A stretch of DNA of 64,000 bases from Vulcanimicrobiota bacterium (GCA_050250895.1 JBFWNU010000001.1:455998-519997); one strand, 5' to 3'. Positions 1 through 64,000 are shown, counted from the stretch's first letter. Numbers and translations: made by a program. The notes: generated by a model from the sequence alone, not told the origin.

Positions 1-1
1 C

Positions 2-430
2 GTGGTGGGCCGCTCCGGAGCCGGCAAGACGACGCTCATCGAGGCCGTTCTCCCCCTGATATCGGGGCGAGTGGCCACCGTCAAGCACACCCACCACCGC
101 CTCGACCCCGACCGGCCGGGCAGCGACAGCCATCGCCACCGCCAGGCCGGGGCCATCAAGACAGCTCTCACCGGTCCGGGATTCTGCGGCCTCTGGTTGC
201 CCGACCAACTCGACCCGCTGCAACTCGTCGAGCTGCTCAGCCCCGGCGTGGACCTCATTCTGGTCGAAGGTTACAAGACCGGCCCCTTCCCCCTCCTCGA
301 GGTGGTGCGCGATCAGCCCCCGGTGCTGCCAGAATCGCAGGTGTGGCTGACTGCCAGCCTTCACCCCCTGGGCCGGGCCCACGAGCTGCCCCTGGACCGC
401 CCCGACCTGATCGCCGCGGCCTTAGTTTAA
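2..430 (+). CDS. mobB: Molybdopterin-guanine dinucleotide biosynthesis protein B (5'-partial)
   Basis: P-loop GRSGAGKTT, VATVKHTHH, D..G.DS.RH..AGA, DLILVEGYK. Confidence 0.88.
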   Translation: MVGRSGAGKTTLIEAVLPLISGRVATVKHTHHRLDPDRPGSDSHRHRQAGAIKTALTGPGFCGLWLPDQLDPLQLVELLSPGVDLILVEGYKTGPFPLLEVVRDQPPVLPESQVWLTASLHPLGRAHELPLDRPDLIAAALV

Positions 431-1485
431 CGACACCAGGGGGGCGGATTGGCCACCAGCACCATCCAGGTGCCGGGCACCAGATCGGGATAGTCCTGGC
501 GAAACAGAGCCAGGGCGGCCCGCCCCTGGCTGCCAAAGGCCGCTCCCAACTGACGCGCCAATCCCTCGTCGCCGCCCTCATAGGCTACCGCAAAAGGAGC
601 GTGGCGCAACCCGGCCCCGGCTCGCAGGGTCTGGTCGCGGTGGGGGCAGAAGCTGACTTCTTGCGAGGGCGCCTGAGCCCGGCCCACCATCTTCAAACGG
701 GCCCTCACTTCGGCCACGCTATTGGGCCGGTCCACCTTGCGAATGGACATCATCTTGATGATCAATCGCTCGAACTCGACCGGCAGGTCGGGCCGCAGCT
801 TGCGCGGCAACTCGAGACACATGCTGCCCGAGGCTACTAAAGCCGCGTCGGGCGGCGCTTTGCCAACCAGCAGCGCATACAGGGTGGCCCCCAGCGAATA
901 GATGTCGCTGCGCACATCGGTGCCGCCGGCATACTGCTCGATAGGGGCGAACCCGGGCGTGCCGTAGCCGCGCAGGGTGGCCGTGGTCATCTCGCCGGGA
1001 AAGAAAAAGCGAGCGATGCCAAAGTCGATCAAGCGCAACCGGCCGTCGCTCTGAATCATGATGTTATCGGGCTTGAGGTCGCGAAAGAGAACGATCGGTT
1101 GCTGGGCGTGCAAGTATTCGAGCACGTCGCACAACTGGTCGGCCCAGTCGAGCACCAATTCGACCGAGGGCGGAGTGATGGCCGTCTCGGTCTTGCGCCG
1201 CAGGTCGACACCGTCGACGTAGTCGGTGACCAGATAGGGCACACCCTTCTCTTGGAAGCAATCGCGCACGGCCACCAGCCCGGGATGATCCAGCTGCTTG
1301 AGCAGGTTGGCCTCGCGCTTGAGCTGCTCGCGCCCGGTGCGGGCCTGCTCGCTGCTGAGCCCGTCAAGCTGGACTTCCTTGAGGGCCACCGGCTGCCCGG
1401 TCTGCTCGTCGATGGCCTGGTAAACGATCGCCATGCCGCCCTGGCCGAGGCGGCGCTCCACCCGATACCGCTTCTTCACGCGCAT
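427..1485 (-). CDS. Hanks-type Ser/Thr protein kinase with short C-terminal domain
   Basis: LGQGGMAIVY, VALKE, FRDLKPDN, DFG, GTPGFAPIEQ, SDIYSLG. Confidence 0.95.
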   Translation of the reverse strand: MRVKKRYRVERRLGQGGMAIVYQAIDEQTGQPVALKEVQLDGLSSEQARTGREQLKREANLLKQLDHPGLVAVRDCFQEKGVPYLVTDYVDGVDLRRKTETAITPPSVELVLDWADQLCDVLEYLHAQQPIVLFRDLKPDNIMIQSDGRLRLIDFGIARFFFPGEMTTATLRGYGTPGFAPIEQYAGGTDVRSDIYSLGATLYALLVGKAPPDAALVASGSMCLELPRKLRPDLPVEFERLIIKMMSIRKVDRPNSVAEVRARLKMVGRAQAPSQEVSFCPHRDQTLRAGAGLRHAPFAVAYEGGDEGLARQLGAAFGSQGRAALALFRQDYPDLVPGTWMVLVANPPPWCR

Positions 1486-1660
1486 ATTTCCAGGGGTCGC
1501 TAAGCGGGCGGGTTTTATTCCTCGATGGCCTGGCGCAGAGCCGCCAGCCGGCCAGAGCCACGCAATAACCGTGCCGGTCGGGCTTGAGCGCAGTTAGCCT
1601 GCTGGTACGCGGTCGTCAGCACCCTGAGCCCGCGACTGCATGTGGTTCAAAGCCTCCAGG

Positions 1661-2467
1661 TCAGTGCCCCACCAGGCGTTGAACCCAGGCGGTCACGTCC
1701 AACACGTAGGGATAACGAACTCTTGGGTCCACCTGAAAAAGGCCATCGTCGGCCATGTGGCCCATCACCACCCATTGCTCGCCTGGCATGGCGTCGCTCC
1801 AGTCGGTTTGAAGGGTCGAACTCTGCTGACGGTTGCCGCGCAGAGTTTGCAGAACCATCAGACGGCCATTGGCCATGACGTTGACGTGGAGAATCTCGTC
1901 ACCGCTGCCGGTGATCAGGTCGGCGTCGCCCTCTCGCACGCCAGGCGGCAATTGGTCGGCCCCCAGCATGTCGACGTACTCGGTGAATTTCTCTTCGCTA
2001 AAGAGGTCACGATAGGTGCCGTCGACTTCGTAGTGCCCCTCATCGTTGCGCCTGAGCAACACCAGCCAATTCGAGCCCACGGCCGGAGCCGCCAGGGTTT
2101 CTTGCATAAAGTCGTCAAAAGCCTGGCGGCCGCCGCTCTGGCGGAGCTGCTCTCCGCGCAAGAGGTCGTAATTCCAGACCACGTCATCGAGCACAGCGCC
2201 GGCGCCGGGTTTGTCTCCACCCACGGTGAACTGGCCTCCGTAGGGTTGGCCGGCGAAGAGTTTGGCGATGCGGGTGACTTTCAGGCTGACGCGGGGTGGC
2301 CTCTCGTTGGTGCCGGGCTGTGCCTGGGCGCCGACGACCTCCACCGCCAGGACCTCACGATCAGTGTTGTTGATCAACCATTGAGCCGAAGTAGTATCCT
2401 GTGCGAATCCTTCTCTGGCTACGAGAAGGAGCAAAAGTGTGAGGCCGAAGGCCTTGATGTGTTTCAT
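1661..2467 (-). CDS. Secreted hypothetical protein
   Basis: Start moved to MKHIKAFGLTLLLLLVAREGFA-QD (signal-peptide-like). Confidence 0.7.
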   Translation of the reverse strand: MKHIKAFGLTLLLLLVAREGFAQDTTSAQWLINNTDREVLAVEVVGAQAQPGTNERPPRVSLKVTRIAKLFAGQPYGGQFTVGGDKPGAGAVLDDVVWNYDLLRGEQLRQSGGRQAFDDFMQETLAAPAVGSNWLVLLRRNDEGHYEVDGTYRDLFSEEKFTEYVDMLGADQLPPGVREGDADLITGSGDEILHVNVMANGRLMVLQTLRGNRQQSSTLQTDWSDAMPGEQWVVMGHMADDGLFQVDPRVRYPYVLDVTAWVQRLVGH

Positions 2468-2741
2468 CGATGGTGATTGTCCGCGGCAGTTCAACACTCC
2501 TGGGTCGACCAAACCAGCGGCCAACGGTTGGTGACCCAACGAGGGGGCCCATGGGGCGGCGAGTGGGTCTATCTGCAGCGCATCGCCGCCCGCGGCGCCG
2601 ACGACCCCCCCGACGACAGCTGGTCTAGCGGGCGCTCACGTTATTAGAGGCGCCTCCGACCCGGTGAGGGGACTCACTGCTTAAGGTCGCCCTCACTGAT
2701 CAGCTCCAGGAACAGACGAAGGGCAATGGGAACATGGAAGA

Positions 2742-2971
2742 ATGGCACTAGAAGCACGAGTCAAGCGCCTGGAGCGGGATTTAGAGCACCTGCTGCTGGT
2801 CATGGCCACCCAGCGCGAGAGCAAGTGCAGACAGCTCTGCTAGAGCAAGAAATCACGTTGCGCTCTCACCTGACGGGCGTGCACGGCACGTTGGCCGAAG
2901 TGGCCAGTCAGGTCGATACTCACGAGCGACGACTGCGCGAGCTCGAACGCAACCAACCGCCGGCAGCCTGA
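2742..2971 (+). pseudogene. Small coiled-coil protein apparently split by a frameshift at ~2817-2821 (GAGAG)
   Basis: Frame A: MALEARVKRLERDLEHLLLVMATQRE; frame B continues EQVQTALLEQEITLRSHL...ERRLRELERNQPPAA; both are heptad-like. Confidence 0.5.
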
Positions 2972-2980
2972 AAACGACGT

Positions 2981-4294
2981 TTAGCCCAGTCGGGCCGAGG
3001 CCTTCTCTAGCTGCACGGCGACCGAGGCCGGTCCGGCGGCCCCGGGGTGGGCGCGGTCGGTGAGCACACTGCGAGCGTCGAGCTTGGCCAGGATGGGGTC
3101 AACCAGCGCCTGCTCCTCGGCATCGAGGCGACCGGCCACGCTCTTACCGGCCAGTTCGTGAGCTTTGGCGAAAGGGTGACCGGCTCGCACCAGCCCGTCG
3201 GCAAGGTCCGTGGCCAACAGGCCGGGGTCGGCGCAGGCAGCGGCCATGCCGGCCGGAACAAAAGTCAGGCTGCCCACCGTGCCGGCCATCACCTCAAGAC
3301 AGGCGTCGAGGGTGTCGGCGGCCTCAAAGACCGGAGGCTTGTCTTCTTGCAGGTCGCGATTATAGGCTAGCGGCAGGGCCTTGAGGGTCGCCAGCAGGCT
3401 CATCAGATGGCCAATCAGGCGACCCGAGCGGCCCCGCACCAGCTCGGCCGGATCGGGATTTTTCTTCTGGGGCATCAGGCTGGAACCGGTGGCCCAGGCG
3501 TCATCGAGGGCGGCAAAGCCAAACTCGGGAGTGGTCCACAGCACCAGCTCTTCAGCCAGCCGGGAAAGGTGCACTCCGCAGAGGGCCGCGGCGGCCAGGT
3601 ATTCGACCGCAAAGTCACGGTCAGACACCGCATCGAGCGAATTGTCGAAGTGGCGCGAAAAGCCCAGCAGCTCGGCTGTGCGCTCGGGGCGAATCGGCCA
3701 CGAGCTGCCGGCCAGGGCGCCCGCCCCCAGGGCACAGCAGTCGGCTTCGTGATAAACCCGCTCGAGGCGGCCATGGTCGCGTTCGAGTGACCAGAAGTGG
3801 GCCAGCAGATGATGGGCCAGTAGCACCGGCTGAGCCCGCTGCAGGTGGGTGTAGCCGGGCAAATAGGTGTTGGGATGGGCCCGGGCTTGCTCGAGCAAAG
3901 CGGTCTGCAGCAAGCGCACCATCGACTGGCTGCGGCGCACCTGGTCTTTGGTCCAGAGGCGAAAGTCGGTCACCACCAGATCGTTGCGGCTGCGGCCGAC
4001 GCGAATGCTCGAAGCCAGGGGTCCCACCCGGGCCGCCAGCTCGGCCTCGACCCAGGAGTGAATATCCTCGTGGTCTCCGCCGGGTTGGGGGTCAGCCAGC
4101 ATCGCCTCGAGCGCCCGCGTCAGCGTGGCGCTGTCCGCTGCGGAGATGACTCCCACTTCAGTCAGCATCGTGACATGAGCCAGACAGGCCCGCAGGTCAT
4201 AAGTCACCAACCGGCTGTCGCTGGCCAGCGAACGTCCGAATTTCTCCATGACGGGATGGGTCCCGCCTTCAAATCTTCCACCCCAGAGCTTCAT
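2981..4294 (-). CDS. argH: Argininosuccinate lyase
   Basis: KLWGGRF, GRSRND, PGYTHLQRAQP, GSSLMPQKKNPD, AYNRDLQEDK. Confidence 0.98.
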   Translation of the reverse strand: MKLWGGRFEGGTHPVMEKFGRSLASDSRLVTYDLRACLAHVTMLTEVGVISAADSATLTRALEAMLADPQPGGDHEDIHSWVEAELAARVGPLASSIRVGRSRNDLVVTDFRLWTKDQVRRSQSMVRLLQTALLEQARAHPNTYLPGYTHLQRAQPVLLAHHLLAHFWSLERDHGRLERVYHEADCCALGAGALAGSSWPIRPERTAELLGFSRHFDNSLDAVSDRDFAVEYLAAAALCGVHLSRLAEELVLWTTPEFGFAALDDAWATGSSLMPQKKNPDPAELVRGRSGRLIGHLMSLLATLKALPLAYNRDLQEDKPPVFEAADTLDACLEVMAGTVGSLTFVPAGMAAACADPGLLATDLADGLVRAGHPFAKAHELAGKSVAGRLDAEEQALVDPILAKLDARSVLTDRAHPGAAGPASVAVQLEKASARLG

Positions 4295-4369
4295 AGGCCC
4301 CGGCTTTTCGGGCTTGCCGAGAGCGGTCCTCCAGGAAGGATGGCGGCCACCGATGTGTAACCGAGAAGG

Positions 4370-4840
4370 ATGCGCAAACCCGCTGCTATTGCTCTTTTAA
4401 GCCTGCTCGTGTGTCTGGTCTCATGCGTGAGTCCCGAATCAGCCCGCATCCGCAAGTATTTTACGGCCATCGTCCCCTTCGAAGAGCAACTGCAGGCTCT
4501 TCAGACCCAGTTCAAGCAAGTCCAAGGCCTGCCGGTAGAGGCCCGCAAAGAAGCCTATCAGCACCTGGTGGAAACGATCCGCGGCCAAGTCGCCAGCCTG
4601 CGCGGGGTCGAGACGCCGCCCGAAGCGGCTCGCTATCAAGAGTTGCTGGTTCAGCTTCACGAGCATTTTGCCAGCTTTGCCGAAAAAGCCTCGGCCACCA
4701 TCGGGGTGATCGATCCTGAAGAGGTCAAGAAAATTACCGGTGAGCGCGACGCCATCCAGAAACAGTATGCCGACACTCTGACCCAACTCCAGGCCGAGCA
4801 AAAGCGCCTGAGCGAGACCTATAAAGTCAAATTCGACTAG
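4370..4840 (+). CDS. Helical lipoprotein
   Basis: Signal peptide with lipobox-like LVSC; amphipathic helices. Confidence 0.75.
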   Translation: MRKPAAIALLSLLVCLVSCVSPESARIRKYFTAIVPFEEQLQALQTQFKQVQGLPVEARKEAYQHLVETIRGQVASLRGVETPPEAARYQELLVQLHEHFASFAEKASATIGVIDPEEVKKITGERDAIQKQYADTLTQLQAEQKRLSETYKVKFD

Positions 4841-4843
4841 CGG

Positions 4844-5581
4844 TCAGCTACAAGTCCCGCCCCCGCTACAGTCGCAACCGGCGCACGGGGCCGCGATGAC
4901 GGTGCCATCGCACTCGCAGCAAATATAGTTGTTGAACGGCGAGACGATGGCGCAGCAACGGGCGCAGGCACAGTCCATCTGACTGCGTCCGCCGCACAGC
5001 GTCGAAGGCACAATCGTACACTGGGCGGCCACCCCCGACCCGACCAGGGCGTCGTCGAGACAACTCGTGCCGGTGCTGCTGTTGGCGAACACGGCACAAT
5101 TGAAGGCGCCGCTGCAACTGCCCGTGCCCAGGGTGCAAGGGCAACATGTGTTCGGCCGGGCCCCACCGAACTGAGTTCCACAGCCTGTGTCGCCGCTGGT
5201 GATACAAGTGGGGCAGCCCGAGGCGGCGGCCGCCGCCGTGGGCAATGCGCTTGACGTGATCAAAGGAAGCATCACGGCGACCTTGCCCCAGGTCGCCAGA
5301 AACTCTTTGCGGGTCACCGCCGAGCAGCCTTCGGCAAGAAGCCCGGCCTCGTACATTTGATTCACCGCGATTTCGATCAGGGAACGTGCTGCTTTGGGCG
5401 GCAGGGGCTGGAGGGTCTCGATGAGCGACGCGACCGAAGTATTGCCGTCGCAGTGCTCGAAGACCGAGGCCGAGACTCTGTTGAGCAAAAGCACGCGGGA
5501 GTTGGCCTGGTTGTAGACCAACCGCTCGTCGCCGACCTCCACGGTCATCACGCCCTCAAGTCGCTCTGGAAGAACGTTCAT
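4844..5581 (-). CDS. PqqD/RRE-domain protein fused to Tat-like leader and 22-Cys core (putative RiPP precursor)
   Basis: PqqD pattern (EVGDERLVYN...LLNRVSASVFEHCDG...MYEAGLL), then TRKEFL-h-region-AAAAS, then ~124 aa with 22 Cys. Confidence 0.8.
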   Translation of the reverse strand: MNVLPERLEGVMTVEVGDERLVYNQANSRVLLLNRVSASVFEHCDGNTSVASLIETLQPLPPKAARSLIEIAVNQMYEAGLLAEGCSAVTRKEFLATWGKVAVMLPLITSSALPTAAAAASGCPTCITSGDTGCGTQFGGARPNTCCPCTLGTGSCSGAFNCAVFANSSTGTSCLDDALVGSGVAAQCTIVPSTLCGGRSQMDCACARCCAIVSPFNNYICCECDGTVIAAPCAGCDCSGGGTCS

Positions 5582-5787
5582 GCTACCCACCCCCAATGCA
5601 TGTTGTCAGAAATAAGCCTTCGGTCTCAGCCAGAGTCGACCTTCCTGATGGCCGAGGTGAACCGACCAGAGTCGTCCCTCGTAGCTCAACTGAGGCCGCC
5701 CCCGGGAATTGAATTGAGGTCAACCCAGGACTCGTAACCTCAAGGTGGAACACAAGAAATCAACAATTTCTAAGTGGGGGGGGCAAT

Positions 5788-8700
5788 TTGCTCAACCGTT
5801 TTCTAGCAGCAATCTTCATTCTACTATCCGTTTCTCTGTTAGGCTGCCAGAGTGTGTCTCCGGATGATCTGCAAGGCAAGAACCGTCCCAGCAGCACATA
5901 CGGCCGCGATAGCGTCGTCGTGCAGGCCCAAAGCGCGAGTGGAACGCTGAAGCTAGCGGTGGGGGCGGGGCCCCACCAACCGGGACACAAGGCCCCGGCC
6001 CTGCCATCAGCCGTGCGCGCGCGCAACTATCTGCCATCCGACGAGCAAGTCCGAGCCCGCGGCAGCGGTGGGTTTCTTGAACGTAGGGGAGTCCGCCGCG
6101 ATATGGAAACCGGCCACCCCGCCACGAACCCTGTCATCGGAGAGACGCCGCTCCTTGACTTCATCAGTCCAGCTCAAGTGGGCGTGGCGAAAGACTGGAT
6201 GCTGCTCAACGACCGTTACCTGGTCTATAAGGGCGCCATGGAAACAGACGGTCCCCCGCACGACGGAGATCAAACGACGGTCCGTTGGTCGAACGGCCAG
6301 GGGATCAATCTGGAAATGGTGATACGCTACACTGAGACTAATGGCAACGCGCGAGTCAGCGTCGATGTGAGTGGTGATGGCGTCGAACCCTACACTAGCG
6401 GGGCCTACTTTGGACCGCCTCTGCTAAGTGTTCAGTTTGAACTCATTCTCTTCATCGATGATGTCGGCTTGCGCTACCTGCCCCGGCCGCTGCTGGAGGA
6501 GCAGTATCTGAGAACGTGGACCTTCGAGACCGAACTGGCCGATGGACAGAGACAGTCTGGCCAATTCGACATGAGGGGCTATTTTCTCGACGACGTCACT
6601 TCCACCAACGTTGGCGGACAAACGGTGGTGGAGGGTGATATCGTAGCCCTGCCTGAAGCCAGCGACCTCTATCCAAGCGGATGGTATCCCCTCAACTATC
6701 CGACAGCAGACCCCACTCGCTACGATGTCGAGAGCGAGTGGCGTGTCGATAGGGCTGACTACGTCAATGCCGGCTCCCTCGGATTTGCAGAGGGGGTCAT
6801 CACTCATCCCTGGGGTCAGAGCGGCCAGATCGGTCACTTCAGTGCCACCTTTCCGGGGGGCGGTGCTTACCGGTATCGTATTCAGGCCCGAACTTTGCCG
6901 GACGGAACCGGTGACCTCTACGTGAGCGGGTCGGCGGGGGTCGATACCGTCACCGTCTTCGACGAAGAGGTCTATCCCGACCCATTCTACCCCGCAGAGC
7001 TTCCTCGCGATCCTGAGGGAGACCCCGAGGACCCTCCTGAATACGAGACGGTGACTTACAGCGCCACCCTCGCACTTCCCGACGACACCATGAACGCCGA
7101 ATGGACCGTGGATGTGGTGGGCGAAGACGGCCAGGTCCTGCGGACCGCTGTGGCGAGCGGCGAGGGAGTTGGAGTCTATGCCGAGTGGGACGGGCTCGAC
7201 GATGCTGGAGAACTGGTGACCACAGCGCAAAACGCTAGCTTTGTCACCCGCGCTCAGGTCTGCGGCGCGACTGGCCCTGACCGGCCTGTTGCCTTGCAAC
7301 GCGGCGCCGAGACGATCATGGCGCAGACGAACGGGAGCTGCACGCAGCTTCCTTTGCTCTCTACCTTCTTTGGTCTGGGACAGGACCTGACACGAGCGCC
7401 TGTGATCGTGCAGAAGATTCGCTTTGGCGGGAATGCCCAGCTCACGAAGTCTGACAACGTAGGGCCGTTTCCTGTCTATGACTACGTCAACGACATTCTT
7501 CGGGGCAGCCTGGAAGTCCCCGGGGAGGCCCACTGGGAACTCGGTGGTCTACCCGAGATGATTCCCGCTCTGTTCGTCGGAGGACAGACAGCCTGGCTCG
7601 GAGCCGAGCTGGCCGTGGAGGACACCCCAGAGGACTGGGAGACCCTCGAGGTCCAAGTAGAAATGAATGTCAACGACGGACCCCAGAATGAATCGCTAGG
7701 CAGCCAGACATTAATCCGCGACGAATGGGAAAATCGCGAGAACTTCCATTCAGGAAAGCTCGCCTACTCCTTCCTTCTTCCGCCCGTCGTGGGACGCCAT
7801 CGTGTGAAGCTCTACTGGACCTTCTGGTTTCGGAATAGCAGCGGCGAGGTTGTGGCGGAGTCTCAGAGCGTCACCCCTTCGGCCGAGGTGCCGGAGGATC
7901 CGGCTCACCTGGTATACACGGGATTGGCGCCGCCTTTACAGTTCAACCAGACGGGAAACACCTACCGAGGAGAGCTCGTCAATCCGATGTTTGGATACCC
8001 CTACTATCATCCCACCTCCTTTCAGTTCGATAGCGACGCGGCGCTCACGAGTCAGCGCAGCCCGCTTGATATGGCTTGCCGCTGGGCACAAGGGATGGAT
8101 TCCCGGCCTGCTCTGCTCGCCGAGCTCGCACGAGGTCTGCATGAGGAGAGCGGTTACCAATACGACTACTTTAGAAAAAGCGCCGCCTTTGTCGATAACA
8201 GTTACCCCCGAGGCTACCACCTTGCTGCTCAGCGAGACTACCGTCTCGAAGCCCATTTGGTCTCACAGACCTGCGATTGCGCCTCCTTTGCCAATTTGGG
8301 TCGTGTGCTTGCGGCCACTCTGGGGGTCCAAGTCAAAACCATCGCGATTATAGCAAACACCGACGCAGGCGAAGGGATCTACACTAACTATGCGGACGCC
8401 GCCGGAAGTCTCTTACCAGCGTTCATCCTTCTTCCCCGCACACTCGTCCCGAGTCCGGTCAAGGATCGGTATATGCTGGACAGCACGACGGATGGAAAGG
8501 ATGTCCTTCACGAGTGGACTCAAATCCCGTGGCAGTTCCACGAATGGATCCTGGACCCGCAGGATAGCAGAATCTATGACTCTGTCGTCAAGTTAAAGCC
8601 AACACCCACCGAAATGACCGCCGCACTTCTCAATCAGTACAACGTCTCCAACGTCCAAGCCTTCCAGGCCTTTTTGGAGGCCAAGGGTCTCGCGCCGGAC

Positions 8701-8907
8701 AGATTCAGCGGATCCATCGGCGCCGACTACCTCCATATGTTTGGGGGCAGTGACGCCGGACTATCCGCCGGAGTTCCCGAGAGAGACTACCTTTCGAGAT
8801 TGCTAATTCTGGACGCCAACGTCCCCGACTTCCCGGTTTTAGATGTCACGGGGTTCGCCTCGCGATTTCGTCGTGTCCAGAAGGATAGATTGGTGATTAT
8901 CCAATGA
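5788..8907 (+). CDS. Large lipoprotein with FlgD-like Ig segment and C-terminal transglutaminase-like domain
   Basis: Lipobox LLGC; EWDGLDDAGELV; putative triad DCASFANL / WQFHEW / IYDS. Confidence 0.65.
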   Translation: MLNRFLAAIFILLSVSLLGCQSVSPDDLQGKNRPSSTYGRDSVVVQAQSASGTLKLAVGAGPHQPGHKAPALPSAVRARNYLPSDEQVRARGSGGFLERRGVRRDMETGHPATNPVIGETPLLDFISPAQVGVAKDWMLLNDRYLVYKGAMETDGPPHDGDQTTVRWSNGQGINLEMVIRYTETNGNARVSVDVSGDGVEPYTSGAYFGPPLLSVQFELILFIDDVGLRYLPRPLLEEQYLRTWTFETELADGQRQSGQFDMRGYFLDDVTSTNVGGQTVVEGDIVALPEASDLYPSGWYPLNYPTADPTRYDVESEWRVDRADYVNAGSLGFAEGVITHPWGQSGQIGHFSATFPGGGAYRYRIQARTLPDGTGDLYVSGSAGVDTVTVFDEEVYPDPFYPAELPRDPEGDPEDPPEYETVTYSATLALPDDTMNAEWTVDVVGEDGQVLRTAVASGEGVGVYAEWDGLDDAGELVTTAQNASFVTRAQVCGATGPDRPVALQRGAETIMAQTNGSCTQLPLLSTFFGLGQDLTRAPVIVQKIRFGGNAQLTKSDNVGPFPVYDYVNDILRGSLEVPGEAHWELGGLPEMIPALFVGGQTAWLGAELAVEDTPEDWETLEVQVEMNVNDGPQNESLGSQTLIRDEWENRENFHSGKLAYSFLLPPVVGRHRVKLYWTFWFRNSSGEVVAESQSVTPSAEVPEDPAHLVYTGLAPPLQFNQTGNTYRGELVNPMFGYPYYHPTSFQFDSDAALTSQRSPLDMACRWAQGMDSRPALLAELARGLHEESGYQYDYFRKSAAFVDNSYPRGYHLAAQRDYRLEAHLVSQTCDCASFANLGRVLAATLGVQVKTIAIIANTDAGEGIYTNYADAAGSLLPAFILLPRTLVPSPVKDRYMLDSTTDGKDVLHEWTQIPWQFHEWILDPQDSRIYDSVVKLKPTPTEMTAALLNQYNVSNVQAFQAFLEAKGLAPDRFSGSIGADYLHMFGGSDAGLSAGVPERDYLSRLLILDANVPDFPVLDVTGFASRFRRVQKDRLVIIQ

Positions 8908-10607
8908 GAAACAGACGCTTAGCCCTGATCCTGCTCCCCATCCTGGTCCTCGCGCTCCCGGTCTCGGGTCAGCAATTACCGGACCCAAGCGCAGAGCGCA
9001 TTCGTCTCGGCGAATCCGAGGTCGTCTCCTTCGTCCCTGGCGCTCGCCGAGAGAAGACCGTAGCTGTTGCAATGGGCCTACGCCCCCAAAATGAATGGCC
9101 ATCGCCTGACGACTTTGCACAAACCTATTTCGGCTTAGAAGACCACTACATCACCCCTGGCGGCAAGAGATTGACACTTCTCTATGGCGTGTTTGAGTCC
9201 AAGAGGGACGCTGCTGATGCCCTGCGTTATATAGGGGGGCTTCGAAACGGAATCTTGCCGACCGATGTGGCTGACCCTGTGGGTGACCTCGCCGAAGGTG
9301 TGAGCAGGAGCTACGTTTTTGTTCTTGACCGCGGGATATGCGGGTTGGAGCAATCATCCGTCAGCGAGAACGACGCAATAAACCTCAAGCCGATCGCCCT
9401 CGCAGTAGCCAACAAGATGGCGGCCGCGGGCATGCAGGCTGCCCCACCCTTCATCTTGCAAACGACTGCTGTATCAGACACTGCTGGCCCAAACAGCCAT
9501 GTAGTGCTTGATTGTTCAGCCATTACTGATCCCTCCTGGCAGCCCGTCGAATTTGCGGTGAGTATTACTGCCAGCATTGAGCGATTGCCGCTCGAGCTCT
9601 ATCACTTCTTCAAGACGGAAGCCCCAGACGGAATGTGCCACTTCGAATGGGATGGACGCGATCCCGAAGGATTCTTGGTGCCTCCCGGCCAGTACCTCCT
9701 GAGCCTAAGCGCTACGGATAACCTCGGTCGCTCCAAACTCGTTCGCGTCCCGATTACGGTTGCAGCGGGCACGCCGAGCTCGCTTACCATCCCGCCATCG
9801 AAGGACTCCACTCTCCGCTCGGCCGATCCGCACCAAAATGAAGGAGCCAACCCGCAACTGGTCCTGAGCCATATGCCGGAACGACGCGGTCGAGCCAACA
9901 ACCCCATCGTAGCTTTCGATCTTTCCCAGGTGGAGCTGGCCGGTCTCACCCGGGCCACCCTGGCCCTCGATGTGCGCGAGTGTAGCTTGCCGCGCTTTTG
10001 GGGACCCGACGGACGCTATCTCCAGGCCCAGCGCATCCTGTCACCCTGGGTCGAGGGCAACGGAAAGGACTTGCTGCTCTTGCCGCGGCATAGTTCGCGC
10101 GGTAACGGCCAGGGAGCCACCTGGTTCTCCCCCATCGACAACGACATCTCCAACACCGGACCCAATGGGTCCGAGCAATGGCAGGGCGCGCGTTTGGCCT
10201 TGGCGCCGCCGACCGCCCCATCGGTTCTGGTGGTCAACGGCCAGACCGGTGTGGTCGAATTCGACGTGACCCAGGACGTACTTAACGGCGCGGCCCACGG
10301 CTGGCTCGTGCGCAAGCAAGACGAGAGCCGCTTCGGGAACATCCGCTTCTCCTCCAAGGAAGGCGACAGCCCGCCTCGCCTGCTGCTCGAATACGGCAGT
10401 CCGCAAGCCCATCACTCGGCGGGGCTGGCTGCTCTGACACCTGCCCGCCTGGTAGCCAATCCGCTCGGGTTGGAGGGTCAGACGACTCGACGGTCAGCCC
10501 TTGCACTAATGGGTGGAGATGTCCTGACCGCGTTGCTCGACGGAAATCCCTTTGCGGGAGCGATGTTTCGCCTGATACGGGTGACCTGGCAAGCGAACCT
10601 GGTTTAA
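8904..10607 (+). CDS. Secreted protein with FlgD-Ig and DNRLRE-like domains
   Basis: Signal peptide; WDGRDPEGFLVPPGQY...ATDNLG; KDSTLRS..P.QNEG, FDVTQDV, FSSKEG..PRLLLEY; start overlaps upstream stop (ATGA). Confidence 0.75.
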   Translation: MRNRRLALILLPILVLALPVSGQQLPDPSAERIRLGESEVVSFVPGARREKTVAVAMGLRPQNEWPSPDDFAQTYFGLEDHYITPGGKRLTLLYGVFESKRDAADALRYIGGLRNGILPTDVADPVGDLAEGVSRSYVFVLDRGICGLEQSSVSENDAINLKPIALAVANKMAAAGMQAAPPFILQTTAVSDTAGPNSHVVLDCSAITDPSWQPVEFAVSITASIERLPLELYHFFKTEAPDGMCHFEWDGRDPEGFLVPPGQYLLSLSATDNLGRSKLVRVPITVAAGTPSSLTIPPSKDSTLRSADPHQNEGANPQLVLSHMPERRGRANNPIVAFDLSQVELAGLTRATLALDVRECSLPRFWGPDGRYLQAQRILSPWVEGNGKDLLLLPRHSSRGNGQGATWFSPIDNDISNTGPNGSEQWQGARLALAPPTAPSVLVVNGQTGVVEFDVTQDVLNGAAHGWLVRKQDESRFGNIRFSSKEGDSPPRLLLEYGSPQAHHSAGLAALTPARLVANPLGLEGQTTRRSALALMGGDVLTALLDGNPFAGAMFRLIRVTWQANLV

Positions 10608-10679
10608 TCGGCCTCCGCGCATCCGCCGTGAATCTTCTTACCCGAGGCGAGCCGGAAACGCGTTAGCATCGTTTCCGAA

Positions 10680-10707
10680 CTACCGTCTACCGTCTTCCGA
10701 CTACCGT
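10680..10707. repeat. Short heptamer repeat (CTACCGT)x4, imperfect
   Basis: ctaccgt ctaccgt cttccga ctaccgt. Confidence 0.55.
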
Positions 10708-10722
10708 CTGTCTGCCCCCGAC

Positions 10723-10751
10723 TTGACGGGCCATGGTCACGCTCCTATAAT
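10723..10751 (+). promoter_or_regulatory. Sigma70-type promoter of the glycosylation operon
   Basis: TTGACG-17 bp-TATAAT. Confidence 0.8.
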
Positions 10752-10839
10752 AGCCTGAACTTTTCGCCATCCTCCTGGGTGGAGGAATGTCAATCCCCTG
10801 CGAGAATGCACGCGCAGAATTTACAGCTTGGATGTAGTT

Positions 10840-11613
10840 ATGGTTTCGCTCACACTCGTCGTTCCAGTCCTCAACGAAGAGATTCTGCTGGAGCGCTTTC
10901 TGGTAAAGACCCAGAATGACCTCAACGAGGCCAAGATCGACTGGGAACTGATGCTCGTCAACGACGGCAGCACCGACAACTCGCTGAAGATCATGAACGA
11001 CTTCGCCAGCGGCAAGTCCAACGTTCATGTCATCGACCTCGAGGGCAATCACGGCCCCGGCGCCAACCTCTATAAGGCCTACTCGATGGCCAGCAAGGAC
11101 GTGGTGGCCTACGCCACCGTCGACGGCTTCTATGACACCAAAGTCCTACCGTCGCTGCTGGTGCACTTCGAAGAAAACGACGCCGTCAGCGCCTACCGCA
11201 CCGATCTGGTGGCTCATCCAGGCTTTCGCAAGCTGCAGACGATGGTCAACGTCTACCTGCAGCGGGCCATGTTCCCCTACGAATTCAAGGCCGTGCACAC
11301 CCTGCAGATTCATCGGCGCGACTTCCTCCAGAGCGTGGGGCTCGAGTCGAAGACTCCCTTCCTGTGCTCCGAAATGCTATATAAGGCCACCGAGCTCGGC
11401 TTCAAGATCAAGGAAGTGGGCATCGAATATCTGCCGCGCCACGCTGGCAAAGCAACGGGCGGTAACCCCAAGCTGATCTACCGCACCATGGCGGACATCT
11501 TCTACTATTGGTTTAAATGGTTCGTGCTGCGACGCCCGATGGTCCCGGCCAACCTGGGACTACGGACGGGGGGGTTTCGGAACCTCCGCCCAGAACTGAC
11601 GAGGGCAGGCTAG
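10840..11613 (+). CDS. GT2 glycosyltransferase (polyprenol-phosphate glycosyltransferase/DPM1-like)
   Basis: LTLVVPVLNEE, VNDGSTDNS, N.GPG, KIKEVGIEY.PR..GK. Confidence 0.9.
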   Translation: MVSLTLVVPVLNEEILLERFLVKTQNDLNEAKIDWELMLVNDGSTDNSLKIMNDFASGKSNVHVIDLEGNHGPGANLYKAYSMASKDVVAYATVDGFYDTKVLPSLLVHFEENDAVSAYRTDLVAHPGFRKLQTMVNVYLQRAMFPYEFKAVHTLQIHRRDFLQSVGLESKTPFLCSEMLYKATELGFKIKEVGIEYLPRHAGKATGGNPKLIYRTMADIFYYWFKWFVLRRPMVPANLGLRTGGFRNLRPELTRAG

Positions 11614-11617
11614 ACTA

Positions 11618-12910
11618 ATGGATGTCCGTGACAGGGCGCTACTCGACCTACAGCGCGTACTCGATGTCAAACCGCCCGTCCGGCCGCGCTTTGACCCTCA
11701 AGAAGCCCGCTACCTCGACTTCAAGACCCGCGTCGGCAAGCTACTTAAAGAAGCTCTGGGCGACGGTGCTCAGGCTTTCCTCGAGCATTACTTCCTAGAA
11801 TTCTTGCCGGTCTTGATCCGGGCCGCCGGCGAGCATGAGAAGCTTCACGAGATCGAGTGCGAGCAGCAGTTTCAAGAGATCAACGAGGTCTTTGACAAGG
11901 ACCTGCACAATCTCTCGCATTCGCCCATGATCTTCCCCCTCAACCGCCAGGTCTTCCGCCTGGTGGCTCCGGCCTCGCCGGCCCTGGATCTTGGCATCGG
12001 CCAGGGCCAGAACTCCCAGTTCACCCTGGGCGGGCGTCCCCTCGACGTGGGCGCCGACATCATGGTCAGCAATCTGATCAAGGCCCGCCAGCGCAAGTGC
12101 CACAAGTCGTTCGTGGCCATGGACATGGGCAACATCCCCTTTGCCAACGAGACCTTCCAGCGCGTCTACGCCCTCAACTGCCTTTACCACGTGCAGATGG
12201 GCCGGCGCAAAGCGCTCGAGGAAATCTCGCGGGTGCTGGCTCCGGGTGGGCAGGTCGCTCTGACCGACATCAGCCCTTTCCTCACCGATATGAAGCCGTT
12301 GCGCCAGTTCTTCGAAAGCCTCGGCTTCGGCCAACTGGGAGCCGAGTTCAGCCGCTACTTCCTGAGCGGATTCGGCGCCGACGGCACTCCCGGCGAGAAA
12401 GAGTTCTACACCGAAACCCTGATGGAACTTGGCTTCGAGAACATCACGGCCCGCTATCTGCTCAGCCCCCGGCTGACCCAGCTGTCGTATCTGTTCTATG
12501 ACTGGCAGGCGCTGTTCAATCTCAACGCCCAGTCCAAACTCGAGGGGGCCGAGGGGCTCAAGCGCCTCAACGCCACCTATCGGCCCATGCTCAAGACGGT
12601 GGTGGCTCCCTTGATTCGCCTTGACGAAGAGTTGTGCTACCGCGAACAGTGCGGCGGCTACCTCTTCGTGACGGCCCAAAAGCGGGGCACGCCCGACCCC
12701 AAGAAGACCACCCGGTTCGTCTGGGACGAGCACCTTATCTGTCCCACCAGCGGCGCGCCGCTGACCAAAGAGGGCGAAACCTATGTCTGCCGCGAGTCCG
12801 ACCGGGCCTACCCGGTGGTCGATGGCATTCCGCTGCTGACCGATTTCTACGCAGACAACGTCGAGATCCAGACGGCGGCCCCGGCCGAAGAGAAGAAAAC
12901 CAAGAAGTAA
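11618..12910 (+). CDS. Class I SAM methyltransferase with C-terminal Trm112-like domain
   Basis: LDLGIGQG, IPFANETF, RVLAPGG; C-terminal LICPTSGAPL...C....RAYPVVDGIPLL. Confidence 0.85.
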   Translation: MDVRDRALLDLQRVLDVKPPVRPRFDPQEARYLDFKTRVGKLLKEALGDGAQAFLEHYFLEFLPVLIRAAGEHEKLHEIECEQQFQEINEVFDKDLHNLSHSPMIFPLNRQVFRLVAPASPALDLGIGQGQNSQFTLGGRPLDVGADIMVSNLIKARQRKCHKSFVAMDMGNIPFANETFQRVYALNCLYHVQMGRRKALEEISRVLAPGGQVALTDISPFLTDMKPLRQFFESLGFGQLGAEFSRYFLSGFGADGTPGEKEFYTETLMELGFENITARYLLSPRLTQLSYLFYDWQALFNLNAQSKLEGAEGLKRLNATYRPMLKTVVAPLIRLDEELCYREQCGGYLFVTAQKRGTPDPKKTTRFVWDEHLICPTSGAPLTKEGETYVCRESDRAYPVVDGIPLLTDFYADNVEIQTAAPAEEKKTKK

Positions 12911-12919
12911 GCCGCGCCC

Positions 12920-13831
12920 ATGGATAACCTCGCGAGACAGATTGCCGAACAGCTTGAGTTCTCGCCGGTAGGGGCCTGTGCGGCTTGCGGAAGTGACCAC
13001 TTCGAGTCGGCCTACCGACGTCGCTTTCTAGGCCACGACTTCCACTGGTCTCGCTGCAACCATTGCCGTCTGGTCTTCCAAAATCCCAGCCTCAAGCCCA
13101 GCAGCCTCTGGGCCATCTATAACTCCGACTTCTACTGGCTCAAGGACGAGCGCTCCGAGCACGGCCATCGCATGGGCTATAAAGACTATGCCCGCGACGA
13201 GGCCTTTCGCCTCAAGCTCGGCCGCCAGCGCATTCGCGAGTTAAGCAAGTATCTCTCGCCGCGCTCGAGTCTGCTCGATATCGGCTGTGCTACGGGCTTT
13301 TTCCTCAAAGCCGCCCAGGAGTTGGGCTATGCCGCCCAGGGAGTCGAACTCTCGGCCGACATGGCCCGCTTCGGACGCCAACAGTACGGCGTCGACATCA
13401 CCATCGCCGACTTCTCTCAGTTCGAGCTGCCAGCCGCCAGCTTTGACGCCATCACCTTCTGGGGTTGCGACTCGAACTTCTACCAGCCGCCCTTTGCCCG
13501 GGTGCACGGGTTGCTCAAGCCGCGAGGCTACGTCTATTTCAACTTCTGGGACTTTGACCACCCCTTGCGGCCGCTCTTGCTGGGCGACAGCAAGATTCTC
13601 TACAACAGCCTGTTCTGCTTCAATCGCTACAACACCAGGCTACTGCTGGCTCAAGCGGGCTTTGAACTGCTCGAGATGACCAGCGAGTGGCGCTGGGTGC
13701 GCCTGGACTCGGCCCTGGCCCTGACCGGCCATAGCCGGCTGCGCAACCTGGCTCGCCGGCTGGGATTGGCCGATTCGGCCCTGTGGCTGCCCTGCCCGAC
13801 GGGCTATCTGGTGCTGGCCCGCAAGCGCTGA
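12920..13831 (+). CDS. Class I SAM methyltransferase with N-terminal Zn-binding motif
   Basis: CAAC...CNHC; LLDIGCATGFFL; GVELS; LLKPRG. Confidence 0.9.
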   Translation: MDNLARQIAEQLEFSPVGACAACGSDHFESAYRRRFLGHDFHWSRCNHCRLVFQNPSLKPSSLWAIYNSDFYWLKDERSEHGHRMGYKDYARDEAFRLKLGRQRIRELSKYLSPRSSLLDIGCATGFFLKAAQELGYAAQGVELSADMARFGRQQYGVDITIADFSQFELPAASFDAITFWGCDSNFYQPPFARVHGLLKPRGYVYFNFWDFDHPLRPLLLGDSKILYNSLFCFNRYNTRLLLAQAGFELLEMTSEWRWVRLDSALALTGHSRLRNLARRLGLADSALWLPCPTGYLVLARKR

Positions 13832-16410
13832 TGTCCTTTCTCTATCTAGCTTTTGCCTGTCTCTTCGGAGGCTTGCTAACCAGCCGCGCCCTCAAAGAGA
13901 CATCCTGGCTGCTGATTCTGGGAACGGCTCCGTTATTGGCCAGCGCGGCCATCGTGCAACTGGCAAATTGGGGCTGCCCGCGCAACCCGGCCGTGCTGCT
14001 GCTGGCGGTAGCTAGCCTGGGCCTGTGGTTCGTGCCCGCCGAAAAGCCCCAATGGCTACCGCTGACCCGCTTTGAAAAGGGCGCGCTCGGCTTGTTGCTG
14101 CTGTGCACCCTGGTCTACACCCACTATAGCGGAGTGCGGGTCTTCGACAGCGACCGCTATTTGCATGACAGCCACATCGTGGCCTTTCAACGGGGCATCT
14201 ATCCTCCCGTCAATCCGTTCTTTCCCGAGCTGGCCATGAACGGCCACTTCGGCCGCGATTTGCTGATGTCGGCCCTGACCGAGGACAAAGCCGACCCGGT
14301 CTTCACCGTGTGGTGGGTCAGCCCGTTCTTGCAAATCGGAGCCTTGCTCACCCTGTTTGCCTCGACCCGAGTTCTGACCGGTTCGCCCCGTAAAGGCCTG
14401 CTGGTGGCGGCCATGGTCTTCTACGGCATGGACTGCGGCTTTCGCGTCGGCCTGGTGGACACGTTCGACGGCTCGAACGCCCTGGCTTATCCCCATCTGG
14501 TGCTGCTCTTTCACCTGATGCACCGGGTGCTGGGCCCGAGCAAGTGGCCTACCTGGCTGGTGGCCGGCATCGTGCTGGGCAACTATCAGCTGTGCTATAT
14601 GACCAACTTCCCCCTCATGCTGGTCACCGGGTTGTGCCTGTTCGTGCTCAAAGCCCGCACCAAAGAGGCCTGGATCGGCCTGGTGGTGACCGCCGTTCTG
14701 GCCATGACCCTGGCCTTCACCGAGGGCGGAGCCTTCACCGATCTGGCCCGACGCGGCCTTCACCCCGAGCAGACCAAGGCCGTGCAGAACCAGGGCCTGC
14801 GCGTGACCCTGCAGTTTCCGAAAGAGCAGACCTTCAAGCTTTTGACCACCACGGCCGACTATTACCGCACCTCGGTGGCCTATCGCACCAGCCTGTTCAA
14901 GGGCCTCTACCGCCCGCCCCGCGGCTCGGGCTATCTCTACATCTGGGACCCGCGCCTGCTCACCACCCACTGGCTACCCCTCTATCTTGCCCCGCTCAGC
15001 CTGTGGCTGATTCGCAAATGCCCGCTGGGTTTGTCTTACTGGATCTTTGCCTTCATCTCGTTTATCATCCCGGGCCTGTTCTATTTCGGCCCCATCTTCG
15101 AATACGAGTATTTCCGCTGGGAGTACTCGGCCGCCTTCGGCTTTGCCGCCGCCCTGGGCCTGGGCTTGGGCGAGTGGCTCGAGGGCAACCCCATCCGCTT
15201 TGACCGCGAAAACCGCACGCTGAAGTTCGCCGAAGGCAGCAAGCGCTTCATCCTGGCGCTGCTGATTCTCTTCGCCAGCCTGCTGGCCGGCGAGAAGCTG
15301 CTCAACGACGCCATCATCGACTCACAGAAAAAGGGGTTCGTGTGGTTTCCTTCCACCCGCCAGTGGCGCCTCAACGAGCCCACCTTCCAGGTCACCGCCG
15401 ACGACCTCGACGCGGCCGCCTGGCTGCGCGAGCGCACCGAGCCGGGCTCGCGCATTCTGACCAACCGACTCGACGACTCGCCCACCGGCCTGTGGCCCGA
15501 CACGGTGGTGGCCATGCTGGCCGGCACCTTCCCCGCCGGCCACGCCTTTCCGCCCGAGACCGAGGGCATTCCCCACGGCAACCCGGCCTTTCACGCCAAC
15601 GAGTTCTACCGCGCCTTCTGGGCCACCGGCGACCTGACCGTGCTCGAAGACACCGGCGTGCGCTGGCTGGTGGCCGACCTCGACAAGCTCGACCCCAAAG
15701 TCCAGGAGAGCCTCGAAGGCCTCAACCACCAGGTCTTTGGCCGCCGGCTGGTGGCCGAGGTGCCCCCCGTCGAACCCTTCGACCCCAAGGCCCCCATCGC
15801 CGTCGAGGCGGTCGTCCCCCCCGACAACGCCGAGCTGCGCATCGGCCATCGCTATCCCCTGACGGTGCGCACCAACAACCCCGGCCAGCCCGGACGGGTG
15901 GTGCTCAAGCTCGACAAGCTGACCTCGGTGCCCCTGCGCTTCACCGTGCCCAGCGGCGACCACGAACTGGAGTGGTCGCTGGTCACGCCGCTTGACGAGG
16001 GGACCTATCACGCCAGCCTGCAGACCCTCGACGAGAAAGAGCTGGCCGGCTTCGACTTCACCATCGACTTCCTGGCTCGTCTGCAGGCCCTCGAGGCCAA
16101 AATCGAGTTTCCCCAGATGAAGGCCAACCGTTTCTATCGCCTCCAGGGCGAGTGGCTCTCGGCTCGGCCCATCCATTCCACCGGCGAGCTGCAGTTCTAC
16201 TACCGCTTCAAGCGACCCGATGGCGACTACGCCTGGGAGGTCGACTCCATCCCCCAGCCCACCGACCTGAACCTGCCCGAGCAACCGGCCCTCGACCTGC
16301 CGATCCTCACTCCGGACCTGCCCGGCAGCTATGAGCTAGAGTTCTGGTTCCTGGACCAGAGCCGCCGCCGGGTCAAACTCGACCAGAGCTTCCAGGTCAC
16401 CGTCGAGTAA
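13831..16410 (+). CDS. Polytopic membrane protein, GT-C-like (paralog 1), with C-terminal Ig-like domains
   Basis: Many TM segments; DSDRYLH..I..G.YPP.NPFF.EL..NGHFGRDLL; FGPIFEYEYFRWEY. Confidence 0.75.
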   Translation: MSFLYLAFACLFGGLLTSRALKETSWLLILGTAPLLASAAIVQLANWGCPRNPAVLLLAVASLGLWFVPAEKPQWLPLTRFEKGALGLLLLCTLVYTHYSGVRVFDSDRYLHDSHIVAFQRGIYPPVNPFFPELAMNGHFGRDLLMSALTEDKADPVFTVWWVSPFLQIGALLTLFASTRVLTGSPRKGLLVAAMVFYGMDCGFRVGLVDTFDGSNALAYPHLVLLFHLMHRVLGPSKWPTWLVAGIVLGNYQLCYMTNFPLMLVTGLCLFVLKARTKEAWIGLVVTAVLAMTLAFTEGGAFTDLARRGLHPEQTKAVQNQGLRVTLQFPKEQTFKLLTTTADYYRTSVAYRTSLFKGLYRPPRGSGYLYIWDPRLLTTHWLPLYLAPLSLWLIRKCPLGLSYWIFAFISFIIPGLFYFGPIFEYEYFRWEYSAAFGFAAALGLGLGEWLEGNPIRFDRENRTLKFAEGSKRFILALLILFASLLAGEKLLNDAIIDSQKKGFVWFPSTRQWRLNEPTFQVTADDLDAAAWLRERTEPGSRILTNRLDDSPTGLWPDTVVAMLAGTFPAGHAFPPETEGIPHGNPAFHANEFYRAFWATGDLTVLEDTGVRWLVADLDKLDPKVQESLEGLNHQVFGRRLVAEVPPVEPFDPKAPIAVEAVVPPDNAELRIGHRYPLTVRTNNPGQPGRVVLKLDKLTSVPLRFTVPSGDHELEWSLVTPLDEGTYHASLQTLDEKELAGFDFTIDFLARLQALEAKIEFPQMKANRFYRLQGEWLSARPIHSTGELQFYYRFKRPDGDYAWEVDSIPQPTDLNLPEQPALDLPILTPDLPGSYELEFWFLDQSRRRVKLDQSFQVTVE

Positions 16411-16454
16411 GCTGCCTGCCGATCGCCGCCCAGGCCATCCGCGGCCTCGCCGCG
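16365..16454 (+). repeat. 90-bp direct repeat, copy 1 (gene 3' end plus downstream DNA)
   Basis: Identical to 16988-17077 except for one base. Confidence 0.95.
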
Positions 16455-16575
16455 TGGCGAAGCACAGTTCGGTGTGGCTCGCCAGTGGGGCGCCTGAGAA
16501 ATAAACCGCGGAGACCAGGAGGGCACGGAGAGGCCTGTGGGAGGCGTGGCGTGAGCGTCCTGGCGACCACCGGGT

Positions 16576-16976
16576 GCCGTACCGCCGCCGTCAGCCTGGG
16601 TGGCTCGACCACGGTCGCGGGGCCGGCCGACTTCCGCACGGAAGAGCAACCTCGGCCGAGTACGGCGCTACCACGTGCCGAATCCGGCACCGCCTGGCGC
16701 CGTACCGCCGCCGGCAGCCTGGGTGGCTCGGCCACGATCGCGGGGCAAGCCGACTTCCGCACGGAAGAGCAACCTCGGCCGAGTACGGCGCTACCACGTG
16801 CCGAATCCGGCACCACCTGGCGCCGTACCGCCGCCGGCAGCCTGGGTGGCTCGACCACGGTCGCAGGGGCCGGCCGACTTCCGCACGGAAGAGCAACCTC
16901 GGCCGAGTACGGCGCTACCACGTGCCGAATCCGGCACCGCCTGGCGCCGTACCGCCGCCGGCAGCCTGGGTGGCTC
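16576..16976. repeat. Tandem array of 123/124-bp hairpin-rich units (3 full + partial)
   Basis: Units start at 16576, 16699, 16822, 16946; internal palindromes CTTCCG-CA-CGGAAG, CTCGGCCGAG, GTGCCG-AATC-CGGCAC. Confidence 0.95.
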
Positions 16977-16987
16977 CAATCCGGTCC

Positions 16988-17077
16988 CCGCCGGGTCAAA
17001 CTCGACCAGAGCTTCCAGGTCACCGTCGAGTAAGCTGCCTGCCGATCGCCGCCCAGGCCATCGGCGGCCTCGCCGCG
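16988..17077 (+). repeat. 90-bp direct repeat, copy 2
   Basis: ccgccgggtcaaactcgacc...gagtaagctgcc...cctcgccgcg. Confidence 0.95.
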
Positions 17078-17139
17078 CCAGGGTTACGACGCGAAGCGTC
17101 GAGTACCTCAAGAACTCGAGGTGAGCCTAAGCGAACCTC

Positions 17140-17298
17140 GCTCCCTTCTCACGAGCAAAGCGAGTGCTCCCCTCTCACGAGCAGAGCGAGTGCTCCCTTC
17201 TCACGAGCAAAGCGAGTGCTCCCTTCTCACGAGCAAAGCGAGTGCTCCCCTCTCACGAGCAGAGCGAGTGCTCCCTTCTCACGAGCAAAGCGAGTGCT
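17140..17298. repeat. 26-bp tandem repeat x6 (order A-B-A-A-B-A)
   Basis: A = gctcccttctcacgagcaaagcgagt; B = gctcccctctcacgagcagagcgagt. Confidence 0.95.
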
Positions 17299-17299
17299 G

Positions 17300-17965
17300 C
17301 TAGGCGACCGAGCGCAGCGCCGGAGCGGCGGCGGGGGGAAAGGTGAGCGAGAGGCGGGCTCCGCCGAGTTCGGACTCCTCCTGGTGAGCCGTCGCGCCAT
17401 GCTCGTTGAGAATCTCCTCGAGGCCGTAAAGGGTCGAGTGGCGGGTACTGTCGACGATCAGTACCGGGTGACCGTCGAGGTGATGGAGCTGAACCGAGAC
17501 CATGGCCGCCCCCAGGCCGCATTTTTCGCCGGCCCGCAGGATGACCTGAGAGAGTAGCTGGCGCAACTCATTGGTGACACCCTGGATCCGCAGGTCGGGG
17601 TCGACCTCGCAGACCAGGCTGGTGCAGCTTCGCTTGAGGGTGGGTCGAACCATGGCCACGGTCTCTTCCACCAGCATCGAAAGGTTGACCTCGGTGACCG
17701 CGTCGCGTTCCCGGCTAAAGTCGACCACCGCTTCCAGCAGGTCGCCAAGTTCGATCAGCATAGTGTTGGCATGCTCGAGGGCCGACTGCAAAGGCCCTTC
17801 CTCTTCGTCGAGCATCAGGCCGATGCGGTCGAGCGACAGGGTAGCTTTGCAAAGCCGATTACGGGCGTCGTGGACGAGCCCCTCCGACAGAAGTCCCAGC
17901 AACGAAAGCCTTTGCTGATGGCGTCCCGAGGTGAAATTGCCGTGTTTCGCTCCCATGGTGACCAA
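17300..17965 (-). CDS. Sensorless, degenerate histidine-kinase-like protein
   Basis: H-box-like GLVHDARNRL; LRQLLSQVILRA at the N-box position; G1/F boxes missing; GGARLSLTFP ending. Confidence 0.65.
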   Translation of the reverse strand: MVTMGAKHGNFTSGRHQQRLSLLGLLSEGLVHDARNRLCKATLSLDRIGLMLDEEEGPLQSALEHANTMLIELGDLLEAVVDFSRERDAVTEVNLSMLVEETVAMVRPTLKRSCTSLVCEVDPDLRIQGVTNELRQLLSQVILRAGEKCGLGAAMVSVQLHHLDGHPVLIVDSTRHSTLYGLEEILNEHGATAHQEESELGGARLSLTFPPAAAPALRSVA

Positions 17966-18039
17966 CCTTTCCTAGCCCGATGGTAGCGGTCCGGGCTCTC
18001 CGGGACGGTCAACAAACCCGGTCAGGATATTGCTAGTTT

Positions 18040-19944
18040 CTAAAGATTTTGCACGCCACTTGTTAACACGGCCAACAAGATCAGGAACACGAAGAAGGCC
18101 GCTCCGGCCTGGGCGGCCGCCAGATAGCGCTTCTTGATCAGGTAGAAAGCCGCAAAGCCAGGGCAGCCGAGCGTCATGAAGATCAGTGTGAGGTAGCCCG
18201 CCAGCAGCGGCGAGCCTCCCACCTGCGCAAAGCCGATGGCCGACACGGTCGCGCCCAGAGCCCCCAGGAAGAAAGCGGCGATTCCGACCCACCATCCCCA
18301 CCACAATCGAAAACCTGACTCAGCCGCCGGCGGTTGCGTGGGTGCCGGGGCGGGCGGGGTTTCGACCATCGGTTTGGTCTGGGCGGCCACAGCCGGCTGG
18401 GGAGTAAGCTTGGGCTGGCTGGCCGGGGGGGTCGGCATCGGCGCCGTGACCGCCGGTCGAACCGGGCTGGCCTGGGGCGCTGCCGGTGGCGCCGCCGGGG
18501 CGTTCGGCAACACCGCTTCGTAGACCACCACCTTGTCCCGGTTGGTGCCGATGTGACGATACTCGGCCAGATGCCGGGTCAACTCCATGGTTGCCTGGCT
18601 GACGTGGATGCCGCCAACCGGGCAGTCTTTCTCGAGGTGGCCGGCGTGGTCGACGGTGCGGCTGGCGAACTCGCCTAGTGAACGCCGAGGGTCCACATAG
18701 ACCTCGCCGGTGTTGATGCCGATGCGGCATTTGAGGCTGCCCGGCAACTGTTGATGACGTTGGCCCACCTCGGCGATAGTGGTCTGGATCTCGAGGGCCG
18801 CATTGACCGCCTGATCGGCCGTGTCGAACAGACAGATGGCCCCATCGCCGGCCCAATCAAAACGCTGGCAGCCGTATTTCTTGAGAATGTCATTGATAGT
18901 CGAACGATAGTCGCGAAAGGCGCGATCGGCAATCAGGGTCTGATTGGGAATCTTGATGGCCGACGAGCCGGCCAGATCGACCATCAGCACCGACAGCACC
19001 TTTTTGAAACCCTGGTCGATGGCTTCGCGCACCATCTCGTTGGCCCGAATGGCGTCATCCATGCTGACCTGGCCCTCGGCCACCGAGCGCAAGAAGTTGT
19101 CGAGCGAAGACTGGGCCTCGTGCATGCCCGCCGCCTCGAGCAGGGCCTGGCGCATGACGTTGGCGTCGGTATAGCGCCGCTCGGGCAGCTTTTCGAGAGC
19201 CTTGAGGATGGCCGAACCGAGGGCGGCCGGGATCTCGGGGTTGTATTCGCAGGGGTTGGGGGCGAAATCCATGATGTGGGCCTTCATCACCTCGGGCATG
19301 GTGTCGCCGCGAAAGGGCTGGACCCCGGTCAACATCTCGTAGAGCACCAGACCGGCCGCGTAAAGATCGGCGCGATGATCGATCCCTTTGCCCTCGAACT
19401 GCTCGGGAGCCATGTACTCGGGGGTGCCGATCATCACGCCCGTGCGAGTCAGCTTGTCGCCATCCTTGATGTGAGCGATGGAAAAGTCGCTCAGGGCCAC
19501 CTCTTCGGCTGACCGCAGCAACACGTTGGCCGGCTTGACGTCGCGATGGACGACGCCCTTCTGGTGAGCGTGATAGAGGGCTTGCAACACCTGGTCCATG
19601 ATCTTGATCCCCAGCCGCACCGAGACCTTGCCCTCGCGATTGAGCAGCTCGCGCAGGTCTTTCTCGCTGACATACTCCATGACGATGAAGTAGCGGCCGT
19701 CGCGCGAGTCGGCGTCGACGATCGACACGATGTTGGGATGGCGAAGACCGGCGGCCACTCGCCCCTCGCGCTTGAAGCGCTCGACGAACTGCGGGTCGCG
19801 AGTAAACTCGGGAGCCAGCACCTTGATGGCCAGATCGCGCCCCAGCGATTCTTGATGAGCCAGAAACACGGTGCCCATGGCCCCCCGCCCGAGCTCACGA
19901 ACCACCTTATAATTGCCGATATAGGCGGGGAGTTCCGGTTCCAT
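18040..19944 (-). CDS. Ser/Thr kinase fused to class III nucleotide cyclase-like domain, Pro-rich linker and 3 TM helices
   Basis: HRDVKPAN, GTPEYMAPEQ; VLMVDLAGSS, AGDGAICLF, RIGINTGEV. Confidence 0.9.
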   Translation of the reverse strand: MEPELPAYIGNYKVVRELGRGAMGTVFLAHQESLGRDLAIKVLAPEFTRDPQFVERFKREGRVAAGLRHPNIVSIVDADSRDGRYFIVMEYVSEKDLRELLNREGKVSVRLGIKIMDQVLQALYHAHQKGVVHRDVKPANVLLRSAEEVALSDFSIAHIKDGDKLTRTGVMIGTPEYMAPEQFEGKGIDHRADLYAAGLVLYEMLTGVQPFRGDTMPEVMKAHIMDFAPNPCEYNPEIPAALGSAILKALEKLPERRYTDANVMRQALLEAAGMHEAQSSLDNFLRSVAEGQVSMDDAIRANEMVREAIDQGFKKVLSVLMVDLAGSSAIKIPNQTLIADRAFRDYRSTINDILKKYGCQRFDWAGDGAICLFDTADQAVNAALEIQTTIAEVGQRHQQLPGSLKCRIGINTGEVYVDPRRSLGEFASRTVDHAGHLEKDCPVGGIHVSQATMELTRHLAEYRHIGTNRDKVVVYEAVLPNAPAAPPAAPQASPVRPAVTAPMPTPPASQPKLTPQPAVAAQTKPMVETPPAPAPTQPPAAESGFRLWWGWWVGIAAFFLGALGATVSAIGFAQVGGSPLLAGYLTLIFMTLGCPGFAAFYLIKKRYLAAAQAGAAFFVFLILLAVLTSGVQNL

Positions 19945-20024
19945 CTCGTTTAAGGAATACGCCTTCGGCCGGGCTACGCCTGCCGCGGCGAGGCATTGGC
20001 GCCGGGCGAGGCGAAACGGGGCCG

Positions 20025-21437
20025 ATGCAAAACCTCGACATGCCCCGCGAAGAGTTTGTGGCCCAGGCCCGCCGGTTGGCGGATTGGATCGGGGACTATC
20101 TAGACGATTCGCAACGATATCCGGTGCTGCACCAGGTCGCGCCCGGCGAGATTGCCGCCGGCCAGCCGCGCGAGTGCCCCCAGACGGGTTGTTCTATGCA
20201 AGAGATTCTCGATGACTTCGAGCGCCAGCTCATGCCCGGGCTTACTCACTGGAATCACCCCCGCTTCTTCGCTTACTTCTCGATTTCGGCCAGCGCACCC
20301 GGAGTGCTGGCCGACTTCCTCTCTTCGGCCCTCAACCAGCAGGCGATGTTGTGGCGCACCTCTCCGGCCGCCACCGAACTCGAGCAGGTGGCTCTGGCCT
20401 GGTTGGCTCAGATGATGGGCTTGCCGGCCTGGGAGGGGGTCATCTATGACACCGCCAGCGTGTCCACCTTGCACGCCCTGGCCGCCGCCCGCGAAGTGGT
20501 CTGCCCCGATGTCCGGCAACAGGGCTTCAGCGGCCCGCCGCTGCGGGTGTATTGCTCGGATCAGACTCACAACTCCATCGACAAAGCCGTGATTTTGCTG
20601 GGGATGGGTCTCGACAACCTGCGCAAGATCCCCAGCGATGACGAGTTTCGCATGCGGCCCGAAGCGTTGGCTGCGGCCATCGAAGAAGACCTGGCGGCCG
20701 GCTATCGACCGTGCGCGGTGGTGGCCACCGTCGGCACCACCTCGACCAGCAGCCTGGATCCGGTCGAGGCTATCGCCGACCTTTGCGCCCGCCACAAGCT
20801 GTGGCTGCATGTCGATGCCGCCTATGGGGGTGCGGCCGCCCTGGCCCCCGAGTTCCAACCGCTTTTCAAAGGCTGGGAACGAGCCGACTCGCTGGTGGTC
20901 AACCCCCACAAGTGGATGTTCGTCCCCTTTGACCTGTCGGTGCTCTATTGCCGGGATATGGACATCTTGAGGCGAGCCTTCTCGCTGGTAGCCGAGTATC
21001 TCAAGACCAGCGACGGCCAAGTGAAGAACCTGATGGACACGGGAATACAGCTAGGCCGGCGCTTCCGCTCGCTCAAGCTGTGGATGATCTTGCGCTACTT
21101 CGGCCGCGACGGAATGGCCGAGCGCATCCGCTCTCACATCGCCATGGCCCGCCAATTGGCCGAATGGATTGACGAGCATCCCCAATTCGAACGCACCGCT
21201 CCCACCCCGCTGAGCCTGGTCTGCTTTCGAGCCGTGCCCGCAGGCCTCACCGGCCCCGAAGTGGACGCCTTCAACCTCGACCTGATGGAACGCCTCAACG
21301 CCACAGGCGAGATCTTCCTATCCCACACCAAGCTCAAAGAGCGCATCAGCCTGAGGCTGGCTATCGGAAACATCCGCACCAGGCCCGAGCACATTCGCCA
21401 GGCCTGGGAGGCCATTACCCAGGCGGCTAAGGGGTGA
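20025..21437 (+). CDS. PLP-dependent aromatic-L-amino-acid decarboxylase (group II)
   Basis: THWNHPRFFAY, SPAATELE, WLHVDAAYGG, NPHKW, LGRRFRSLKLW. Confidence 0.93.
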   Translation: MQNLDMPREEFVAQARRLADWIGDYLDDSQRYPVLHQVAPGEIAAGQPRECPQTGCSMQEILDDFERQLMPGLTHWNHPRFFAYFSISASAPGVLADFLSSALNQQAMLWRTSPAATELEQVALAWLAQMMGLPAWEGVIYDTASVSTLHALAAAREVVCPDVRQQGFSGPPLRVYCSDQTHNSIDKAVILLGMGLDNLRKIPSDDEFRMRPEALAAAIEEDLAAGYRPCAVVATVGTTSTSSLDPVEAIADLCARHKLWLHVDAAYGGAAALAPEFQPLFKGWERADSLVVNPHKWMFVPFDLSVLYCRDMDILRRAFSLVAEYLKTSDGQVKNLMDTGIQLGRRFRSLKLWMILRYFGRDGMAERIRSHIAMARQLAEWIDEHPQFERTAPTPLSLVCFRAVPAGLTGPEVDAFNLDLMERLNATGEIFLSHTKLKERISLRLAIGNIRTRPEHIRQAWEAITQAAKG

Positions 21438-22227
21438 AGTTGGCGGTGCCGAACTGCCCGTTGGTGCGAACCACGACCACCCGATAAGCCGCGTTGGTGG
21501 CCAGATTGGGCTCGATATTGGCCGTCAGCAAAGTGGCTCCGGCCGGCTGCGGTCCGTGCATGATGGGCGAGTTGAGCGCGTCGTTGGTCACCGAACTCGC
21601 CCCCCAGACCAGCCTTTCGCTGCCGTCGGCCGCGATCCGCAAGACCGAGATGTCGCGCACCGGTCCGCCGGTAAAAGTGTAGGTGGGAGTGGTCCCGGGA
21701 CCGGCCGTCACGGTGATGCCGCCGGCCGGGTTGGCGGCCGGGGCCAGGTTGACCCCGGTGAAGTCGACCCCCGCCGACACGCCTTCGCCGATGAGGGAAT
21801 AGGTCGTTCCGTCGATCACGGTGGTCTGACCCTGAATGACCGGCACGTTGCTGGCGCGAGCTCGGCCCACTTCGGTGGCGTTGGCGTCAAGAGCCAGGGC
21901 CAGAATATCGTAGGTGCCGGTGGGGACGTCCGAAATGGTCAGGTTCTGGTCGAACTGAGTGAAGGTCCTGGCGACGGTTACCGGATTGATGACGTCGAAG
22001 TCGGTGCCTCCGGTCGAACTGACCACCCGCACCTGATACTGGCTGGCCTGAATAAAGCGGCCATGGGCGCCGGCGTCCTGAAACTGTAGCTGCACAGCCC
22101 CTACGGGAGGCGCGCCGACATTCAAGAGCCCGAAAGAGTCCTTGACCCCATCCTCGGAGTCGCCGGTAGAGCAGCCCGCCAGACAGAGGGCGAAAAGAAG
22201 CACGAAGATGCGAAGCGGAAATCTCAT
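21427..22227 (-). CDS. Beta-rich lipoprotein
   Basis: Lipobox LAGC; Thr/Gly/Val-rich. Confidence 0.75.
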   Translation of the reverse strand: MRFPLRIFVLLFALCLAGCSTGDSEDGVKDSFGLLNVGAPPVGAVQLQFQDAGAHGRFIQASQYQVRVVSSTGGTDFDVINPVTVARTFTQFDQNLTISDVPTGTYDILALALDANATEVGRARASNVPVIQGQTTVIDGTTYSLIGEGVSAGVDFTGVNLAPAANPAGGITVTAGPGTTPTYTFTGGPVRDISVLRIAADGSERLVWGASSVTNDALNSPIMHGPQPAGATLLTANIEPNLATNAAYRVVVVRTNGQFGTANFTP

Positions 22228-22248
22228 GCGGCCCCGCTTCGGGTGCTC

Positions 22249-22785
22249 TTAGAGGATCCCTTCCGGCTCAAAACGTGCTCTCCAGGCATCGAAAGTGACC
22301 AGGTTCTGAGGCCCATGGCGTCCCAGGCGGCGCCGCACCTCCTCTACCTCGAGTGCGCCCGACCCCTTACTGTAGAACTTGTCGGCGTAGGCGATGATCT
22401 GCTCTTCGAGGCTGACCGGTCGCATATCTCGGAGCGGCAACGGCAGGCCCTGTCTTTCGATCTCCTCGGCCGTCAGACCGGTGCCCACGTGGCGCTCGCA
22501 CACCAATCCGTGGCGGGGATAGCCCTCTTGTTCGAGCAGCTCGCGACCGAGGATACCGTGGCGCATGTAGTGCTCGGGCCCGTGGCAACCGATGCCCGGG
22601 GCGTGGGTCTTGAAGACCCCCAGGTCGTGGAGCATCCCTGCCTCTTCGATGAAGCGCAAGTCGGCGCCCATTCTCTGGCCGATAGCCAGAGCGCGGTCGG
22701 TAACGGCCCGCGAATGCTCGACCAGAATGGCATAGGCCGGATCCTCGGGGCGGTAGTATTTATGCAGGATCGCCAGTGGATCCAT
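22249..22785 (-). CDS. HD-domain phosphohydrolase
   Basis: EHS..V, MLHDLG, HG..G, ERHVGTG, YADKFYSK. Confidence 0.9.
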   Translation of the reverse strand: MDPLAILHKYYRPEDPAYAILVEHSRAVTDRALAIGQRMGADLRFIEEAGMLHDLGVFKTHAPGIGCHGPEHYMRHGILGRELLEQEGYPRHGLVCERHVGTGLTAEEIERQGLPLPLRDMRPVSLEEQIIAYADKFYSKGSGALEVEEVRRRLGRHGPQNLVTFDAWRARFEPEGIL

Positions 22786-24325
22786 GGGCCTTCAGGGCCG
22801 AAACCAGGGCAGCCCCGGCCAGGTAAGCGTGTTGGTAACCTTGCTCGAGTTGGCCTCGGCTGGCGGCTGCACACGCCCGATAGGAAAGCTCGGTGGGTGG
22901 TTGCTCTTCGAGCACCTTGCCCAGCACGGCGTCGACGGCCCCGGCCAGAGAGCCTAACTTGAGCACCTCGAGGGCGGCCTGGCGCCCGCTGCGAGCCATG
23001 GCCTCGAGGCCCCGCGACTGGAGCGTCTGGGCGGCCTGCTCTAAGGCCGGCCGGTCGGGCTCGGTCAGGACTTTTACAATCTGGGCCCGGGTCTCGGCCA
23101 GAATCTCCAGGTGAGAACCCTCGATATGGGGGTCGACTCCGCCCAGTTGGGCCGCCACCTGCACCATCTCGTGCATCAATTCGAAGCAGCCAGGGTCGGT
23201 GGCCTTGAGCTTGTCGGGCTCGTAATAATAGTGGGCGATCCCTTCGGCCACATACTCGCGCGGATTGGCCCGGGCGTAGGGGGTGATGGCCCTTTGAGGA
23301 TCACCCCGCATCTGGTGAAAGGCCCGCAGGAGCCGGGTCTTCCAGCCTTTGTACCAATCGGGAGCCTTCTCTTCGAGAATCCAATCGACGGCGTGGGCAA
23401 ACTCATGAACGGCCGTCTTGTCGGTCGGGTCCAGACAGCGGTCGCGGACCAGAATGTTCTTGCTGAGCAGATACTCGCCATTGAGGTCATAGTCGACATC
23501 GGCCGAAGGGTCGACCCAGCGGTCCACGATGTGGCCTTCACGCCCTTGCCACAGGCTCAGGGCCTCGAAGTCGTAGTTGTCGAGCAAGCGCCGATCCGAT
23601 GGCGGTCCGGCCAGGTAGACGCCGGGCATGAGGAGGGTGTGCTTGAGGCTGTCGACGGGAATCAGTTCGGGCCGTTCTTGCCACTGACCGAGCACTTGCT
23701 GAAGAAACTCGGGACGTTCGGCCAATCGCGAGCGGGTGGCCTCGATGGTCTCCTGGCGAGCCTCTTCGAGACGAGGCCCGTTGATGGCCTCGGTCAACTC
23801 GAAGAAGGCCTTCTTTTCGGCCGGCGAGTCGCAGCCATGAGCGATGGCCATGCCTTCCAGGGCAACCGCCTCCTGGCTCAGCAGCGAATCGGGTGGCAGG
23901 TCGGGCCGCAAAACCTGAAACGATTTGGGGCTGTAGACAGCCATGTCAAAACCCGCTTCGGTGAGCCAGTTGTGAAGCCTGACCCGATAGGCCTGGCGAG
24001 CTTGCGGTCCGTCGAGTTCGCCCCGCGCCTGGGCGAACTCCTGATGATAGGCGGCCGCGACTTTGGCCAATTCGGGTGTCTGCTGGCGAAAGTGCTCGAG
24101 ATTGTGAGTCCGAAAGACCTCTTTGGAAAGCAGGTCCTCGCCTACGCGGGCGACTTGAATGCGCAAACCGGCCTGGCGAGCAAATTCGAGCACGCCGGTG
24201 TCGTAGCGACTCAGGCTCGAGGCCAACTGGTCACGCTCGGCCGGCTCGAGCGGGCCGTCGAGCATCTGGTGGCATAGCTGCTGCCGATGCTTGACCATCA
24301 GCCGCGGAGAATCCGGATAGATCAC
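22760..24325 (-). CDS. Zinc metalloprotease, anthrax lethal factor (ATLF)/PPEP-like
   Basis: VHEFAHAVD followed by YARANPREYVAEG. Confidence 0.7.
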   Translation of the reverse strand: MIYPDSPRLMVKHRQQLCHQMLDGPLEPAERDQLASSLSRYDTGVLEFARQAGLRIQVARVGEDLLSKEVFRTHNLEHFRQQTPELAKVAAAYHQEFAQARGELDGPQARQAYRVRLHNWLTEAGFDMAVYSPKSFQVLRPDLPPDSLLSQEAVALEGMAIAHGCDSPAEKKAFFELTEAINGPRLEEARQETIEATRSRLAERPEFLQQVLGQWQERPELIPVDSLKHTLLMPGVYLAGPPSDRRLLDNYDFEALSLWQGREGHIVDRWVDPSADVDYDLNGEYLLSKNILVRDRCLDPTDKTAVHEFAHAVDWILEEKAPDWYKGWKTRLLRAFHQMRGDPQRAITPYARANPREYVAEGIAHYYYEPDKLKATDPGCFELMHEMVQVAAQLGGVDPHIEGSHLEILAETRAQIVKVLTEPDRPALEQAAQTLQSRGLEAMARSGRQAALEVLKLGSLAGAVDAVLGKVLEEQPPTELSYRACAAASRGQLEQGYQHAYLAGAALVSALKAHGSTGDPA

Positions 24326-24397
24326 CCTTATAGTCTGCCTCAGACGGCTGAAAACTCCCTAAAAAGGGAGTGACCTGCCCTTTGCGAATGCCGGAGA

Positions 24398-25435
24398 ATG
24401 CGCTTTGCAATGGCTCTTGTGCTGCTCTTCGTCGTCACCGGGCCGTTGCTGGCCGGGCCCGAATTGCAGCTAACGCCCTCGCTCGAACCCGAGCGACCGG
24501 CCCTGACGGCTGCCCTCGAGGCCGCCAACCAGCGCCTGGCCCGTTTCGCCCACACCCATGGCTGGGAGGGACTGGTGCAAGAGCCGTTCTACGACCGGGT
24601 GGAGTTCTACGACCAGAAACCAGCGTACGACCGGCGCCTGCGGGAGCTGACCGGCCTGCAGGGCGAAATCCCGCCCACCTACGTGGCCGCCCTCGAACAG
24701 CGAGTGCTGGTGGCGGTCAGCCCGGCGCTCTATCGGCAACTAGTACCCCAGGGCGACGAGCCCGACGCCTTCGAGAAGTTGCTCTGTCATGAGCTGGCCC
24801 ATCGGCTCCACATCCGGATCCTCGAGGGAGACGAAGAAGCCATGGGGCCGATCTGGTTCTTCGAAGGCTTCGCTGTCTATGCCAGCGATCAATTCACCGA
24901 CGCCAGCCTGAGCAAGCCCGAGCTGTGGCAGGTCGTGACCAGTCAAGAACGGGGCAGCTATCGAAGCTACCGAGCCGTGATGAACTATCTGGTGAGCCGG
25001 ACCGACCTTCCCGAGCTGGTCCAATGGGCTAGAGCGCCGGGTTTCGTGGACCAGTTACGACTGCTCTGGCTGACCATCGTCGAACAGCGCGAAGGCGATG
25101 AGTTCCACTTCGGCCCCAACGGAATCACCGTCATCAGCCACATGGGCATCGGCAGGATCCGCCTGCAGGCCGGGGCCGGCTGGCCAGAACAGCTGGTGTT
25201 TCGGTTCACCTATAAGGGCGGAACCGCCATGACCCGAATCGAGAACCTGGGCTTCGAGACCAATCAGGGCAGTTGGCAAACATCCACCCCTCGCCCCCAG
25301 TTTCGTCCCGCCATCGAGTCGGCCAGCAAGCCAACGCTTAGCCTGGATGGAAAGGTTCCGGTGCTGACCATTCCAGGGGACTTTCTGGCCAATTGCCCCG
25401 AACTCAAACTGGGTTGGATCGACGTCTACCGATAA
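24398..25435 (+). CDS. Secreted gluzincin (peptidase MA-like)
   Basis: Signal peptide; HELAH...PIWFFEGFAVY. Confidence 0.75.
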   Translation: MRFAMALVLLFVVTGPLLAGPELQLTPSLEPERPALTAALEAANQRLARFAHTHGWEGLVQEPFYDRVEFYDQKPAYDRRLRELTGLQGEIPPTYVAALEQRVLVAVSPALYRQLVPQGDEPDAFEKLLCHELAHRLHIRILEGDEEAMGPIWFFEGFAVYASDQFTDASLSKPELWQVVTSQERGSYRSYRAVMNYLVSRTDLPELVQWARAPGFVDQLRLLWLTIVEQREGDEFHFGPNGITVISHMGIGRIRLQAGAGWPEQLVFRFTYKGGTAMTRIENLGFETNQGSWQTSTPRPQFRPAIESASKPTLSLDGKVPVLTIPGDFLANCPELKLGWIDVYR

Positions 25436-25555
25436 TTTGGGGCCCTGCGTGAATATTCAAGAATTCGCAACAACATGTTAACATTCTCGTTGCATTCGCG
25501 AACGAATTTTTAATGTATAATGGGGGCCAGAGATTTTTGGACGGAGGAACATGAC

Positions 25556-25891
25556 GTGGCAGGTATCGGTGGTGGCTTCGGCTTCAACTTCGGCTACAAC
25601 GCATTCCAGAATATCGGTGGTTTTGGTGGCGGTTACGGCTTCCCCTCCGTCGGCCAGTCCTATGGGGGCGGCTTCAACTTCGGCTACAATTTCGGGGCCT
25701 CTTTCCAGGGCAACCTGCAACTCGGCAACGGCTGGAGTCAGTATATCGGCCCCTCGAGCCCCTGGGATCGTCCCGGTTGGCCTCAGGTTCCCCAGGTTGG
25801 CCCCATGCCCACCGTGTTCACCTGGCACAACGTCAACGGGACCGGCGGCACCAACGTATTCTTCCCCGGCTTCGGCGCCCATATCGTCTAA
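25556..25891 (+). CDS. Small Gly/Phe/Asn/Tyr-rich low-complexity protein (111 aa)
   Basis: GGAGG 8 nt upstream of GTG; TATAAT upstream; terminator downstream; GFNFGYN motif twice. Confidence 0.75.
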   Translation: MAGIGGGFGFNFGYNAFQNIGGFGGGYGFPSVGQSYGGGFNFGYNFGASFQGNLQLGNGWSQYIGPSSPWDRPGWPQVPQVGPMPTVFTWHNVNGTGGTNVFFPGFGAHIV

Positions 25892-25908
25892 GCTTAAGGG
25901 TGTCAGCG

Positions 25909-25941
25909 AAACCTCGCCTGCGCGGCGGGGTTTTCTATTTT
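25909..25941 (+). terminator. Intrinsic terminator
   Basis: aaacctcgcc-tgcgc-ggcggggttt followed by T-rich tail. Confidence 0.75.
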
Positions 25942-25967
25942 ATGCATAAGGCTCAAAGGCCCTAGCG

Positions 25968-26663
25968 GTGTTCACCGGCTCTGACCTCGTCCTCAAGTAT
26001 GCTGTGTTGGCAGGAGCCACGCCGCTCATTCCCGTGCCGTTTCTCGACGACATCGTGCTGGCCCGGGTCGAACGAGCCATGGTGTCGGCCATTTTCGGCA
26101 GTCACGGGCATACCCTCAACGATCAGGAACTCGAGGTGCTGGTCAAAGAGCCACCCAGCGGCTGCCTGGTGCTCGGATGTTTCACCAAGGCCATCTTGTG
26201 GCCCATCAAGAAGATCGTCCGCAAACTGCTCTTCGTGCTCGAGATCAAGCGGGCCACCGATATCGCCAGTTTCACCCTGACCCGCGGCTTTCTGCTCGAT
26301 GCAGCCCTGCGCAACAATTGGTGGACCCCCGACGGCAGCGCCGCCAAGGCCGAGCAACTCGGTCAAAGCGTGATGGAGGTGGCCCGCCAGGCCGAGACGA
26401 GTCCGATGGCCGGGGCGGTTCGGGCCACCTTTCAAGGCATGAGAAAGACCCTGGCCGAGGTGGGCAGCCTCTTTGGACGACTGCTGGGTGCTCGCAAACA
26501 GCCCGACGAGCCGGCCATCGCCCAGGCCCTCGAAGAGGTCCAGGTAGAGGAGGAAAAGGAGGTCCAGAGCCTGGTTTCTCGACTGCGCGCCAGTCTCGAG
26601 GCCCTCCCTCAGGGCTACTTTCAAGAGTTGGAGAAGTCGCTCTGGAACAAGCTCAGTGCTTGA
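25968..26663 (+). CDS. Hypothetical protein (DUF697/EcsC-like N-terminus)
   Basis: AGATPLIPVPFLDD; helical C-terminus. Confidence 0.65.
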   Translation: MFTGSDLVLKYAVLAGATPLIPVPFLDDIVLARVERAMVSAIFGSHGHTLNDQELEVLVKEPPSGCLVLGCFTKAILWPIKKIVRKLLFVLEIKRATDIASFTLTRGFLLDAALRNNWWTPDGSAAKAEQLGQSVMEVARQAETSPMAGAVRATFQGMRKTLAEVGSLFGRLLGARKQPDEPAIAQALEEVQVEEEKEVQSLVSRLRASLEALPQGYFQELEKSLWNKLSA

Positions 26664-26686
26664 AGAAGGTCTCGACTCGCTCTTTT

Positions 26687-27307
26687 CTATTCATGCCTGC
26701 CCGGTTCGGGACAAACTAACGCGAGCCTTCGCATCCAGGCCGCACACTGCTCGTCCCCCGGACCCTGGCGAGCCAGCAACCGCTGATGAATGACCTGGCG
26801 TTGCTCGGCGCTCACATGTTGACCGAACTTGAACTTCAAGCTCGACCGCTCGAGGCTGACCTTGAGCACGGTCAAAGCCCGCAAGGGGCCGTGATAGCGA
26901 GGGTCGGTCAAGGCCAGATGGCCGGCCTCGGGCTGGTAGCGCGTCATGAAGGCCTCGAGCACCCTCGCCTTTTCCTCGAGCTGCCCGACCTCGAGCAACT
27001 GCCCCCGCACCACCAGTGAGGCGTAGTAAGTGGTGGCCGGACAAGCCATGAAGCGATGGCGCCAGGTGGAGGGGATCCAGACGGCCAGATCGACCACCGT
27101 CACCGCGCAAAGACTGCCGACTCGGGCTGCCAGCGAACCGCCCGGAGCGGTATGGAAGTAGAGGTGCTCGCCGACCACGGCGTAGTTCATGGGCCGAACC
27201 TCCGGGGCTCCCTCGGGGTCGACGGTGGCCAGACTGGCGTAACGAGCCCGACTCAGTAGCGCCCGAACCTCGGCTCGGTCCTCGATGAGAAATTCTTGTC
27301 GTCGCAT
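26687..27307 (-). CDS. Pyridoxamine 5'-phosphate oxidase-like flavin-binding protein (NimA-like)
   Basis: ASLATVD..G.P...PMNY, LYFHTA, KFKFGQ. Confidence 0.85.
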   Translation of the reverse strand: MRRQEFLIEDRAEVRALLSRARYASLATVDPEGAPEVRPMNYAVVGEHLYFHTAPGGSLAARVGSLCAVTVVDLAVWIPSTWRHRFMACPATTYYASLVVRGQLLEVGQLEEKARVLEAFMTRYQPEAGHLALTDPRYHGPLRALTVLKVSLERSSLKFKFGQHVSAEQRQVIHQRLLARQGPGDEQCAAWMRRLALVCPEPGRHE

Positions 27308-27413
27308 GCTGCCATCCTAGCCTCGAAGTGGACCGCGGAAAAGGTCCAGTTTCAGAAAAACACGTCGACCAGTTCAGGAAAGGTTTTTGCCTCAGGCTGA
27401 GGAAACCGGGGCT

Positions 27414-28241
27414 ATGCTTACGATTATCAATCGCGCCGACGGTTCGGTGCTGGGTACCCTCAGCGGCGAAGAAGCCGCCCTGCTGCACGAAGTGCTGGTC
27501 GACGAGTTCGAAGGCGATGCCGACTACAACATCCGCCCGGCCACCCTCGAACTGCTCGAGGACAAACTGCGTCCCGAGAGCCTGGCCTGGCTGCGCCAGG
27601 CGGCCGATGAGCAGGGCTCGGTCGAGATCGGCCTCGAGCAAGAGATCACCGAGCCCACCTTCGAGGGGGTCTTGCGAGGCACTGATGGCGCACCTCTAGG
27701 CGGTCTGCGCGTGGACATTCTCGAGCCGATCGAGGCCACCGCTTTCTCGCGTCCCGATGGCGTCTTCCAGCTGCCCATGCCGGGCCCCAACGCCCGCTTC
27801 CGAGTGACCGCCCGCGGCAACCTCGTGCTCGAAGAGTTTGAAGAGTCGACCGACCAGCCCCTCGATATCGAGTTGCAGATCGTCTCGGGACAGCTGGTCA
27901 CCTCCGACGGCAAAGGCCTGCCCCTGGCCATTCTCTCGCTGGATTCGTGGGAACTGCTCAGTTCGGCTCAACGCCCGCCTGAGCAGCAGCTGTCCTGGGC
28001 GCGCACCGACGCCGACGGAAACTTTCGCCTGCCGGTGGCCTTTCCGCGCTTGAACGGCAAGGCACGCTGTGACTTCGAGGTCTTCGCGGCCAGCGGCGAA
28101 CCTCTGGGTGGTTACTGGAGCGTCGATCTCGAACTCGACACCCAGATGCTGCTCGAGCGCTACGAGGTGCCCGATCCCAATCCCAACTGGCCAGCCGACG
28201 AGACCGAGACCATCGCCCGCCTATCCCTGCCGATGAATTAA
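27414..28241 (+). CDS. Hypothetical protein with carboxypeptidase-regulatory-like beta domains
   Basis: G.L...DG.PL.G..V and TDADGNFRL motifs. Confidence 0.65.
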   Translation: MLTIINRADGSVLGTLSGEEAALLHEVLVDEFEGDADYNIRPATLELLEDKLRPESLAWLRQAADEQGSVEIGLEQEITEPTFEGVLRGTDGAPLGGLRVDILEPIEATAFSRPDGVFQLPMPGPNARFRVTARGNLVLEEFEESTDQPLDIELQIVSGQLVTSDGKGLPLAILSLDSWELLSSAQRPPEQQLSWARTDADGNFRLPVAFPRLNGKARCDFEVFAASGEPLGGYWSVDLELDTQMLLERYEVPDPNPNWPADETETIARLSLPMN

Positions 28242-28720
28242 GGCTTGACTTCCTGCCGGTATTCTCGAAAGCCCGCCTTCTTATAGACGTCCAGGGCGCG
28301 GGGGTGGTCGAGAGTGCAGGTGTGGACCCAGAGCCGCTCGATGGGGCGTAGGTAAGCCCGGTGAATAGCCCAGTCGAGCAAAAACCGCCCCAACCCTCGA
28401 CCTTGAAACTCGGGTATCAGGCCGAAATAGACGATCTGGGTCTGGGGACCCTGTTCGGCCAGCTCGACGTAGCCGGCTGGCACCCCGTCCAGGTAGAGGA
28501 CGAACACGCTGACTCCGGGTGCGTCGAGTTCAGCCCGTAGCTGCTCGTCCGTGAGTTTGTTGCGGTCGGTCCATTGGTACTCGCCTCCCACCTGCTCGTA
28601 GAGATAGCGATAATAAGAAATGGTCGGATTTTGGGCCTCCATCACCAGGCCACCCGTCGGAGGCGTGGGCTCGGACGAGGACGGCGCCTCTCGGCGCTCT
28701 AGATAGGTGATGACAACCAC
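28238..28720 (-). CDS. GNAT acetyltransferase
   Basis: FGLIPEFQGRGLG, HTCTLDHPRAL..Y.KAGF. Confidence 0.92.
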   Translation of the reverse strand: MVVITYLERREAPSSSEPTPPTGGLVMEAQNPTISYYRYLYEQVGGEYQWTDRNKLTDEQLRAELDAPGVSVFVLYLDGVPAGYVELAEQGPQTQIVYFGLIPEFQGRGLGRFLLDWAIHRAYLRPIERLWVHTCTLDHPRALDVYKKAGFREYRQEVKP

Positions 28721-28791
28721 TCGGGAGCTTTCTTGGCGGTCTGAGACAATGCCTACCAGGGACCGGGGCCAAGGGCCCGGAATCTCTTCCT

Positions 28792-29241
28792 ATGGAAGAA
28801 GAGAAAGCTGTCGAGACCGAAGGCGCAGCTCAAGAAGAGAACTTCGAAGAGCGGCGCAAGGCCTATCGACTCAACAAGGTGCTGGGGGCCACCATCGAGC
28901 ATCGCGGCGAAGTGACGCAAACTCGACTCTTCGTTATCGATATCAGCACATCGGGATTTCGGGCCACCAGTCACATTCCGCTGCCCGAGCAAGAAGAGCT
29001 CAAAGTGTCGGTCGCGCTCTCGAAAGAGGAAGAGCCCCTCGAAGCCAGGGCTCGTATCGTCTGGCAGAAAGAACTTACCGTCTCGGGCATGTTTCAATTG
29101 GGGGCCGAGTTCGTGGACCTGCCGGAGGACCAACTCGGGCGTCTCGAGGGGTTTATCGAGCGTGAGAAAAACTCGACTCCAGCCGCTCCCGCCAAGCCGT
29201 CCTCTGGGCTGGGCCGCCCCTGGACCATGATCAGGGACTAG
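28792..29241 (+). CDS. PilZ-domain c-di-GMP receptor
   Basis: RxxxR (ERRKAYR) and DxSxxG (DISTSG). Confidence 0.88.
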   Translation: MEEEKAVETEGAAQEENFEERRKAYRLNKVLGATIEHRGEVTQTRLFVIDISTSGFRATSHIPLPEQEELKVSVALSKEEEPLEARARIVWQKELTVSGMFQLGAEFVDLPEDQLGRLEGFIEREKNSTPAAPAKPSSGLGRPWTMIRD

Positions 29242-31546
29242 CTCCTTTCTGAACCCAGATGGGGGCTGCCCCCCGCAAGAGCCGCAACTGATCGTCGACC
29301 AGTTGGTAAAAATATACGAGCCGCTGGCCACCGGCGTAGGGCACAGACAGGGGTATCTCCACCCGGGCCGTGGCGCCGGCTGGCAGGTCTACGCCTAAGC
29401 GAAAGGGGACCATGTCGATCCGCGAAAGGGGTTGGCCGGCCAGCGGCGTTCGATAGACCATCAAGGTCTGGGCTGGCAAGGTCTCTTCTCCCAGGTTCTG
29501 CAGGGATACCGTGGCCAGATAGCTATTGCCGGCCTGCATCTGGTCCGAGGTCTCGAGGCCTCCCAGTCGCATCGAGGCCCGCTCGGCGGATAATCGAGCT
29601 TGCAGCGGCCGCACTCGCGCCCTGAAGAGGTGAGTTTCGCCGATGGTTTTGACCGCTTCCAGTTCGGGCAACGCTTGCAACTGCTCGAGGGTGTGCGGCC
29701 CCACCATCGACCCCGGCCGAAGCAACACCCAGTCGGGAGCCAGCAGGGCCAGCCGTTCGCTGCTCGGTCGGGCCCAGAAGGCGCGCGTAGACGAGCCAGC
29801 CCGATAAGGAAAGAAGCCTACCGGGTCCCCCGGTTCGGGCAGCGAGTGCCCCACCGAGAAAAGTCCCGCGGTTGCGTGAAAAGTCGATTCGAAATAGATG
29901 TCCCATCCACCGCTGGCCGGAAAATCTACCAGCAAACGCTGGCCTGGGGCCGAGGCCTCCCGCAGGAAAGCGGCCATGGCCAGGTCGGTGTCGTCGATCC
30001 CGAGGCGATGGCTCTGCTCGCGCACCCAGCGCGGCCCCGAGAGCGAGAAGAGTCGGACCGGAGCGCGGAGAGCGGCCCGCCAGGCCGGTCGACCGAAGGT
30101 CGGCAGCCAGGGAGCCAGACACAGTCCCATTAAAATCAGCGCCAGCACCCGCCCTGGCCGACCTGCTTCGCGCCAGAGCCCTCCGGCCATCACCCCCAGC
30201 CCACAAGCAAAACCAAGCCCGGCCGCATATTGCCAACGGAAGTATTCGAACTCGAAGACGGGTCCGAAGTCGACCACGCCTGGCACCAGGTAAGCGAACA
30301 AACCGAACAGCCAGTAGCCGCCTGCCAGCCACAAGCGACGCCGCCACAGATAGAGCGCCGTGAGCGGGGCCAACCAGGTGGCGAACCAGTGAAGTTGCAA
30401 GACTTCGGTCGACCAGATCGGCGCATAGAAGTTGCCCCCCTCGGGGGCCGGCCGCGCTCGGGCCAGCCAGCGATGGGCATAGCTGAGCCGCTGAAATCCG
30501 CCGAAGCCGAGCCGGATGCAAAACAGGTTGTGCTTGGGAAACTGCAGTCGCACCGTCTGATGCTGGGTCATTTCGACCTCGTTGGTGGCGCCCCCTGACT
30601 GAAGAAGGCCGGTGAACGCTCCGCCGGCCGATATGGCCAGCAGGCCAGCTATCAGCACAGCCGTGGCCGCCGAACGCAGCCGGGAGGCAAGCTGCCGGCC
30701 ACATCCCAACAGCGTTCCGCCTAACAGCACCATCGAAAGTAGCCCGAAGTGGGTCTCGTAGATTATGGCCAACGAGCCCAGGCAAACGCCGCAAAGGGCG
30801 GCCAGCACCGGCCCGCCCTCACGCCAGGTGCGCTCGATCAAAAAGAGCACCAGTACCAGCAGCACGTGGACCAGGCTATTATTGTTCTGAAAGGTATCCA
30901 GGGCACCCCCGCGGCCTCCCACCGCGATCCCGAAAAAGACCATCACGGCGCCGGCCAGAGCCGGCTCGGTCAGGCCGATAGAGCGACGCAGGGTGAGCAC
31001 CAGCAGGACCCAGGCCAGCACCGTCCAGGCGCTGGTCAGGGCAATCTGCCAACCCTGGGTGGTGCCCCCCAGCGAGGCCATGGAGGCGATCAGCAAGTCG
31101 CGGCCATAGTGACCCCTCAGCTTGATGTCGGGAAAGAACGGATGATGCGCCGGCAGCCCGGTTCGCGTCAGGATGCCCTGCAACGGCGCGTGAATCCAGT
31201 AATCGTCGTCAATGTTGAGGTTCTGCGACTGGTTGCAGTAAAGCCCCATCAACAGGCCCGCGGCCAGGGTGATCATCAACACACGTGGCTCTAGCAGAGG
31301 CTCGCCCCAGTCGGGAGGTGCCTGCCTGGACAGAGCTACCCCCGCCGCCGCCAACAAAACACCGGTCAGACCAGCCGCCCAGGCCAGTGGCAGCAGGTAG
31401 CTCAAGAAGTTGACCAGCAGCAAAAAGCCGACCAGGCCGAAGGCGGCCCCCAGGACGGTGGCCAGGACGCGGTCTGTCTCTTTCAAGAGATGGCGCGCCA
31501 CCTGCAGGCCAAACCACCAGCCGAGTGCGAGCAACAGACCGTTCAT
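29231..31546 (-). CDS. GT-C-like polytopic membrane protein (paralog 2)
   Basis: DDDYWIHAP, PFFPDIKLRGHYGRDLL, YETHFGL, FGPVFEFEYFRWQY. Confidence 0.75.
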   Translation of the reverse strand: MNGLLLALGWWFGLQVARHLLKETDRVLATVLGAAFGLVGFLLLVNFLSYLLPLAWAAGLTGVLLAAAGVALSRQAPPDWGEPLLEPRVLMITLAAGLLMGLYCNQSQNLNIDDDYWIHAPLQGILTRTGLPAHHPFFPDIKLRGHYGRDLLIASMASLGGTTQGWQIALTSAWTVLAWVLLVLTLRRSIGLTEPALAGAVMVFFGIAVGGRGGALDTFQNNNSLVHVLLVLVLFLIERTWREGGPVLAALCGVCLGSLAIIYETHFGLLSMVLLGGTLLGCGRQLASRLRSAATAVLIAGLLAISAGGAFTGLLQSGGATNEVEMTQHQTVRLQFPKHNLFCIRLGFGGFQRLSYAHRWLARARPAPEGGNFYAPIWSTEVLQLHWFATWLAPLTALYLWRRRLWLAGGYWLFGLFAYLVPGVVDFGPVFEFEYFRWQYAAGLGFACGLGVMAGGLWREAGRPGRVLALILMGLCLAPWLPTFGRPAWRAALRAPVRLFSLSGPRWVREQSHRLGIDDTDLAMAAFLREASAPGQRLLVDFPASGGWDIYFESTFHATAGLFSVGHSLPEPGDPVGFFPYRAGSSTRAFWARPSSERLALLAPDWVLLRPGSMVGPHTLEQLQALPELEAVKTIGETHLFRARVRPLQARLSAERASMRLGGLETSDQMQAGNSYLATVSLQNLGEETLPAQTLMVYRTPLAGQPLSRIDMVPFRLGVDLPAGATARVEIPLSVPYAGGQRLVYFYQLVDDQLRLLRGAAPIWVQKGASP

Positions 31547-33594
31547 GGGCTGATCCTGTAAATCAGACGCGTGACCCCGTCATCTCCGGGATTGCCATGA
31601 TAGGCCTTCTCCAGGCCGGGAACCCTCCCATAAGTCTCGAGCACCTGGTCGGCGTTGACTCCGACCCTCAGATAGATCCAGTCCAGGTCTAGTTGGCGGC
31701 ACCGCTCCAGAGTCGGTTCGGTCAACAAAGCCCGGGCCTCGGGCTGCATTCTAAAGGGGGGTAAGCCGATAGCGTCGCTATCCAGAGGCAGAGCATGTCC
31801 CACGCACCAAAGGCCGGTGCGTCCCGCCAGAGCCGACTCGAAGTGAATGGCCCACGGGTCCCCTTCGTTGAAATTTACCAGCACCCGCTGGTTCGGCTCG
31901 CACTTACCCCTGAGCCACTCGCTCGCCTCGAAGTCGGCCGGCCCGAAACGCAGGGCCTCGCGATGACGCACCAGCCAATCCCGTTCAGAGAGGCCCAATC
32001 GGGCCACCCGAAGCCAGCCCCCCTCGGTGCGCAGGCGCTCGGGCAGTTGGCCGACGAAATGGCGCCCGGGTTGGGTGTTCAACCAGACCAGCAAGAGCAC
32101 CGGCAGCCAGCCGAGGATTCTGGTGCGTCCCTCCAACTGAAAGCGCCCCTCCTCTGAGGTCAGCCTCAACTCGGGGTCACCGGCCAGACGGACAGCCGCG
32201 GTCACCAGCGCCATGCCCAGGGCAGCGGCCAATCCGAAGCTGGCGGCGAACTGCCAGCGGAAATACTCGGCCTCGTGAACAGGACCGAAGTCGAACGCCC
32301 CCGGAACCAGAAAGGCAAAGGCGCCGAACCACCAGAACAGCAACCCGGTTCGATGTCGGGTCCGCATCAACTCGAGAAAAGTCAGGGGGGCCAGATAGAG
32401 GGCCAGCCAGTGGATCTTTAGCACCACCCAGGACCAGAGCGGCAGATAGTTGGGGTCACTCCGCTCAGGTTGATGGTCGAACCACTCGAAAAAGATGCGA
32501 GGAGGGCGGAAGCGATAGGCCGAGGAGACCTGCTGTCCCTCGCCCACAGCGATCTTCAGGTGCAGGAAGGGTCGTTTGGGAAAGTGGATGCTGACCGACT
32601 GAGACTGGTTCTGGATGGCCTGGTCCATGGGTTGGGTGGGGCCCGCCCCCAGGGCGCGGGCGGCTAGATTGGTGAAGGCTCCGCCCTGGGTCAAAGAAAA
32701 GAGCATAGCCACCAGCAGGGCCACCAGGCTCAGGCGCGCGAGTTTGCGGTCGAGCAGGCAGACATTGACTCCGACCAACCCGAGAATGAACAAACCAAAG
32801 TGGGTTTCGTAGACGATGGGATAGACCCCCAACACCAACCCGCAGGCCACGGCCACCCCGAGCCGCTCGCTCTGCCAGGCCAGCAGGATCAGATAGCAGA
32901 GCAATCCCAGCACCAGATACACCGGACAGGTGTTGTTCTGATAGAACTCGAGTAAACCGAACTTGTAACCGGCGTTGACTCCCAGATAGATGAACCCCGT
33001 CGCCAGCACCGCCTGGGACCTCGACCCGGTAAAGCGCCAGAAGGTGACGAAGTAGATGAGAAGCGAGAGCACCTGGGTTACGGTGGTGACCACCATTTGC
33101 GAAAACCAGGGTGTTACTCGAGCCAGATAGGCCACGCTCACCACCAGCAGGTCGCGCCCGTAGTGTCCGCGCAGGGTCAATTCGGGGAAGTAGGGATTGC
33201 GGGGGGGAAAGTCACCGGCCAGCATATGAGCTTGCAAAGGCGCGTGGAGCCAGAAGTCGTCGTCGACGTGGGTGAACTGACCCCAATTCGAAGACAGGGC
33301 CACCACCATCACGCCCAAAAATAGACCGATCCAGCTGGCCGAGTCTAGACCCTCGAGTTCGCCCGGCTCAAGGCGTCCACACAGCATCCCCGCGGTCCCC
33401 AGCAGCAGCAGACCCACCGTCAAGCTGGCCCCGAGGCCAAAGCCGAGGCGCAGCCCGGTGTTGGCCACCACCAGCAACCCGACCACCGCCAGGCCACCAC
33501 CCACGGCGATGGCTTCGACCGTTTGGCGGGTCCGCAACCAGCGAGTGGCCACCTGCCAGCCGAAGAGCATGGCCAGAACCAGCGCCATGACCAC
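31543..33594 (-). CDS. GT-C-like polytopic membrane protein (paralog 3)
   Basis: DDDFWLHAP, NPYFPELTLRGHYGRDLL, YETHFGL, FGPVHEAEYFRWQF; GTG start downstream of GGAGG. Confidence 0.75.
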   Translation of the reverse strand: MVMALVLAMLFGWQVATRWLRTRQTVEAIAVGGGLAVVGLLVVANTGLRLGFGLGASLTVGLLLLGTAGMLCGRLEPGELEGLDSASWIGLFLGVMVVALSSNWGQFTHVDDDFWLHAPLQAHMLAGDFPPRNPYFPELTLRGHYGRDLLVVSVAYLARVTPWFSQMVVTTVTQVLSLLIYFVTFWRFTGSRSQAVLATGFIYLGVNAGYKFGLLEFYQNNTCPVYLVLGLLCYLILLAWQSERLGVAVACGLVLGVYPIVYETHFGLFILGLVGVNVCLLDRKLARLSLVALLVAMLFSLTQGGAFTNLAARALGAGPTQPMDQAIQNQSQSVSIHFPKRPFLHLKIAVGEGQQVSSAYRFRPPRIFFEWFDHQPERSDPNYLPLWSWVVLKIHWLALYLAPLTFLELMRTRHRTGLLFWWFGAFAFLVPGAFDFGPVHEAEYFRWQFAASFGLAAALGMALVTAAVRLAGDPELRLTSEEGRFQLEGRTRILGWLPVLLLVWLNTQPGRHFVGQLPERLRTEGGWLRVARLGLSERDWLVRHREALRFGPADFEASEWLRGKCEPNQRVLVNFNEGDPWAIHFESALAGRTGLWCVGHALPLDSDAIGLPPFRMQPEARALLTEPTLERCRQLDLDWIYLRVGVNADQVLETYGRVPGLEKAYHGNPGDDGVTRLIYRISP

Positions 33595-33596
33595 GA

Positions 33597-34343
33597 CTAG
33601 AGGCCCTCCAGAAAATCCCGCACCCAACCTGAATAGTCCGCGCCGGCCACACTCAGCAGATTGTTGTGAGTGGCCCCCAGGACCAGCCGCAGCGTGCTGC
33701 GCTGAGGAGCTGCCTGATGCAAGGCCCGGCCCATCTGGTAGGGAACGAGAGCGTCGCAGGTTCCGTGAATGACCAGCAGGGGTACCTGCAGTTGGCGGAC
33801 GCGCTCGAGGTTGGGAAAATGGGCTTTGAGCGGCAGCCTCGGCACGATCCGATGGGCCACCTCGCGCACCGAGGTGAAGGTCGACTCGAGAATCAGAGCC
33901 TTGCAGAGGTTGGCCGTGGCGATGCGACAGGCGACCCCACCCCCCAGCGAGCGACCGTAAATGATGATTCGGTCGGGATCCTGGTCGGCCTGGGCCAGGG
34001 CGTAGTCATAGGCGTGCTGGCCGTCTTCGTAGAGGCCTGGCTCGCTGGGCCGCCCCGGGCTCTTGCCGAATCCGCGATAGTCGATGGCCAGCACGTTCAA
34101 GCCTAGTTCGTGCAGCCTCTGCAAACGCCGTCCGCGAGCACTGGGGAAGGACAGGTTTCCGGCGTTGCCGTGATAGAAGACCAGCCACGGATGGTGTGGC
34201 TTCGAACGCCAACACCAGGCCGTCAAGTCTCGGATGCGCATGGCCTGGGCGCCGACCTGCTCGGGTCGGATGACCCACCAATAGGGAAGACCCCAGTAGA
34301 CCAGACGATCGAACATGAGACAATAAAAAAGGGCGAGAGCCAC
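33597..34343 (-). CDS. Alpha/beta hydrolase (ABHD13/YfhR-like)
   Basis: HGNAGN, DYRGFGKS.G.PSE.G, GRSLGG, HGT.D, HNN. Confidence 0.92.
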   Translation of the reverse strand: MALALFYCLMFDRLVYWGLPYWWVIRPEQVGAQAMRIRDLTAWCWRSKPHHPWLVFYHGNAGNLSFPSARGRRLQRLHELGLNVLAIDYRGFGKSPGRPSEPGLYEDGQHAYDYALAQADQDPDRIIIYGRSLGGGVACRIATANLCKALILESTFTSVREVAHRIVPRLPLKAHFPNLERVRQLQVPLLVIHGTCDALVPYQMGRALHQAAPQRSTLRLVLGATHNNLLSVAGADYSGWVRDFLEGL

Positions 34344-34368
34344 ACTCTCGCCCTCTTTCGAAGGACCC

Positions 34369-34746
34369 CTACTTCTTCTTCTTCTTGCCGTCGCCCTCGC
34401 CCGGCAGACCGACTTTTACCAGTCGCAGCTTGTCGATGATCAGGTTCAAGTCGTGGGGCCCCAGGGCCGGTGACAGCGGCACTTTGTCTTCGGCGCCCTC
34501 TTCGCGCTCGATGATGGGCGTTTCGCCGCCGATATCCTCATAAGAAACTTCGCAATGCAGCACGTTGGTGGCGAGCTTGTAGATGAGCGGAATGCTCTCA
34601 TAGGGGGTATTGGGAAAGTCGCGACCCCAGGAGTTGATCATGTTGACCGTCAACTCTTCCACGCTCATCGCCTTGCCGTGGTCGTCGAGAATTCTGCGGA
34701 TAACCTCGACCGCCGGGGTGCTCTTGCCTACATCTTTCAAAGCCAT
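34369..34746 (-). CDS. Hypothetical protein, possible winged-helix N-terminus
   Basis: Clean ORF with upstream SD-like GGAGG; IRRILDDHGKAMSVEEL. Confidence 0.65.
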   Translation of the reverse strand: MALKDVGKSTPAVEVIRRILDDHGKAMSVEELTVNMINSWGRDFPNTPYESIPLIYKLATNVLHCEVSYEDIGGETPIIEREEGAEDKVPLSPALGPHDLNLIIDKLRLVKVGLPGEGDGKKKKK

Positions 34747-34748
34747 AG

Positions 34749-35432
34749 TTGGTCCGTTCCTCCAAAATCGTAGGGCCCTATTCTAAGCCAATTCCCGAAT
34801 CCCTGTCCGGTCGAGCGCCCAACAGGGGCCACGGCGGCCCTGGCGAAGAGCCCTGGGCATTGATCTGGGATTTCAACGAGGCAGAATCCATCAAAGAACT
34901 GGTCGAGAAGGGGCTCGAGGTCCTGGAACGCCAGCTCGAAGTCCAGGCCGCTCTGATGCTCCACGGAGACGAACTCAGCGGTCAGGCCAGCGTGCGCGGG
35001 GTCTTCAAGGCCCGCGATTTCGACGAGTTCGAGCAGCAAAAGCTGCTAGGTCTGGTGCGTGATTGCCGCGGCCCTGGTCGCCTATCCGAGGAGCTTACCG
35101 GCGAATTCTTTCCCGACCTCCACGTGGTGGGCATTCCTCTGGCCCAACCCATGGGCGAGTTTCTGGGCGCCATTCTGGTCGGATTTGGGCAGGAGGGCCA
35201 GCTCGACCTCGAGCTGCTGGCTCGCTTCGGAGGAGCCTATCTCGACAGCCTGACCCAGCTGCTGTCGGCTCTCGATGACGAACCCGCCAGCCTCGAAGAC
35301 CTGCTCAGCCGGGTCACGGCCGATGACGGCGACGAGAGCCCGCCCTCGTTGCACTGGACCAGCGAGAAGACGAGCCTGGGAGTGGAGATCCCCCGCTCGG
35401 TCATCAGCCGCATGCTGGTCGACTGGCTGTGA
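34749..35432 (+). CDS. Hypothetical GAF-like protein (start uncertain)
   Basis: VVGIPLAQPMGEFLGAILV...DLELL; stop overlaps next start. Confidence 0.55.
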   Translation: MVRSSKIVGPYSKPIPESLSGRAPNRGHGGPGEEPWALIWDFNEAESIKELVEKGLEVLERQLEVQAALMLHGDELSGQASVRGVFKARDFDEFEQQKLLGLVRDCRGPGRLSEELTGEFFPDLHVVGIPLAQPMGEFLGAILVGFGQEGQLDLELLARFGGAYLDSLTQLLSALDDEPASLEDLLSRVTADDGDESPPSLHWTSEKTSLGVEIPRSVISRMLVDWL

Positions 35433-36844
35433 AGACCAGCGTCTACATCCTCTATACCGGTGGGACCATCGGAATGAAGCCGGGCTCGACGGGGGCGCTC
35501 GTGCCGGCTTCACGGGATGAACTGCTGGCCTGCCTGACGGGCCTTGGTGAAGAGTCCGGGGTGGCGTGGGAACTCGGCTCGCTCACCGAGGAAGACGGCT
35601 CGGAGGTCGGTCCCCTGGACTCTTCGGCCGTGAGTCCCGCCCACTGGGTGACCATCGCCGCCGCCCTCGAGCGCGTCTATGCCAAATACGACGGCTTTGT
35701 GGTGCTCCACGGCACGGATACGCTGGCCTACACCGCTTCGGCCCTGTCGTTCTTGCTGGTCAACCTGGCCAAGCCCGTAATTCTGACCGGTGCCCAGCGA
35801 CCCATTTTCTGCGAGCGGACCGATGCCCACCAGAACCTGATCAACGCGCTCCACATCGCCGGCTATAAGGCTACCGGGTTGCCGTTGGTGGCCGAGGTGG
35901 CCGTCTGCTTCGGTGACGCGTTGTTGCGAGGCAACCGCACCCGCAAATACAGCACGGCAGCCTGGCAGGGCTTTGCCTCGCCAAACTATCCCCGACTGGG
36001 AGACCTGGGCGAGACCATCGTCATCCACAAGAGCCGCCTGCGACCGGTCCCCGATGCCGAGGCGCCCTTCTACATCCATCGCCGCCTCGAAGGCGAAGTC
36101 ATGGACGTAACCCTCTTTCCCGGCGTCAAAGCCTCGCAATTTCAGGCCATGACCAGCCTGCCCGGTTTACGAGGGTTGCTCTTGCGCACTTTCGGCTCAG
36201 GCACCACCCCGCGCAACCCCGAACTGCTCGAGGCCATCGGCGAGGCCGCCCGCCGCGGCCTGGCCCTGTTGGTGATCACCCAGTGCTACGAGGGCAGCGT
36301 CGACCTGGGGCGCTACGACGCCAGCAGCGCGCTCCTCGAAGAGCGCCTCTCGAGCGGCTTCGACCTCACCCCCGAAGCCGCTCTAACCAAACTCATGTGG
36401 CTATTGGCCCTGGAATCGGGCCGAGAGGCCGGCGTGCAGTTGGCCATCTCGCACCGCGGCGAGCAGAGCTTCAACCAGTTCGATCTGGTCTTTCCGCCCC
36501 CCACCGAGGCCACCAACCTGCACGAGGTCTCGCAACGAGCGGCGGGGCCGGTCTCTCGGGCTCGCCTGAAGCGGGCTATTGTCCGAGTTTCGGGTCTTGA
36601 GTCCCAGGCACCGGTGCGAGTCTTTCTCAACGCTGCCGGGCTCTCGCCCCAGACGCCCAGCCAGGATGTCCGTTGCCTGGCCGAGTTGAACCCAGACGGG
36701 GGTCATGCCGTGGCCGACGTCAGCGAGGGAGTCAAGCGCTTGATGGTGGCCGAGCGCCCCTTTCGTTTGACCGTGACGGCCGCCGGTCAACCTTTCTCCT
36801 ATCAACGCCTGACCTTGAGCCTGTTGCTCGAGGCGCCGGATTGA
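35429..36844 (+). CDS. ansA: Type I L-asparaginase with extra C-terminal domain
   Basis: YTGGTIGM, LDSS, HGTDTLAY, LTGAQ, RGNRTRK, F.SPN, EAALTKL. Confidence 0.9.
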   Translation: MKTSVYILYTGGTIGMKPGSTGALVPASRDELLACLTGLGEESGVAWELGSLTEEDGSEVGPLDSSAVSPAHWVTIAAALERVYAKYDGFVVLHGTDTLAYTASALSFLLVNLAKPVILTGAQRPIFCERTDAHQNLINALHIAGYKATGLPLVAEVAVCFGDALLRGNRTRKYSTAAWQGFASPNYPRLGDLGETIVIHKSRLRPVPDAEAPFYIHRRLEGEVMDVTLFPGVKASQFQAMTSLPGLRGLLLRTFGSGTTPRNPELLEAIGEAARRGLALLVITQCYEGSVDLGRYDASSALLEERLSSGFDLTPEAALTKLMWLLALESGREAGVQLAISHRGEQSFNQFDLVFPPPTEATNLHEVSQRAAGPVSRARLKRAIVRVSGLESQAPVRVFLNAAGLSPQTPSQDVRCLAELNPDGGHAVADVSEGVKRLMVAERPFRLTVTAAGQPFSYQRLTLSLLLEAPD

Positions 36845-36848
36845 AGGC

Positions 36849-36881
36849 AAAAAAAAAAGCCCCCGCACGAAACGGGGGACC
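36849..36881 (-). terminator. Intrinsic terminator of the DUF5684 gene
   Basis: Minus strand: cccccg-tttcgtg-cggggg followed by a long T run. Confidence 0.85.
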
Positions 36882-36896
36882 TTCTCGATTTGCCTA

Positions 36897-37268
36897 TTAG
36901 GCGGCTGGGCCAATATATTCGGCGTCACCGAAGGCAAGTAGCGGGATAAAGATGAACCCTAACAGCATAATGCCGATCGCGTATACCGTATCCTTACCGA
37001 AAGACCGGGCCAGGTACACGGCCCACCAAATCTGGAAAATGATACCACCGACGAACGGTACGAAACACAATAGGATCGACCAGACGGGCATACCAACGAT
37101 CTGGGTCATAACGTAGAGATTGTAGAACGGAATCAGACATTCCCAACCAGCTCTACCGGCTTTTTCGAACAGCCGCCAACCGGCAGCCACGAAAAAGATC
37201 ATGATGCCGAGGAAGACGACCATAAAAATAATGCCGCCTAAGCCTCCACCACTTCCATCATCCATCAA
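36897..37268 (-). CDS. DUF5684-type small membrane protein
   Basis: W.LFEKAG..GW...IPFYN.Y; LARSFGK; LAFGDAEY.GP. Confidence 0.88.
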   Translation of the reverse strand: MMDDGSGGGLGGIIFMVVFLGIMIFFVAAGWRLFEKAGRAGWECLIPFYNLYVMTQIVGMPVWSILLCFVPFVGGIIFQIWWAVYLARSFGKDTVYAIGIMLLGFIFIPLLAFGDAEYIGPAA

Positions 37269-37297
37269 AAGTAGACTCCTTCCTTCACAATGACACT

Positions 37298-37327
37298 ATG
37301 ATAAACCTTCCGTTGAATCGATGTCAA
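37298..37327 (-). promoter_or_regulatory. Sigma70-type promoter of the DUF5684 gene
   Basis: TTGACA-18 bp-TATCAT, followed by AAGGAG SD. Confidence 0.6.
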
Positions 37328-37331
37328 CATA

Positions 37332-37733
37332 ATGTATGAGGCTGGCAAAGAAATCCTCCAGTCAGGCGTGATTGCGCGCCGTCAAAAGCGCGGAAAATTT
37401 GAAGTCGCGCTGGTCACGTCGTCGAGCGGCACCCACTGGGTAATTCCCAAGGGTCACTGGGAGAGAAATCTGAGCATGGAGGAGTCGGCCGCTCAGGAAG
37501 CTTATGAAGAGGCTGGCCTGGTCGGTACCATCGGGCCCCCGTTAGGAAGCTACTTTTACAGCAAGCGCGGCTACCGATATCGGGTCTTCGTGTTTGCCCT
37601 GGAGGTGAACCGGGAACTCGCGGACTGGCCCGAGGCCAAGATTCGCCAACGAGCCTGGCTGAGCCCGGCCGAGGCCGCCGAGCGAGTCAACCAGGCCGGC
37701 CTCAAGAAGCTGTTGTTGGAGTTGTCGCCTTGA
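37332..37733 (+). CDS. NUDIX hydrolase
   Basis: WVIPKG.......ESAAQEAYEEAGL; WPE...RQR.W. Confidence 0.92.
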   Translation: MYEAGKEILQSGVIARRQKRGKFEVALVTSSSGTHWVIPKGHWERNLSMEESAAQEAYEEAGLVGTIGPPLGSYFYSKRGYRYRVFVFALEVNRELADWPEAKIRQRAWLSPAEAAERVNQAGLKKLLLELSP

Positions 37734-39196
37734 CGGACCGCCGCCTGCTCCTCGGGTTGCTGGTGCTCGCCGCCGGCTTGCGCCTCTATGGCCTGGGCGC
37801 ACCCAGTTTCTGGACCGACGAGGGAGTCACGTTCTATCAGGCCCATAAGAGCTTGTCCGACCTGCTGGCCACCTTCCAGACCGACGTCCATCCACCGCTC
37901 TACTACGTCGTCTGCCATTTCTGGGGCAAGCTCTTCGGCCTCAACGAGTTCGGCCTGCGCCTGCTCTCGGCTCTAGCCACCTGGCTGACTATTCCGGTCA
38001 CCTACTATTTCCTCAAGCAGGCCAAAGAGGAAAAGCTCGCGCTGGTGGCCAGCGCTTTGATGACCTGCTCGCTGTTTCAGTGCAATTTGGGTATGGAGGC
38101 CCGCAACCACGCTCCCACGGCGCTGCTGTTGGCGGTGGCGGTCGTGTTGCAGTGGAAGTGGCTCGAAGAAGGGGCCTCGCACGGCTGGCTGGTGGCCTGG
38201 ATGGGGGTCAGCCTGATCAGTCTTTACGCCAACTTCTTCTCGTTCGTGATGCTGCCGGTGGCCAGCCTGGTAGTGCTGGCCCGGCCCCAGCATCGTCCTC
38301 GCTGGGCCCTCTGGTTTTCGGCTCAGGCGGCGGTAGTGACCACCGTCCTGCCCCTGCTGCTCTTTATGCGGCCCCACCTCAAAAAGCAGGCAGCCTATCA
38401 GGGCTATGTCATCAGTCACCCTCCCGGCTTCACCGACCTCATGCAACTGCTTCACGAGCTGACCATCTATCACACCTATCCCAATCGCCAGCTTGCCCTG
38501 CTAACGACCGGGCCCATCACCTTTATCGTGGGGCTACTCAGCCTGGCCTTGCTGATGCTGGGGCTGTATAGCCTCTGGCAGCGCCGGCCGGATCTGGCCA
38601 TCTGGTTGGGGCTGTGGGTGATTGGTCCTTTTGCCGAAACCATCGTGTTGCCGCTAACCATCGGCGTCGATGTCTTCGTCTGGAAGTACTTCATCGCGGT
38701 GCTACCCGCCTTTCTGGCGCTGCTGGCCGAGGCGCTCTGCTGGCTTTACGAGCGGTCCCAACCGGTCGCCATCGGGCTGGGAGTGCTGCTGATCGGCACC
38801 AATCTGGTGGGTTGGGGCTTTCGAAAGTTTCATCCCCTGGTGCGCGAGAACCAGGACTGGCGACGAGTCGGAGGGCTGCTGGCCCGGTTCGCCGGACCCG
38901 ACGACGCCATCCTGGTCCAGCCCGGCATGGGAGGTTTCGCCCTCACCTACTATTATCGCGGCCAAACTCCGATCCTCACGGCCGACTACCCCAGCGACCT
39001 GGAAGCCATCGAAGCCAAGCTGGCTCGCGCCCAGGCCGTCTGGTTGATCAGCATCCCCTCCTACGAAGTGGTGGCCAACCAGCCGGTGGCGCCGGTGCTG
39101 GCCTCGCGCCGGCCTCTGGTGCGCGAGATCCACTCTAACAGCTTCTATGAGGCTAATCTGCTCGATATCTATCTCTACGGCCCCAGGAAGGAATGA
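37730..39196 (+). CDS. GT39/GT83 (PMT/ArnT-like) membrane glycosyltransferase
   Basis: LRLYGL...SFWTDE, D.HPPLYY, EFGLRLLS, EAR, DWR. Confidence 0.88.
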   Translation: MTDRRLLLGLLVLAAGLRLYGLGAPSFWTDEGVTFYQAHKSLSDLLATFQTDVHPPLYYVVCHFWGKLFGLNEFGLRLLSALATWLTIPVTYYFLKQAKEEKLALVASALMTCSLFQCNLGMEARNHAPTALLLAVAVVLQWKWLEEGASHGWLVAWMGVSLISLYANFFSFVMLPVASLVVLARPQHRPRWALWFSAQAAVVTTVLPLLLFMRPHLKKQAAYQGYVISHPPGFTDLMQLLHELTIYHTYPNRQLALLTTGPITFIVGLLSLALLMLGLYSLWQRRPDLAIWLGLWVIGPFAETIVLPLTIGVDVFVWKYFIAVLPAFLALLAEALCWLYERSQPVAIGLGVLLIGTNLVGWGFRKFHPLVRENQDWRRVGGLLARFAGPDDAILVQPGMGGFALTYYYRGQTPILTADYPSDLEAIEAKLARAQAVWLISIPSYEVVANQPVAPVLASRRPLVREIHSNSFYEANLLDIYLYGPRKE

Positions 39197-39214
39197 CGCC
39201 CGGCAAGCTAACAA

Positions 39215-40051
39215 GTGGATCGCGTGGATGCGATCTGGATTTGCGTCATCCTGGCCCTGGTGCAGACCAGCCTGAGCAACCTCGGGCTGGGCGTCCAGAA
39301 GGCCGGGGTGGCCTGGATGGAAGGCGGTCCCTGGAGCCGACCCCGCCTGAGTAAGTTGGGTCTTTGGGTCTTTGGCATCTTGATGTGCATCGCCGGCATC
39401 GTGGCTCAGGGGGTGGCCCTCAATTATGGTCCGGCCTCCCTGGTCGCCGTCCTGGGCGCCTTCGGCCTGGTGCCGCTCTACCTCTTCTGCCGCCTGGTCC
39501 TCAAGGAGCCGCTGGCCCCGGCCCACATCGGTTCTCTGGTAGCCATCATGGCCGGGGTCGGCTATATCGGCTACTACTCCGAGCAAGCCCAGGACCCATC
39601 CACCTTCCACCCTGCAGCCATGCTGATCGGAGCCCTGTGCGCCCTGCTGATTCCGGCCCTGGCGGCGCTCTGGGCCCGCCAGACCGGCTCGCCCTTCCAG
39701 GCTCTGGCTCTGGGTTGCCTGGCCGGTTCCAGCAACGGATTGGCGCTGTTAATGCTCAAAGTGGGGGCGGTCAAAGACGCCTGGCTGGCCATCGGGGCGT
39801 TGTGGCTGGGGGCCAGTGCCCTGGGCTTCGTAGTCATTCAATGGGCCTACCAACAGGGCGACGCCGTGCAGGTCGTGCCCTCCAACACGGCCCTGGCCAT
39901 CGTGGTGCCCGTCTTGATCGCCCCCTGGGCCTTTGACGAGCAGGTGAGCGGCTGGTTGCTCGGAGGCCTGTTGTTGATCCTGGGCGGCATCGTGCTGCTC
40001 GGCTTCGGCGAGAAGGCCGTGGCCCGCCGGCCCAGCCTGAACCAGGATTGA
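39215..40051 (+). CDS. DMT-superfamily transporter (NIPA-like)
   Basis: ~9 TM segments; GLGVQK, ALNYGPASLV..LG, LKEPL. Confidence 0.75.
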   Translation: MDRVDAIWICVILALVQTSLSNLGLGVQKAGVAWMEGGPWSRPRLSKLGLWVFGILMCIAGIVAQGVALNYGPASLVAVLGAFGLVPLYLFCRLVLKEPLAPAHIGSLVAIMAGVGYIGYYSEQAQDPSTFHPAAMLIGALCALLIPALAALWARQTGSPFQALALGCLAGSSNGLALLMLKVGAVKDAWLAIGALWLGASALGFVVIQWAYQQGDAVQVVPSNTALAIVVPVLIAPWAFDEQVSGWLLGGLLLILGGIVLLGFGEKAVARRPSLNQD

Positions 40052-40255
40052 ACTCCTCCGGCCTGAGACATCCCCCGGCATCTGGGTATAACCAGGTTTG
40101 GAGGATCACTTGGAAAGCCCAAAACCTGAAAGCCAGCCACCGGCCACACCACTTCCCCTCGCCCTGCGCTCGACCATCGATTGGATCTTGACCGACGCCC
40201 GGGATTTGCCCGGGCGTTATCTTTGGGAGGCCACCGCACCCGAAGGCGGCGAGTA

Positions 40256-41830
40256 ATGCTCGAGCGCCTGATGGGCCTCGAGACCGAGTACGTCATTCGC
40301 TATAGCAGCCAGGACGGCTCGGATTTCTGGCGAGGAGCCCCTCGCCCAACCCGTCAGTGTTTCTACGAGGCCATCGAGACGGCGGTCAAAAGCCTTTTGC
40401 GCTGGGCTCCGGCCATCGAGGGCATCTTCCTCGAGAACGGCCAGGCCCTTAGCTTCGAACACGGCGGCCTCGACCCCGACGGTGGGTTGCTCGAGGCCAA
40501 GACTCCCGAATGCCGCACCGTGGCGGCCCTCTTGACCTCGCAGAAGGCTCAAGAAGCGATGTTGCTGACCGCCCTCGGGCGGGCCGAGGCCAGACTTCCC
40601 TGCGGCGGCAAATTGGGCCTGGTGAAAAACTGCCGCGACGCTCTGGGCAACACCTATGGCGCGCAAGAAAACTACGAGGTCGAGATCGCCTCGGGCCGGG
40701 GCTTGTTGGCCTACCGAACCCTGCTCGGACTGGTGCTGGTCTTGACCCTGCTGCCCTACAGTCTGATGACCCTCTGTTTCGGGATGGGACTTTTGCTCTG
40801 GCGTATCCTGCCGGCCTATCAGGAGGTCTTGTGGCAGGGCCTGGAGGAGCTTTGCTGGCGTCTCTTCTCGGCTCCCGGGCGCCTGTTTGCCCGGGTGCTC
40901 GACCGCTTCGCCTTTCGCGACTATCGCAGCCAGGCCACCGCCTTCTTCATCAGCCGCCAGCTCTTTACCGGGGCCGGCACCCTGCGCGACGACGGCTGCT
41001 TCGAACTTTCCGAGCGAGCGGCAGCCGTCTCGACCGAGATGACCTCGATGCGCCGGATCAGCGAGTATAGTCTTTTCAAGACCACCCACCTGCATCAGCA
41101 GATGCTCTGGCTGCTGGGGTTTCGCCCTGTGGCCCGCCTCTTTTGGCGGCGTCAGCGACTGCAAGTCGGCTGCTCGGACGCCAACATGGCTCAAACGGCC
41201 GAGTACCTCAAGATAGGAACGACCAGCCTGGTGCTCGATATGGTCGAAGCCGGCTTGCTCCACGACGCACCCCGGCTCGAGGATCCGGTCTGGGCCTACA
41301 AGGCCGTCTCGGCCGACCCGACCCTGGCCTGCCAGGTAGCTACCGACCGCGGCCGGCTCTCGGCTCTGGCTCTGCAAGGCTATTACCTCGACAAAGCTCG
41401 CCAGTTCGTGGCGGACTCTCCGAGCCTCGAGGCGGCTCGGCTGGTCACCCTGTGGGGTGAAACCCTGGACCTGCTCGGACAAGACCCGGCCCGACTCTTC
41501 GGGCGCATCGACTGGGTAACCAAGCGCATTCTGCTCGAGGAATCCGGCTCGGACTGCCTCGAGGTCAAAAAGAAGCTCGACCTCAAGTATCACGAGTTAG
41601 GCACAGGCTACCTGGCCGCCCTCGAGCGGGCAGGCTATGTGCCCAGCCTGGTGCCGCCGGAAGCGGTCCAGGAAGCCATGACCTCGCCGCCTGCGGACAC
41701 TCCGGCCTGGTCCCGGGGCCAACTCATCCGCCGGCTCGAGGCGCAACCAGCCCTGTTCCACTGGGATTGGGCTCGGGTGGGAGGCCTCTGGAACGCCAAA
41801 GTCATCCAATTCCGCCAGCGGGAGCGGTAA
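40256..41830 (+). CDS. PafA/Dop-family (Pup ligase-like) protein with transmembrane insertion
   Basis: RLMGLETEY, FLENG, E..TPEC, KN.RD..GNTYGAQENY, RLQV..SDANM, YLKIGTTSLVL, IDWVTK, DLKYHEL; hydrophobic insert after ENY. Confidence 0.88.
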   Translation: MLERLMGLETEYVIRYSSQDGSDFWRGAPRPTRQCFYEAIETAVKSLLRWAPAIEGIFLENGQALSFEHGGLDPDGGLLEAKTPECRTVAALLTSQKAQEAMLLTALGRAEARLPCGGKLGLVKNCRDALGNTYGAQENYEVEIASGRGLLAYRTLLGLVLVLTLLPYSLMTLCFGMGLLLWRILPAYQEVLWQGLEELCWRLFSAPGRLFARVLDRFAFRDYRSQATAFFISRQLFTGAGTLRDDGCFELSERAAAVSTEMTSMRRISEYSLFKTTHLHQQMLWLLGFRPVARLFWRRQRLQVGCSDANMAQTAEYLKIGTTSLVLDMVEAGLLHDAPRLEDPVWAYKAVSADPTLACQVATDRGRLSALALQGYYLDKARQFVADSPSLEAARLVTLWGETLDLLGQDPARLFGRIDWVTKRILLEESGSDCLEVKKKLDLKYHELGTGYLAALERAGYVPSLVPPEAVQEAMTSPPADTPAWSRGQLIRRLEAQPALFHWDWARVGGLWNAKVIQFRQRER

Positions 41831-41865
41831 AGGTCTGGCCGGCCAGGGCCGGGAATGGCCGCCCT

Positions 41866-42645
41866 ATGCGAAACCTGATTCTCTTGTTAGCTCTGCTTTT
41901 GCCCGTCCAGGCCCTGGCCCAGGACTGGGCCAAAGCTCGCTTAGAAAAGTCTCCCCGCCACCTCGAGTGGGTTGACCTAAAACACGGCGACCGCGTGGTC
42001 AAGGCCTTCGTGGCTTATCCCGAGCGCCCCGAGAAAGCCCAGGTCGTGGTGGTCATCCACGAGATCTTCGGCCTGACCGACTGGGCCCGCCTGATGACCG
42101 ACGAGCTGGCGGCCGCCGGTTACATCGCCATCGCCCCTGACCTCTTGAGCGGCTCAGGCCCCAACGGCGGTGGCACGGCTTCATTGGGCGGAGTAGACGA
42201 AGCCCGTAAAGCCATCCGCGAGCTGCCCCCCGCCCAGGTCACGGCCGACCTCAAAGCAGCCGTCGATTATGGCCTCAAGCTACCGGCCGCCAACGGCCAG
42301 GTCAGCGTGGCCGGCTTCTGCTGGGGCGGCACCGAGAGCTTTCGCTTCGCCACTAACGAAAAGCGCCTGAAAGCGGCCTATGTGTTCTACGGCACCGGCC
42401 CCGAGGACGTGGCCAGCATCGCTTGCCCGGTCTATGGCTTTTACGCCGAGAACGACGCCCGAGTGAACGCCACCCTCGAAGCCACCACCGCCCGCATGAA
42501 AAAAGCCGGCAAGACCTATCAGCCGGTCATTTACCAGGGCGCGGGCCACGGCTTCATGCGGGCCGGCGAAGACCCGGAAGGCTCGGCCGAAAACAAGCAG
42601 GCCCGCGACCAAGCCTGGAAACGCTGGAAAGAGCTGCTGAAGTAG
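41866..42645 (+). CDS. Exported dienelactone hydrolase-family protein
   Basis: Signal peptide; HEIFGL, GFCWGG, AGHGF. Confidence 0.92.
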   Translation: MRNLILLLALLLPVQALAQDWAKARLEKSPRHLEWVDLKHGDRVVKAFVAYPERPEKAQVVVVIHEIFGLTDWARLMTDELAAAGYIAIAPDLLSGSGPNGGGTASLGGVDEARKAIRELPPAQVTADLKAAVDYGLKLPAANGQVSVAGFCWGGTESFRFATNEKRLKAAYVFYGTGPEDVASIACPVYGFYAENDARVNATLEATTARMKKAGKTYQPVIYQGAGHGFMRAGEDPEGSAENKQARDQAWKRWKELLK

Positions 42646-42811
42646 GCGACCGTAACGTTCACGTCTGCCTCGGGGGTTCACACCGAGAAATCGCGGGGTG
42701 AAGGTCTGCTTGGCCCTGTCCGGCCAACCCCAGGAGGTCGTCGGCCTCGCTTTAGATTTGGTGGCGCTCTCAAAACGGATCCAATTCCAGCGGCTTAGCG
42801 GACTAATTCCA

Positions 42812-42826
42812 GTTGCAAATTGCAAC
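42812..42826. promoter_or_regulatory. Palindromic operator upstream of the TA operon
   Basis: GTTGCAA-A-TTGCAAC, 21 bp upstream of the antitoxin start. Confidence 0.55.
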
Positions 42827-42847
42827 CCGAGCCGATAAGATAGGGGT

Positions 42848-43183
42848 GTGTCCAAGGCTGTCAAGGTTTCCCAGAAATTAGCGAGTGCGGCTGCCAGGGA
42901 GGCAGAGTTTATGAATCGCTCGATGGCTAAGCAGATAGAACACTGGGCCGAACTGGGACGTCGACTGGAAAGCTCTGGCGCGTTCAGCTTCGCTCAGCTT
43001 CGTGGTTTTCTGGCTGGTGAAGCTAGCTTTGACGCGCTGTCCGTTTTGGAGCAGGCGGTGGCGGCGGAGGCGCTTCTGGAGGACTTGGAGCGATTCGAGC
43101 CCTCGGCTGAATTTGAGCGCGAACTTAACGAGGGACTTGGCCACTCGGGGCTGGATCATGGCGGCAAGATCGTCCGGCACTAA
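42848..43183 (+). CDS. ParD-like (RHH) antitoxin
   Basis: VKVS..L...A..EA....RS...QIEHWA.LGR. Confidence 0.8.
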   Translation: MSKAVKVSQKLASAAAREAEFMNRSMAKQIEHWAELGRRLESSGAFSFAQLRGFLAGEASFDALSVLEQAVAAEALLEDLERFEPSAEFERELNEGLGHSGLDHGGKIVRH

Positions 43184-43186
43184 CTC

Positions 43187-43771
43187 TTGAGCTTCTCAAA
43201 ACAGCCTCTCATGATCTGCCTGGTGGGAGTCAATGGCGCGGGCAAGTCCACCTACTATCGAGAAAAGCTCGCGCACCTACAGCTTCCTTTTTTGAATGCC
43301 GACGTTTTAGCCAAAGAGCTGTGGCCTGATGAGCCCGATGCCCACGCTTATGAAGCAGGTCGCCAAATCGCGCAACAGCGGCAAGCGCTCATAGAACAAG
43401 GCAAGAGCTTCGTAACCGAGACTGTCTTTTCTCATCCCTCCAAGCTCGAACTGCTGGAAATGGCCAGAAGTTATGGCTACCGCGTCTGGCTGGTATATAT
43501 CCATTTGTCCGAGGCAGAGTTAGCCATTAAGCGCGTGGAAGAACGCGTCTCTCGAGGTGGGCATCCAGTGCCGCCAGAGAAGATAGAACTACGCTACCAG
43601 CGCCTGCTTCAACAAGTGAAGGTGGCTATTCGTGGGGTTGATCGGGCGCTTCTGTTTGATAACTCTTGGCACGGAAGACCTTTTAAGCACATTGCCACCC
43701 TCAACGCTGGCGTTGTGCAAAAGGCTTACCATCCCCTCCCCGCCTGGGCCAGAGAGCTGCTTGGCTCTTAG
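43187..43771 (+). CDS. Zeta-toxin-like P-loop kinase
   Basis: GVNGAGKST, LNAD, SFVTETVFSHPSK, RV..RV..GGH.VP. Confidence 0.85.
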   Translation: MSFSKQPLMICLVGVNGAGKSTYYREKLAHLQLPFLNADVLAKELWPDEPDAHAYEAGRQIAQQRQALIEQGKSFVTETVFSHPSKLELLEMARSYGYRVWLVYIHLSEAELAIKRVEERVSRGGHPVPPEKIELRYQRLLQQVKVAIRGVDRALLFDNSWHGRPFKHIATLNAGVVQKAYHPLPAWARELLGS

Positions 43772-43863
43772 GCTTGGTCACCGAGTTCTGGCCGCCGCCG
43801 GTTTGCTGCACGAGTTAAGTCATTGGAGGAACAGAAAAATCTTACGCTGAAAAGGGGTACTGC

Positions 43864-44283
43864 ATGGAAAACCTACCGCGACGTAAGCCGGGCCTCGATT
43901 TAGAGGATCTGGGTGAAGAACTCATCGTCTACAACCCTTCTACCGAAACGGCTTCTTGTCTGAACTCCGTGGCCCGTATCGTTTTTGAAGCTTGCGACGG
44001 CTCGACTTCCGTGGCCGAGGTCAGTCGACGCCTGGCCTCAGGCGATTGCTCTGAAGATCTGGTTCTGCTCACCCTGGCGGAGCTCGACGAGAAAGGATTG
44101 TTGGAGACTCCGGTTGAGGGACTTAACCGCCGGGACTTTTTCGCCCGTTGGGGCAAACTCGTAGCCGTTCTGCCCCTGGTGGCCTCGATCGCGGTCCCGG
44201 AGGCCGCTCGGGCTGCATCGATGGACGGTCCCGGGGGTGATACAGCAACCACCACCGACCTCACCGGGACAATTACCGGCTGA
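43864..44283 (+). CDS. PqqD/RRE-domain protein fused to Tat-like leader and Thr/Asp-rich core (putative RiPP precursor)
   Basis: EDLGEELIVYN...CLNSVARIVFEACDG...LDEKGLL; NRRDFF...ARAAS; core MDGPGGDTATTTDLTGTITG. Confidence 0.8.
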   Translation: MENLPRRKPGLDLEDLGEELIVYNPSTETASCLNSVARIVFEACDGSTSVAEVSRRLASGDCSEDLVLLTLAELDEKGLLETPVEGLNRRDFFARWGKLVAVLPLVASIAVPEAARAASMDGPGGDTATTTDLTGTITG

Positions 44284-44380
44284 TCGACTGATGCAGATGG
44301 TCATTCGGCGCATCCGGGATCTAGGACGGTAATCTCCAATACTCAGCCCTGAGCTATTATGCTGGCCGACTTCACTCGAA

Positions 44381-45550
44381 GTGGCCTCCTCAGGGGCGGA
44401 GGTTTCCTTTCGCCTCGGTCGGGAGGTGAGGTGGACAGAAAGGGCCCCGACCTTGGCCCGCCTCTGTCAAACCTACGGCCATCTTTGGACAGATTCGAAC
44501 AACCCACCTCAACCAGCTTCTCCCAACTGCGACTTGTCCCCGACCGAAGAGCTGGTACTGGCCCGTTTGATGCGACGAAGTCTTCTGGTTCCTCAAACCG
44601 GCCTTCACGTCGCACCGCCTGGGCCACGGCACCTTCCAGTCGACGCGCTGCCCCAGAATTTCAGTTTGGGAGTGCGCTGGCTTGAGTTCCCTGGCGGGCT
44701 TCAAGCCCCATTCTTCAGGGAGGATAGAAAAGAGAGCGAGGCCCAATCTCGAGGCGAGGTGACAGAGGCGCCCCTGCCTTGCCTGATCCAACTGCAGGAC
44801 CGCCAACTTCCCAAAGGTTTCATCTTTCACGGTTCCCGCTCGGGGTCCACCCTGCTGTCACGGTTTTTCACCCTGAGCGAAGAAATAACGGTGCTCTCCG
44901 AGCCGACGGCCTTTGGCCGACTGGCGGCCTTATCGACAGAGTTCGGTTCCCCCCTCTCCTTCCGTGCGATGATGCGCGCTCTCGGGGTGCTCAATCCGGG
45001 AACCAGGTCCGTGGTCTGCAAACTGAATTCTGCTACAGCCCTCCACATTTCGGAGCTCCTCCGTTCTTTTCCGGAGATACCCTGGGTTTTCGTGTCGCGC
45101 CATCCGGCCGAGATCCTGGACTCCAATCTACGCAAGACTGGTGGATGGCTACGAAATGGGAAGGCGGAAGGGGCTTCTCCAGATGTCCTGACAGCCCGAG
45201 TGATGACCGCTCTTACCAACATCTATCGGGCCGTGCTCGAGGTGCTTCCCCGTTCCGGCCTGGTGGTGCCCTATGAAAAGCTGTGCCACGGAGAAGGCTT
45301 CGAGCAGGCGGCGGAACATTTTGATCTGCAACTGAGCGCCGAAAACGTCGCACGTGGCCGCCGCGCCCTGAACTTCCACGCTCACACAGGAAAGCCGTTC
45401 GACCCCAGAGCCATACCGGTAGAGTGCTACGAGACGGTGGAGCGACGCTATTCCCGGGTGCGGGAACTCTACCACGAGATAGAGTTCTACGGGCGGCGGC
45501 AGGCGAGGTCAGTCCACAAAGCCGTTAATCCAGAGGTAATGAAGCAGTAG
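44381..45550 (+). CDS. Sulfotransferase-family protein
   Basis: 5'-PSB-like FIFHGSRSGSTLL; LSEP; 3'-PB-like VSRHPAEILDS; YEKL. Confidence 0.75.
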   Translation: MASSGAEVSFRLGREVRWTERAPTLARLCQTYGHLWTDSNNPPQPASPNCDLSPTEELVLARLMRRSLLVPQTGLHVAPPGPRHLPVDALPQNFSLGVRWLEFPGGLQAPFFREDRKESEAQSRGEVTEAPLPCLIQLQDRQLPKGFIFHGSRSGSTLLSRFFTLSEEITVLSEPTAFGRLAALSTEFGSPLSFRAMMRALGVLNPGTRSVVCKLNSATALHISELLRSFPEIPWVFVSRHPAEILDSNLRKTGGWLRNGKAEGASPDVLTARVMTALTNIYRAVLEVLPRSGLVVPYEKLCHGEGFEQAAEHFDLQLSAENVARGRRALNFHAHTGKPFDPRAIPVECYETVERRYSRVRELYHEIEFYGRRQARSVHKAVNPEVMKQ

Positions 45551-46675
45551 TTTGCCCAGCTCTTCTTCCAAGGCCGGGAAGCTATCTGCGGACAAGCTCT
45601 TCAGAGGCAAAACGCCGGATATCGTTTTCAAGAGTGTTTTCCTCAGCCTGAGCTTGTTGCTACGCGCACCACTTTGACAGAGGATGAAATCTCTGGGTGA
45701 GGTGTCGAGCGACCAGTCGCCGACTCGCCGGCGCTCTTGTGCCACTTCCTCCGCTCGGTCGCGGCGGATGGAATTGGACTGGTTGTGAGGTGACGTTTGA
45801 GGTGCGGGCTGCAGGCTGTCCTGGGTCAGGCTCTCTTGGACCTCGGAGAGCAGCTCGCGCAGGTAAGCTGAGTCGAGAGTCGTCTCGGCCTTTTTGGCCA
45901 GGTAACTTCGCAGGCGGTCTCGCTTCAGACTGGCCTGTTCCAGCAAGTCTACCAGCAGCGAGTGATTGGTTACCGGGTGAAAACCGAGGGTGAGATGGGC
46001 TGAGTGAGTTTCGCGGCAGCCGGCATCGTGCTCGAGCCCCCGAGGCAGAAAGAAGAGGTCGCCCTCTTTTAACACAAGCCGCTCAAATCTTTCATCCTCA
46101 AACTTCACTCCGGCACGTTTTCCCACCTTGCGCAAAGGCTTGCCCTGCCTGAGCTCGCCCAGCCGCCAGTGCTTTTGGCCGCTGATCTGGGCCACCAGGA
46201 TGTTGTGAGTATCGTAATGGCTACCCAAAGCCCGGCTACCGGCAGGCGTGTAGTAGTAGTTCACGCCCATACATCCTGTGATGTATCGCTCGAAGGGAAG
46301 CAAATGGCTGCGGAGATGGCTCGAATACCGGTGGATCTGATGAACCGATGTGCTCGCGCCGGCCTGGAGAAGCACCTCCAACCGATCGTAGTCGAGACCA
46401 CCGCCCGGATGAGTGTATTCACTCCTGTCAAGCAGATGGCCTGAGAACACTACTCTCAGCTCCTCGGCATAGGCGGGAGAAAATCTCAATCTGGCTTCGA
46501 TGTCTCGCTGGGTCACCAGACCGGTGACGCACGTGCGAAGGGGTTCTCTTGGGAAGAGCTTCCACTGCTTGTCGAACAGGTCGCCCTCAAAGATCTCCGC
46601 GGCAACTTGAGAGAAGTCGGTAGCCTGGGGAGAGAGGAGCGGCGTCGGGCTACCAGGCACGTTGACTTGTTCCAT
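45509..46675 (-). CDS. JmjC/cupin-4 2OG-Fe(II) oxygenase (YcfD/NO66-like)
   Basis: NYYYTP, HYD, Q..GQKHW, L.EGDL.FLPRG..HDA, SAHLTLG. Confidence 0.88.
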   Translation of the reverse strand: MEQVNVPGSPTPLLSPQATDFSQVAAEIFEGDLFDKQWKLFPREPLRTCVTGLVTQRDIEARLRFSPAYAEELRVVFSGHLLDRSEYTHPGGGLDYDRLEVLLQAGASTSVHQIHRYSSHLRSHLLPFERYITGCMGVNYYYTPAGSRALGSHYDTHNILVAQISGQKHWRLGELRQGKPLRKVGKRAGVKFEDERFERLVLKEGDLFFLPRGLEHDAGCRETHSAHLTLGFHPVTNHSLLVDLLEQASLKRDRLRSYLAKKAETTLDSAYLRELLSEVQESLTQDSLQPAPQTSPHNQSNSIRRDRAEEVAQERRRVGDWSLDTSPRDFILCQSGARSNKLRLRKTLLKTISGVLPLKSLSADSFPALEEELGKLLLHYLWINGFVD

Positions 46676-46964
46676 GACGGTCTATTGGGAAGAGCGATGA
46701 CGAAGCCCTTCCAATCCTGAAGCCTCGATTGGTGTGCCCGACAACGAGGCAGTCGCACCCCGGCGGTGAACATGATGGCCGTGAAGCAAAAGCATGTCAC
46801 CAGATGCTTCTTGTGTTATGGCGTACCGTTTAATCTTGAGGCCGATGCCGGCCTCTTCCCGAGTTCGCCCGGAGCTTTTACACCGGAGTGAGAGGCGAGG
46901 TCGACGAGGCCGCGGACTGGATCGCCGGATTGCTCAAGATGTCGAATTGATCTAGTCTGAGCGA

Positions 46965-48440
46965 ATGCAACAGGAGCAGAAAACCAGCAGGGGCAAATGG
47001 CCAAGCCTTGACTTACGCTCCCTTGCCCTCTTTCGGATTCTGTTGGGAATCCTTCTCTTGGCGGATTTGCTCTATCGGTGTGCCGATTTCTCAGTTTTTT
47101 ATGCAGACGGTGGAATTCTTCCGCCTGGTCTAGATGCACTCCACTCAAAGTCCTTCATCCACGGCCTATCAAACTCGACGATTTGGCAGGTCCTCGTCGT
47201 TGCAATGCAGGGTATCGCCATCATTTGCGTGGTTGTCGGGTACCATACCAAAGTAGCGCTGGCTGCGTGTTGGGCACTTCTCGCTTCCCTCAATCATCGC
47301 AACCCTTGGATTCTTCAGATCGCCGATCGAGTCTATATTTATTGGATCGTCTACGCCCTACTCTTACCGACCCATTTGCGTTTTTCACTCGATCGTCGTC
47401 GCTTGGACAAGGCATCTCAGGATGCCACACAGACGGGCTCGATTGTTAGCCTGCTTCTGCTATTGCAAGTGGTTGGAATCTACGAGATCGCAGCCTCGTA
47501 CAAAGCGTTCACCGAAACCTGGCGAACAGGCTCGATCCTCATCGAGGCGATGCGCACTGATGCGGTGGCGACTGACTTGGGAAGGAGCCTGCTCGCGTTC
47601 CCTGGCCTGCTGAAATTTGCGGGTCAAGCCACCCTGGTTTTCGAGTTTGTCGGTCCCATCCTGCTCTTGTGCACCTGGAAACGCGGCATGCCTCGCACCA
47701 TACTATGTTTTGCGTTTGTCTCGTTCCATCTCTTTGGCATAGGACTGATGATGAAACTGGGCCTGGTGGGGGGGGCGCTCGCAGTCGTTTGGTTCGCGCT
47801 TTTACCTGGGTGGTTTTGGGATGTGCTGCTGCCAAAGTGTGGCATCCATCGCTTCCAGTCCGACAGACCCAAATCTGTGCCAAACCAGTCCTGGTCTCGG
47901 GTTACAAGCGTGGTTGTTTGCACCATCTGGGTCATCAGCTGGTCAACGACACTTGCCCGCGCCACCCCCCGATTTCAAGTCCCCCATGTCCTACAGTACC
48001 TCCTGAGCGCAACGGGATTGGCTCAAGATAAATTTAGCCTGTGGACCGATCCAGGTGGCTCCAGACGTTTCGTCTTCGCAGCAACTCTTGCCAACGGTAG
48101 ACAGATTGACCTGCACACCGGGCGAGACTTGGACTGGACGTCTCCGCGGCAATGCCCCAAGAACAACCACTGGTACAAGTGTTTCCAGAAACTGCGCCGC
48201 GACGAGCGTGTTGCAGAGAACGTGGCCAGATACTTTATCAACGAATGGAATGAAGGAAAATCTGAAGATGAGCGCGTCGTCAAGATGGAAATCGTCATCC
48301 TGCTCGAGAGAAAGCAACCTGCTTCCTTTTGGCTCAATGCAGAAGACCCCAAAACCATCGAGGTTCCCTCAGTCAAATTGAAAGCTGGGCGATTTGACGT
48401 ATTCTATTCGAACGATGGCACCAGACTCATCAGGGAATAG
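46965..48440 (+). CDS. HTTM-domain membrane protein (VKGC/SdpB-like)
   Basis: DLRSLALFRILLG, SLNHRNPWI...AD, SLD, Y..A..K....W..G, FH. Confidence 0.8.
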   Translation: MQQEQKTSRGKWPSLDLRSLALFRILLGILLLADLLYRCADFSVFYADGGILPPGLDALHSKSFIHGLSNSTIWQVLVVAMQGIAIICVVVGYHTKVALAACWALLASLNHRNPWILQIADRVYIYWIVYALLLPTHLRFSLDRRRLDKASQDATQTGSIVSLLLLLQVVGIYEIAASYKAFTETWRTGSILIEAMRTDAVATDLGRSLLAFPGLLKFAGQATLVFEFVGPILLLCTWKRGMPRTILCFAFVSFHLFGIGLMMKLGLVGGALAVVWFALLPGWFWDVLLPKCGIHRFQSDRPKSVPNQSWSRVTSVVVCTIWVISWSTTLARATPRFQVPHVLQYLLSATGLAQDKFSLWTDPGGSRRFVFAATLANGRQIDLHTGRDLDWTSPRQCPKNNHWYKCFQKLRRDERVAENVARYFINEWNEGKSEDERVVKMEIVILLERKQPASFWLNAEDPKTIEVPSVKLKAGRFDVFYSNDGTRLIRE

Positions 48441-48689
48441 GGCGAACCTACTCGGGAGGTATAAAGATGCAAGGCCCCTTTTGCACGGTCGGCCGCTGGG
48501 TGAAAGAATTCGGGCCATCGTGCGTGGCGCACCGAGCAAAGCCGAAGGCTCTGCGAGAGTTTCTCGAGTTCGGCCAGGCCATCAGACCCTTGGAGTCAGA
48601 CCTGGAGGCCCGACTCCAGTTGGCAGCCGCAGACCTGGAAGGCACTATTCCGTGAGCAGTTGCTTGAGCTCTGACCGGATGCCGGGGTC

Positions 48690-48800
48690 GGGATGATGCG
48701 ATAAGCAGAGCGGCCAGACTTCCGCTTTCGCGCGGGCCAACATCCAACCCACCACAAAGCGGCTGTAGATGTCGAGAAGCACGTAGAATGTAGAAGAAGC
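48690..48800 (-). mobile_element. Degenerate IS3-family transposase (rve core) fragment
   Basis: Minus strand reads FYVLLDIYSRFVVGWML, then frameshifts to RESGSLAALLI. Confidence 0.6.
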
Positions 48801-48849
48801 CGCCCGACTTTAGCGTGACTTCTTCCGAGGGGGTTGTTAAGATCTGACG

Positions 48850-49041
48850 GTGACGAAGCAGGACTTGATCAAAGAACTGCTGGAGCTTCCCGATGGGGCT
48901 CCTCTGGACCGAATTGCAGCCGAACTCGAGCGGGCGCGCTTTGCGGTTTCAGTCTCACGGGGGCTTGAGCAAGCAGACGCTGGGCGAGTGAGCCCACACG
49001 ATGAATTCGTCGCCCGGTTCAAGAAGAGATTTGAATACTGA
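48850..49041 (+). CDS. Small putative antitoxin
   Basis: KQDLIKELLELPD...RGLEQADAGRV..HDE; directly upstream of a ParE-like frame. Confidence 0.75.
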   Translation: MTKQDLIKELLELPDGAPLDRIAAELERARFAVSVSRGLEQADAGRVSPHDEFVARFKKRFEY

Positions 49042-49349
49042 GACTCGTTTGGACCGAGGAGGCCGAGGATAACCTCAACCAGATCTGCGACTACATCTCC
49101 CAGCGCGATCCGGCAGCTTCTGAGCGCTTCTTCTTAAGGCTTGTCGAATTCGTCGAGGTCCTCATCGAGCATCCCGAGATTGGGAGGATGGTCCCCGACT
49201 ACGAGATTCCAGAGCTTCGTCAACGAATCTTCGCGGGAAGCTATCGAGTCATCCACCGGAGCTTGACGGCTTCGGACGAACTTCGTTCGCGAAACCAGGG
49301 GAGCCTACTGACCCCCCAACTAACCCCAGCCTCATGTTCCCGAAGATAA
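49038..49349 (+). pseudogene. ParE/RelE-family toxin with non-canonical start and probably replaced C-terminus
   Basis: LRLVWTEEAEDNLNQICDYISQRDP...HPEIGRMVPD....LRQRI...YRVIHR; only CTG/ATA start available; not in the ORF track. Confidence 0.7.
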
Positions 49350-49365
49350 TGAGTCGCTGAAAAGT

Positions 49366-49393
49366 GAAAAACCCCACAAAACTGCGGGGTTTC
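49366..49393 (-). terminator. Intrinsic terminator of the tRNA operon
   Basis: Minus strand: aaaccccgca-gttt-tgtggggttt plus T tail. Confidence 0.75.
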
Positions 49394-49395
49394 TC

Positions 49396-49471
49396 TGGTG
49401 CCGAGGGACGGAATCGAACCGCCGACACTGCGATTTTCAGTCGCATGCTCTACCGACTGAGCTACCTCGGC
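49396..49471 (-). tRNA. tRNA-Phe(GAA)
   Basis: GCCGAGG acceptor stem, CT-GAA-AA loop, GGTTCGATTCC, CCA end. Confidence 0.97.
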
Positions 49472-49529
49472 TCGAACGAACCCCTTTTGACAGGGAAAAC
49501 CCGGGTGTTATCCCGGGCCTCGTTCGTTT

Positions 49530-49606
49530 TGGCGGGAGCGACGGGATTCGAACCCGCGATCTCCGGCGTGACAGGCCGGCGCCCTAAGCCGCTAGGCCAC
49601 GCCCCC
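49530..49606 (-). tRNA. tRNA-Asp(GTC)
   Basis: CCGGC-CTGTCAC-GCCGG anticodon arm, GGTTCGAATCC, CCA end. Confidence 0.97.
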
Positions 49607-49625
49607 GTGTATGTCACTAATTTCC

Positions 49626-49701
49626 TGGTGGGCGGAAGAGGACTCGAACCTCCAACCCCTTGCATGTGACGCAAGTGCTCTGCCAATTGAGCTATCCGCC
49701 C
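49626..49701 (-). tRNA. tRNA-Val(CAC)
   Basis: CTTGC-GTCACAT-GCAAG anticodon arm, GGTTCGAGTCC, CCA end. Confidence 0.95.
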
Positions 49702-49713
49702 GTAGGCTTCCCT

Positions 49714-49741
49714 ATTATAGCAAAGGGTTCCGCTCTGTCAA
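49714..49741 (-). promoter_or_regulatory. Consensus sigma70 promoter of the tRNA operon
   Basis: TTGACA-16 bp-TATAAT with TGn extension. Confidence 0.9.
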
Positions 49742-50391
49742 GCCTCAGCCGGGATGTCGCTCAAAGCCCGTTGTAGCGCCTCGCGAGCGTGCTCGACGTG
49801 GCGCAGAGCGGCCTCGAGTTCGGCGCGTTTTCCGGTCTCGAGATGCGAGTTGATGGCCTCGAGCGACTCGGCCAGGGCGTCGAGGGCGATGCCCGCCGAG
49901 AGGCTATCGGCCTCGGGCGATAGATTGAACATCGAGGGGTCTTCGGCCTTGAGCATGGCCTGCTCGAGACGAGCGAAGCCCTCTTCCATCTGAGCCTCGG
50001 CCATCGCCAGCAAGTCTTGCGATTGCTCGAGCGACTCGAAGCTGGTCGCCGAGAGAAAGAACTTGCGCAAAGTGGCCAGGCTCTCGTCGATATGCTCGCG
50101 GCTGGTCTCGAAGTCTTCGACCAGTCCCTGGGCCTGGGCGGCCGCCTCGGGATCTTCCTCGAAGTTCTCGGCGGCTGTCTCGCCGGCAGCCGAAAGCTCG
50201 TCGAGGCCGTCATGAATGTGGTCATAGGCGTAATCGAGGACCTCGCGCACGGCCCCCTGGATGTGGGCGAACAGGCTATCCAGACGCTCGCGGGTGAGGG
50301 GAATCTCGCGCCGCACCATCCGCTCGGACACGTTCCGCAGCAGGTCGAGGGGAATCTGTAGGCGTGACTCTTCAGCTTGCTCGGTCATCAC
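49738..50391 (-). CDS. Acidic all-helical hypothetical protein
   Basis: Very E/D/A/L-rich; overlaps the upstream gene's stop. Confidence 0.75.
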   Translation of the reverse strand: MMTEQAEESRLQIPLDLLRNVSERMVRREIPLTRERLDSLFAHIQGAVREVLDYAYDHIHDGLDELSAAGETAAENFEEDPEAAAQAQGLVEDFETSREHIDESLATLRKFFLSATSFESLEQSQDLLAMAEAQMEEGFARLEQAMLKAEDPSMFNLSPEADSLSAGIALDALAESLEAINSHLETGKRAELEAALRHVEHAREALQRALSDIPAEA

Positions 50392-52793
50392 GCGATGGCG
50401 TCCAAACCGCCCAGCTCGGGCCCGTCGAGTTCGCCTCCGAGGTCGACCTCACCACCCAGGTCCTGGCCCATCGGCGAGTCCTGACCCAGCTGGTCGAGGC
50501 CACCCTGAGCTAGCAGATCCTGGTTGGGCAAGCCGCCCTCGCGGCCGGCTTCGCCCGCACCGTCGCCACCAGCCAGGCCCGCCAGGCCCAGCCCACCAGC
50601 GGCCCCACCGCCAGCGGTGCGGATGCGACCGGCCGGTTGGCGGTCCGAGCCTTTGAGGGCGTTGCGGGCCATCGACTCGGTGTCGCCACCGATCTCGACG
50701 CCGTCCTGAGCGATCTTGTTGTAGAGGTCGACCAGCTGGCCTTGAGCGGCCTGCAGCTGGGCTTTCTGAGAGCCAGTCGGTTTGCGCTCGGTGGCACCTT
50801 CGCCACCCTTGAGTTCCATCACCTGACCGGCCAACTCGCGCAACTGAGCCTCGTAGGCGGTGCGGGTCTCGCTGGCCTGACCGGTGCGCTGAGCGCCCCG
50901 GGCGCGGTTGGCGCCGCGTGCGCCGCGGCTGCGATTGCGGCCCGACTTGTTGTTGCGACCTTTCTCTTTGGCCTTCTTCTCTTTATCGGCCAGCTTGTCG
51001 TCTTTCTTGTCCTTGGCCTCGTCCTTCTTGGACTTCTCGTCAGCCTTCTTCTCTTTGTCGCCCTTCTCGGCTTTGTCAGCCTTGTCGGGTTTGCCGGTCT
51101 TTTCGGTCTTGTCCGCCTGGCCCGGCTTATCGGCCTCGGGCTTGCGCGTCTCGCCTTCGGCTTTGGGCTCGGTCTTAGGTCCGTCGGCTTTGGCGCCCTC
51201 GCCAGCGGTCCCGGTCGCTTTGGCTACCGGCTCGGCCGGGCCGGCCGCCCTGGGCCCGTCCACCGGAGCGGGTGCCTCGACCTTGGCCTCGGCCGCTGGT
51301 GCGGCAGCAACCGGTGCAGGCGCTGCCGCCACGACCGGAGCCGGCACGTCGGCCACGGGAGCCACATCGACCGGGCCGGCGACATCGCCGCCTCCACCGA
51401 TGTCGCCACCTCCACCAAAATCACCACCGCCGATATCTCCTCTCCCACCGAGACTGAAGCCACCGCCACCACCAAAGGACGGGCCGCCTCCGCCTCCGCC
51501 AAAAGACGGTCCACCGCCGCCTCCACCAAAGCTGGGCCCGCTTGAGATCGGCATGGCCGGCACGAAACTGGGAGCAGCCGAAGGGGTGGGTAGGGTCGGC
51601 GCGGGAGCGGCCGGCGCCAGCGCTTGAGCCGCCATGCCGGCGCCCATCGCGGCCGCGCCACCGAGCAGCATGCCTTTGGCCAGGTCGCCCATCTGGCCGA
51701 TGCCCTGCATCGCCTGCAGTCCGGCCATCTGATTCTGCTGTCCGCCCTGGCTGCCCACGTTGGCGGTGCGGCCCAGTTGAGCCATCCGGGCGGCGATCTC
51801 TTGTTGGTTCGAGACGTTGACGCCGAGGGCTTCCGAGACCTTCGAGCGAGCTTCCTGAATCTGCTTGAGACGATTGATGCCCTGGTCGAGCTTGGTCTTG
51901 GTGGCCAGCTTCTTGGCCTGTTGAGCCAGCTTCTGGGCCTTCATCTTCTCGGACAGGCCCTTCATCTTCTGGGCCGTCATGTCCATTTTCTTGGCCATCT
52001 GGTCCATCATCTTAGCCACCTGTTTGAGGCCTTTGGCGATGGCCTTGAGCATGGCCGCCACCGCCTTGAGAGCGGCCGAAAGCGCGGGACCGACGAAGGG
52101 AATGGCGGCCACCGCGCTGGCGGCGGCTTGAACCGCCTGGGCGGCCGACTCGATGGCGGTGGCGGCCGCGTTGAGAGCCTTGCCCACGCCCTTGAGAGTC
52201 TTGGAGATGCCCTTGAAGACCTTCTCCTTGACGTTATAGAACTTCTCCTTCTGGCCGAAGGTCTTCTCCATCTTGGCGTACTTTTGGAACGTCTTGCTCA
52301 GGCCCTGATTGGTCTGGGTCTGGGACTTCTGGTCCTGGCCGATGCGAGAGAGGGCCTGACTCAGTTGAGAACGCTGGCTCTGCTGGGTGCCGAGCATGCC
52401 CTGCAACTGGTCTACGCTCTTGATGCCGTCGACGCCCGAAATGCGCGAGACGTTGAAAGAAGGGGGTGAATAGCTGCCCGTGTTGCCCCCGGCTACGGCG
52501 TTGGCCATTTGACCGCGCAGGTCGCCCCCGAGCCCCAGACCGCCACTGGCGGATTTGCGGGCGCCACCGCTGTTTTTATAGGTCTCGCCAGCGCCCTTCT
52601 GAGAGGCTACGCCCTGCTTGGTGCCCGAAACCGACTGGCTCTTGCCCTGCCGAATCGAGTCGAAGTGCTCTTGCTTGATCTTCTTGCGGGCTTTGCGCTT
52701 CTTGCGAGCTTTGCGAAGCTTGGCATCCGCCTTGTCAAACTCGGTCCCTATCTTATCAGGGAGTTTGAGATCTGCTGACGGGATTGCATCCAT
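50388..52793 (-). CDS. 801-aa coiled-coil protein with hydrophobic hairpin and low-complexity tracts (translocator/pore-former-like)
   Basis: K/Q-rich coils flanking AAASAVAAIPFVGPALSAALKAVAAML; G-rich, PA-rich and KD-rich tracts. Confidence 0.7.
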   Translation of the reverse strand: MDAIPSADLKLPDKIGTEFDKADAKLRKARKKRKARKKIKQEHFDSIRQGKSQSVSGTKQGVASQKGAGETYKNSGGARKSASGGLGLGGDLRGQMANAVAGGNTGSYSPPSFNVSRISGVDGIKSVDQLQGMLGTQQSQRSQLSQALSRIGQDQKSQTQTNQGLSKTFQKYAKMEKTFGQKEKFYNVKEKVFKGISKTLKGVGKALNAAATAIESAAQAVQAAASAVAAIPFVGPALSAALKAVAAMLKAIAKGLKQVAKMMDQMAKKMDMTAQKMKGLSEKMKAQKLAQQAKKLATKTKLDQGINRLKQIQEARSKVSEALGVNVSNQQEIAARMAQLGRTANVGSQGGQQNQMAGLQAMQGIGQMGDLAKGMLLGGAAAMGAGMAAQALAPAAPAPTLPTPSAAPSFVPAMPISSGPSFGGGGGGPSFGGGGGGPSFGGGGGFSLGGRGDIGGGDFGGGGDIGGGGDVAGPVDVAPVADVPAPVVAAAPAPVAAAPAAEAKVEAPAPVDGPRAAGPAEPVAKATGTAGEGAKADGPKTEPKAEGETRKPEADKPGQADKTEKTGKPDKADKAEKGDKEKKADEKSKKDEAKDKKDDKLADKEKKAKEKGRNNKSGRNRSRGARGANRARGAQRTGQASETRTAYEAQLRELAGQVMELKGGEGATERKPTGSQKAQLQAAQGQLVDLYNKIAQDGVEIGGDTESMARNALKGSDRQPAGRIRTAGGGAAGGLGLAGLAGGDGAGEAGREGGLPNQDLLAQGGLDQLGQDSPMGQDLGGEVDLGGELDGPELGGLDAIA

Positions 52794-52938
52794 AGCTAAC
52801 CACCTCGCTGGTACGATTCTCGGTCCAGAGACCCTTCTGCAAGGAGAATTATACCGCGAATTCTGACACAGTTAAGATTGCAGACAAATTGTTAACATAT
52901 GCAACTTCTTAGCAACTTGACACCGGCAAAGCAGGTGT

Positions 52939-53498
<560 letters not shown>

Positions 53499-53502
<4 letters not shown>

Positions 53503-54941
53503 CGCAGCAAATCTCCTTCGGCCAACTCGACGGCCTGGCGCAGGGCGGCCAGTTTGGCCAACGTCTCGCGGTATTCGGCGGCCGGGTCAGAGTCGGCCAC
53601 GATGCCAGCGCCGGCCTGAAGATAGACATAACCGTCTTTCATGACCAGGGTGCGGATGGTGATGCAGGTGTCGACTGCGCCCCAATAGCTGAAATATCCA
53701 ACCGCGCCGGCGTAGGGACCCCGCCGGGTGGGCTCGAGCTCGTCGATAAGTTGCATGGCTCGAATCTTGGGTGCTCCGCTGACCGTGCCCGCCGGAAAAC
53801 AAGCTCGGGCCAGGTCGATGCCGGTGAGTCCCTCGCGCAAGCGGCCGTAGACCTTCGAGACCAGGTGCATCACATGAGAATAGCGTTCGACCTCCATGAA
53901 GTGAGGCACCTCGACGGTACCGTAGCGACAAACCCGCCCCAGATCGTTGCGGCCAAGATCCACCAGCATGACGTGCTCGGCGCGCTCTTTCGGGTCAGCC
54001 AGCAGATCCTGGGCCAGGGCCGCGTCTTCTTGCTCACTTTTACCCCGCGGCCGGGTGCCGGCGATGGGACGGGTCTCGGCCAGGTCCCCCTCGAGCTTGA
54101 CCAGCATCTCGGGAGACGAGCCCACCAGTTGGAACTCTCCCAGGTCGAGCAAGAACATATAGGGAGAGGGATTGAGGATGCGCAGGGCCCGATAGATCGA
54201 GACCGCGTCGGTCCAGGTGGCCCGGCGGTAGCGCTGGCTGAGCACCAACTGGAAGATATCGCCGGCGCGAATGTATTCTTTGGCTTGTTCCACGGCCTGC
54301 ATATAGTCGGCTTCGGTGCGGTTAAAAGCCTCCTCGGGCTGATAGCCGTTGCTCGGGCCGCCCGGAGGCTGATAGTCGAGGGCTCGTTGCAGGCGCCGGA
54401 CCAACCCTTCGAGTTCCGCGCAGCCCCGGGCGTAATCGGCCTCGGCATCCGTGCTCGTCTCGATGGCCACCACCACGAACATCTTCTGCAGCACGTGGTC
54501 AAAAGCCACCGAATGGCGGCACTGTACGAACAGGGCCTCGGGGAGACCGACGTCATCGGGAGGTGCCTGGCCGATCGTTTCGACCTTTCGCACGGCGTCA
54601 TAGCCAAGATACCCGACCGCACCGCCCCAAAAGCTGGGCAAGCCGGGCAGATTGACCGCCTCGAAGCGGGCGATGGCCGACCGGATCAGCTCGAAAGAAT
54701 CCTCCCCCTCTTGCCCGGCCTCGACCCGCAGCAAAGTCTCGGGCGCCGTGCCGAGAAACGAGTAGCGCCCGGTCTCTTCACCGCGCTCGACGCTCTCGAA
54801 GAGGAAGGAAGGCTTGTCAGAGCGCAGCTTGAGATAGACCGAAAGGGGCGTCTCGAGGTCGGCAGGCAGCTCGCGATAGAGCGGAATCACCCGCCCCGGC
54901 CCGGCCAGACCGCGAAAGTCTTCAAGAGTGGGCAGATTCAT
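53499..54941 (-). CDS. trpE: Anthranilate synthase component I
   Basis: FLFESVE (Trp-site-like), GDIFQ, NPSPYM, PIAGT, EH.MLVDLGRND, GAPKIRAM. Confidence 0.9.
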
Positions 54942-54944
54942 AGG

Positions 54945-55649
54945 TCAGAGACTTTGTGGTCGGGGATGCAAATCCTGGGCTAGAAAAAGGGCCAGTCCCA
55001 CGGCCACGGCGGCGGCCGTCTCGACCCGCAGGTTGCGCGGACCCAATCCCACCAGAGTGAGACCCGTTGCGCCAGCCAAAGCTTGCTCGTCGGGACTAAA
55101 ACCGCCCTCGGGACCGATATAGAGCGAGAGCTGTTTGGAAAGAATTGGCGGAGGGGGCGGGGCCCCCTCGGTCAACAGCCACCCGGGACGGCGCAGAGCC
55201 TGGCCCAGAGCCACTACCGGCTGCACCAGCATCGGCTTGACCCGGCCGGCCAGGGCGCAGGCTGAAAGGGCCAGGCGCTGCCAGCGCTCTTGCTTGGCTT
55301 GACCCGGGTCACGCACCTCGGCGCGTTCGGTGGCCAGCGGAAACAGACGCGCCACCCCGAGTTCGGCCGCCTTCTCGATGGCCCGATCGAAGCGCTCGCC
55401 CTTGGCCAAAGCCAGATACAGGTCGAGTTCGAGGTTCGCCTCGGTGGCCGGATGGCTCTGGCCGAGGGGTCGGGCCCGCTGGCGGTCGAGCAGTTCTGCC
55501 TCGATCTCGCCACCCTGCCCATCGAGGGCCAGAAAGCGGTCGCCTGGCTTGAGCCGCAGAACGCGAGTCAGATAGTGAGCATCGTCAGACCCCAGGGCGA
55601 TCTCGTCGCCAAAGCAGGCCGGGTCGAGAAACAGCCGGGGTCGCTTCAC
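54945..55649 (-). CDS. rsmE: 16S rRNA m3U1498 methyltransferase
   Basis: HYL.RVLR, KAAELGV, IGPEGGFS, LG.R.LRVETA; follows prmA. Confidence 0.93.
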   Translation of the reverse strand: MKRPRLFLDPACFGDEIALGSDDAHYLTRVLRLKPGDRFLALDGQGGEIEAELLDRQRARPLGQSHPATEANLELDLYLALAKGERFDRAIEKAAELGVARLFPLATERAEVRDPGQAKQERWQRLALSACALAGRVKPMLVQPVVALGQALRRPGWLLTEGAPPPPPILSKQLSLYIGPEGGFSPDEQALAGATGLTLVGLGPRNLRVETAAAVAVGLALFLAQDLHPRPQSL

Positions 55650-56470
55650 CGGGCCCAGACCAGGGCCACCCACTCTCCCTCGTGGTGGCGTTGCACCAGC
55701 TCGAGACCGTGACCAGAGAAGGCCTCGACCACCTCTTCGGCCCGCTCCTCGATGATGCCGCTCAAGATCAAACGACGGCCAGTGGCGGCCAGCAGCCGGT
55801 CTCGCAGGCCGATCAGGGCAGCGGCGGTGATGTTGGCGACGACCGTATCGAAGACGCCCTCAGGCGGCTCGGCCGCCTCGCGCACCGCGACGCTGACGCG
55901 GTTGATCTCGACATTCTCGCGGGCCACTTTGACGGCCACCGGGTCACGATCGAAGGCCTGCACCGAGTCGGCTCCCAACCGAGCGGCAGCGATGGCCAGA
56001 ATACCCGAGCCGGTACCACAGTCGAGCACCGTACCCAGTTCGTCTTCTTGCAGGGCCAATAGACAGAGACGAGTGGTTTCGTGATAGCCGGTGCCGAAGG
56101 CTGAGCCGGGGTCGAGAATGACCACCACGTCCTCGGGCCGGGCCTCGAACTTCTCCCACGAAGGACAGATGACCAGCCGTTCGCCCACACGCTTGGGATG
56201 ATAGAACGCTTTCCAGTTCTCGGCCCAATCCTCGTCGCGCACCTCGCCCCGTTGAGCCACCACCGCCTGATGGTCGGCGGCGATGCGATGCAACTGGTCG
56301 AGGCGTCCGGGCCAGTCGCCCTCTTGAGGTAAATAGAGGACCCACTGTAGGCGCGGGCTCTCTTGCTCGACCACCCAACCCTCAAAGGCCGCGTCGGTCA
56401 GGGCGGTTTCTAGATAGGGGGCGGCCTCTTCCTCGGCCGAGAGTTCGAGCTCGAGCCAGGGATTACCCAA
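55646..56470 (-). CDS. prmA: Ribosomal protein L11 methyltransferase
   Basis: EDWAENWK, LDPGSAFGTGYHETT, LD.GTGSGIL, VANI. Confidence 0.95.
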   Translation of the reverse strand: MGNPWLELELSAEEEAAPYLETALTDAAFEGWVVEQESPRLQWVLYLPQEGDWPGRLDQLHRIAADHQAVVAQRGEVRDEDWAENWKAFYHPKRVGERLVICPSWEKFEARPEDVVVILDPGSAFGTGYHETTRLCLLALQEDELGTVLDCGTGSGILAIAAARLGADSVQAFDRDPVAVKVARENVEINRVSVAVREAAEPPEGVFDTVVANITAAALIGLRDRLLAATGRRLILSGIIEERAEEVVEAFSGHGLELVQRHHEGEWVALVWAR

Positions 56471-57590
56471 AGATGGCGTCTTTCAAGCGATTGAAGAAAC
56501 TGGGCTCGGCCTCTTGCGAGCCAGCCTCGGCAAACTCTTTGAGCAGCTTCTTCTGCTTGGAATTCAGCTTGGTGGGCACCATCACCTCGATGATCACATG
56601 CAGGTCACCGTGGCTCGAGCGCTCGAGGCGCGGCATGCCCGCCCCGCGAATGCGCAGGATGGTGCCGTTCTGAGTGCCGGGTTGAATCTTGAGCTGCTTG
56701 GACTCGCCCACCAGCATCGGCACCTCGACGGTGCCGCCCAGGGCGGCGTCGGTGAAGGTCAGCTTGACGCGCCGAATCAGGTCGTCGGCGCGCCGCTCGA
56801 ACTCTTTATGGGCGGCCACTTCGATGGCCAGATAGAGGTCGCCGGGAGGACCTCCCATGGCACCCGGAGCCCCCTCACCAGGGATAGGAATCATCTTACC
56901 GGTGTCGATCCCGGCGGGAATCTTGACCTTGAGAGTGCGCTTGCGGGCGGTGACTCCCCGCCCTTCGCAGGCGCTACACGGCTTGACCAGTTCGCGCCCT
57001 TCGCCTCGGCAGGCCGCACACGGAGCCACCTGGGTCAGCTGGCCAAAGGGCGTGCGCACGACCTGATGGATCTGACCCGTACCGTGGCACTGGCGGCAGT
57101 TGCGAAACCCGTTAGGGTCGGTGGTGCGCTTGCCGTCGCAGGTCTCACAACGCACGTCGCTGGTGAGTTCGATGTCCTTACTCACGCCCTGGTAAGCCTC
57201 TTCCAGGGTGATGGTCAAGTTCATGCGCAGGTTGGCCCCCCGCGAGGGGCCCCGTCGGCGGCCACCGCCGCCACCACCCATGCCGAAGATCGAATCCAGG
57301 ATGTCGCCGAAGCCGCCGAAGCCACCGAAGCCGAAGTCTTCGAAGCCGGCTCCGCCCGGGCTGTTGACCCCCGGGGCGCGGCCGGTCTGGTCGTAATAGC
57401 GACGCTTCTCGTCGTCGACCAGAACGGAGTAGGCCTCGTTGATCTCGCCAAACTTCTGCTCGGCCTCGGCCTTATTCTCGGCTACGTCCGGATGATATTG
57501 GCGCGCCAAACGCTTGAAGGCACGCTTAATGTCCTTGGTGTCGGCATCGCGCGAAACGCCGAGAATTTCGTAATAATCGCGTCTGCTCAT
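56463..57590 (-). CDS. dnaJ: Chaperone DnaJ
   Basis: J domain with HPD, G/F region, four CxxCxGxG-type repeats. Confidence 0.97.
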   Translation of the reverse strand: MSRRDYYEILGVSRDADTKDIKRAFKRLARQYHPDVAENKAEAEQKFGEINEAYSVLVDDEKRRYYDQTGRAPGVNSPGGAGFEDFGFGGFGGFGDILDSIFGMGGGGGGRRRGPSRGANLRMNLTITLEEAYQGVSKDIELTSDVRCETCDGKRTTDPNGFRNCRQCHGTGQIHQVVRTPFGQLTQVAPCAACRGEGRELVKPCSACEGRGVTARKRTLKVKIPAGIDTGKMIPIPGEGAPGAMGGPPGDLYLAIEVAAHKEFERRADDLIRRVKLTFTDAALGGTVEVPMLVGESKQLKIQPGTQNGTILRIRGAGMPRLERSSHGDLHVIIEVMVPTKLNSKQKKLLKEFAEAGSQEAEPSFFNRLKDAIFG

Positions 57591-57647
57591 GGGTCCTCGG
57601 CAACCTTAGCAGGTTGGCGATCGAGTTTCAATTAGAGAAGCGTTAGA

Positions 57648-59543
57648 CTATTTGTTGAACCAACCGAAGAGGTCTTCTTCGGAAGGATCGTCGCCGCCAC
57701 CGCCGGCCGGAGCGCCGGCCGTAACCTCGATACCGTCGTCTGAGGCCGGACCCGAGCCATCCACCTTGATGCCAGCTTTCGAGGCGGCGTCGGCGGCGCG
57801 GGTGCTGCCGGTGCTGAGGTAGGCCTCGGTCGAGACGGCATACATGGCGTCTTGCAGAGCCTTGGTGTCTTCTTTGATCTTGTCGTTGTCGTAGGTCTGC
57901 AGCGACATGCGCAGGCGCTCGATACTGTCGCGCAGGCGTCGCTGCTGCTCGAAGGTCATCTGGTCAGACAGTTCGCGCAGGGTGCGTTCGGCCGTATCGA
58001 GTTCGATATTGGCCTTGTTACGAGCCTGAGCTTCGGAGCGACGCTTGGCGTCTTCTTCGGCGTAAATGGCCGCCTCTTTGACCATCTGGTTGATCTCTTC
58101 TTGGGTCAGGTTGGTCGGCGACTGGATCACGATCTTCTGCTTGTTGCTGGTAGCCAGGTCCTTGGCCGACACGTTCACGATGCCGTTGGCGTCAATATCG
58201 AAGGTCACCTCGATCTGAGGCACGCCGCGCGGGGCCGGCGGAATGTTGCGCAACTCGAACCGACCCAGCGACTTGTTGTGAGCAGCCAGTTCACGTTCGC
58301 CCTGCAGCACGTGGACTTCGACTACCGTCTGGCCGTCGGCGGCGGTGGTAAAGACACGGGTCTTGGCCACCGGAATCTGGGTGTTGCGCTCGATCAGCTT
58401 GGTGAACACGCCGCCCACCGTCTCGATACCCAGCGATAGCGAGGTTACGTCGAGCAGCACCATGTCCTTGACTTCGCCCGCCATCACGGCGCCCTGGACG
58501 GCGGCCCCCATGGCCACCACCTTGTCGGGGTCGATCTCTTTGGACGGCTCGATGCCGAAAAGGCTGCGGACCTTGTCTTGGATGGCCGGCATGCGGGTGG
58601 AGCCTCCCACCAGCAAAACCTTGTCGATCTCGTTCTTGCCCATGCCGGCGTCTTCGAGGGCGGTCATGGCCGGCTCGACCGTCTTCTCGACCAGGTCGCT
58701 GGTCAACTCTTGGAACTTGGCCCGGTCGAGTTCCAAATCAAGATGCTTGGGACCCGAGGCGTCAGCCGCGATGAAAGGCAGCTTGATGTTGGTGGTCGTC
58801 TCGGTGGAGAGCTTGATCTTGGCATTCTCGGAAGCCTCTTTGAGGCGCTGCATGGCCACGCGGTCGGTGCGCAGGTCGATCTGATACTGCTTGCGGAACT
58901 CATCGACCAGCCAGTCCATGATCCGCTGGTCCCAGTCGTCGCCGCCCAAACGAGCGTTGCCGGCGGTAGCCTTGACCTGGAACACGCCGCCGTCGATCTC
59001 GAGAATCGACACGTCGAAGGTGCCGCCACCGAGGTCCCACACCAGAATGGTCTCTTGCTTATCGACCTTGTCCAGGCCGTAAGCGAGACACGAGGCGGTA
59101 GGCTCGTTGATGATCCGCACCACTTCCAGACCAGCAATCGAGCCGGCGTCTTTGGTGGCCTGACGCTCGGAGTCGTTGAAGTAGGCGGGGACCGTAATCA
59201 CGGCCTTTTCAACCGAAAAGCCCAGATAAGCTTCGGCATCGGCTTTGACCTTCTGCAGGATCATGGCCGAAATCTCTTGTGGAGAGTAGGAGCGGTCGTC
59301 GATGGTGACGCGGAAGTCGGTGCCCATGCTGCGTTTGATCGAGATGATGGTGCGCTCGGGATTACTGATGGCCTGCCGTTTGGCCACTGAGCCGACCAGA
59401 CGTTCGCCGCCTCGCGAAAATCCGACCACGGAGGGGAAGAGGTAATCACCCTCGGCGCTGGGGATCACCACGGGTGCCCCGCCTTCAACCACCGAAATCA
59501 GACTATTGGTGGTCCCCAAGTCGATACCGACAATTTTGCTCAC
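57648..59543 (-). CDS. dnaK: Chaperone DnaK
   Basis: [38 protein letters not shown]; GTG start after AAGGAG. Confidence 0.97.
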
Positions 59544-59609
59544 GCGTGTCCGCTCCTTTTTAAATACCGTCGGCAACTACCCTGCGCGCCGGTTTAGAAT
59601 GTTCGCCCC

Positions 59610-60941
59610 TTATGAACTTTTTTCCTGGTCAGGCGCTGTCCCCGAATCAGCGCCATCAGGCTTGGCCACGGCCGATGATTGCTCGGCCGAGGTAGCAGCC
59701 TGCTGCGGGGAAGCCGACTCGGCGGCAGGCGCCGGAGAGGCCTGACTACCCTGCTGCTGTTCGACTTTCTCGACGCCTTGCTCGCTGCCCTTTTCCTGGC
59801 TAGCCTCGGCTTGAGGAGCGGCGGCCGGCGGCGGAGGAGGTGGCGCGGCCGCGGCTTCGGCTTGGGGTGGGGCCTCGGAAGCGGGAGGAGTCTCAGCTGG
59901 CGGGGGCGGCGGTGGGGGTGCGGCCCCCTTCGGGTTGCGAACAACGCGCACCATGGCCGCCCTCAGCAGACGCTCCCCGAACAAGTAGCCGGGCTGGTAC
60001 TGATCGTAGACATACTCATCCGGCAACTCTTCGGTTTCGACCTCGCCGATGGCCTCGTGAAAGTTGGGGTCAAACGGCTTGCCCACCGACTCGACCTTGA
60101 CCAATCCGGCGCCGCTGAGCGAGTCGGTCAACAGGCCGTGGATCATCTCCACCCCCGTCAAGACGGCGTCAACATCTTCGGAGTTGCGGAGCGTGCCCAT
60201 GGCCTGGTTGAAGGCATCCAGGGCCGGCAGCAAAGAGGCCGTGAATTTCTCGACCGCTTTGAAGGCTTTGATTTCGACATCGATTTGGGCCCGATTGCGC
60301 ATGTTCTGCATATCCATCAGCAATCTCTCGCGCTGGGCATTGGCCTTCTCGAGTTCATGTTCGAGCTTTTCAACCTGTTCCGAAGAGGCGCCACCGCCCC
60401 CCCCTCCGCTGGCAGCCTGGGCCGGAGCGGCCGGCACGGGCTGGCCGCCGGCGGCAGCCTGGGCCATGGCCAGCCGGATGTCCGCCTCGTTGAGCTTTCC
60501 ACGCATCTTCTGCAGTTCGCGCCGATAGTGCTCCATGTTTTCGTTGGTCTTGGCGACTTCTTCTTTGAGAGAGCGGGCCGCCAGACGGTAGAAGCTGATC
60601 AGAGTAGAGTTGTTGACCCCTTCGTTGCGACAGCGGGTGAGCCGCGGCTTGAGCACTTTGAGCGATTCGATGCCGCTGATCAGATCTTCGAGCTCGTTGA
60701 TCTCGGCTGCCGTTCGCTCGGCTGGGACTGGCTCGTCTTCCACCGGCGCCTCGCTAGCGGCGGGGGCAGGAGAGGGCGAAGGACTCGAGACCGGTCCGAG
60801 TTCCGTCGCTGGCTCGCCTCGCGGAGGCGGCCCCCCCAATTCTGCCGGGGCTTGGCCGGCTGGTGGGCCTTCCAGGCCAGGCTCGGCCGCGGTTGCAGCT
60901 TGAGGGGTCTCGGTAGGCTGGGTTGGTTGCGACTCGGTCAC
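59610..60941 (-). CDS. grpE: Nucleotide exchange factor GrpE with long N- and C-terminal extensions
   Basis: LLPALD, G.PFDPNFHEA, GY..GERLLRAAMVRV; GTG start after AAGGAG. Confidence 0.9.
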   Translation of the reverse strand: MTESQPTQPTETPQAATAAEPGLEGPPAGQAPAELGGPPPRGEPATELGPVSSPSPSPAPAASEAPVEDEPVPAERTAAEINELEDLISGIESLKVLKPRLTRCRNEGVNNSTLISFYRLAARSLKEEVAKTNENMEHYRRELQKMRGKLNEADIRLAMAQAAAGGQPVPAAPAQAASGGGGGGASSEQVEKLEHELEKANAQRERLLMDMQNMRNRAQIDVEIKAFKAVEKFTASLLPALDAFNQAMGTLRNSEDVDAVLTGVEMIHGLLTDSLSGAGLVKVESVGKPFDPNFHEAIGEVETEELPDEYVYDQYQPGYLFGERLLRAAMVRVVRNPKGAAPPPPPPPAETPPASEAPPQAEAAAAPPPPPPAAAPQAEASQEKGSEQGVEKVEQQQGSQASPAPAAESASPQQAATSAEQSSAVAKPDGADSGTAPDQEKSS

Positions 60942-61354
60942 ACTGTTCTCCTTGTCAGGGGTTCGGCTCAAGAAACTGGCCGAAGGCGGTTTGATCTTGC
61001 GTCTTGGTACGCCGGCCAGTTCGTGGGAAGCTTGTCCGTCGGAAGTGGTTGCCGCGAAAGGCAGTTCACGCAGACGCTCGGAGGCCGAAACGAGCGACTG
61101 TCCGGGGTCAGCAGACTGGTCCACGCCACCTCCCGCAACCCGGGAGAGACAGGATCGTGAACCTTGGTCTGTCCACGGATTGTTGCATTCGCCTCCGGCC
61201 CGCCGGGCAAGAAAGATAGGCCCAGCGAAGTTCCCCACATTTCTCTATTCTGACAGTTGACACCTGCCCTGAGAGGGACCACCCAGAATCCGTCGTGGAT
61301 GCCCAGCGCTTCAGGTAATTTTCCGGGCCAGCCGCTAAGCTCGAATCGAGAGGA

Positions 61355-62548
61355 ATGGACAGGATGTTGAAGACCGTGGGCCACCAGCCCGCATCGTTCA
61401 GAACGGCTATCATCTCCGATGACCCCTATGGCGGCCATCGGGCTGCCGCCAAGGCTGTCCGCGAAGCCCTCGACTCCTACCAGCCCTCCCAGTCCGAAGA
61501 CACCAAGATTTTCGAATTCCACGAACTCTGCAGCGGCCTGCGCACAGCCCTCAACAACCGTTACTACGCCTTGCGCAACACCTCTCCGCGGCTAGCGCGG
61601 CCGATGTTCCAGAGCGCCATGAATCCCTCCTGGTTCTACAAATCGATGTGGAAAGCCATGACCTGGATTCAGAACGCGGTCATGCCCGAAGCCCATCGCA
61701 TGGTCGCCGCTCACGAGCCGGACGTGGTCCTGTCGGTCCACATGTGCAGCAATCAGTATTCGCAGACCTGGCAAGACAAGGGCCAGGTGGACGCCCCCGT
61801 CCACAGCCTGGTGACCGACTACGTGGCCCAGAGCGTCTGGAAAGCCGACAACATTCAGCACTACTACGTGGCCACCCCTCAGGTTCGCGAGGATCTGGTC
61901 GGTTACGGCATCGACCCCGAGCGCATCTCGGTCACGGGCATCCCGATCTCGCCCCAACTAGCCGCTCCCGACCACCGCCCCCAGGCCGAAGTCAAAACCA
62001 AACTGGGCCTCGACCCAAACCTTCCCACCGTGTTGGTGATGGGCGGCTCCAAGGGAGACCAGAAATACGAAGAGATTCTCGGCGGCCTGGCCCGCAACCG
62101 CACTCCCGTTCAGGTGGTAGCCCTGTGCGGCCGCAACGAAGCTCGTCGCCAGGAGGTGGAAGACTTCGCCGCCGGCCTGGACCTACCGGTCAAAGCCGTC
62201 CCCTTCGTCGAAATGCGGGACTACTACAAGGCCTCGGATGTGGTCATCTCCAAGCCCGGCGGACTGACCACCACCGAGGTGATGGCCCAGGGCAAGCCCC
62301 TGGTCATGGTATCACCCTACCCGGGGATGGAAGAAGAGAACGTGCGACGTCTGGTGGACGCCGGAGTGGCCGTCTTCGGAGAGACCCCCGATAAAGCCGC
62401 CGACGCTGTCCACCAACTCATCGGTGCCCCTGACCAGTGCCAGCGACTGGGCTCGATGGCCCAGGCCTTCGTCAATCCGAACGCCGCCCACGACATCGCC
62501 CTACACCTGCTGGCCGCCGGCCCGAAGCTGCCCCACTCTAGCCGATAG
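61355..62548 (+). CDS. MGDG synthase/UgtP-like GT28 glycosyltransferase
   Basis: GGHR.AA.A, PDVVLS.H, TDY, TGIPI, MGGS.G, SKPGGLTTTE. Confidence 0.9.
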   Translation: MDRMLKTVGHQPASFRTAIISDDPYGGHRAAAKAVREALDSYQPSQSEDTKIFEFHELCSGLRTALNNRYYALRNTSPRLARPMFQSAMNPSWFYKSMWKAMTWIQNAVMPEAHRMVAAHEPDVVLSVHMCSNQYSQTWQDKGQVDAPVHSLVTDYVAQSVWKADNIQHYYVATPQVREDLVGYGIDPERISVTGIPISPQLAAPDHRPQAEVKTKLGLDPNLPTVLVMGGSKGDQKYEEILGGLARNRTPVQVVALCGRNEARRQEVEDFAAGLDLPVKAVPFVEMRDYYKASDVVISKPGGLTTTEVMAQGKPLVMVSPYPGMEEENVRRLVDAGVAVFGETPDKAADAVHQLIGAPDQCQRLGSMAQAFVNPNAAHDIALHLLAAGPKLPHSSR

Positions 62549-62621
62549 TGCTGATTTCCAGCAATTTTTCAGGGGCGCCCTGTAAACTCGGAACCAACGC
62601 AGACAAAAGAGGGACTTCGAC

Positions 62622-63791
62622 ATGAACACAGGACGAATCGACCGAGCAGCCACCATGGCCCGCCTGCCCGACAAGGCAAGCCTGAAGAAACTGTCTAGCG
62701 CCGAACTCAGCGAGCTTCCCGACACCACCTTCCAACTGGTGGACTCCTATCTCGGTGAACGCGAGCGACTTGAGCCGGTGCCCGTTCAAAAAGGCGAAGT
62801 CATGTTGATGGTTCCAGCCCGCAACGAGCAGGGTCACATCGCCGAGACCCTCGAGAGCCTGCGCCGGAACGGTCACGACTGCGATGTCATCGTCTCGCTC
62901 AATAACGTCTCTGACAACACTCGCCAGGTGGTGCTCGACTACGCCCGGCAACGTCCCGATGTCGAAGCTCACGTGGTCACCCAGGAAGACCGGCTGCCGG
63001 CTGCCCGTCAGCGCGACGGCTCGGCCCAGCGCATCTTCCTGTGGGACAGCAGCGAGCCTGGCAAGCTCGGCGCCATGATTCGGCCCCAGGCCGGACTCGA
63101 AGGCTCGGGCGTTCTGCCCCAGTATATTCTATCGCTTGACGCCGATACCGAATTGGGTCGGGGACACATCGATTACATGCGGGATCGGATGGAGACCGAG
63201 GGTCTGAGCGCCCTGGCCGGTAAGTTCACCTTCGAGGTGCCCGAAGGCTATCAGCTCGCCCCCCACAACCTGGCCACCAATCGCACCCAGGGCCTGCCGG
63301 GTTACCAATGGCTCAACGGAGCCTACGCCCTCTACGAAACCAAAGACTTCTTCGCCGGCCATCGGGCCATCCACGAGGTGATCCCCGGGATGCGAACCGA
63401 GGACTCGGCTTTCGGCAACCTGCTTGGCGCCTGCGGCTCGACCACCCGCGTCGATCCCAACATCAACGTGCCCTCGATGGGCGCAGTGGGCCACGACCAG
63501 GCTAAAGCCCAGTGGGGCCGTTGGCTGGGCGGCGGCCTGCAGCAGAACAAGCTGTTCGGCCAGAAGGTCCTGGCCCTCAATGGCTGCGGCGGGCACCAGA
63601 ACAAAGCCGCCGAAATGGCCACCATGGCGCGGGCCATCTTCCGCCAGGAACCCATCGGCGCCGCCTTCGTACAGACCCTGTGTTTACCCCTACAGATGGC
63701 CAACTTCGCCAAGCTTAGCGCCGAAGTCTGGCACGACGTTCAAGACCTGCCCCTCGACAAACCCGCCCACTGGATGCCCCAGCGGACCTAG
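62622..63791 (+). CDS. GT2 glycosyltransferase with N-terminal extension
   Basis: VPARNE, N..SDNT, GK..A, LDADT, TED, QWGRW. Confidence 0.85.
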   Translation: MNTGRIDRAATMARLPDKASLKKLSSAELSELPDTTFQLVDSYLGERERLEPVPVQKGEVMLMVPARNEQGHIAETLESLRRNGHDCDVIVSLNNVSDNTRQVVLDYARQRPDVEAHVVTQEDRLPAARQRDGSAQRIFLWDSSEPGKLGAMIRPQAGLEGSGVLPQYILSLDADTELGRGHIDYMRDRMETEGLSALAGKFTFEVPEGYQLAPHNLATNRTQGLPGYQWLNGAYALYETKDFFAGHRAIHEVIPGMRTEDSAFGNLLGACGSTTRVDPNINVPSMGAVGHDQAKAQWGRWLGGGLQQNKLFGQKVLALNGCGGHQNKAAEMATMARAIFRQEPIGAAFVQTLCLPLQMANFAKLSAEVWHDVQDLPLDKPAHWMPQRT

Positions 63792-64000
63792 CCTTCGCTG
63801 CGCTCAGGAGAAGGGAGCCTTCGCTGCGCTCAGGAGAAGGGAGCCTTCGCTTCGCTCAGGAGAAGGGAGCCTTCGCTGCGCTCAGGAGAAGGGAGCCTTC
63901 GCTGCGCTCAGGAGAAGGGAGCCTTCGCTGCGCTCAGGAGAAGGGAGCCTTCGCTGCGCTCAGGAGAAGGGAGCCTTCGCTGCGCTCAGGAGAAGGGAGC
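63791..64000. repeat. 26-bp tandem repeat, at least 8 copies, runs off the window end
   Basis: gccttcgctgcgctcaggagaaggga; third copy has one substitution. Confidence 0.97.

Follow-up and report, generated by a model that had tools for sequence, protein, structure and literature searches.

We report a pair of neighbouring genes from a Vulcanimicrobiota bacterium (43864-44283 and 44381-45550 of the window, the 64,000-nucleotide stretch of DNA that was analysed as a whole), which on balance we favour as a two-gene peptide-tailoring module. A 139-aa protein would be O-sulfated on threonines of its tail and exported by the Tat pathway; what we show are the homologies of the domains, the paralogs, the size of the family and the statistics of its neighbourhoods, whereas every chemical step, the residue modified, export by Tat and the processing are inferred. 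The first-pass annotation had proposed a longer pathway, including a JmjC oxygenase and an HTTM membrane protein. Our data do not show this four-enzyme pathway. The bigger finding is the family to which the 139-aa protein belongs, whose members join a PqqD-type domain and a twin-arginine (Tat) signal to variable cargo.

The 139-residue protein and its locus

Translation of the window yields all four open reading frames first described (Table 1). It was correctly noted that they are not co-oriented: co-orientation is limited to the precursor and sulfotransferase genes, which are separated by 97 nt. The JmjC gene is convergent with the sulfotransferase gene and overlaps its 3' end by 42 nt, and the HTTM gene is divergent from the JmjC gene across a gap of 289 nt. 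The GC content of the segment harbouring the four genes is 0.53-0.60, compared to 0.645 in the flanks; a toxin-antitoxin pair forms its left edge and tRNA genes its right edge. No tRNA-derived or otherwise convincing direct repeats were found in 41.5-50 kb, and a scan for promoters and terminators gave counts no different from the shuffle level.

Table 1. Features of the window referred to in the text
Feature	Position	Strand	Remarks
Second protein of the PqqD+Tat family, 245 aa	4844..5581	-	PqqD domain, Tat-like signal, Cys-rich cargo
ParD-like antitoxin	42848-43183	+	Pfam; part of toxin-antitoxin pair 42848..43771
Zeta-toxin/AAA_33 kinase	43187-43771	+	Pfam; part of toxin-antitoxin pair 42848..43771
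Precursor-like protein, 139 aa	43864..44283	+	PqqD-homologous domain ~9-81, twin-arginine signal ~88-118, Thr-rich tail 120-139
Sulfotransferase, at most 389 aa	44381..45550	+	Start codon uncertain, between 44381 and 44672
JmjC_2 (ROX-type) Fe(II)/2OG oxygenase, 388 aa	45509..46675	-	
HTTM-family (VKGC-like) polytopic membrane protein, 491 aa	46965..48440	+	PF05090 on homologs
tRNA-Phe, tRNA-Asp and tRNA-Val genes	49396..49701	-	

The PqqD-like domain initially ascribed to the 139-aa protein is borne out at the level of the family. Taken alone, the protein scores 19.2 bits against Pfam PqqD (PF05402), under the cut-off of 23.4, which is passed by two of the nine paralogs scanned (43.1 and 27.2 bits). 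Comparison by hhalign of the family profile with an authentic PqqD that this genome encodes (74.8 bits in Pfam) gives a probability of 96% and an E-value of 4.9e-9 over 71 columns, so that homology extends across the entire domain of ~67 residues. The nearest clusters in the ESM Atlas are PqqD families (score 0.94-0.95), and a sequence-profile search of the PDB returns only weak matches to winged-helix proteins, PqqD and TbiB1 (E 0.018-0.55). The fold typical of PqqD/RRE domains is a winged helix whose three-stranded sheet takes up a bound peptide as a further strand.

The twin-arginine-like leader ending in -AS, also noticed at the outset, is conserved in an alignment of 24 paralogs, which comprises the two arginines (24/24 and 23/24), F/L, a leucine (23/24), a proline (23/24), A-x-A and a serine (24/24), in keeping with the S/T-R-R-x-F-L motif, hydrophobic stretch and A-x-A cleavage site that characterise Tat signals. 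The signal of the precursor itself starts with NRRDFF and continues through a hydrophobic stretch to P-x-A-A-R-A, and the A-x-A-A-S site is present. Two of nine paralogs pass the cut-off of TIGR01409 (TAT_signal), and the genome encodes TatC. The motif begins at residue ~88, behind the PqqD domain, and thus lacks the N-terminal position of Tat signals. A folded domain of ~85 residues ahead of a Tat signal is atypical, and the hydrophobic stretch might simply anchor the protein in the membrane.

Of the 20 residues of the tail MDGPGGDTATTTDLTGTITG, 7 are Thr and 3 are Asp, as originally counted, versus 5 Thr in the first 119 residues of the protein. The orthologs P0002 and P0003 (85-86% identity) retain the T-rich run TTATTTTVTGTITG, which suggests that the tail is functional. 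Among 60 relatives the best identity to the precursor is 45%, and no close ortholog occurs there. With a PqqD/RRE-type domain and an export signal of its own, the 139-aa protein resembles the precursor of a modified peptide, as postulated; the support comes from the neighbourhood comparison described below.

The leader family and its tailoring neighbours

The PqqD+Tat module is found in 27 proteins of this genome, and a profile of it matches 5,409 of 1.84 billion cluster representatives with E<=1e-10. This large family of leader-plus-cargo proteins has apparently been undescribed so far. When genome contigs were queried with a family alignment, a single locus was retrieved, from a Microthrixaceae MAG. 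What follows the signal differs across the family and is mostly Cys-rich; some members carry large cargo, e.g., a ~480-residue vWA-like protein, and therefore the module is not limited to RiPP-like peptides. That the 139-aa gene is one of 27 paralogs and part of a very large family had been absent from the first-pass annotation.

The recurrent neighbours of the family were compared for 68 family genes at 61 loci, counting genes within 5 kb. Genes resembling HprK-related kinase A accompany 33 of the 68 family genes (20 of the 61 loci by BLAST clustering), and NTP_transf_5 nucleotidyltransferases accompany 17. The kinase homologs match with E-values of 1e-13 to 1e-23, yet reach 21-84 bits against the TIGR04352 cut-off of 200. 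Among NCBIfam matches of nine paralogs TIGR04353 is the commonest, with 13-21 bits for the PqqD part against a cut-off of 35. Judged by these scores, the PqqD part of the paralogs and the neighbouring kinases are related to the HPr-rel-A system, but are not members of it. Neither the kinases nor the nucleotidyltransferases had been mentioned initially.

The sulfotransferase gene product had been identified by its PAPS motifs. Both are read in the translation, RSGSTL and R-x7-S (RHPAEILDS), which we take to be the 5'-PSB and 3'-PB motifs of PAPS sulfotransferases; the Pfam Sulfotransfer_3 score of 24.1 bits, on the other hand, stays under the cut-off of 27. The catalytic domain extends from about residue 145; no Pfam family was found for the N-terminal ~95-145 residues, and one paralog aligns from residue 98 on. 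The genome encodes about 14 sulfotransferases as well as an APS kinase.

A sulfotransferase lies within 5 kb of 4 of the 4 family genes with short Ser/Thr-rich tails, as opposed to 1 of the 64 others, a link that may represent one inherited subfamily trait rather than three independent events, since the Ser/Thr-tail members group in a tree built quickly from the leader modules (SH-aLRT 82); the small p-values thus make the link look stronger than it is. By other tail types the counts are 0/48 (Cys-rich), 1/12 (other) and 0/4 (Gly-rich), where sulfotransferases in relatives were detected by phmmer searches started from 14 sequences of the present genome, and detection is thus less sensitive in other genomes. 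Of the 27 family members encoded in the present genome, three lie within 6 kb of a sulfotransferase gene, and these are exactly the three with Thr tails.

The Pfam families of the sulfotransferases differ among the Ser/Thr-tail loci. At a second Thr-tail locus of the genome (L106) a methyltransferase, two tandem precursors, a Sulfotransfer_2 gene, an HprK-like kinase and two Sulfotransfer_3 genes are found in this order; unlike this locus, the one in the window has no HprK-like kinase. A locus from another genus (L130) contains, in this order, a YcaO gene (305 bits), a family gene with the Cys/Ser/Thr-rich tail SSACSCSCSCTTVTPPCTAVTAPCTTLACATSPC, a Sulfotransfer_2 gene (59 bits) and an S8 subtilase; it is evidently a RiPP cluster and speaks for the tail as a core peptide. 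Co-occurrence among homologues, on which the pathway was to be judged, is thus seen for the sulfotransferase at Ser/Thr-tail loci, and is lacking for JmjC and HTTM at the other 60 loci. The partnership of precursor and sulfotransferase that had been postulated gains support from the 4/4 versus 1/64 distribution: the adjoining sulfotransferase is a likely partner of the precursor, and a core of precursor plus sulfotransferase appears plausible.

The two genes might also be neighbours by coincidence: the 139-aa protein would then be an ordinary small secreted or low-complexity protein, and the sulfotransferase would have its acceptor among glycans, lipids or small molecules. We consider this unlikely. 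It would fit with a sulfotransferase that scores under its Pfam cut-off, has no solved relative in a PDB sequence search and does not let the acceptor be inferred, with the location of its sole paralog among unrelated genes (locus L169) and with the kinship of the Ser/Thr-tail members. The distribution by tail type argues against it, as do the different sulfotransferase families at different loci and the arrangement of L106, where three sulfotransferases and a peptide-kinase homolog surround two tandem precursors. Moreover, the sulfotransferases of the genome recur in PqqD-containing clusters; two lasso-like clusters contain a sulfotransferase, a standalone PqqD and an Asn synthase gene.

Alternatively, the 139-aa protein could be a membrane-tethered PqqD adaptor rather than a substrate, retaining an uncleaved signal-anchor with a short external tail and presenting a separate, so far unrecognised peptide to the sulfotransferase or to machinery in the membrane. 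In all characterised systems known to us the PqqD/RRE domain binds another peptide, standalone PqqD genes lie beside sulfotransferases and kinases elsewhere in the genome, and the hydrophobic stretch could be a transmembrane helix. Yet, the near-invariant A-x-A-A-S just past this stretch would be needless for an anchor, and the sequence that follows it has the hypervariability of a core peptide, being a Cys/Ser/Thr-rich string next to YcaO in the case of L130. Since the type of tail also predicts the neighbouring enzyme and no other small precursor-like ORF was noticed in 43.8-48.4 kb, we regard an adaptor function as quite improbable and retain the substrate reading.

The JmjC and HTTM genes

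The assignment of a JmjC enzyme with an HxD...H motif was correct: the protein scores 74.6 bits against JmjC_2 (cut-off 22), and in an alignment to MINA53 the H-x-D and the distal His are kept. Its nearest solved relatives are MINA53 and NO66 (E 4e-15 to 1e-13), followed by YcfD (6e-4). The motif aligns with those of the ribosomal oxygenases MINA53, NO66 and YcfD/RoxA; the alignment covers 130-200 residues only. No close ortholog was found in 5.8 billion proteins, where the best matches show 28-37% identity over 30-41% of the query, and none in 60 relatives, where local identity is at most 34% (29% for the strongest match); genome contigs contained no close relatives either.

The HTTM protein has no Pfam or NCBIfam match of its own even at E<=5; its probable family identity comes from the homologs, for which PF05090 is given in precomputed annotation (some at 76-78% identity, many at 26-38%). 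No solved relative of the HTTM profile emerged from a PDB sequence search. At 80 metagenome loci around HTTM homologs no neighbour family occurs in more than 11 loci; the representative of the top neighbour family looked like an antisense artefact.

The pathway as first conceived would have sulfotransferase, JmjC and HTTM proteins all act on the precursor, by Thr sulfation, hydroxylation of Asp or other residues, and SdpB-like processing by HTTM after export. SdpB had been taken at the outset to be a VKGC-like protein. SdpC, the Bacillus subtilis SDP toxin, is made as a signal-peptide-bearing precursor, for the processing and maturation of which SdpA and SdpB are reported to be needed (PMC6818787). 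The scheme would further agree with the position of the four genes in one low-GC segment between a toxin-antitoxin pair and tRNA genes, with another tailoring cluster of the genome, which joins three sulfotransferases with a 2OG-Fe(II) oxygenase, and with the origin of close orthologs of the precursor (85-86%) and the HTTM protein (76-78%) from the same two source collections, although the 60 relatives are without a close precursor ortholog.

Against this stand the lack of a close JmjC ortholog in all three collections searched and the absence of both JmjC and HTTM homologs from the other 60 family loci. Five distant JmjC homologs have no family member, sulfotransferase or HTTM gene beside them, and the 80 HTTM loci contain no family member, sulfotransferase or JmjC gene. 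In contrast to the SDP system, no SdpA-like gene was seen, and HTTM is without conserved linkage to the family. The JmjC gene runs towards the sulfotransferase gene and overlaps it, and its nearest solved relatives hydroxylate ribosomal proteins. The proposed beta-hydroxylation of the tail Asp has also lost ground, as the orthologs with 85-86% identity do not conserve these three residues. The full pathway thus appears very unlikely; the JmjC and HTTM genes share the low-GC segment, and their membership in the module is not supported.

Proposed mechanism and comparison with known systems

According to the two-gene reading, the 139-aa product would be a pre-pro-peptide consisting of a cytoplasmic PqqD-type domain, a twin-arginine signal with an A-x-A site and a Thr-rich core of ~20 residues. 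In known RiPP systems the PqqD domain is the adaptor that connects a leader peptide with its enzyme. Here it forms one chain with the substrate, to which tailoring enzymes of the cytoplasm would dock through it; it may also restrain the export signal. The adjoining PAPS-dependent sulfotransferase would O-sulfate tail Thr in the cytoplasm, with a predicted mass shift of +80 Da, and the modified product would leave via Tat and be freed by signal peptidase I. Within the family, whose usual partners are HprK-like kinases and NTP_transf_5 enzymes, the Ser/Thr-tail subfamily is the one paired with sulfotransferases. We know of no citable precedent for Thr O-sulfation of a bacterial peptide.

More tentatively, PqqD+Tat leader proteins may constitute a class that has gone unrecognised despite its thousands of sequence clusters, made up of peptides and small proteins that are tailored post-translationally and exported. 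The window gene would encode its Thr-O-sulfated member, and no ribosomal peptide would have been known before it to carry sulfate on threonine. Tailoring would then include phosphorylation, nucleotidyl or glycosyl transfer, sulfation and azoline formation. To our knowledge, RiPPs described so far have their recognition element on the enzyme or a separate chaperone and are exported by dedicated transporters. A precursor with its own PqqD domain and Tat signal would couple recognition, modification and export differently: the recognition element would have passed from the enzymes to their substrate and, being joined to a twin-arginine signal, would let cytoplasmic tailoring be finished before Tat export and release by signal peptidase. 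Such a class would account for proteins that soil-type bacteria encode by the thousands and that are annotated as “hypothetical” or “PqqD family”, and it offers a concrete substrate candidate for sulfotransferases whose presence in PqqD-containing clusters has long been noticed, yet never explained. The leader profile gives genome mining a handle on hypervariable Cys-rich and Ser/Thr-rich secreted peptides.

Among known systems, Firmicute lasso clusters share the enzyme set found around the family: an HPr-kinase homolog, a nucleotidyltransferase and a putative sulfotransferase accompany PqqD, and the kinase acts on the linear precursor ahead of export (PMC8498205). The phosphorylated or glycosylated lasso peptides paeninodin and pseudomycoidin involve the same enzyme families plus a PqqD-type domain as occur around the family here. 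However, lasso clusters encode a separate PqqD-type B1 protein, whereas the domain here lies within the substrate polypeptide; the family loci are without lasso cyclase or B2 protease, and export by an ABC transporter contrasts with the built-in Tat-type signal. We know of no role for the sulfotransferase even in lasso clusters. The HPr-rel-A system (TIGR04352, HprK_rel_A; TIGR04353, PqqD_rel_X) is set apart by NCBIfam scores that are all far under the cut-offs here.

Precursors with Nif11 or nitrile-hydratase-like leader peptides (NHLP) combine a long, domain-derived leader with hypervariable short cores and occur as many paralogs per genome. The leader domain here differs in being a PqqD domain with an export signal, and the cargo extends up to whole domains. 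Bufferin precursors, in turn, carry signals of the Sec type. Bufferins are MNIO-modified RiPPs and, as described (PMC11626156, PMC12452194), resemble the family here in three respects: a cleavable export signal replaces the leader or forms part of it, many cargoes are rich in Cys, and the product is located beyond the cytoplasm. They are without a PqqD domain before the signal and are tailored by MNIO/DUF692 enzymes, whereas the family described here joins PqqD to a twin-arginine signal.

Architecture and spread of the leader family

Taken alone, the 139-residue precursor scores 19.2 bits against Pfam PqqD (cut-off 23.4) and 19.2 bits against TIGR03859 (cut-off 46); the match of the single sequence is sub-threshold, and it was the relatives that decided the assignment. 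In the paralogs, the PqqD-like block reads E-L-L-V-Y-x-P ... A-H-x-L-N ... C-D-G-x-T (alignment A3, n = 24), and it is accompanied by a twin-arginine signal (R in 24/24, R in 23/24, F/L, L in 23/24, a hydrophobic stretch and P in 23/24) and a cleavage-type motif A-x-A-A-S, the S being present in all 24. The PqqD assignment rests on two paralogs that pass the Pfam cut-off (43.1 and 27.2 bits), on the match of the family profile to a genuine standalone PqqD protein of the same genome (hhalign probability 96%, E 4.9e-9) and on the nearest ESM Atlas clusters, which are PqqD families. Two paralogs also exceed the cut-off of the Tat signal model TIGR01409, and the genome harbours one TatC gene. The PqqD-like domain, internal Tat-like leader and Thr-rich tail (MDGPGGDTATTTDLTGTITG) of the first-pass annotation are thus borne out by paralog alignment and profile matches. 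The twin-arginine signal is not N-terminal, being preceded by the PqqD-like domain. Tat signals insert as a hairpin, and hence an N-terminal cytoplasmic domain is topologically compatible, though atypical.

A translated search of the 9.5-Mb genome (17 contigs) with the 139-residue protein yielded 25 matches, and a family HMM identified 27 proteins with the full module. The cargo following the A-x-A-A-S site differs entirely among the paralogs: most carry a Cys-rich region of ~100-130 residues, often with CCxxC at the end, and no more than three, namely the tandem pair at G000:C1:897351-898280 and the window gene, end in a short Thr-rich tail. Within the same family and order, relatives hold 1-6 copies per genome, with 34-residue Cys-rich strings, Gly-rich regions, collagen-like GPTG repeats or a ~480-residue vWA-like protein as cargo; given the size of the latter, the module is not limited to short peptides. 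At L146, the family gene with a collagen-like tail is followed by a gene for a 656-residue protein (weak GT2 and TPR matches) and an NTP_transf_5 gene, and GPTG tails of this kind are also found in the metagenomic representatives P0159, P0217 and P0222. In the rest of the phylum, matches mostly comprise the PqqD part only (~90 residues).

Among 1.84 billion cluster representatives, the family profile matched 11,117 at E<=1e-3, 5,409 at E<=1e-10 and 53 at E<=1e-30. All 149 sequences retrieved from the best 150 matches align over the PqqD and signal parts; a simple parser assigned Cys-rich cargo of 18-160 residues to 114 of them, Ser/Thr-rich cargo to four, Gly-rich to six and other cargo to 12, with 13 truncated or unparsable. 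Neither the complete module nor its Cys-rich cargo is represented by a model in Pfam or NCBIfam, and no description of a natural PqqD+Tat leader-cargo system was found in searches of freely accessible full texts. Judging by their titles and abstracts, the papers retrieved on RiPP precursors and the twin-arginine pathway do not deal with a natural Tat-exported RiPP. The main significance of the analysis lies in the size and apparent anonymity of this leader family.

Sulfotransferases and other tailoring genes

The first-pass annotation had combined the precursor, a sulfotransferase, a JmjC oxygenase and an HTTM protein into one candidate pathway, and the four reading frames are indeed present at the positions it gave.

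Features of the window and of selected loci (G000, own genome; other G-numbers, relatives); positions refer to the window or to the named locus
Locus	Feature	Position	Strand	Remarks
Window	Ser/Thr protein kinase	430-1593	-	~3 kb from second family member; Pkinase genes adjoin two further paralogs
Window	Second family member	4844-5581	-	PqqD+Tat, Cys-rich cargo
Window	Pup-ligase family protein	40181-41830	+	257.9 bits; directly left of low-G+C segment
Window	Dienelactone hydrolase	41767-42645		After Pup-ligase gene
Window	ParD-like/zeta-toxin pair	42848-43771		Left end of low-G+C segment
Window	Precursor	43864-44283	+	
Window	Sulfotransferase	44381-45550	+	97 nt after precursor gene, same strand
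Window	JmjC	45509-46675	-	Convergent with sulfotransferase gene, 42-nt overlap at its 3' end
Window	HTTM	46965-48440	+	Divergent from JmjC gene, 289-nt spacer
Window	63-aa ORF	48850-49041	+	Between HTTM and tRNA genes; no significant family match (weak DUF3489 only, E 0.042)
Window	Three tRNA genes	49396-49701		Right end of low-G+C segment
Window	801-aa ORF	50388-52793	-	Low complexity, rich in Ala, Gly, Lys, Pro, with GGGGPSFGGGGG repeats; G+C of stretch 0.67-0.69
L106 (G000:C1:889351-906280)	Second Thr-tail locus	7214-12004		Family's richest tailoring locus in own genome
L106	400-aa ORF, upstream	6028-7230		No Pfam or NCBIfam match
L106	Methyltransferase	7214-7969		
L106	Precursor 1	8016-8414		Thr-tail
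L106	Precursor 2	8496-8930		Thr-tail, tandem
L106	Sulfotransfer_2	8932-9606	-	
L106	HprK-related-kinase-A-like gene	9482-10405		TIGR04352, E 6e-17
L106	Sulfotransfer_3 a	10402-11136		
L106	Sulfotransfer_3 b	11129-12004		
L130 (G014:C73)	Compact RiPP-type cluster	104-5539		Another genus
L130	Gene 1, YcaO			724 aa, 305 bits
L130	Gene 2, PqqD+Tat precursor			Cys/Ser/Thr-rich 34-residue tail SSACSCSCSCTTVTPPCTAVTAPCTTLACATSPC
L130	Gene 3, Sulfotransfer_2			59 bits
L130	Gene 4, S8 subtilase		convergent	InhA-like MAM domain
L129/L016 (G002:C11)	Family member	4883-6850		~480-residue cargo with vWA-like sequence
L146 (G004:C5)	Family member	7986-8444		Collagen-like tail TGPTGPTGITGPTGPTGATGPTGPG
L166 (Microthrixaceae MAG contig)	PqqD+Tat-like family member	7911-8786		Actinobacterial MAG; 39% identity over module; long cargo ending in Thr/Ala-rich run
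L167 (G000:C1:2156001-2172000)	Two back-to-back clusters	4648-11893		One: ThcOx/SagB-like dehydrogenase, YcaO, small classical precursor with core TDGCDGGCDSCGCTYSAS; two, lasso-like: kinase homolog, Sulfotransfer_1, standalone PqqD, Asn-synthase-type protein
L168 (G000:C1:3474001-3488000)	Lasso-like cluster	1158-9408		Asn synthase, PqqD, 2OG-Fe(II) oxygenase with TPR, HprK-like kinase, GT8 glycosyltransferase; three sulfotransferases of three different Pfam families

The window sulfotransferase contains RSGSTL and R-x7-S strings and scores 24.1 bits against Pfam Sulfotransfer_3, below the cut-off of 27. The genome also carries genes for APS kinase, and its sulfotransferase genes number only ~14. 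Neighbouring enzymes were counted within 5 kb of 68 family genes at 61 loci (the window, 20 further loci of the same genome and 40 from relatives). A sulfotransferase accompanies all four genes with short Ser/Thr-rich tails, none of the 48 with Cys-rich or the four with Gly-rich tails and one of 12 with other tails, as detected by phmmer with 14 queries that all stem from, and hence favour, the own genome. Taken at face value, this distribution has a probability of 6e-6 when genes are counted and of 1e-4 when loci are. At L130, which is recognisable as a RiPP-type cluster, the only sensible role for the family protein is that of substrate.

In a quick tree of leader modules, the Ser/Thr-tail members (the window gene and its two orthologs, the L106 pair, L130 and two metagenomic representatives) form one weakly supported group (SH-aLRT 82), and therefore the association with sulfotransferases may be one old subfamily trait rather than several independent events. 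Inheritance of a single gene block is disfavoured, since the sulfotransferases beside these members belong to different Pfam families. On balance, present evidence favours the sulfotransferase as a partner of the precursor, and the two genes slightly more likely than not form a peptide-tailoring module with a putative chemistry.

Clustering of the neighbours of the 61 loci revealed a group of ~250-300-residue proteins at 20 loci, often as tandem pairs, NTP_transf_5 proteins at nine, ABC exporters at eight and S8 subtilases at five. The ~250-300-residue proteins are relatives of HprK-related kinase A (NCBIfam E 1e-13 to 1e-23, with scores well below the cut-off). HMMs derived from the neighbour groups locate a kinase within 5 kb of 33 of the 68 family genes, and NTP_transf_5 within 5 kb of 17. 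The same kinase/nucleotidyltransferase/sulfotransferase toolkit is found with Firmicute lasso peptides: according to PMC8498205, the linear paeninodin precursor receives a phosphate on its C-terminal Ser from an HPr-kinase homolog, the phosphate of pseudomycoidin is glycosylated by a nucleotidyltransferase, and a putative sulfotransferase with no assigned role is located at the edge of the clusters. Two lasso-like clusters of the own genome, L167 and L168, likewise combine sulfotransferases with a standalone PqqD, a kinase homolog and a cyclase of the Asn-synthase type. The data are consistent with PqqD-type domains, HprK-like kinases, nucleotidyltransferases and sulfotransferases forming one peptide-tailoring toolbox in the own genome, and with a PqqD element that is fused to the substrate in the PqqD+Tat family.

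The JmjC and HTTM genes

The JmjC gene product clearly belongs to JmjC_2 (74.6 bits). Among proteins of solved structure, it comes nearest to the ribosomal oxygenases MINA53 and NO66 (E 4e-15 to 1e-13) and to YcfD (6e-4). A close ortholog was found neither among 60 relatives (strongest match E 2.3e-28, 29% identity; highest local identity 34%) nor in 5.8 billion proteins (best 28-37% identity over 30-41% of the query), and a search of genome contigs returned no close JmjC relatives. By contrast, two shared source collections contain orthologs of the precursor (85-86% identity) and the HTTM protein (76-78%). JmjC homologs are absent from the other 60 family loci, and the ~1.5-kb flanks of five distant homologs are free of family members, sulfotransferase genes and HTTM genes. 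Pathway membership of the JmjC enzyme is not supported; the three tail Asp residues, its supposed hydroxylation sites, are replaced in the precursor orthologs.

Genes from the toxin pair to the tRNAs show a G+C content of 0.53-0.60, below that of their surroundings, and the Pup-ligase and dienelactone hydrolase genes to the left have 0.645. Since no flanking direct repeats were found around this segment, “island” is a label for its base composition, not proof of a mobile element. The HTTM protein, a member of its family by homology only, might be linked to the precursor. Both genes reside in the low-G+C segment, their orthologs share the two source collections, and SdpB, required together with SdpA for the processing of SdpC (PMC6818787), sets a precedent. 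However, 80 metagenome loci around HTTM homologs (26-51% identity; many short contigs) feature no family member, sulfotransferase or JmjC gene and no dominant partner, and the three HTTM paralogs of the genome do not lie beside family genes. Of the proposed co-occurrence, the sulfotransferase part holds for the Ser/Thr tails, while JmjC and HTTM show no conserved link at the loci compared. The four-enzyme pathway as a whole is unsupported; its core of precursor and sulfotransferase is supported.

Proposed route and related systems

The analysis demonstrates homology of the domains, conserved motifs, paralogy, the size of the family and the statistics of its neighbourhoods; the route from precursor to peptide is an inference. 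The PqqD domain of the newly made 139-residue protein would lie in the cytoplasm, and the sulfotransferase, which needs cytoplasmic PAPS, would modify Thr hydroxyls of the tail. The enzyme might be recruited via the PqqD domain or via its own N-terminal extension (95-145 residues), which matched no known family. The twin-arginine signal would next export the modified C-terminal portion through the membrane, and signal peptidase I is predicted to cleave between A-R-A and A-S, releasing a sulfated peptide of ~20 residues.

Closest in working are the linear lasso precursors with their kinase/nucleotidyltransferase/sulfotransferase tailoring, yet the PqqD+Tat loci lack lasso machinery. Bufferins (PMC11626156, PMC12452194) are signal-peptide-bearing RiPPs and among the closest to the PqqD+Tat precursors, whereas the loci described here lack an MNIO enzyme. 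For the kinase homologs and the PqqD part alike, scores stay below every cut-off of the HPr-rel-A NCBIfam models. The PqqD+Tat system is a member of neither the lasso nor the bufferin group. What appears to be new, judging from the sequences, is ribosomal peptide tailoring that employs an RRE, but places it on the substrate together with a built-in Tat signal.
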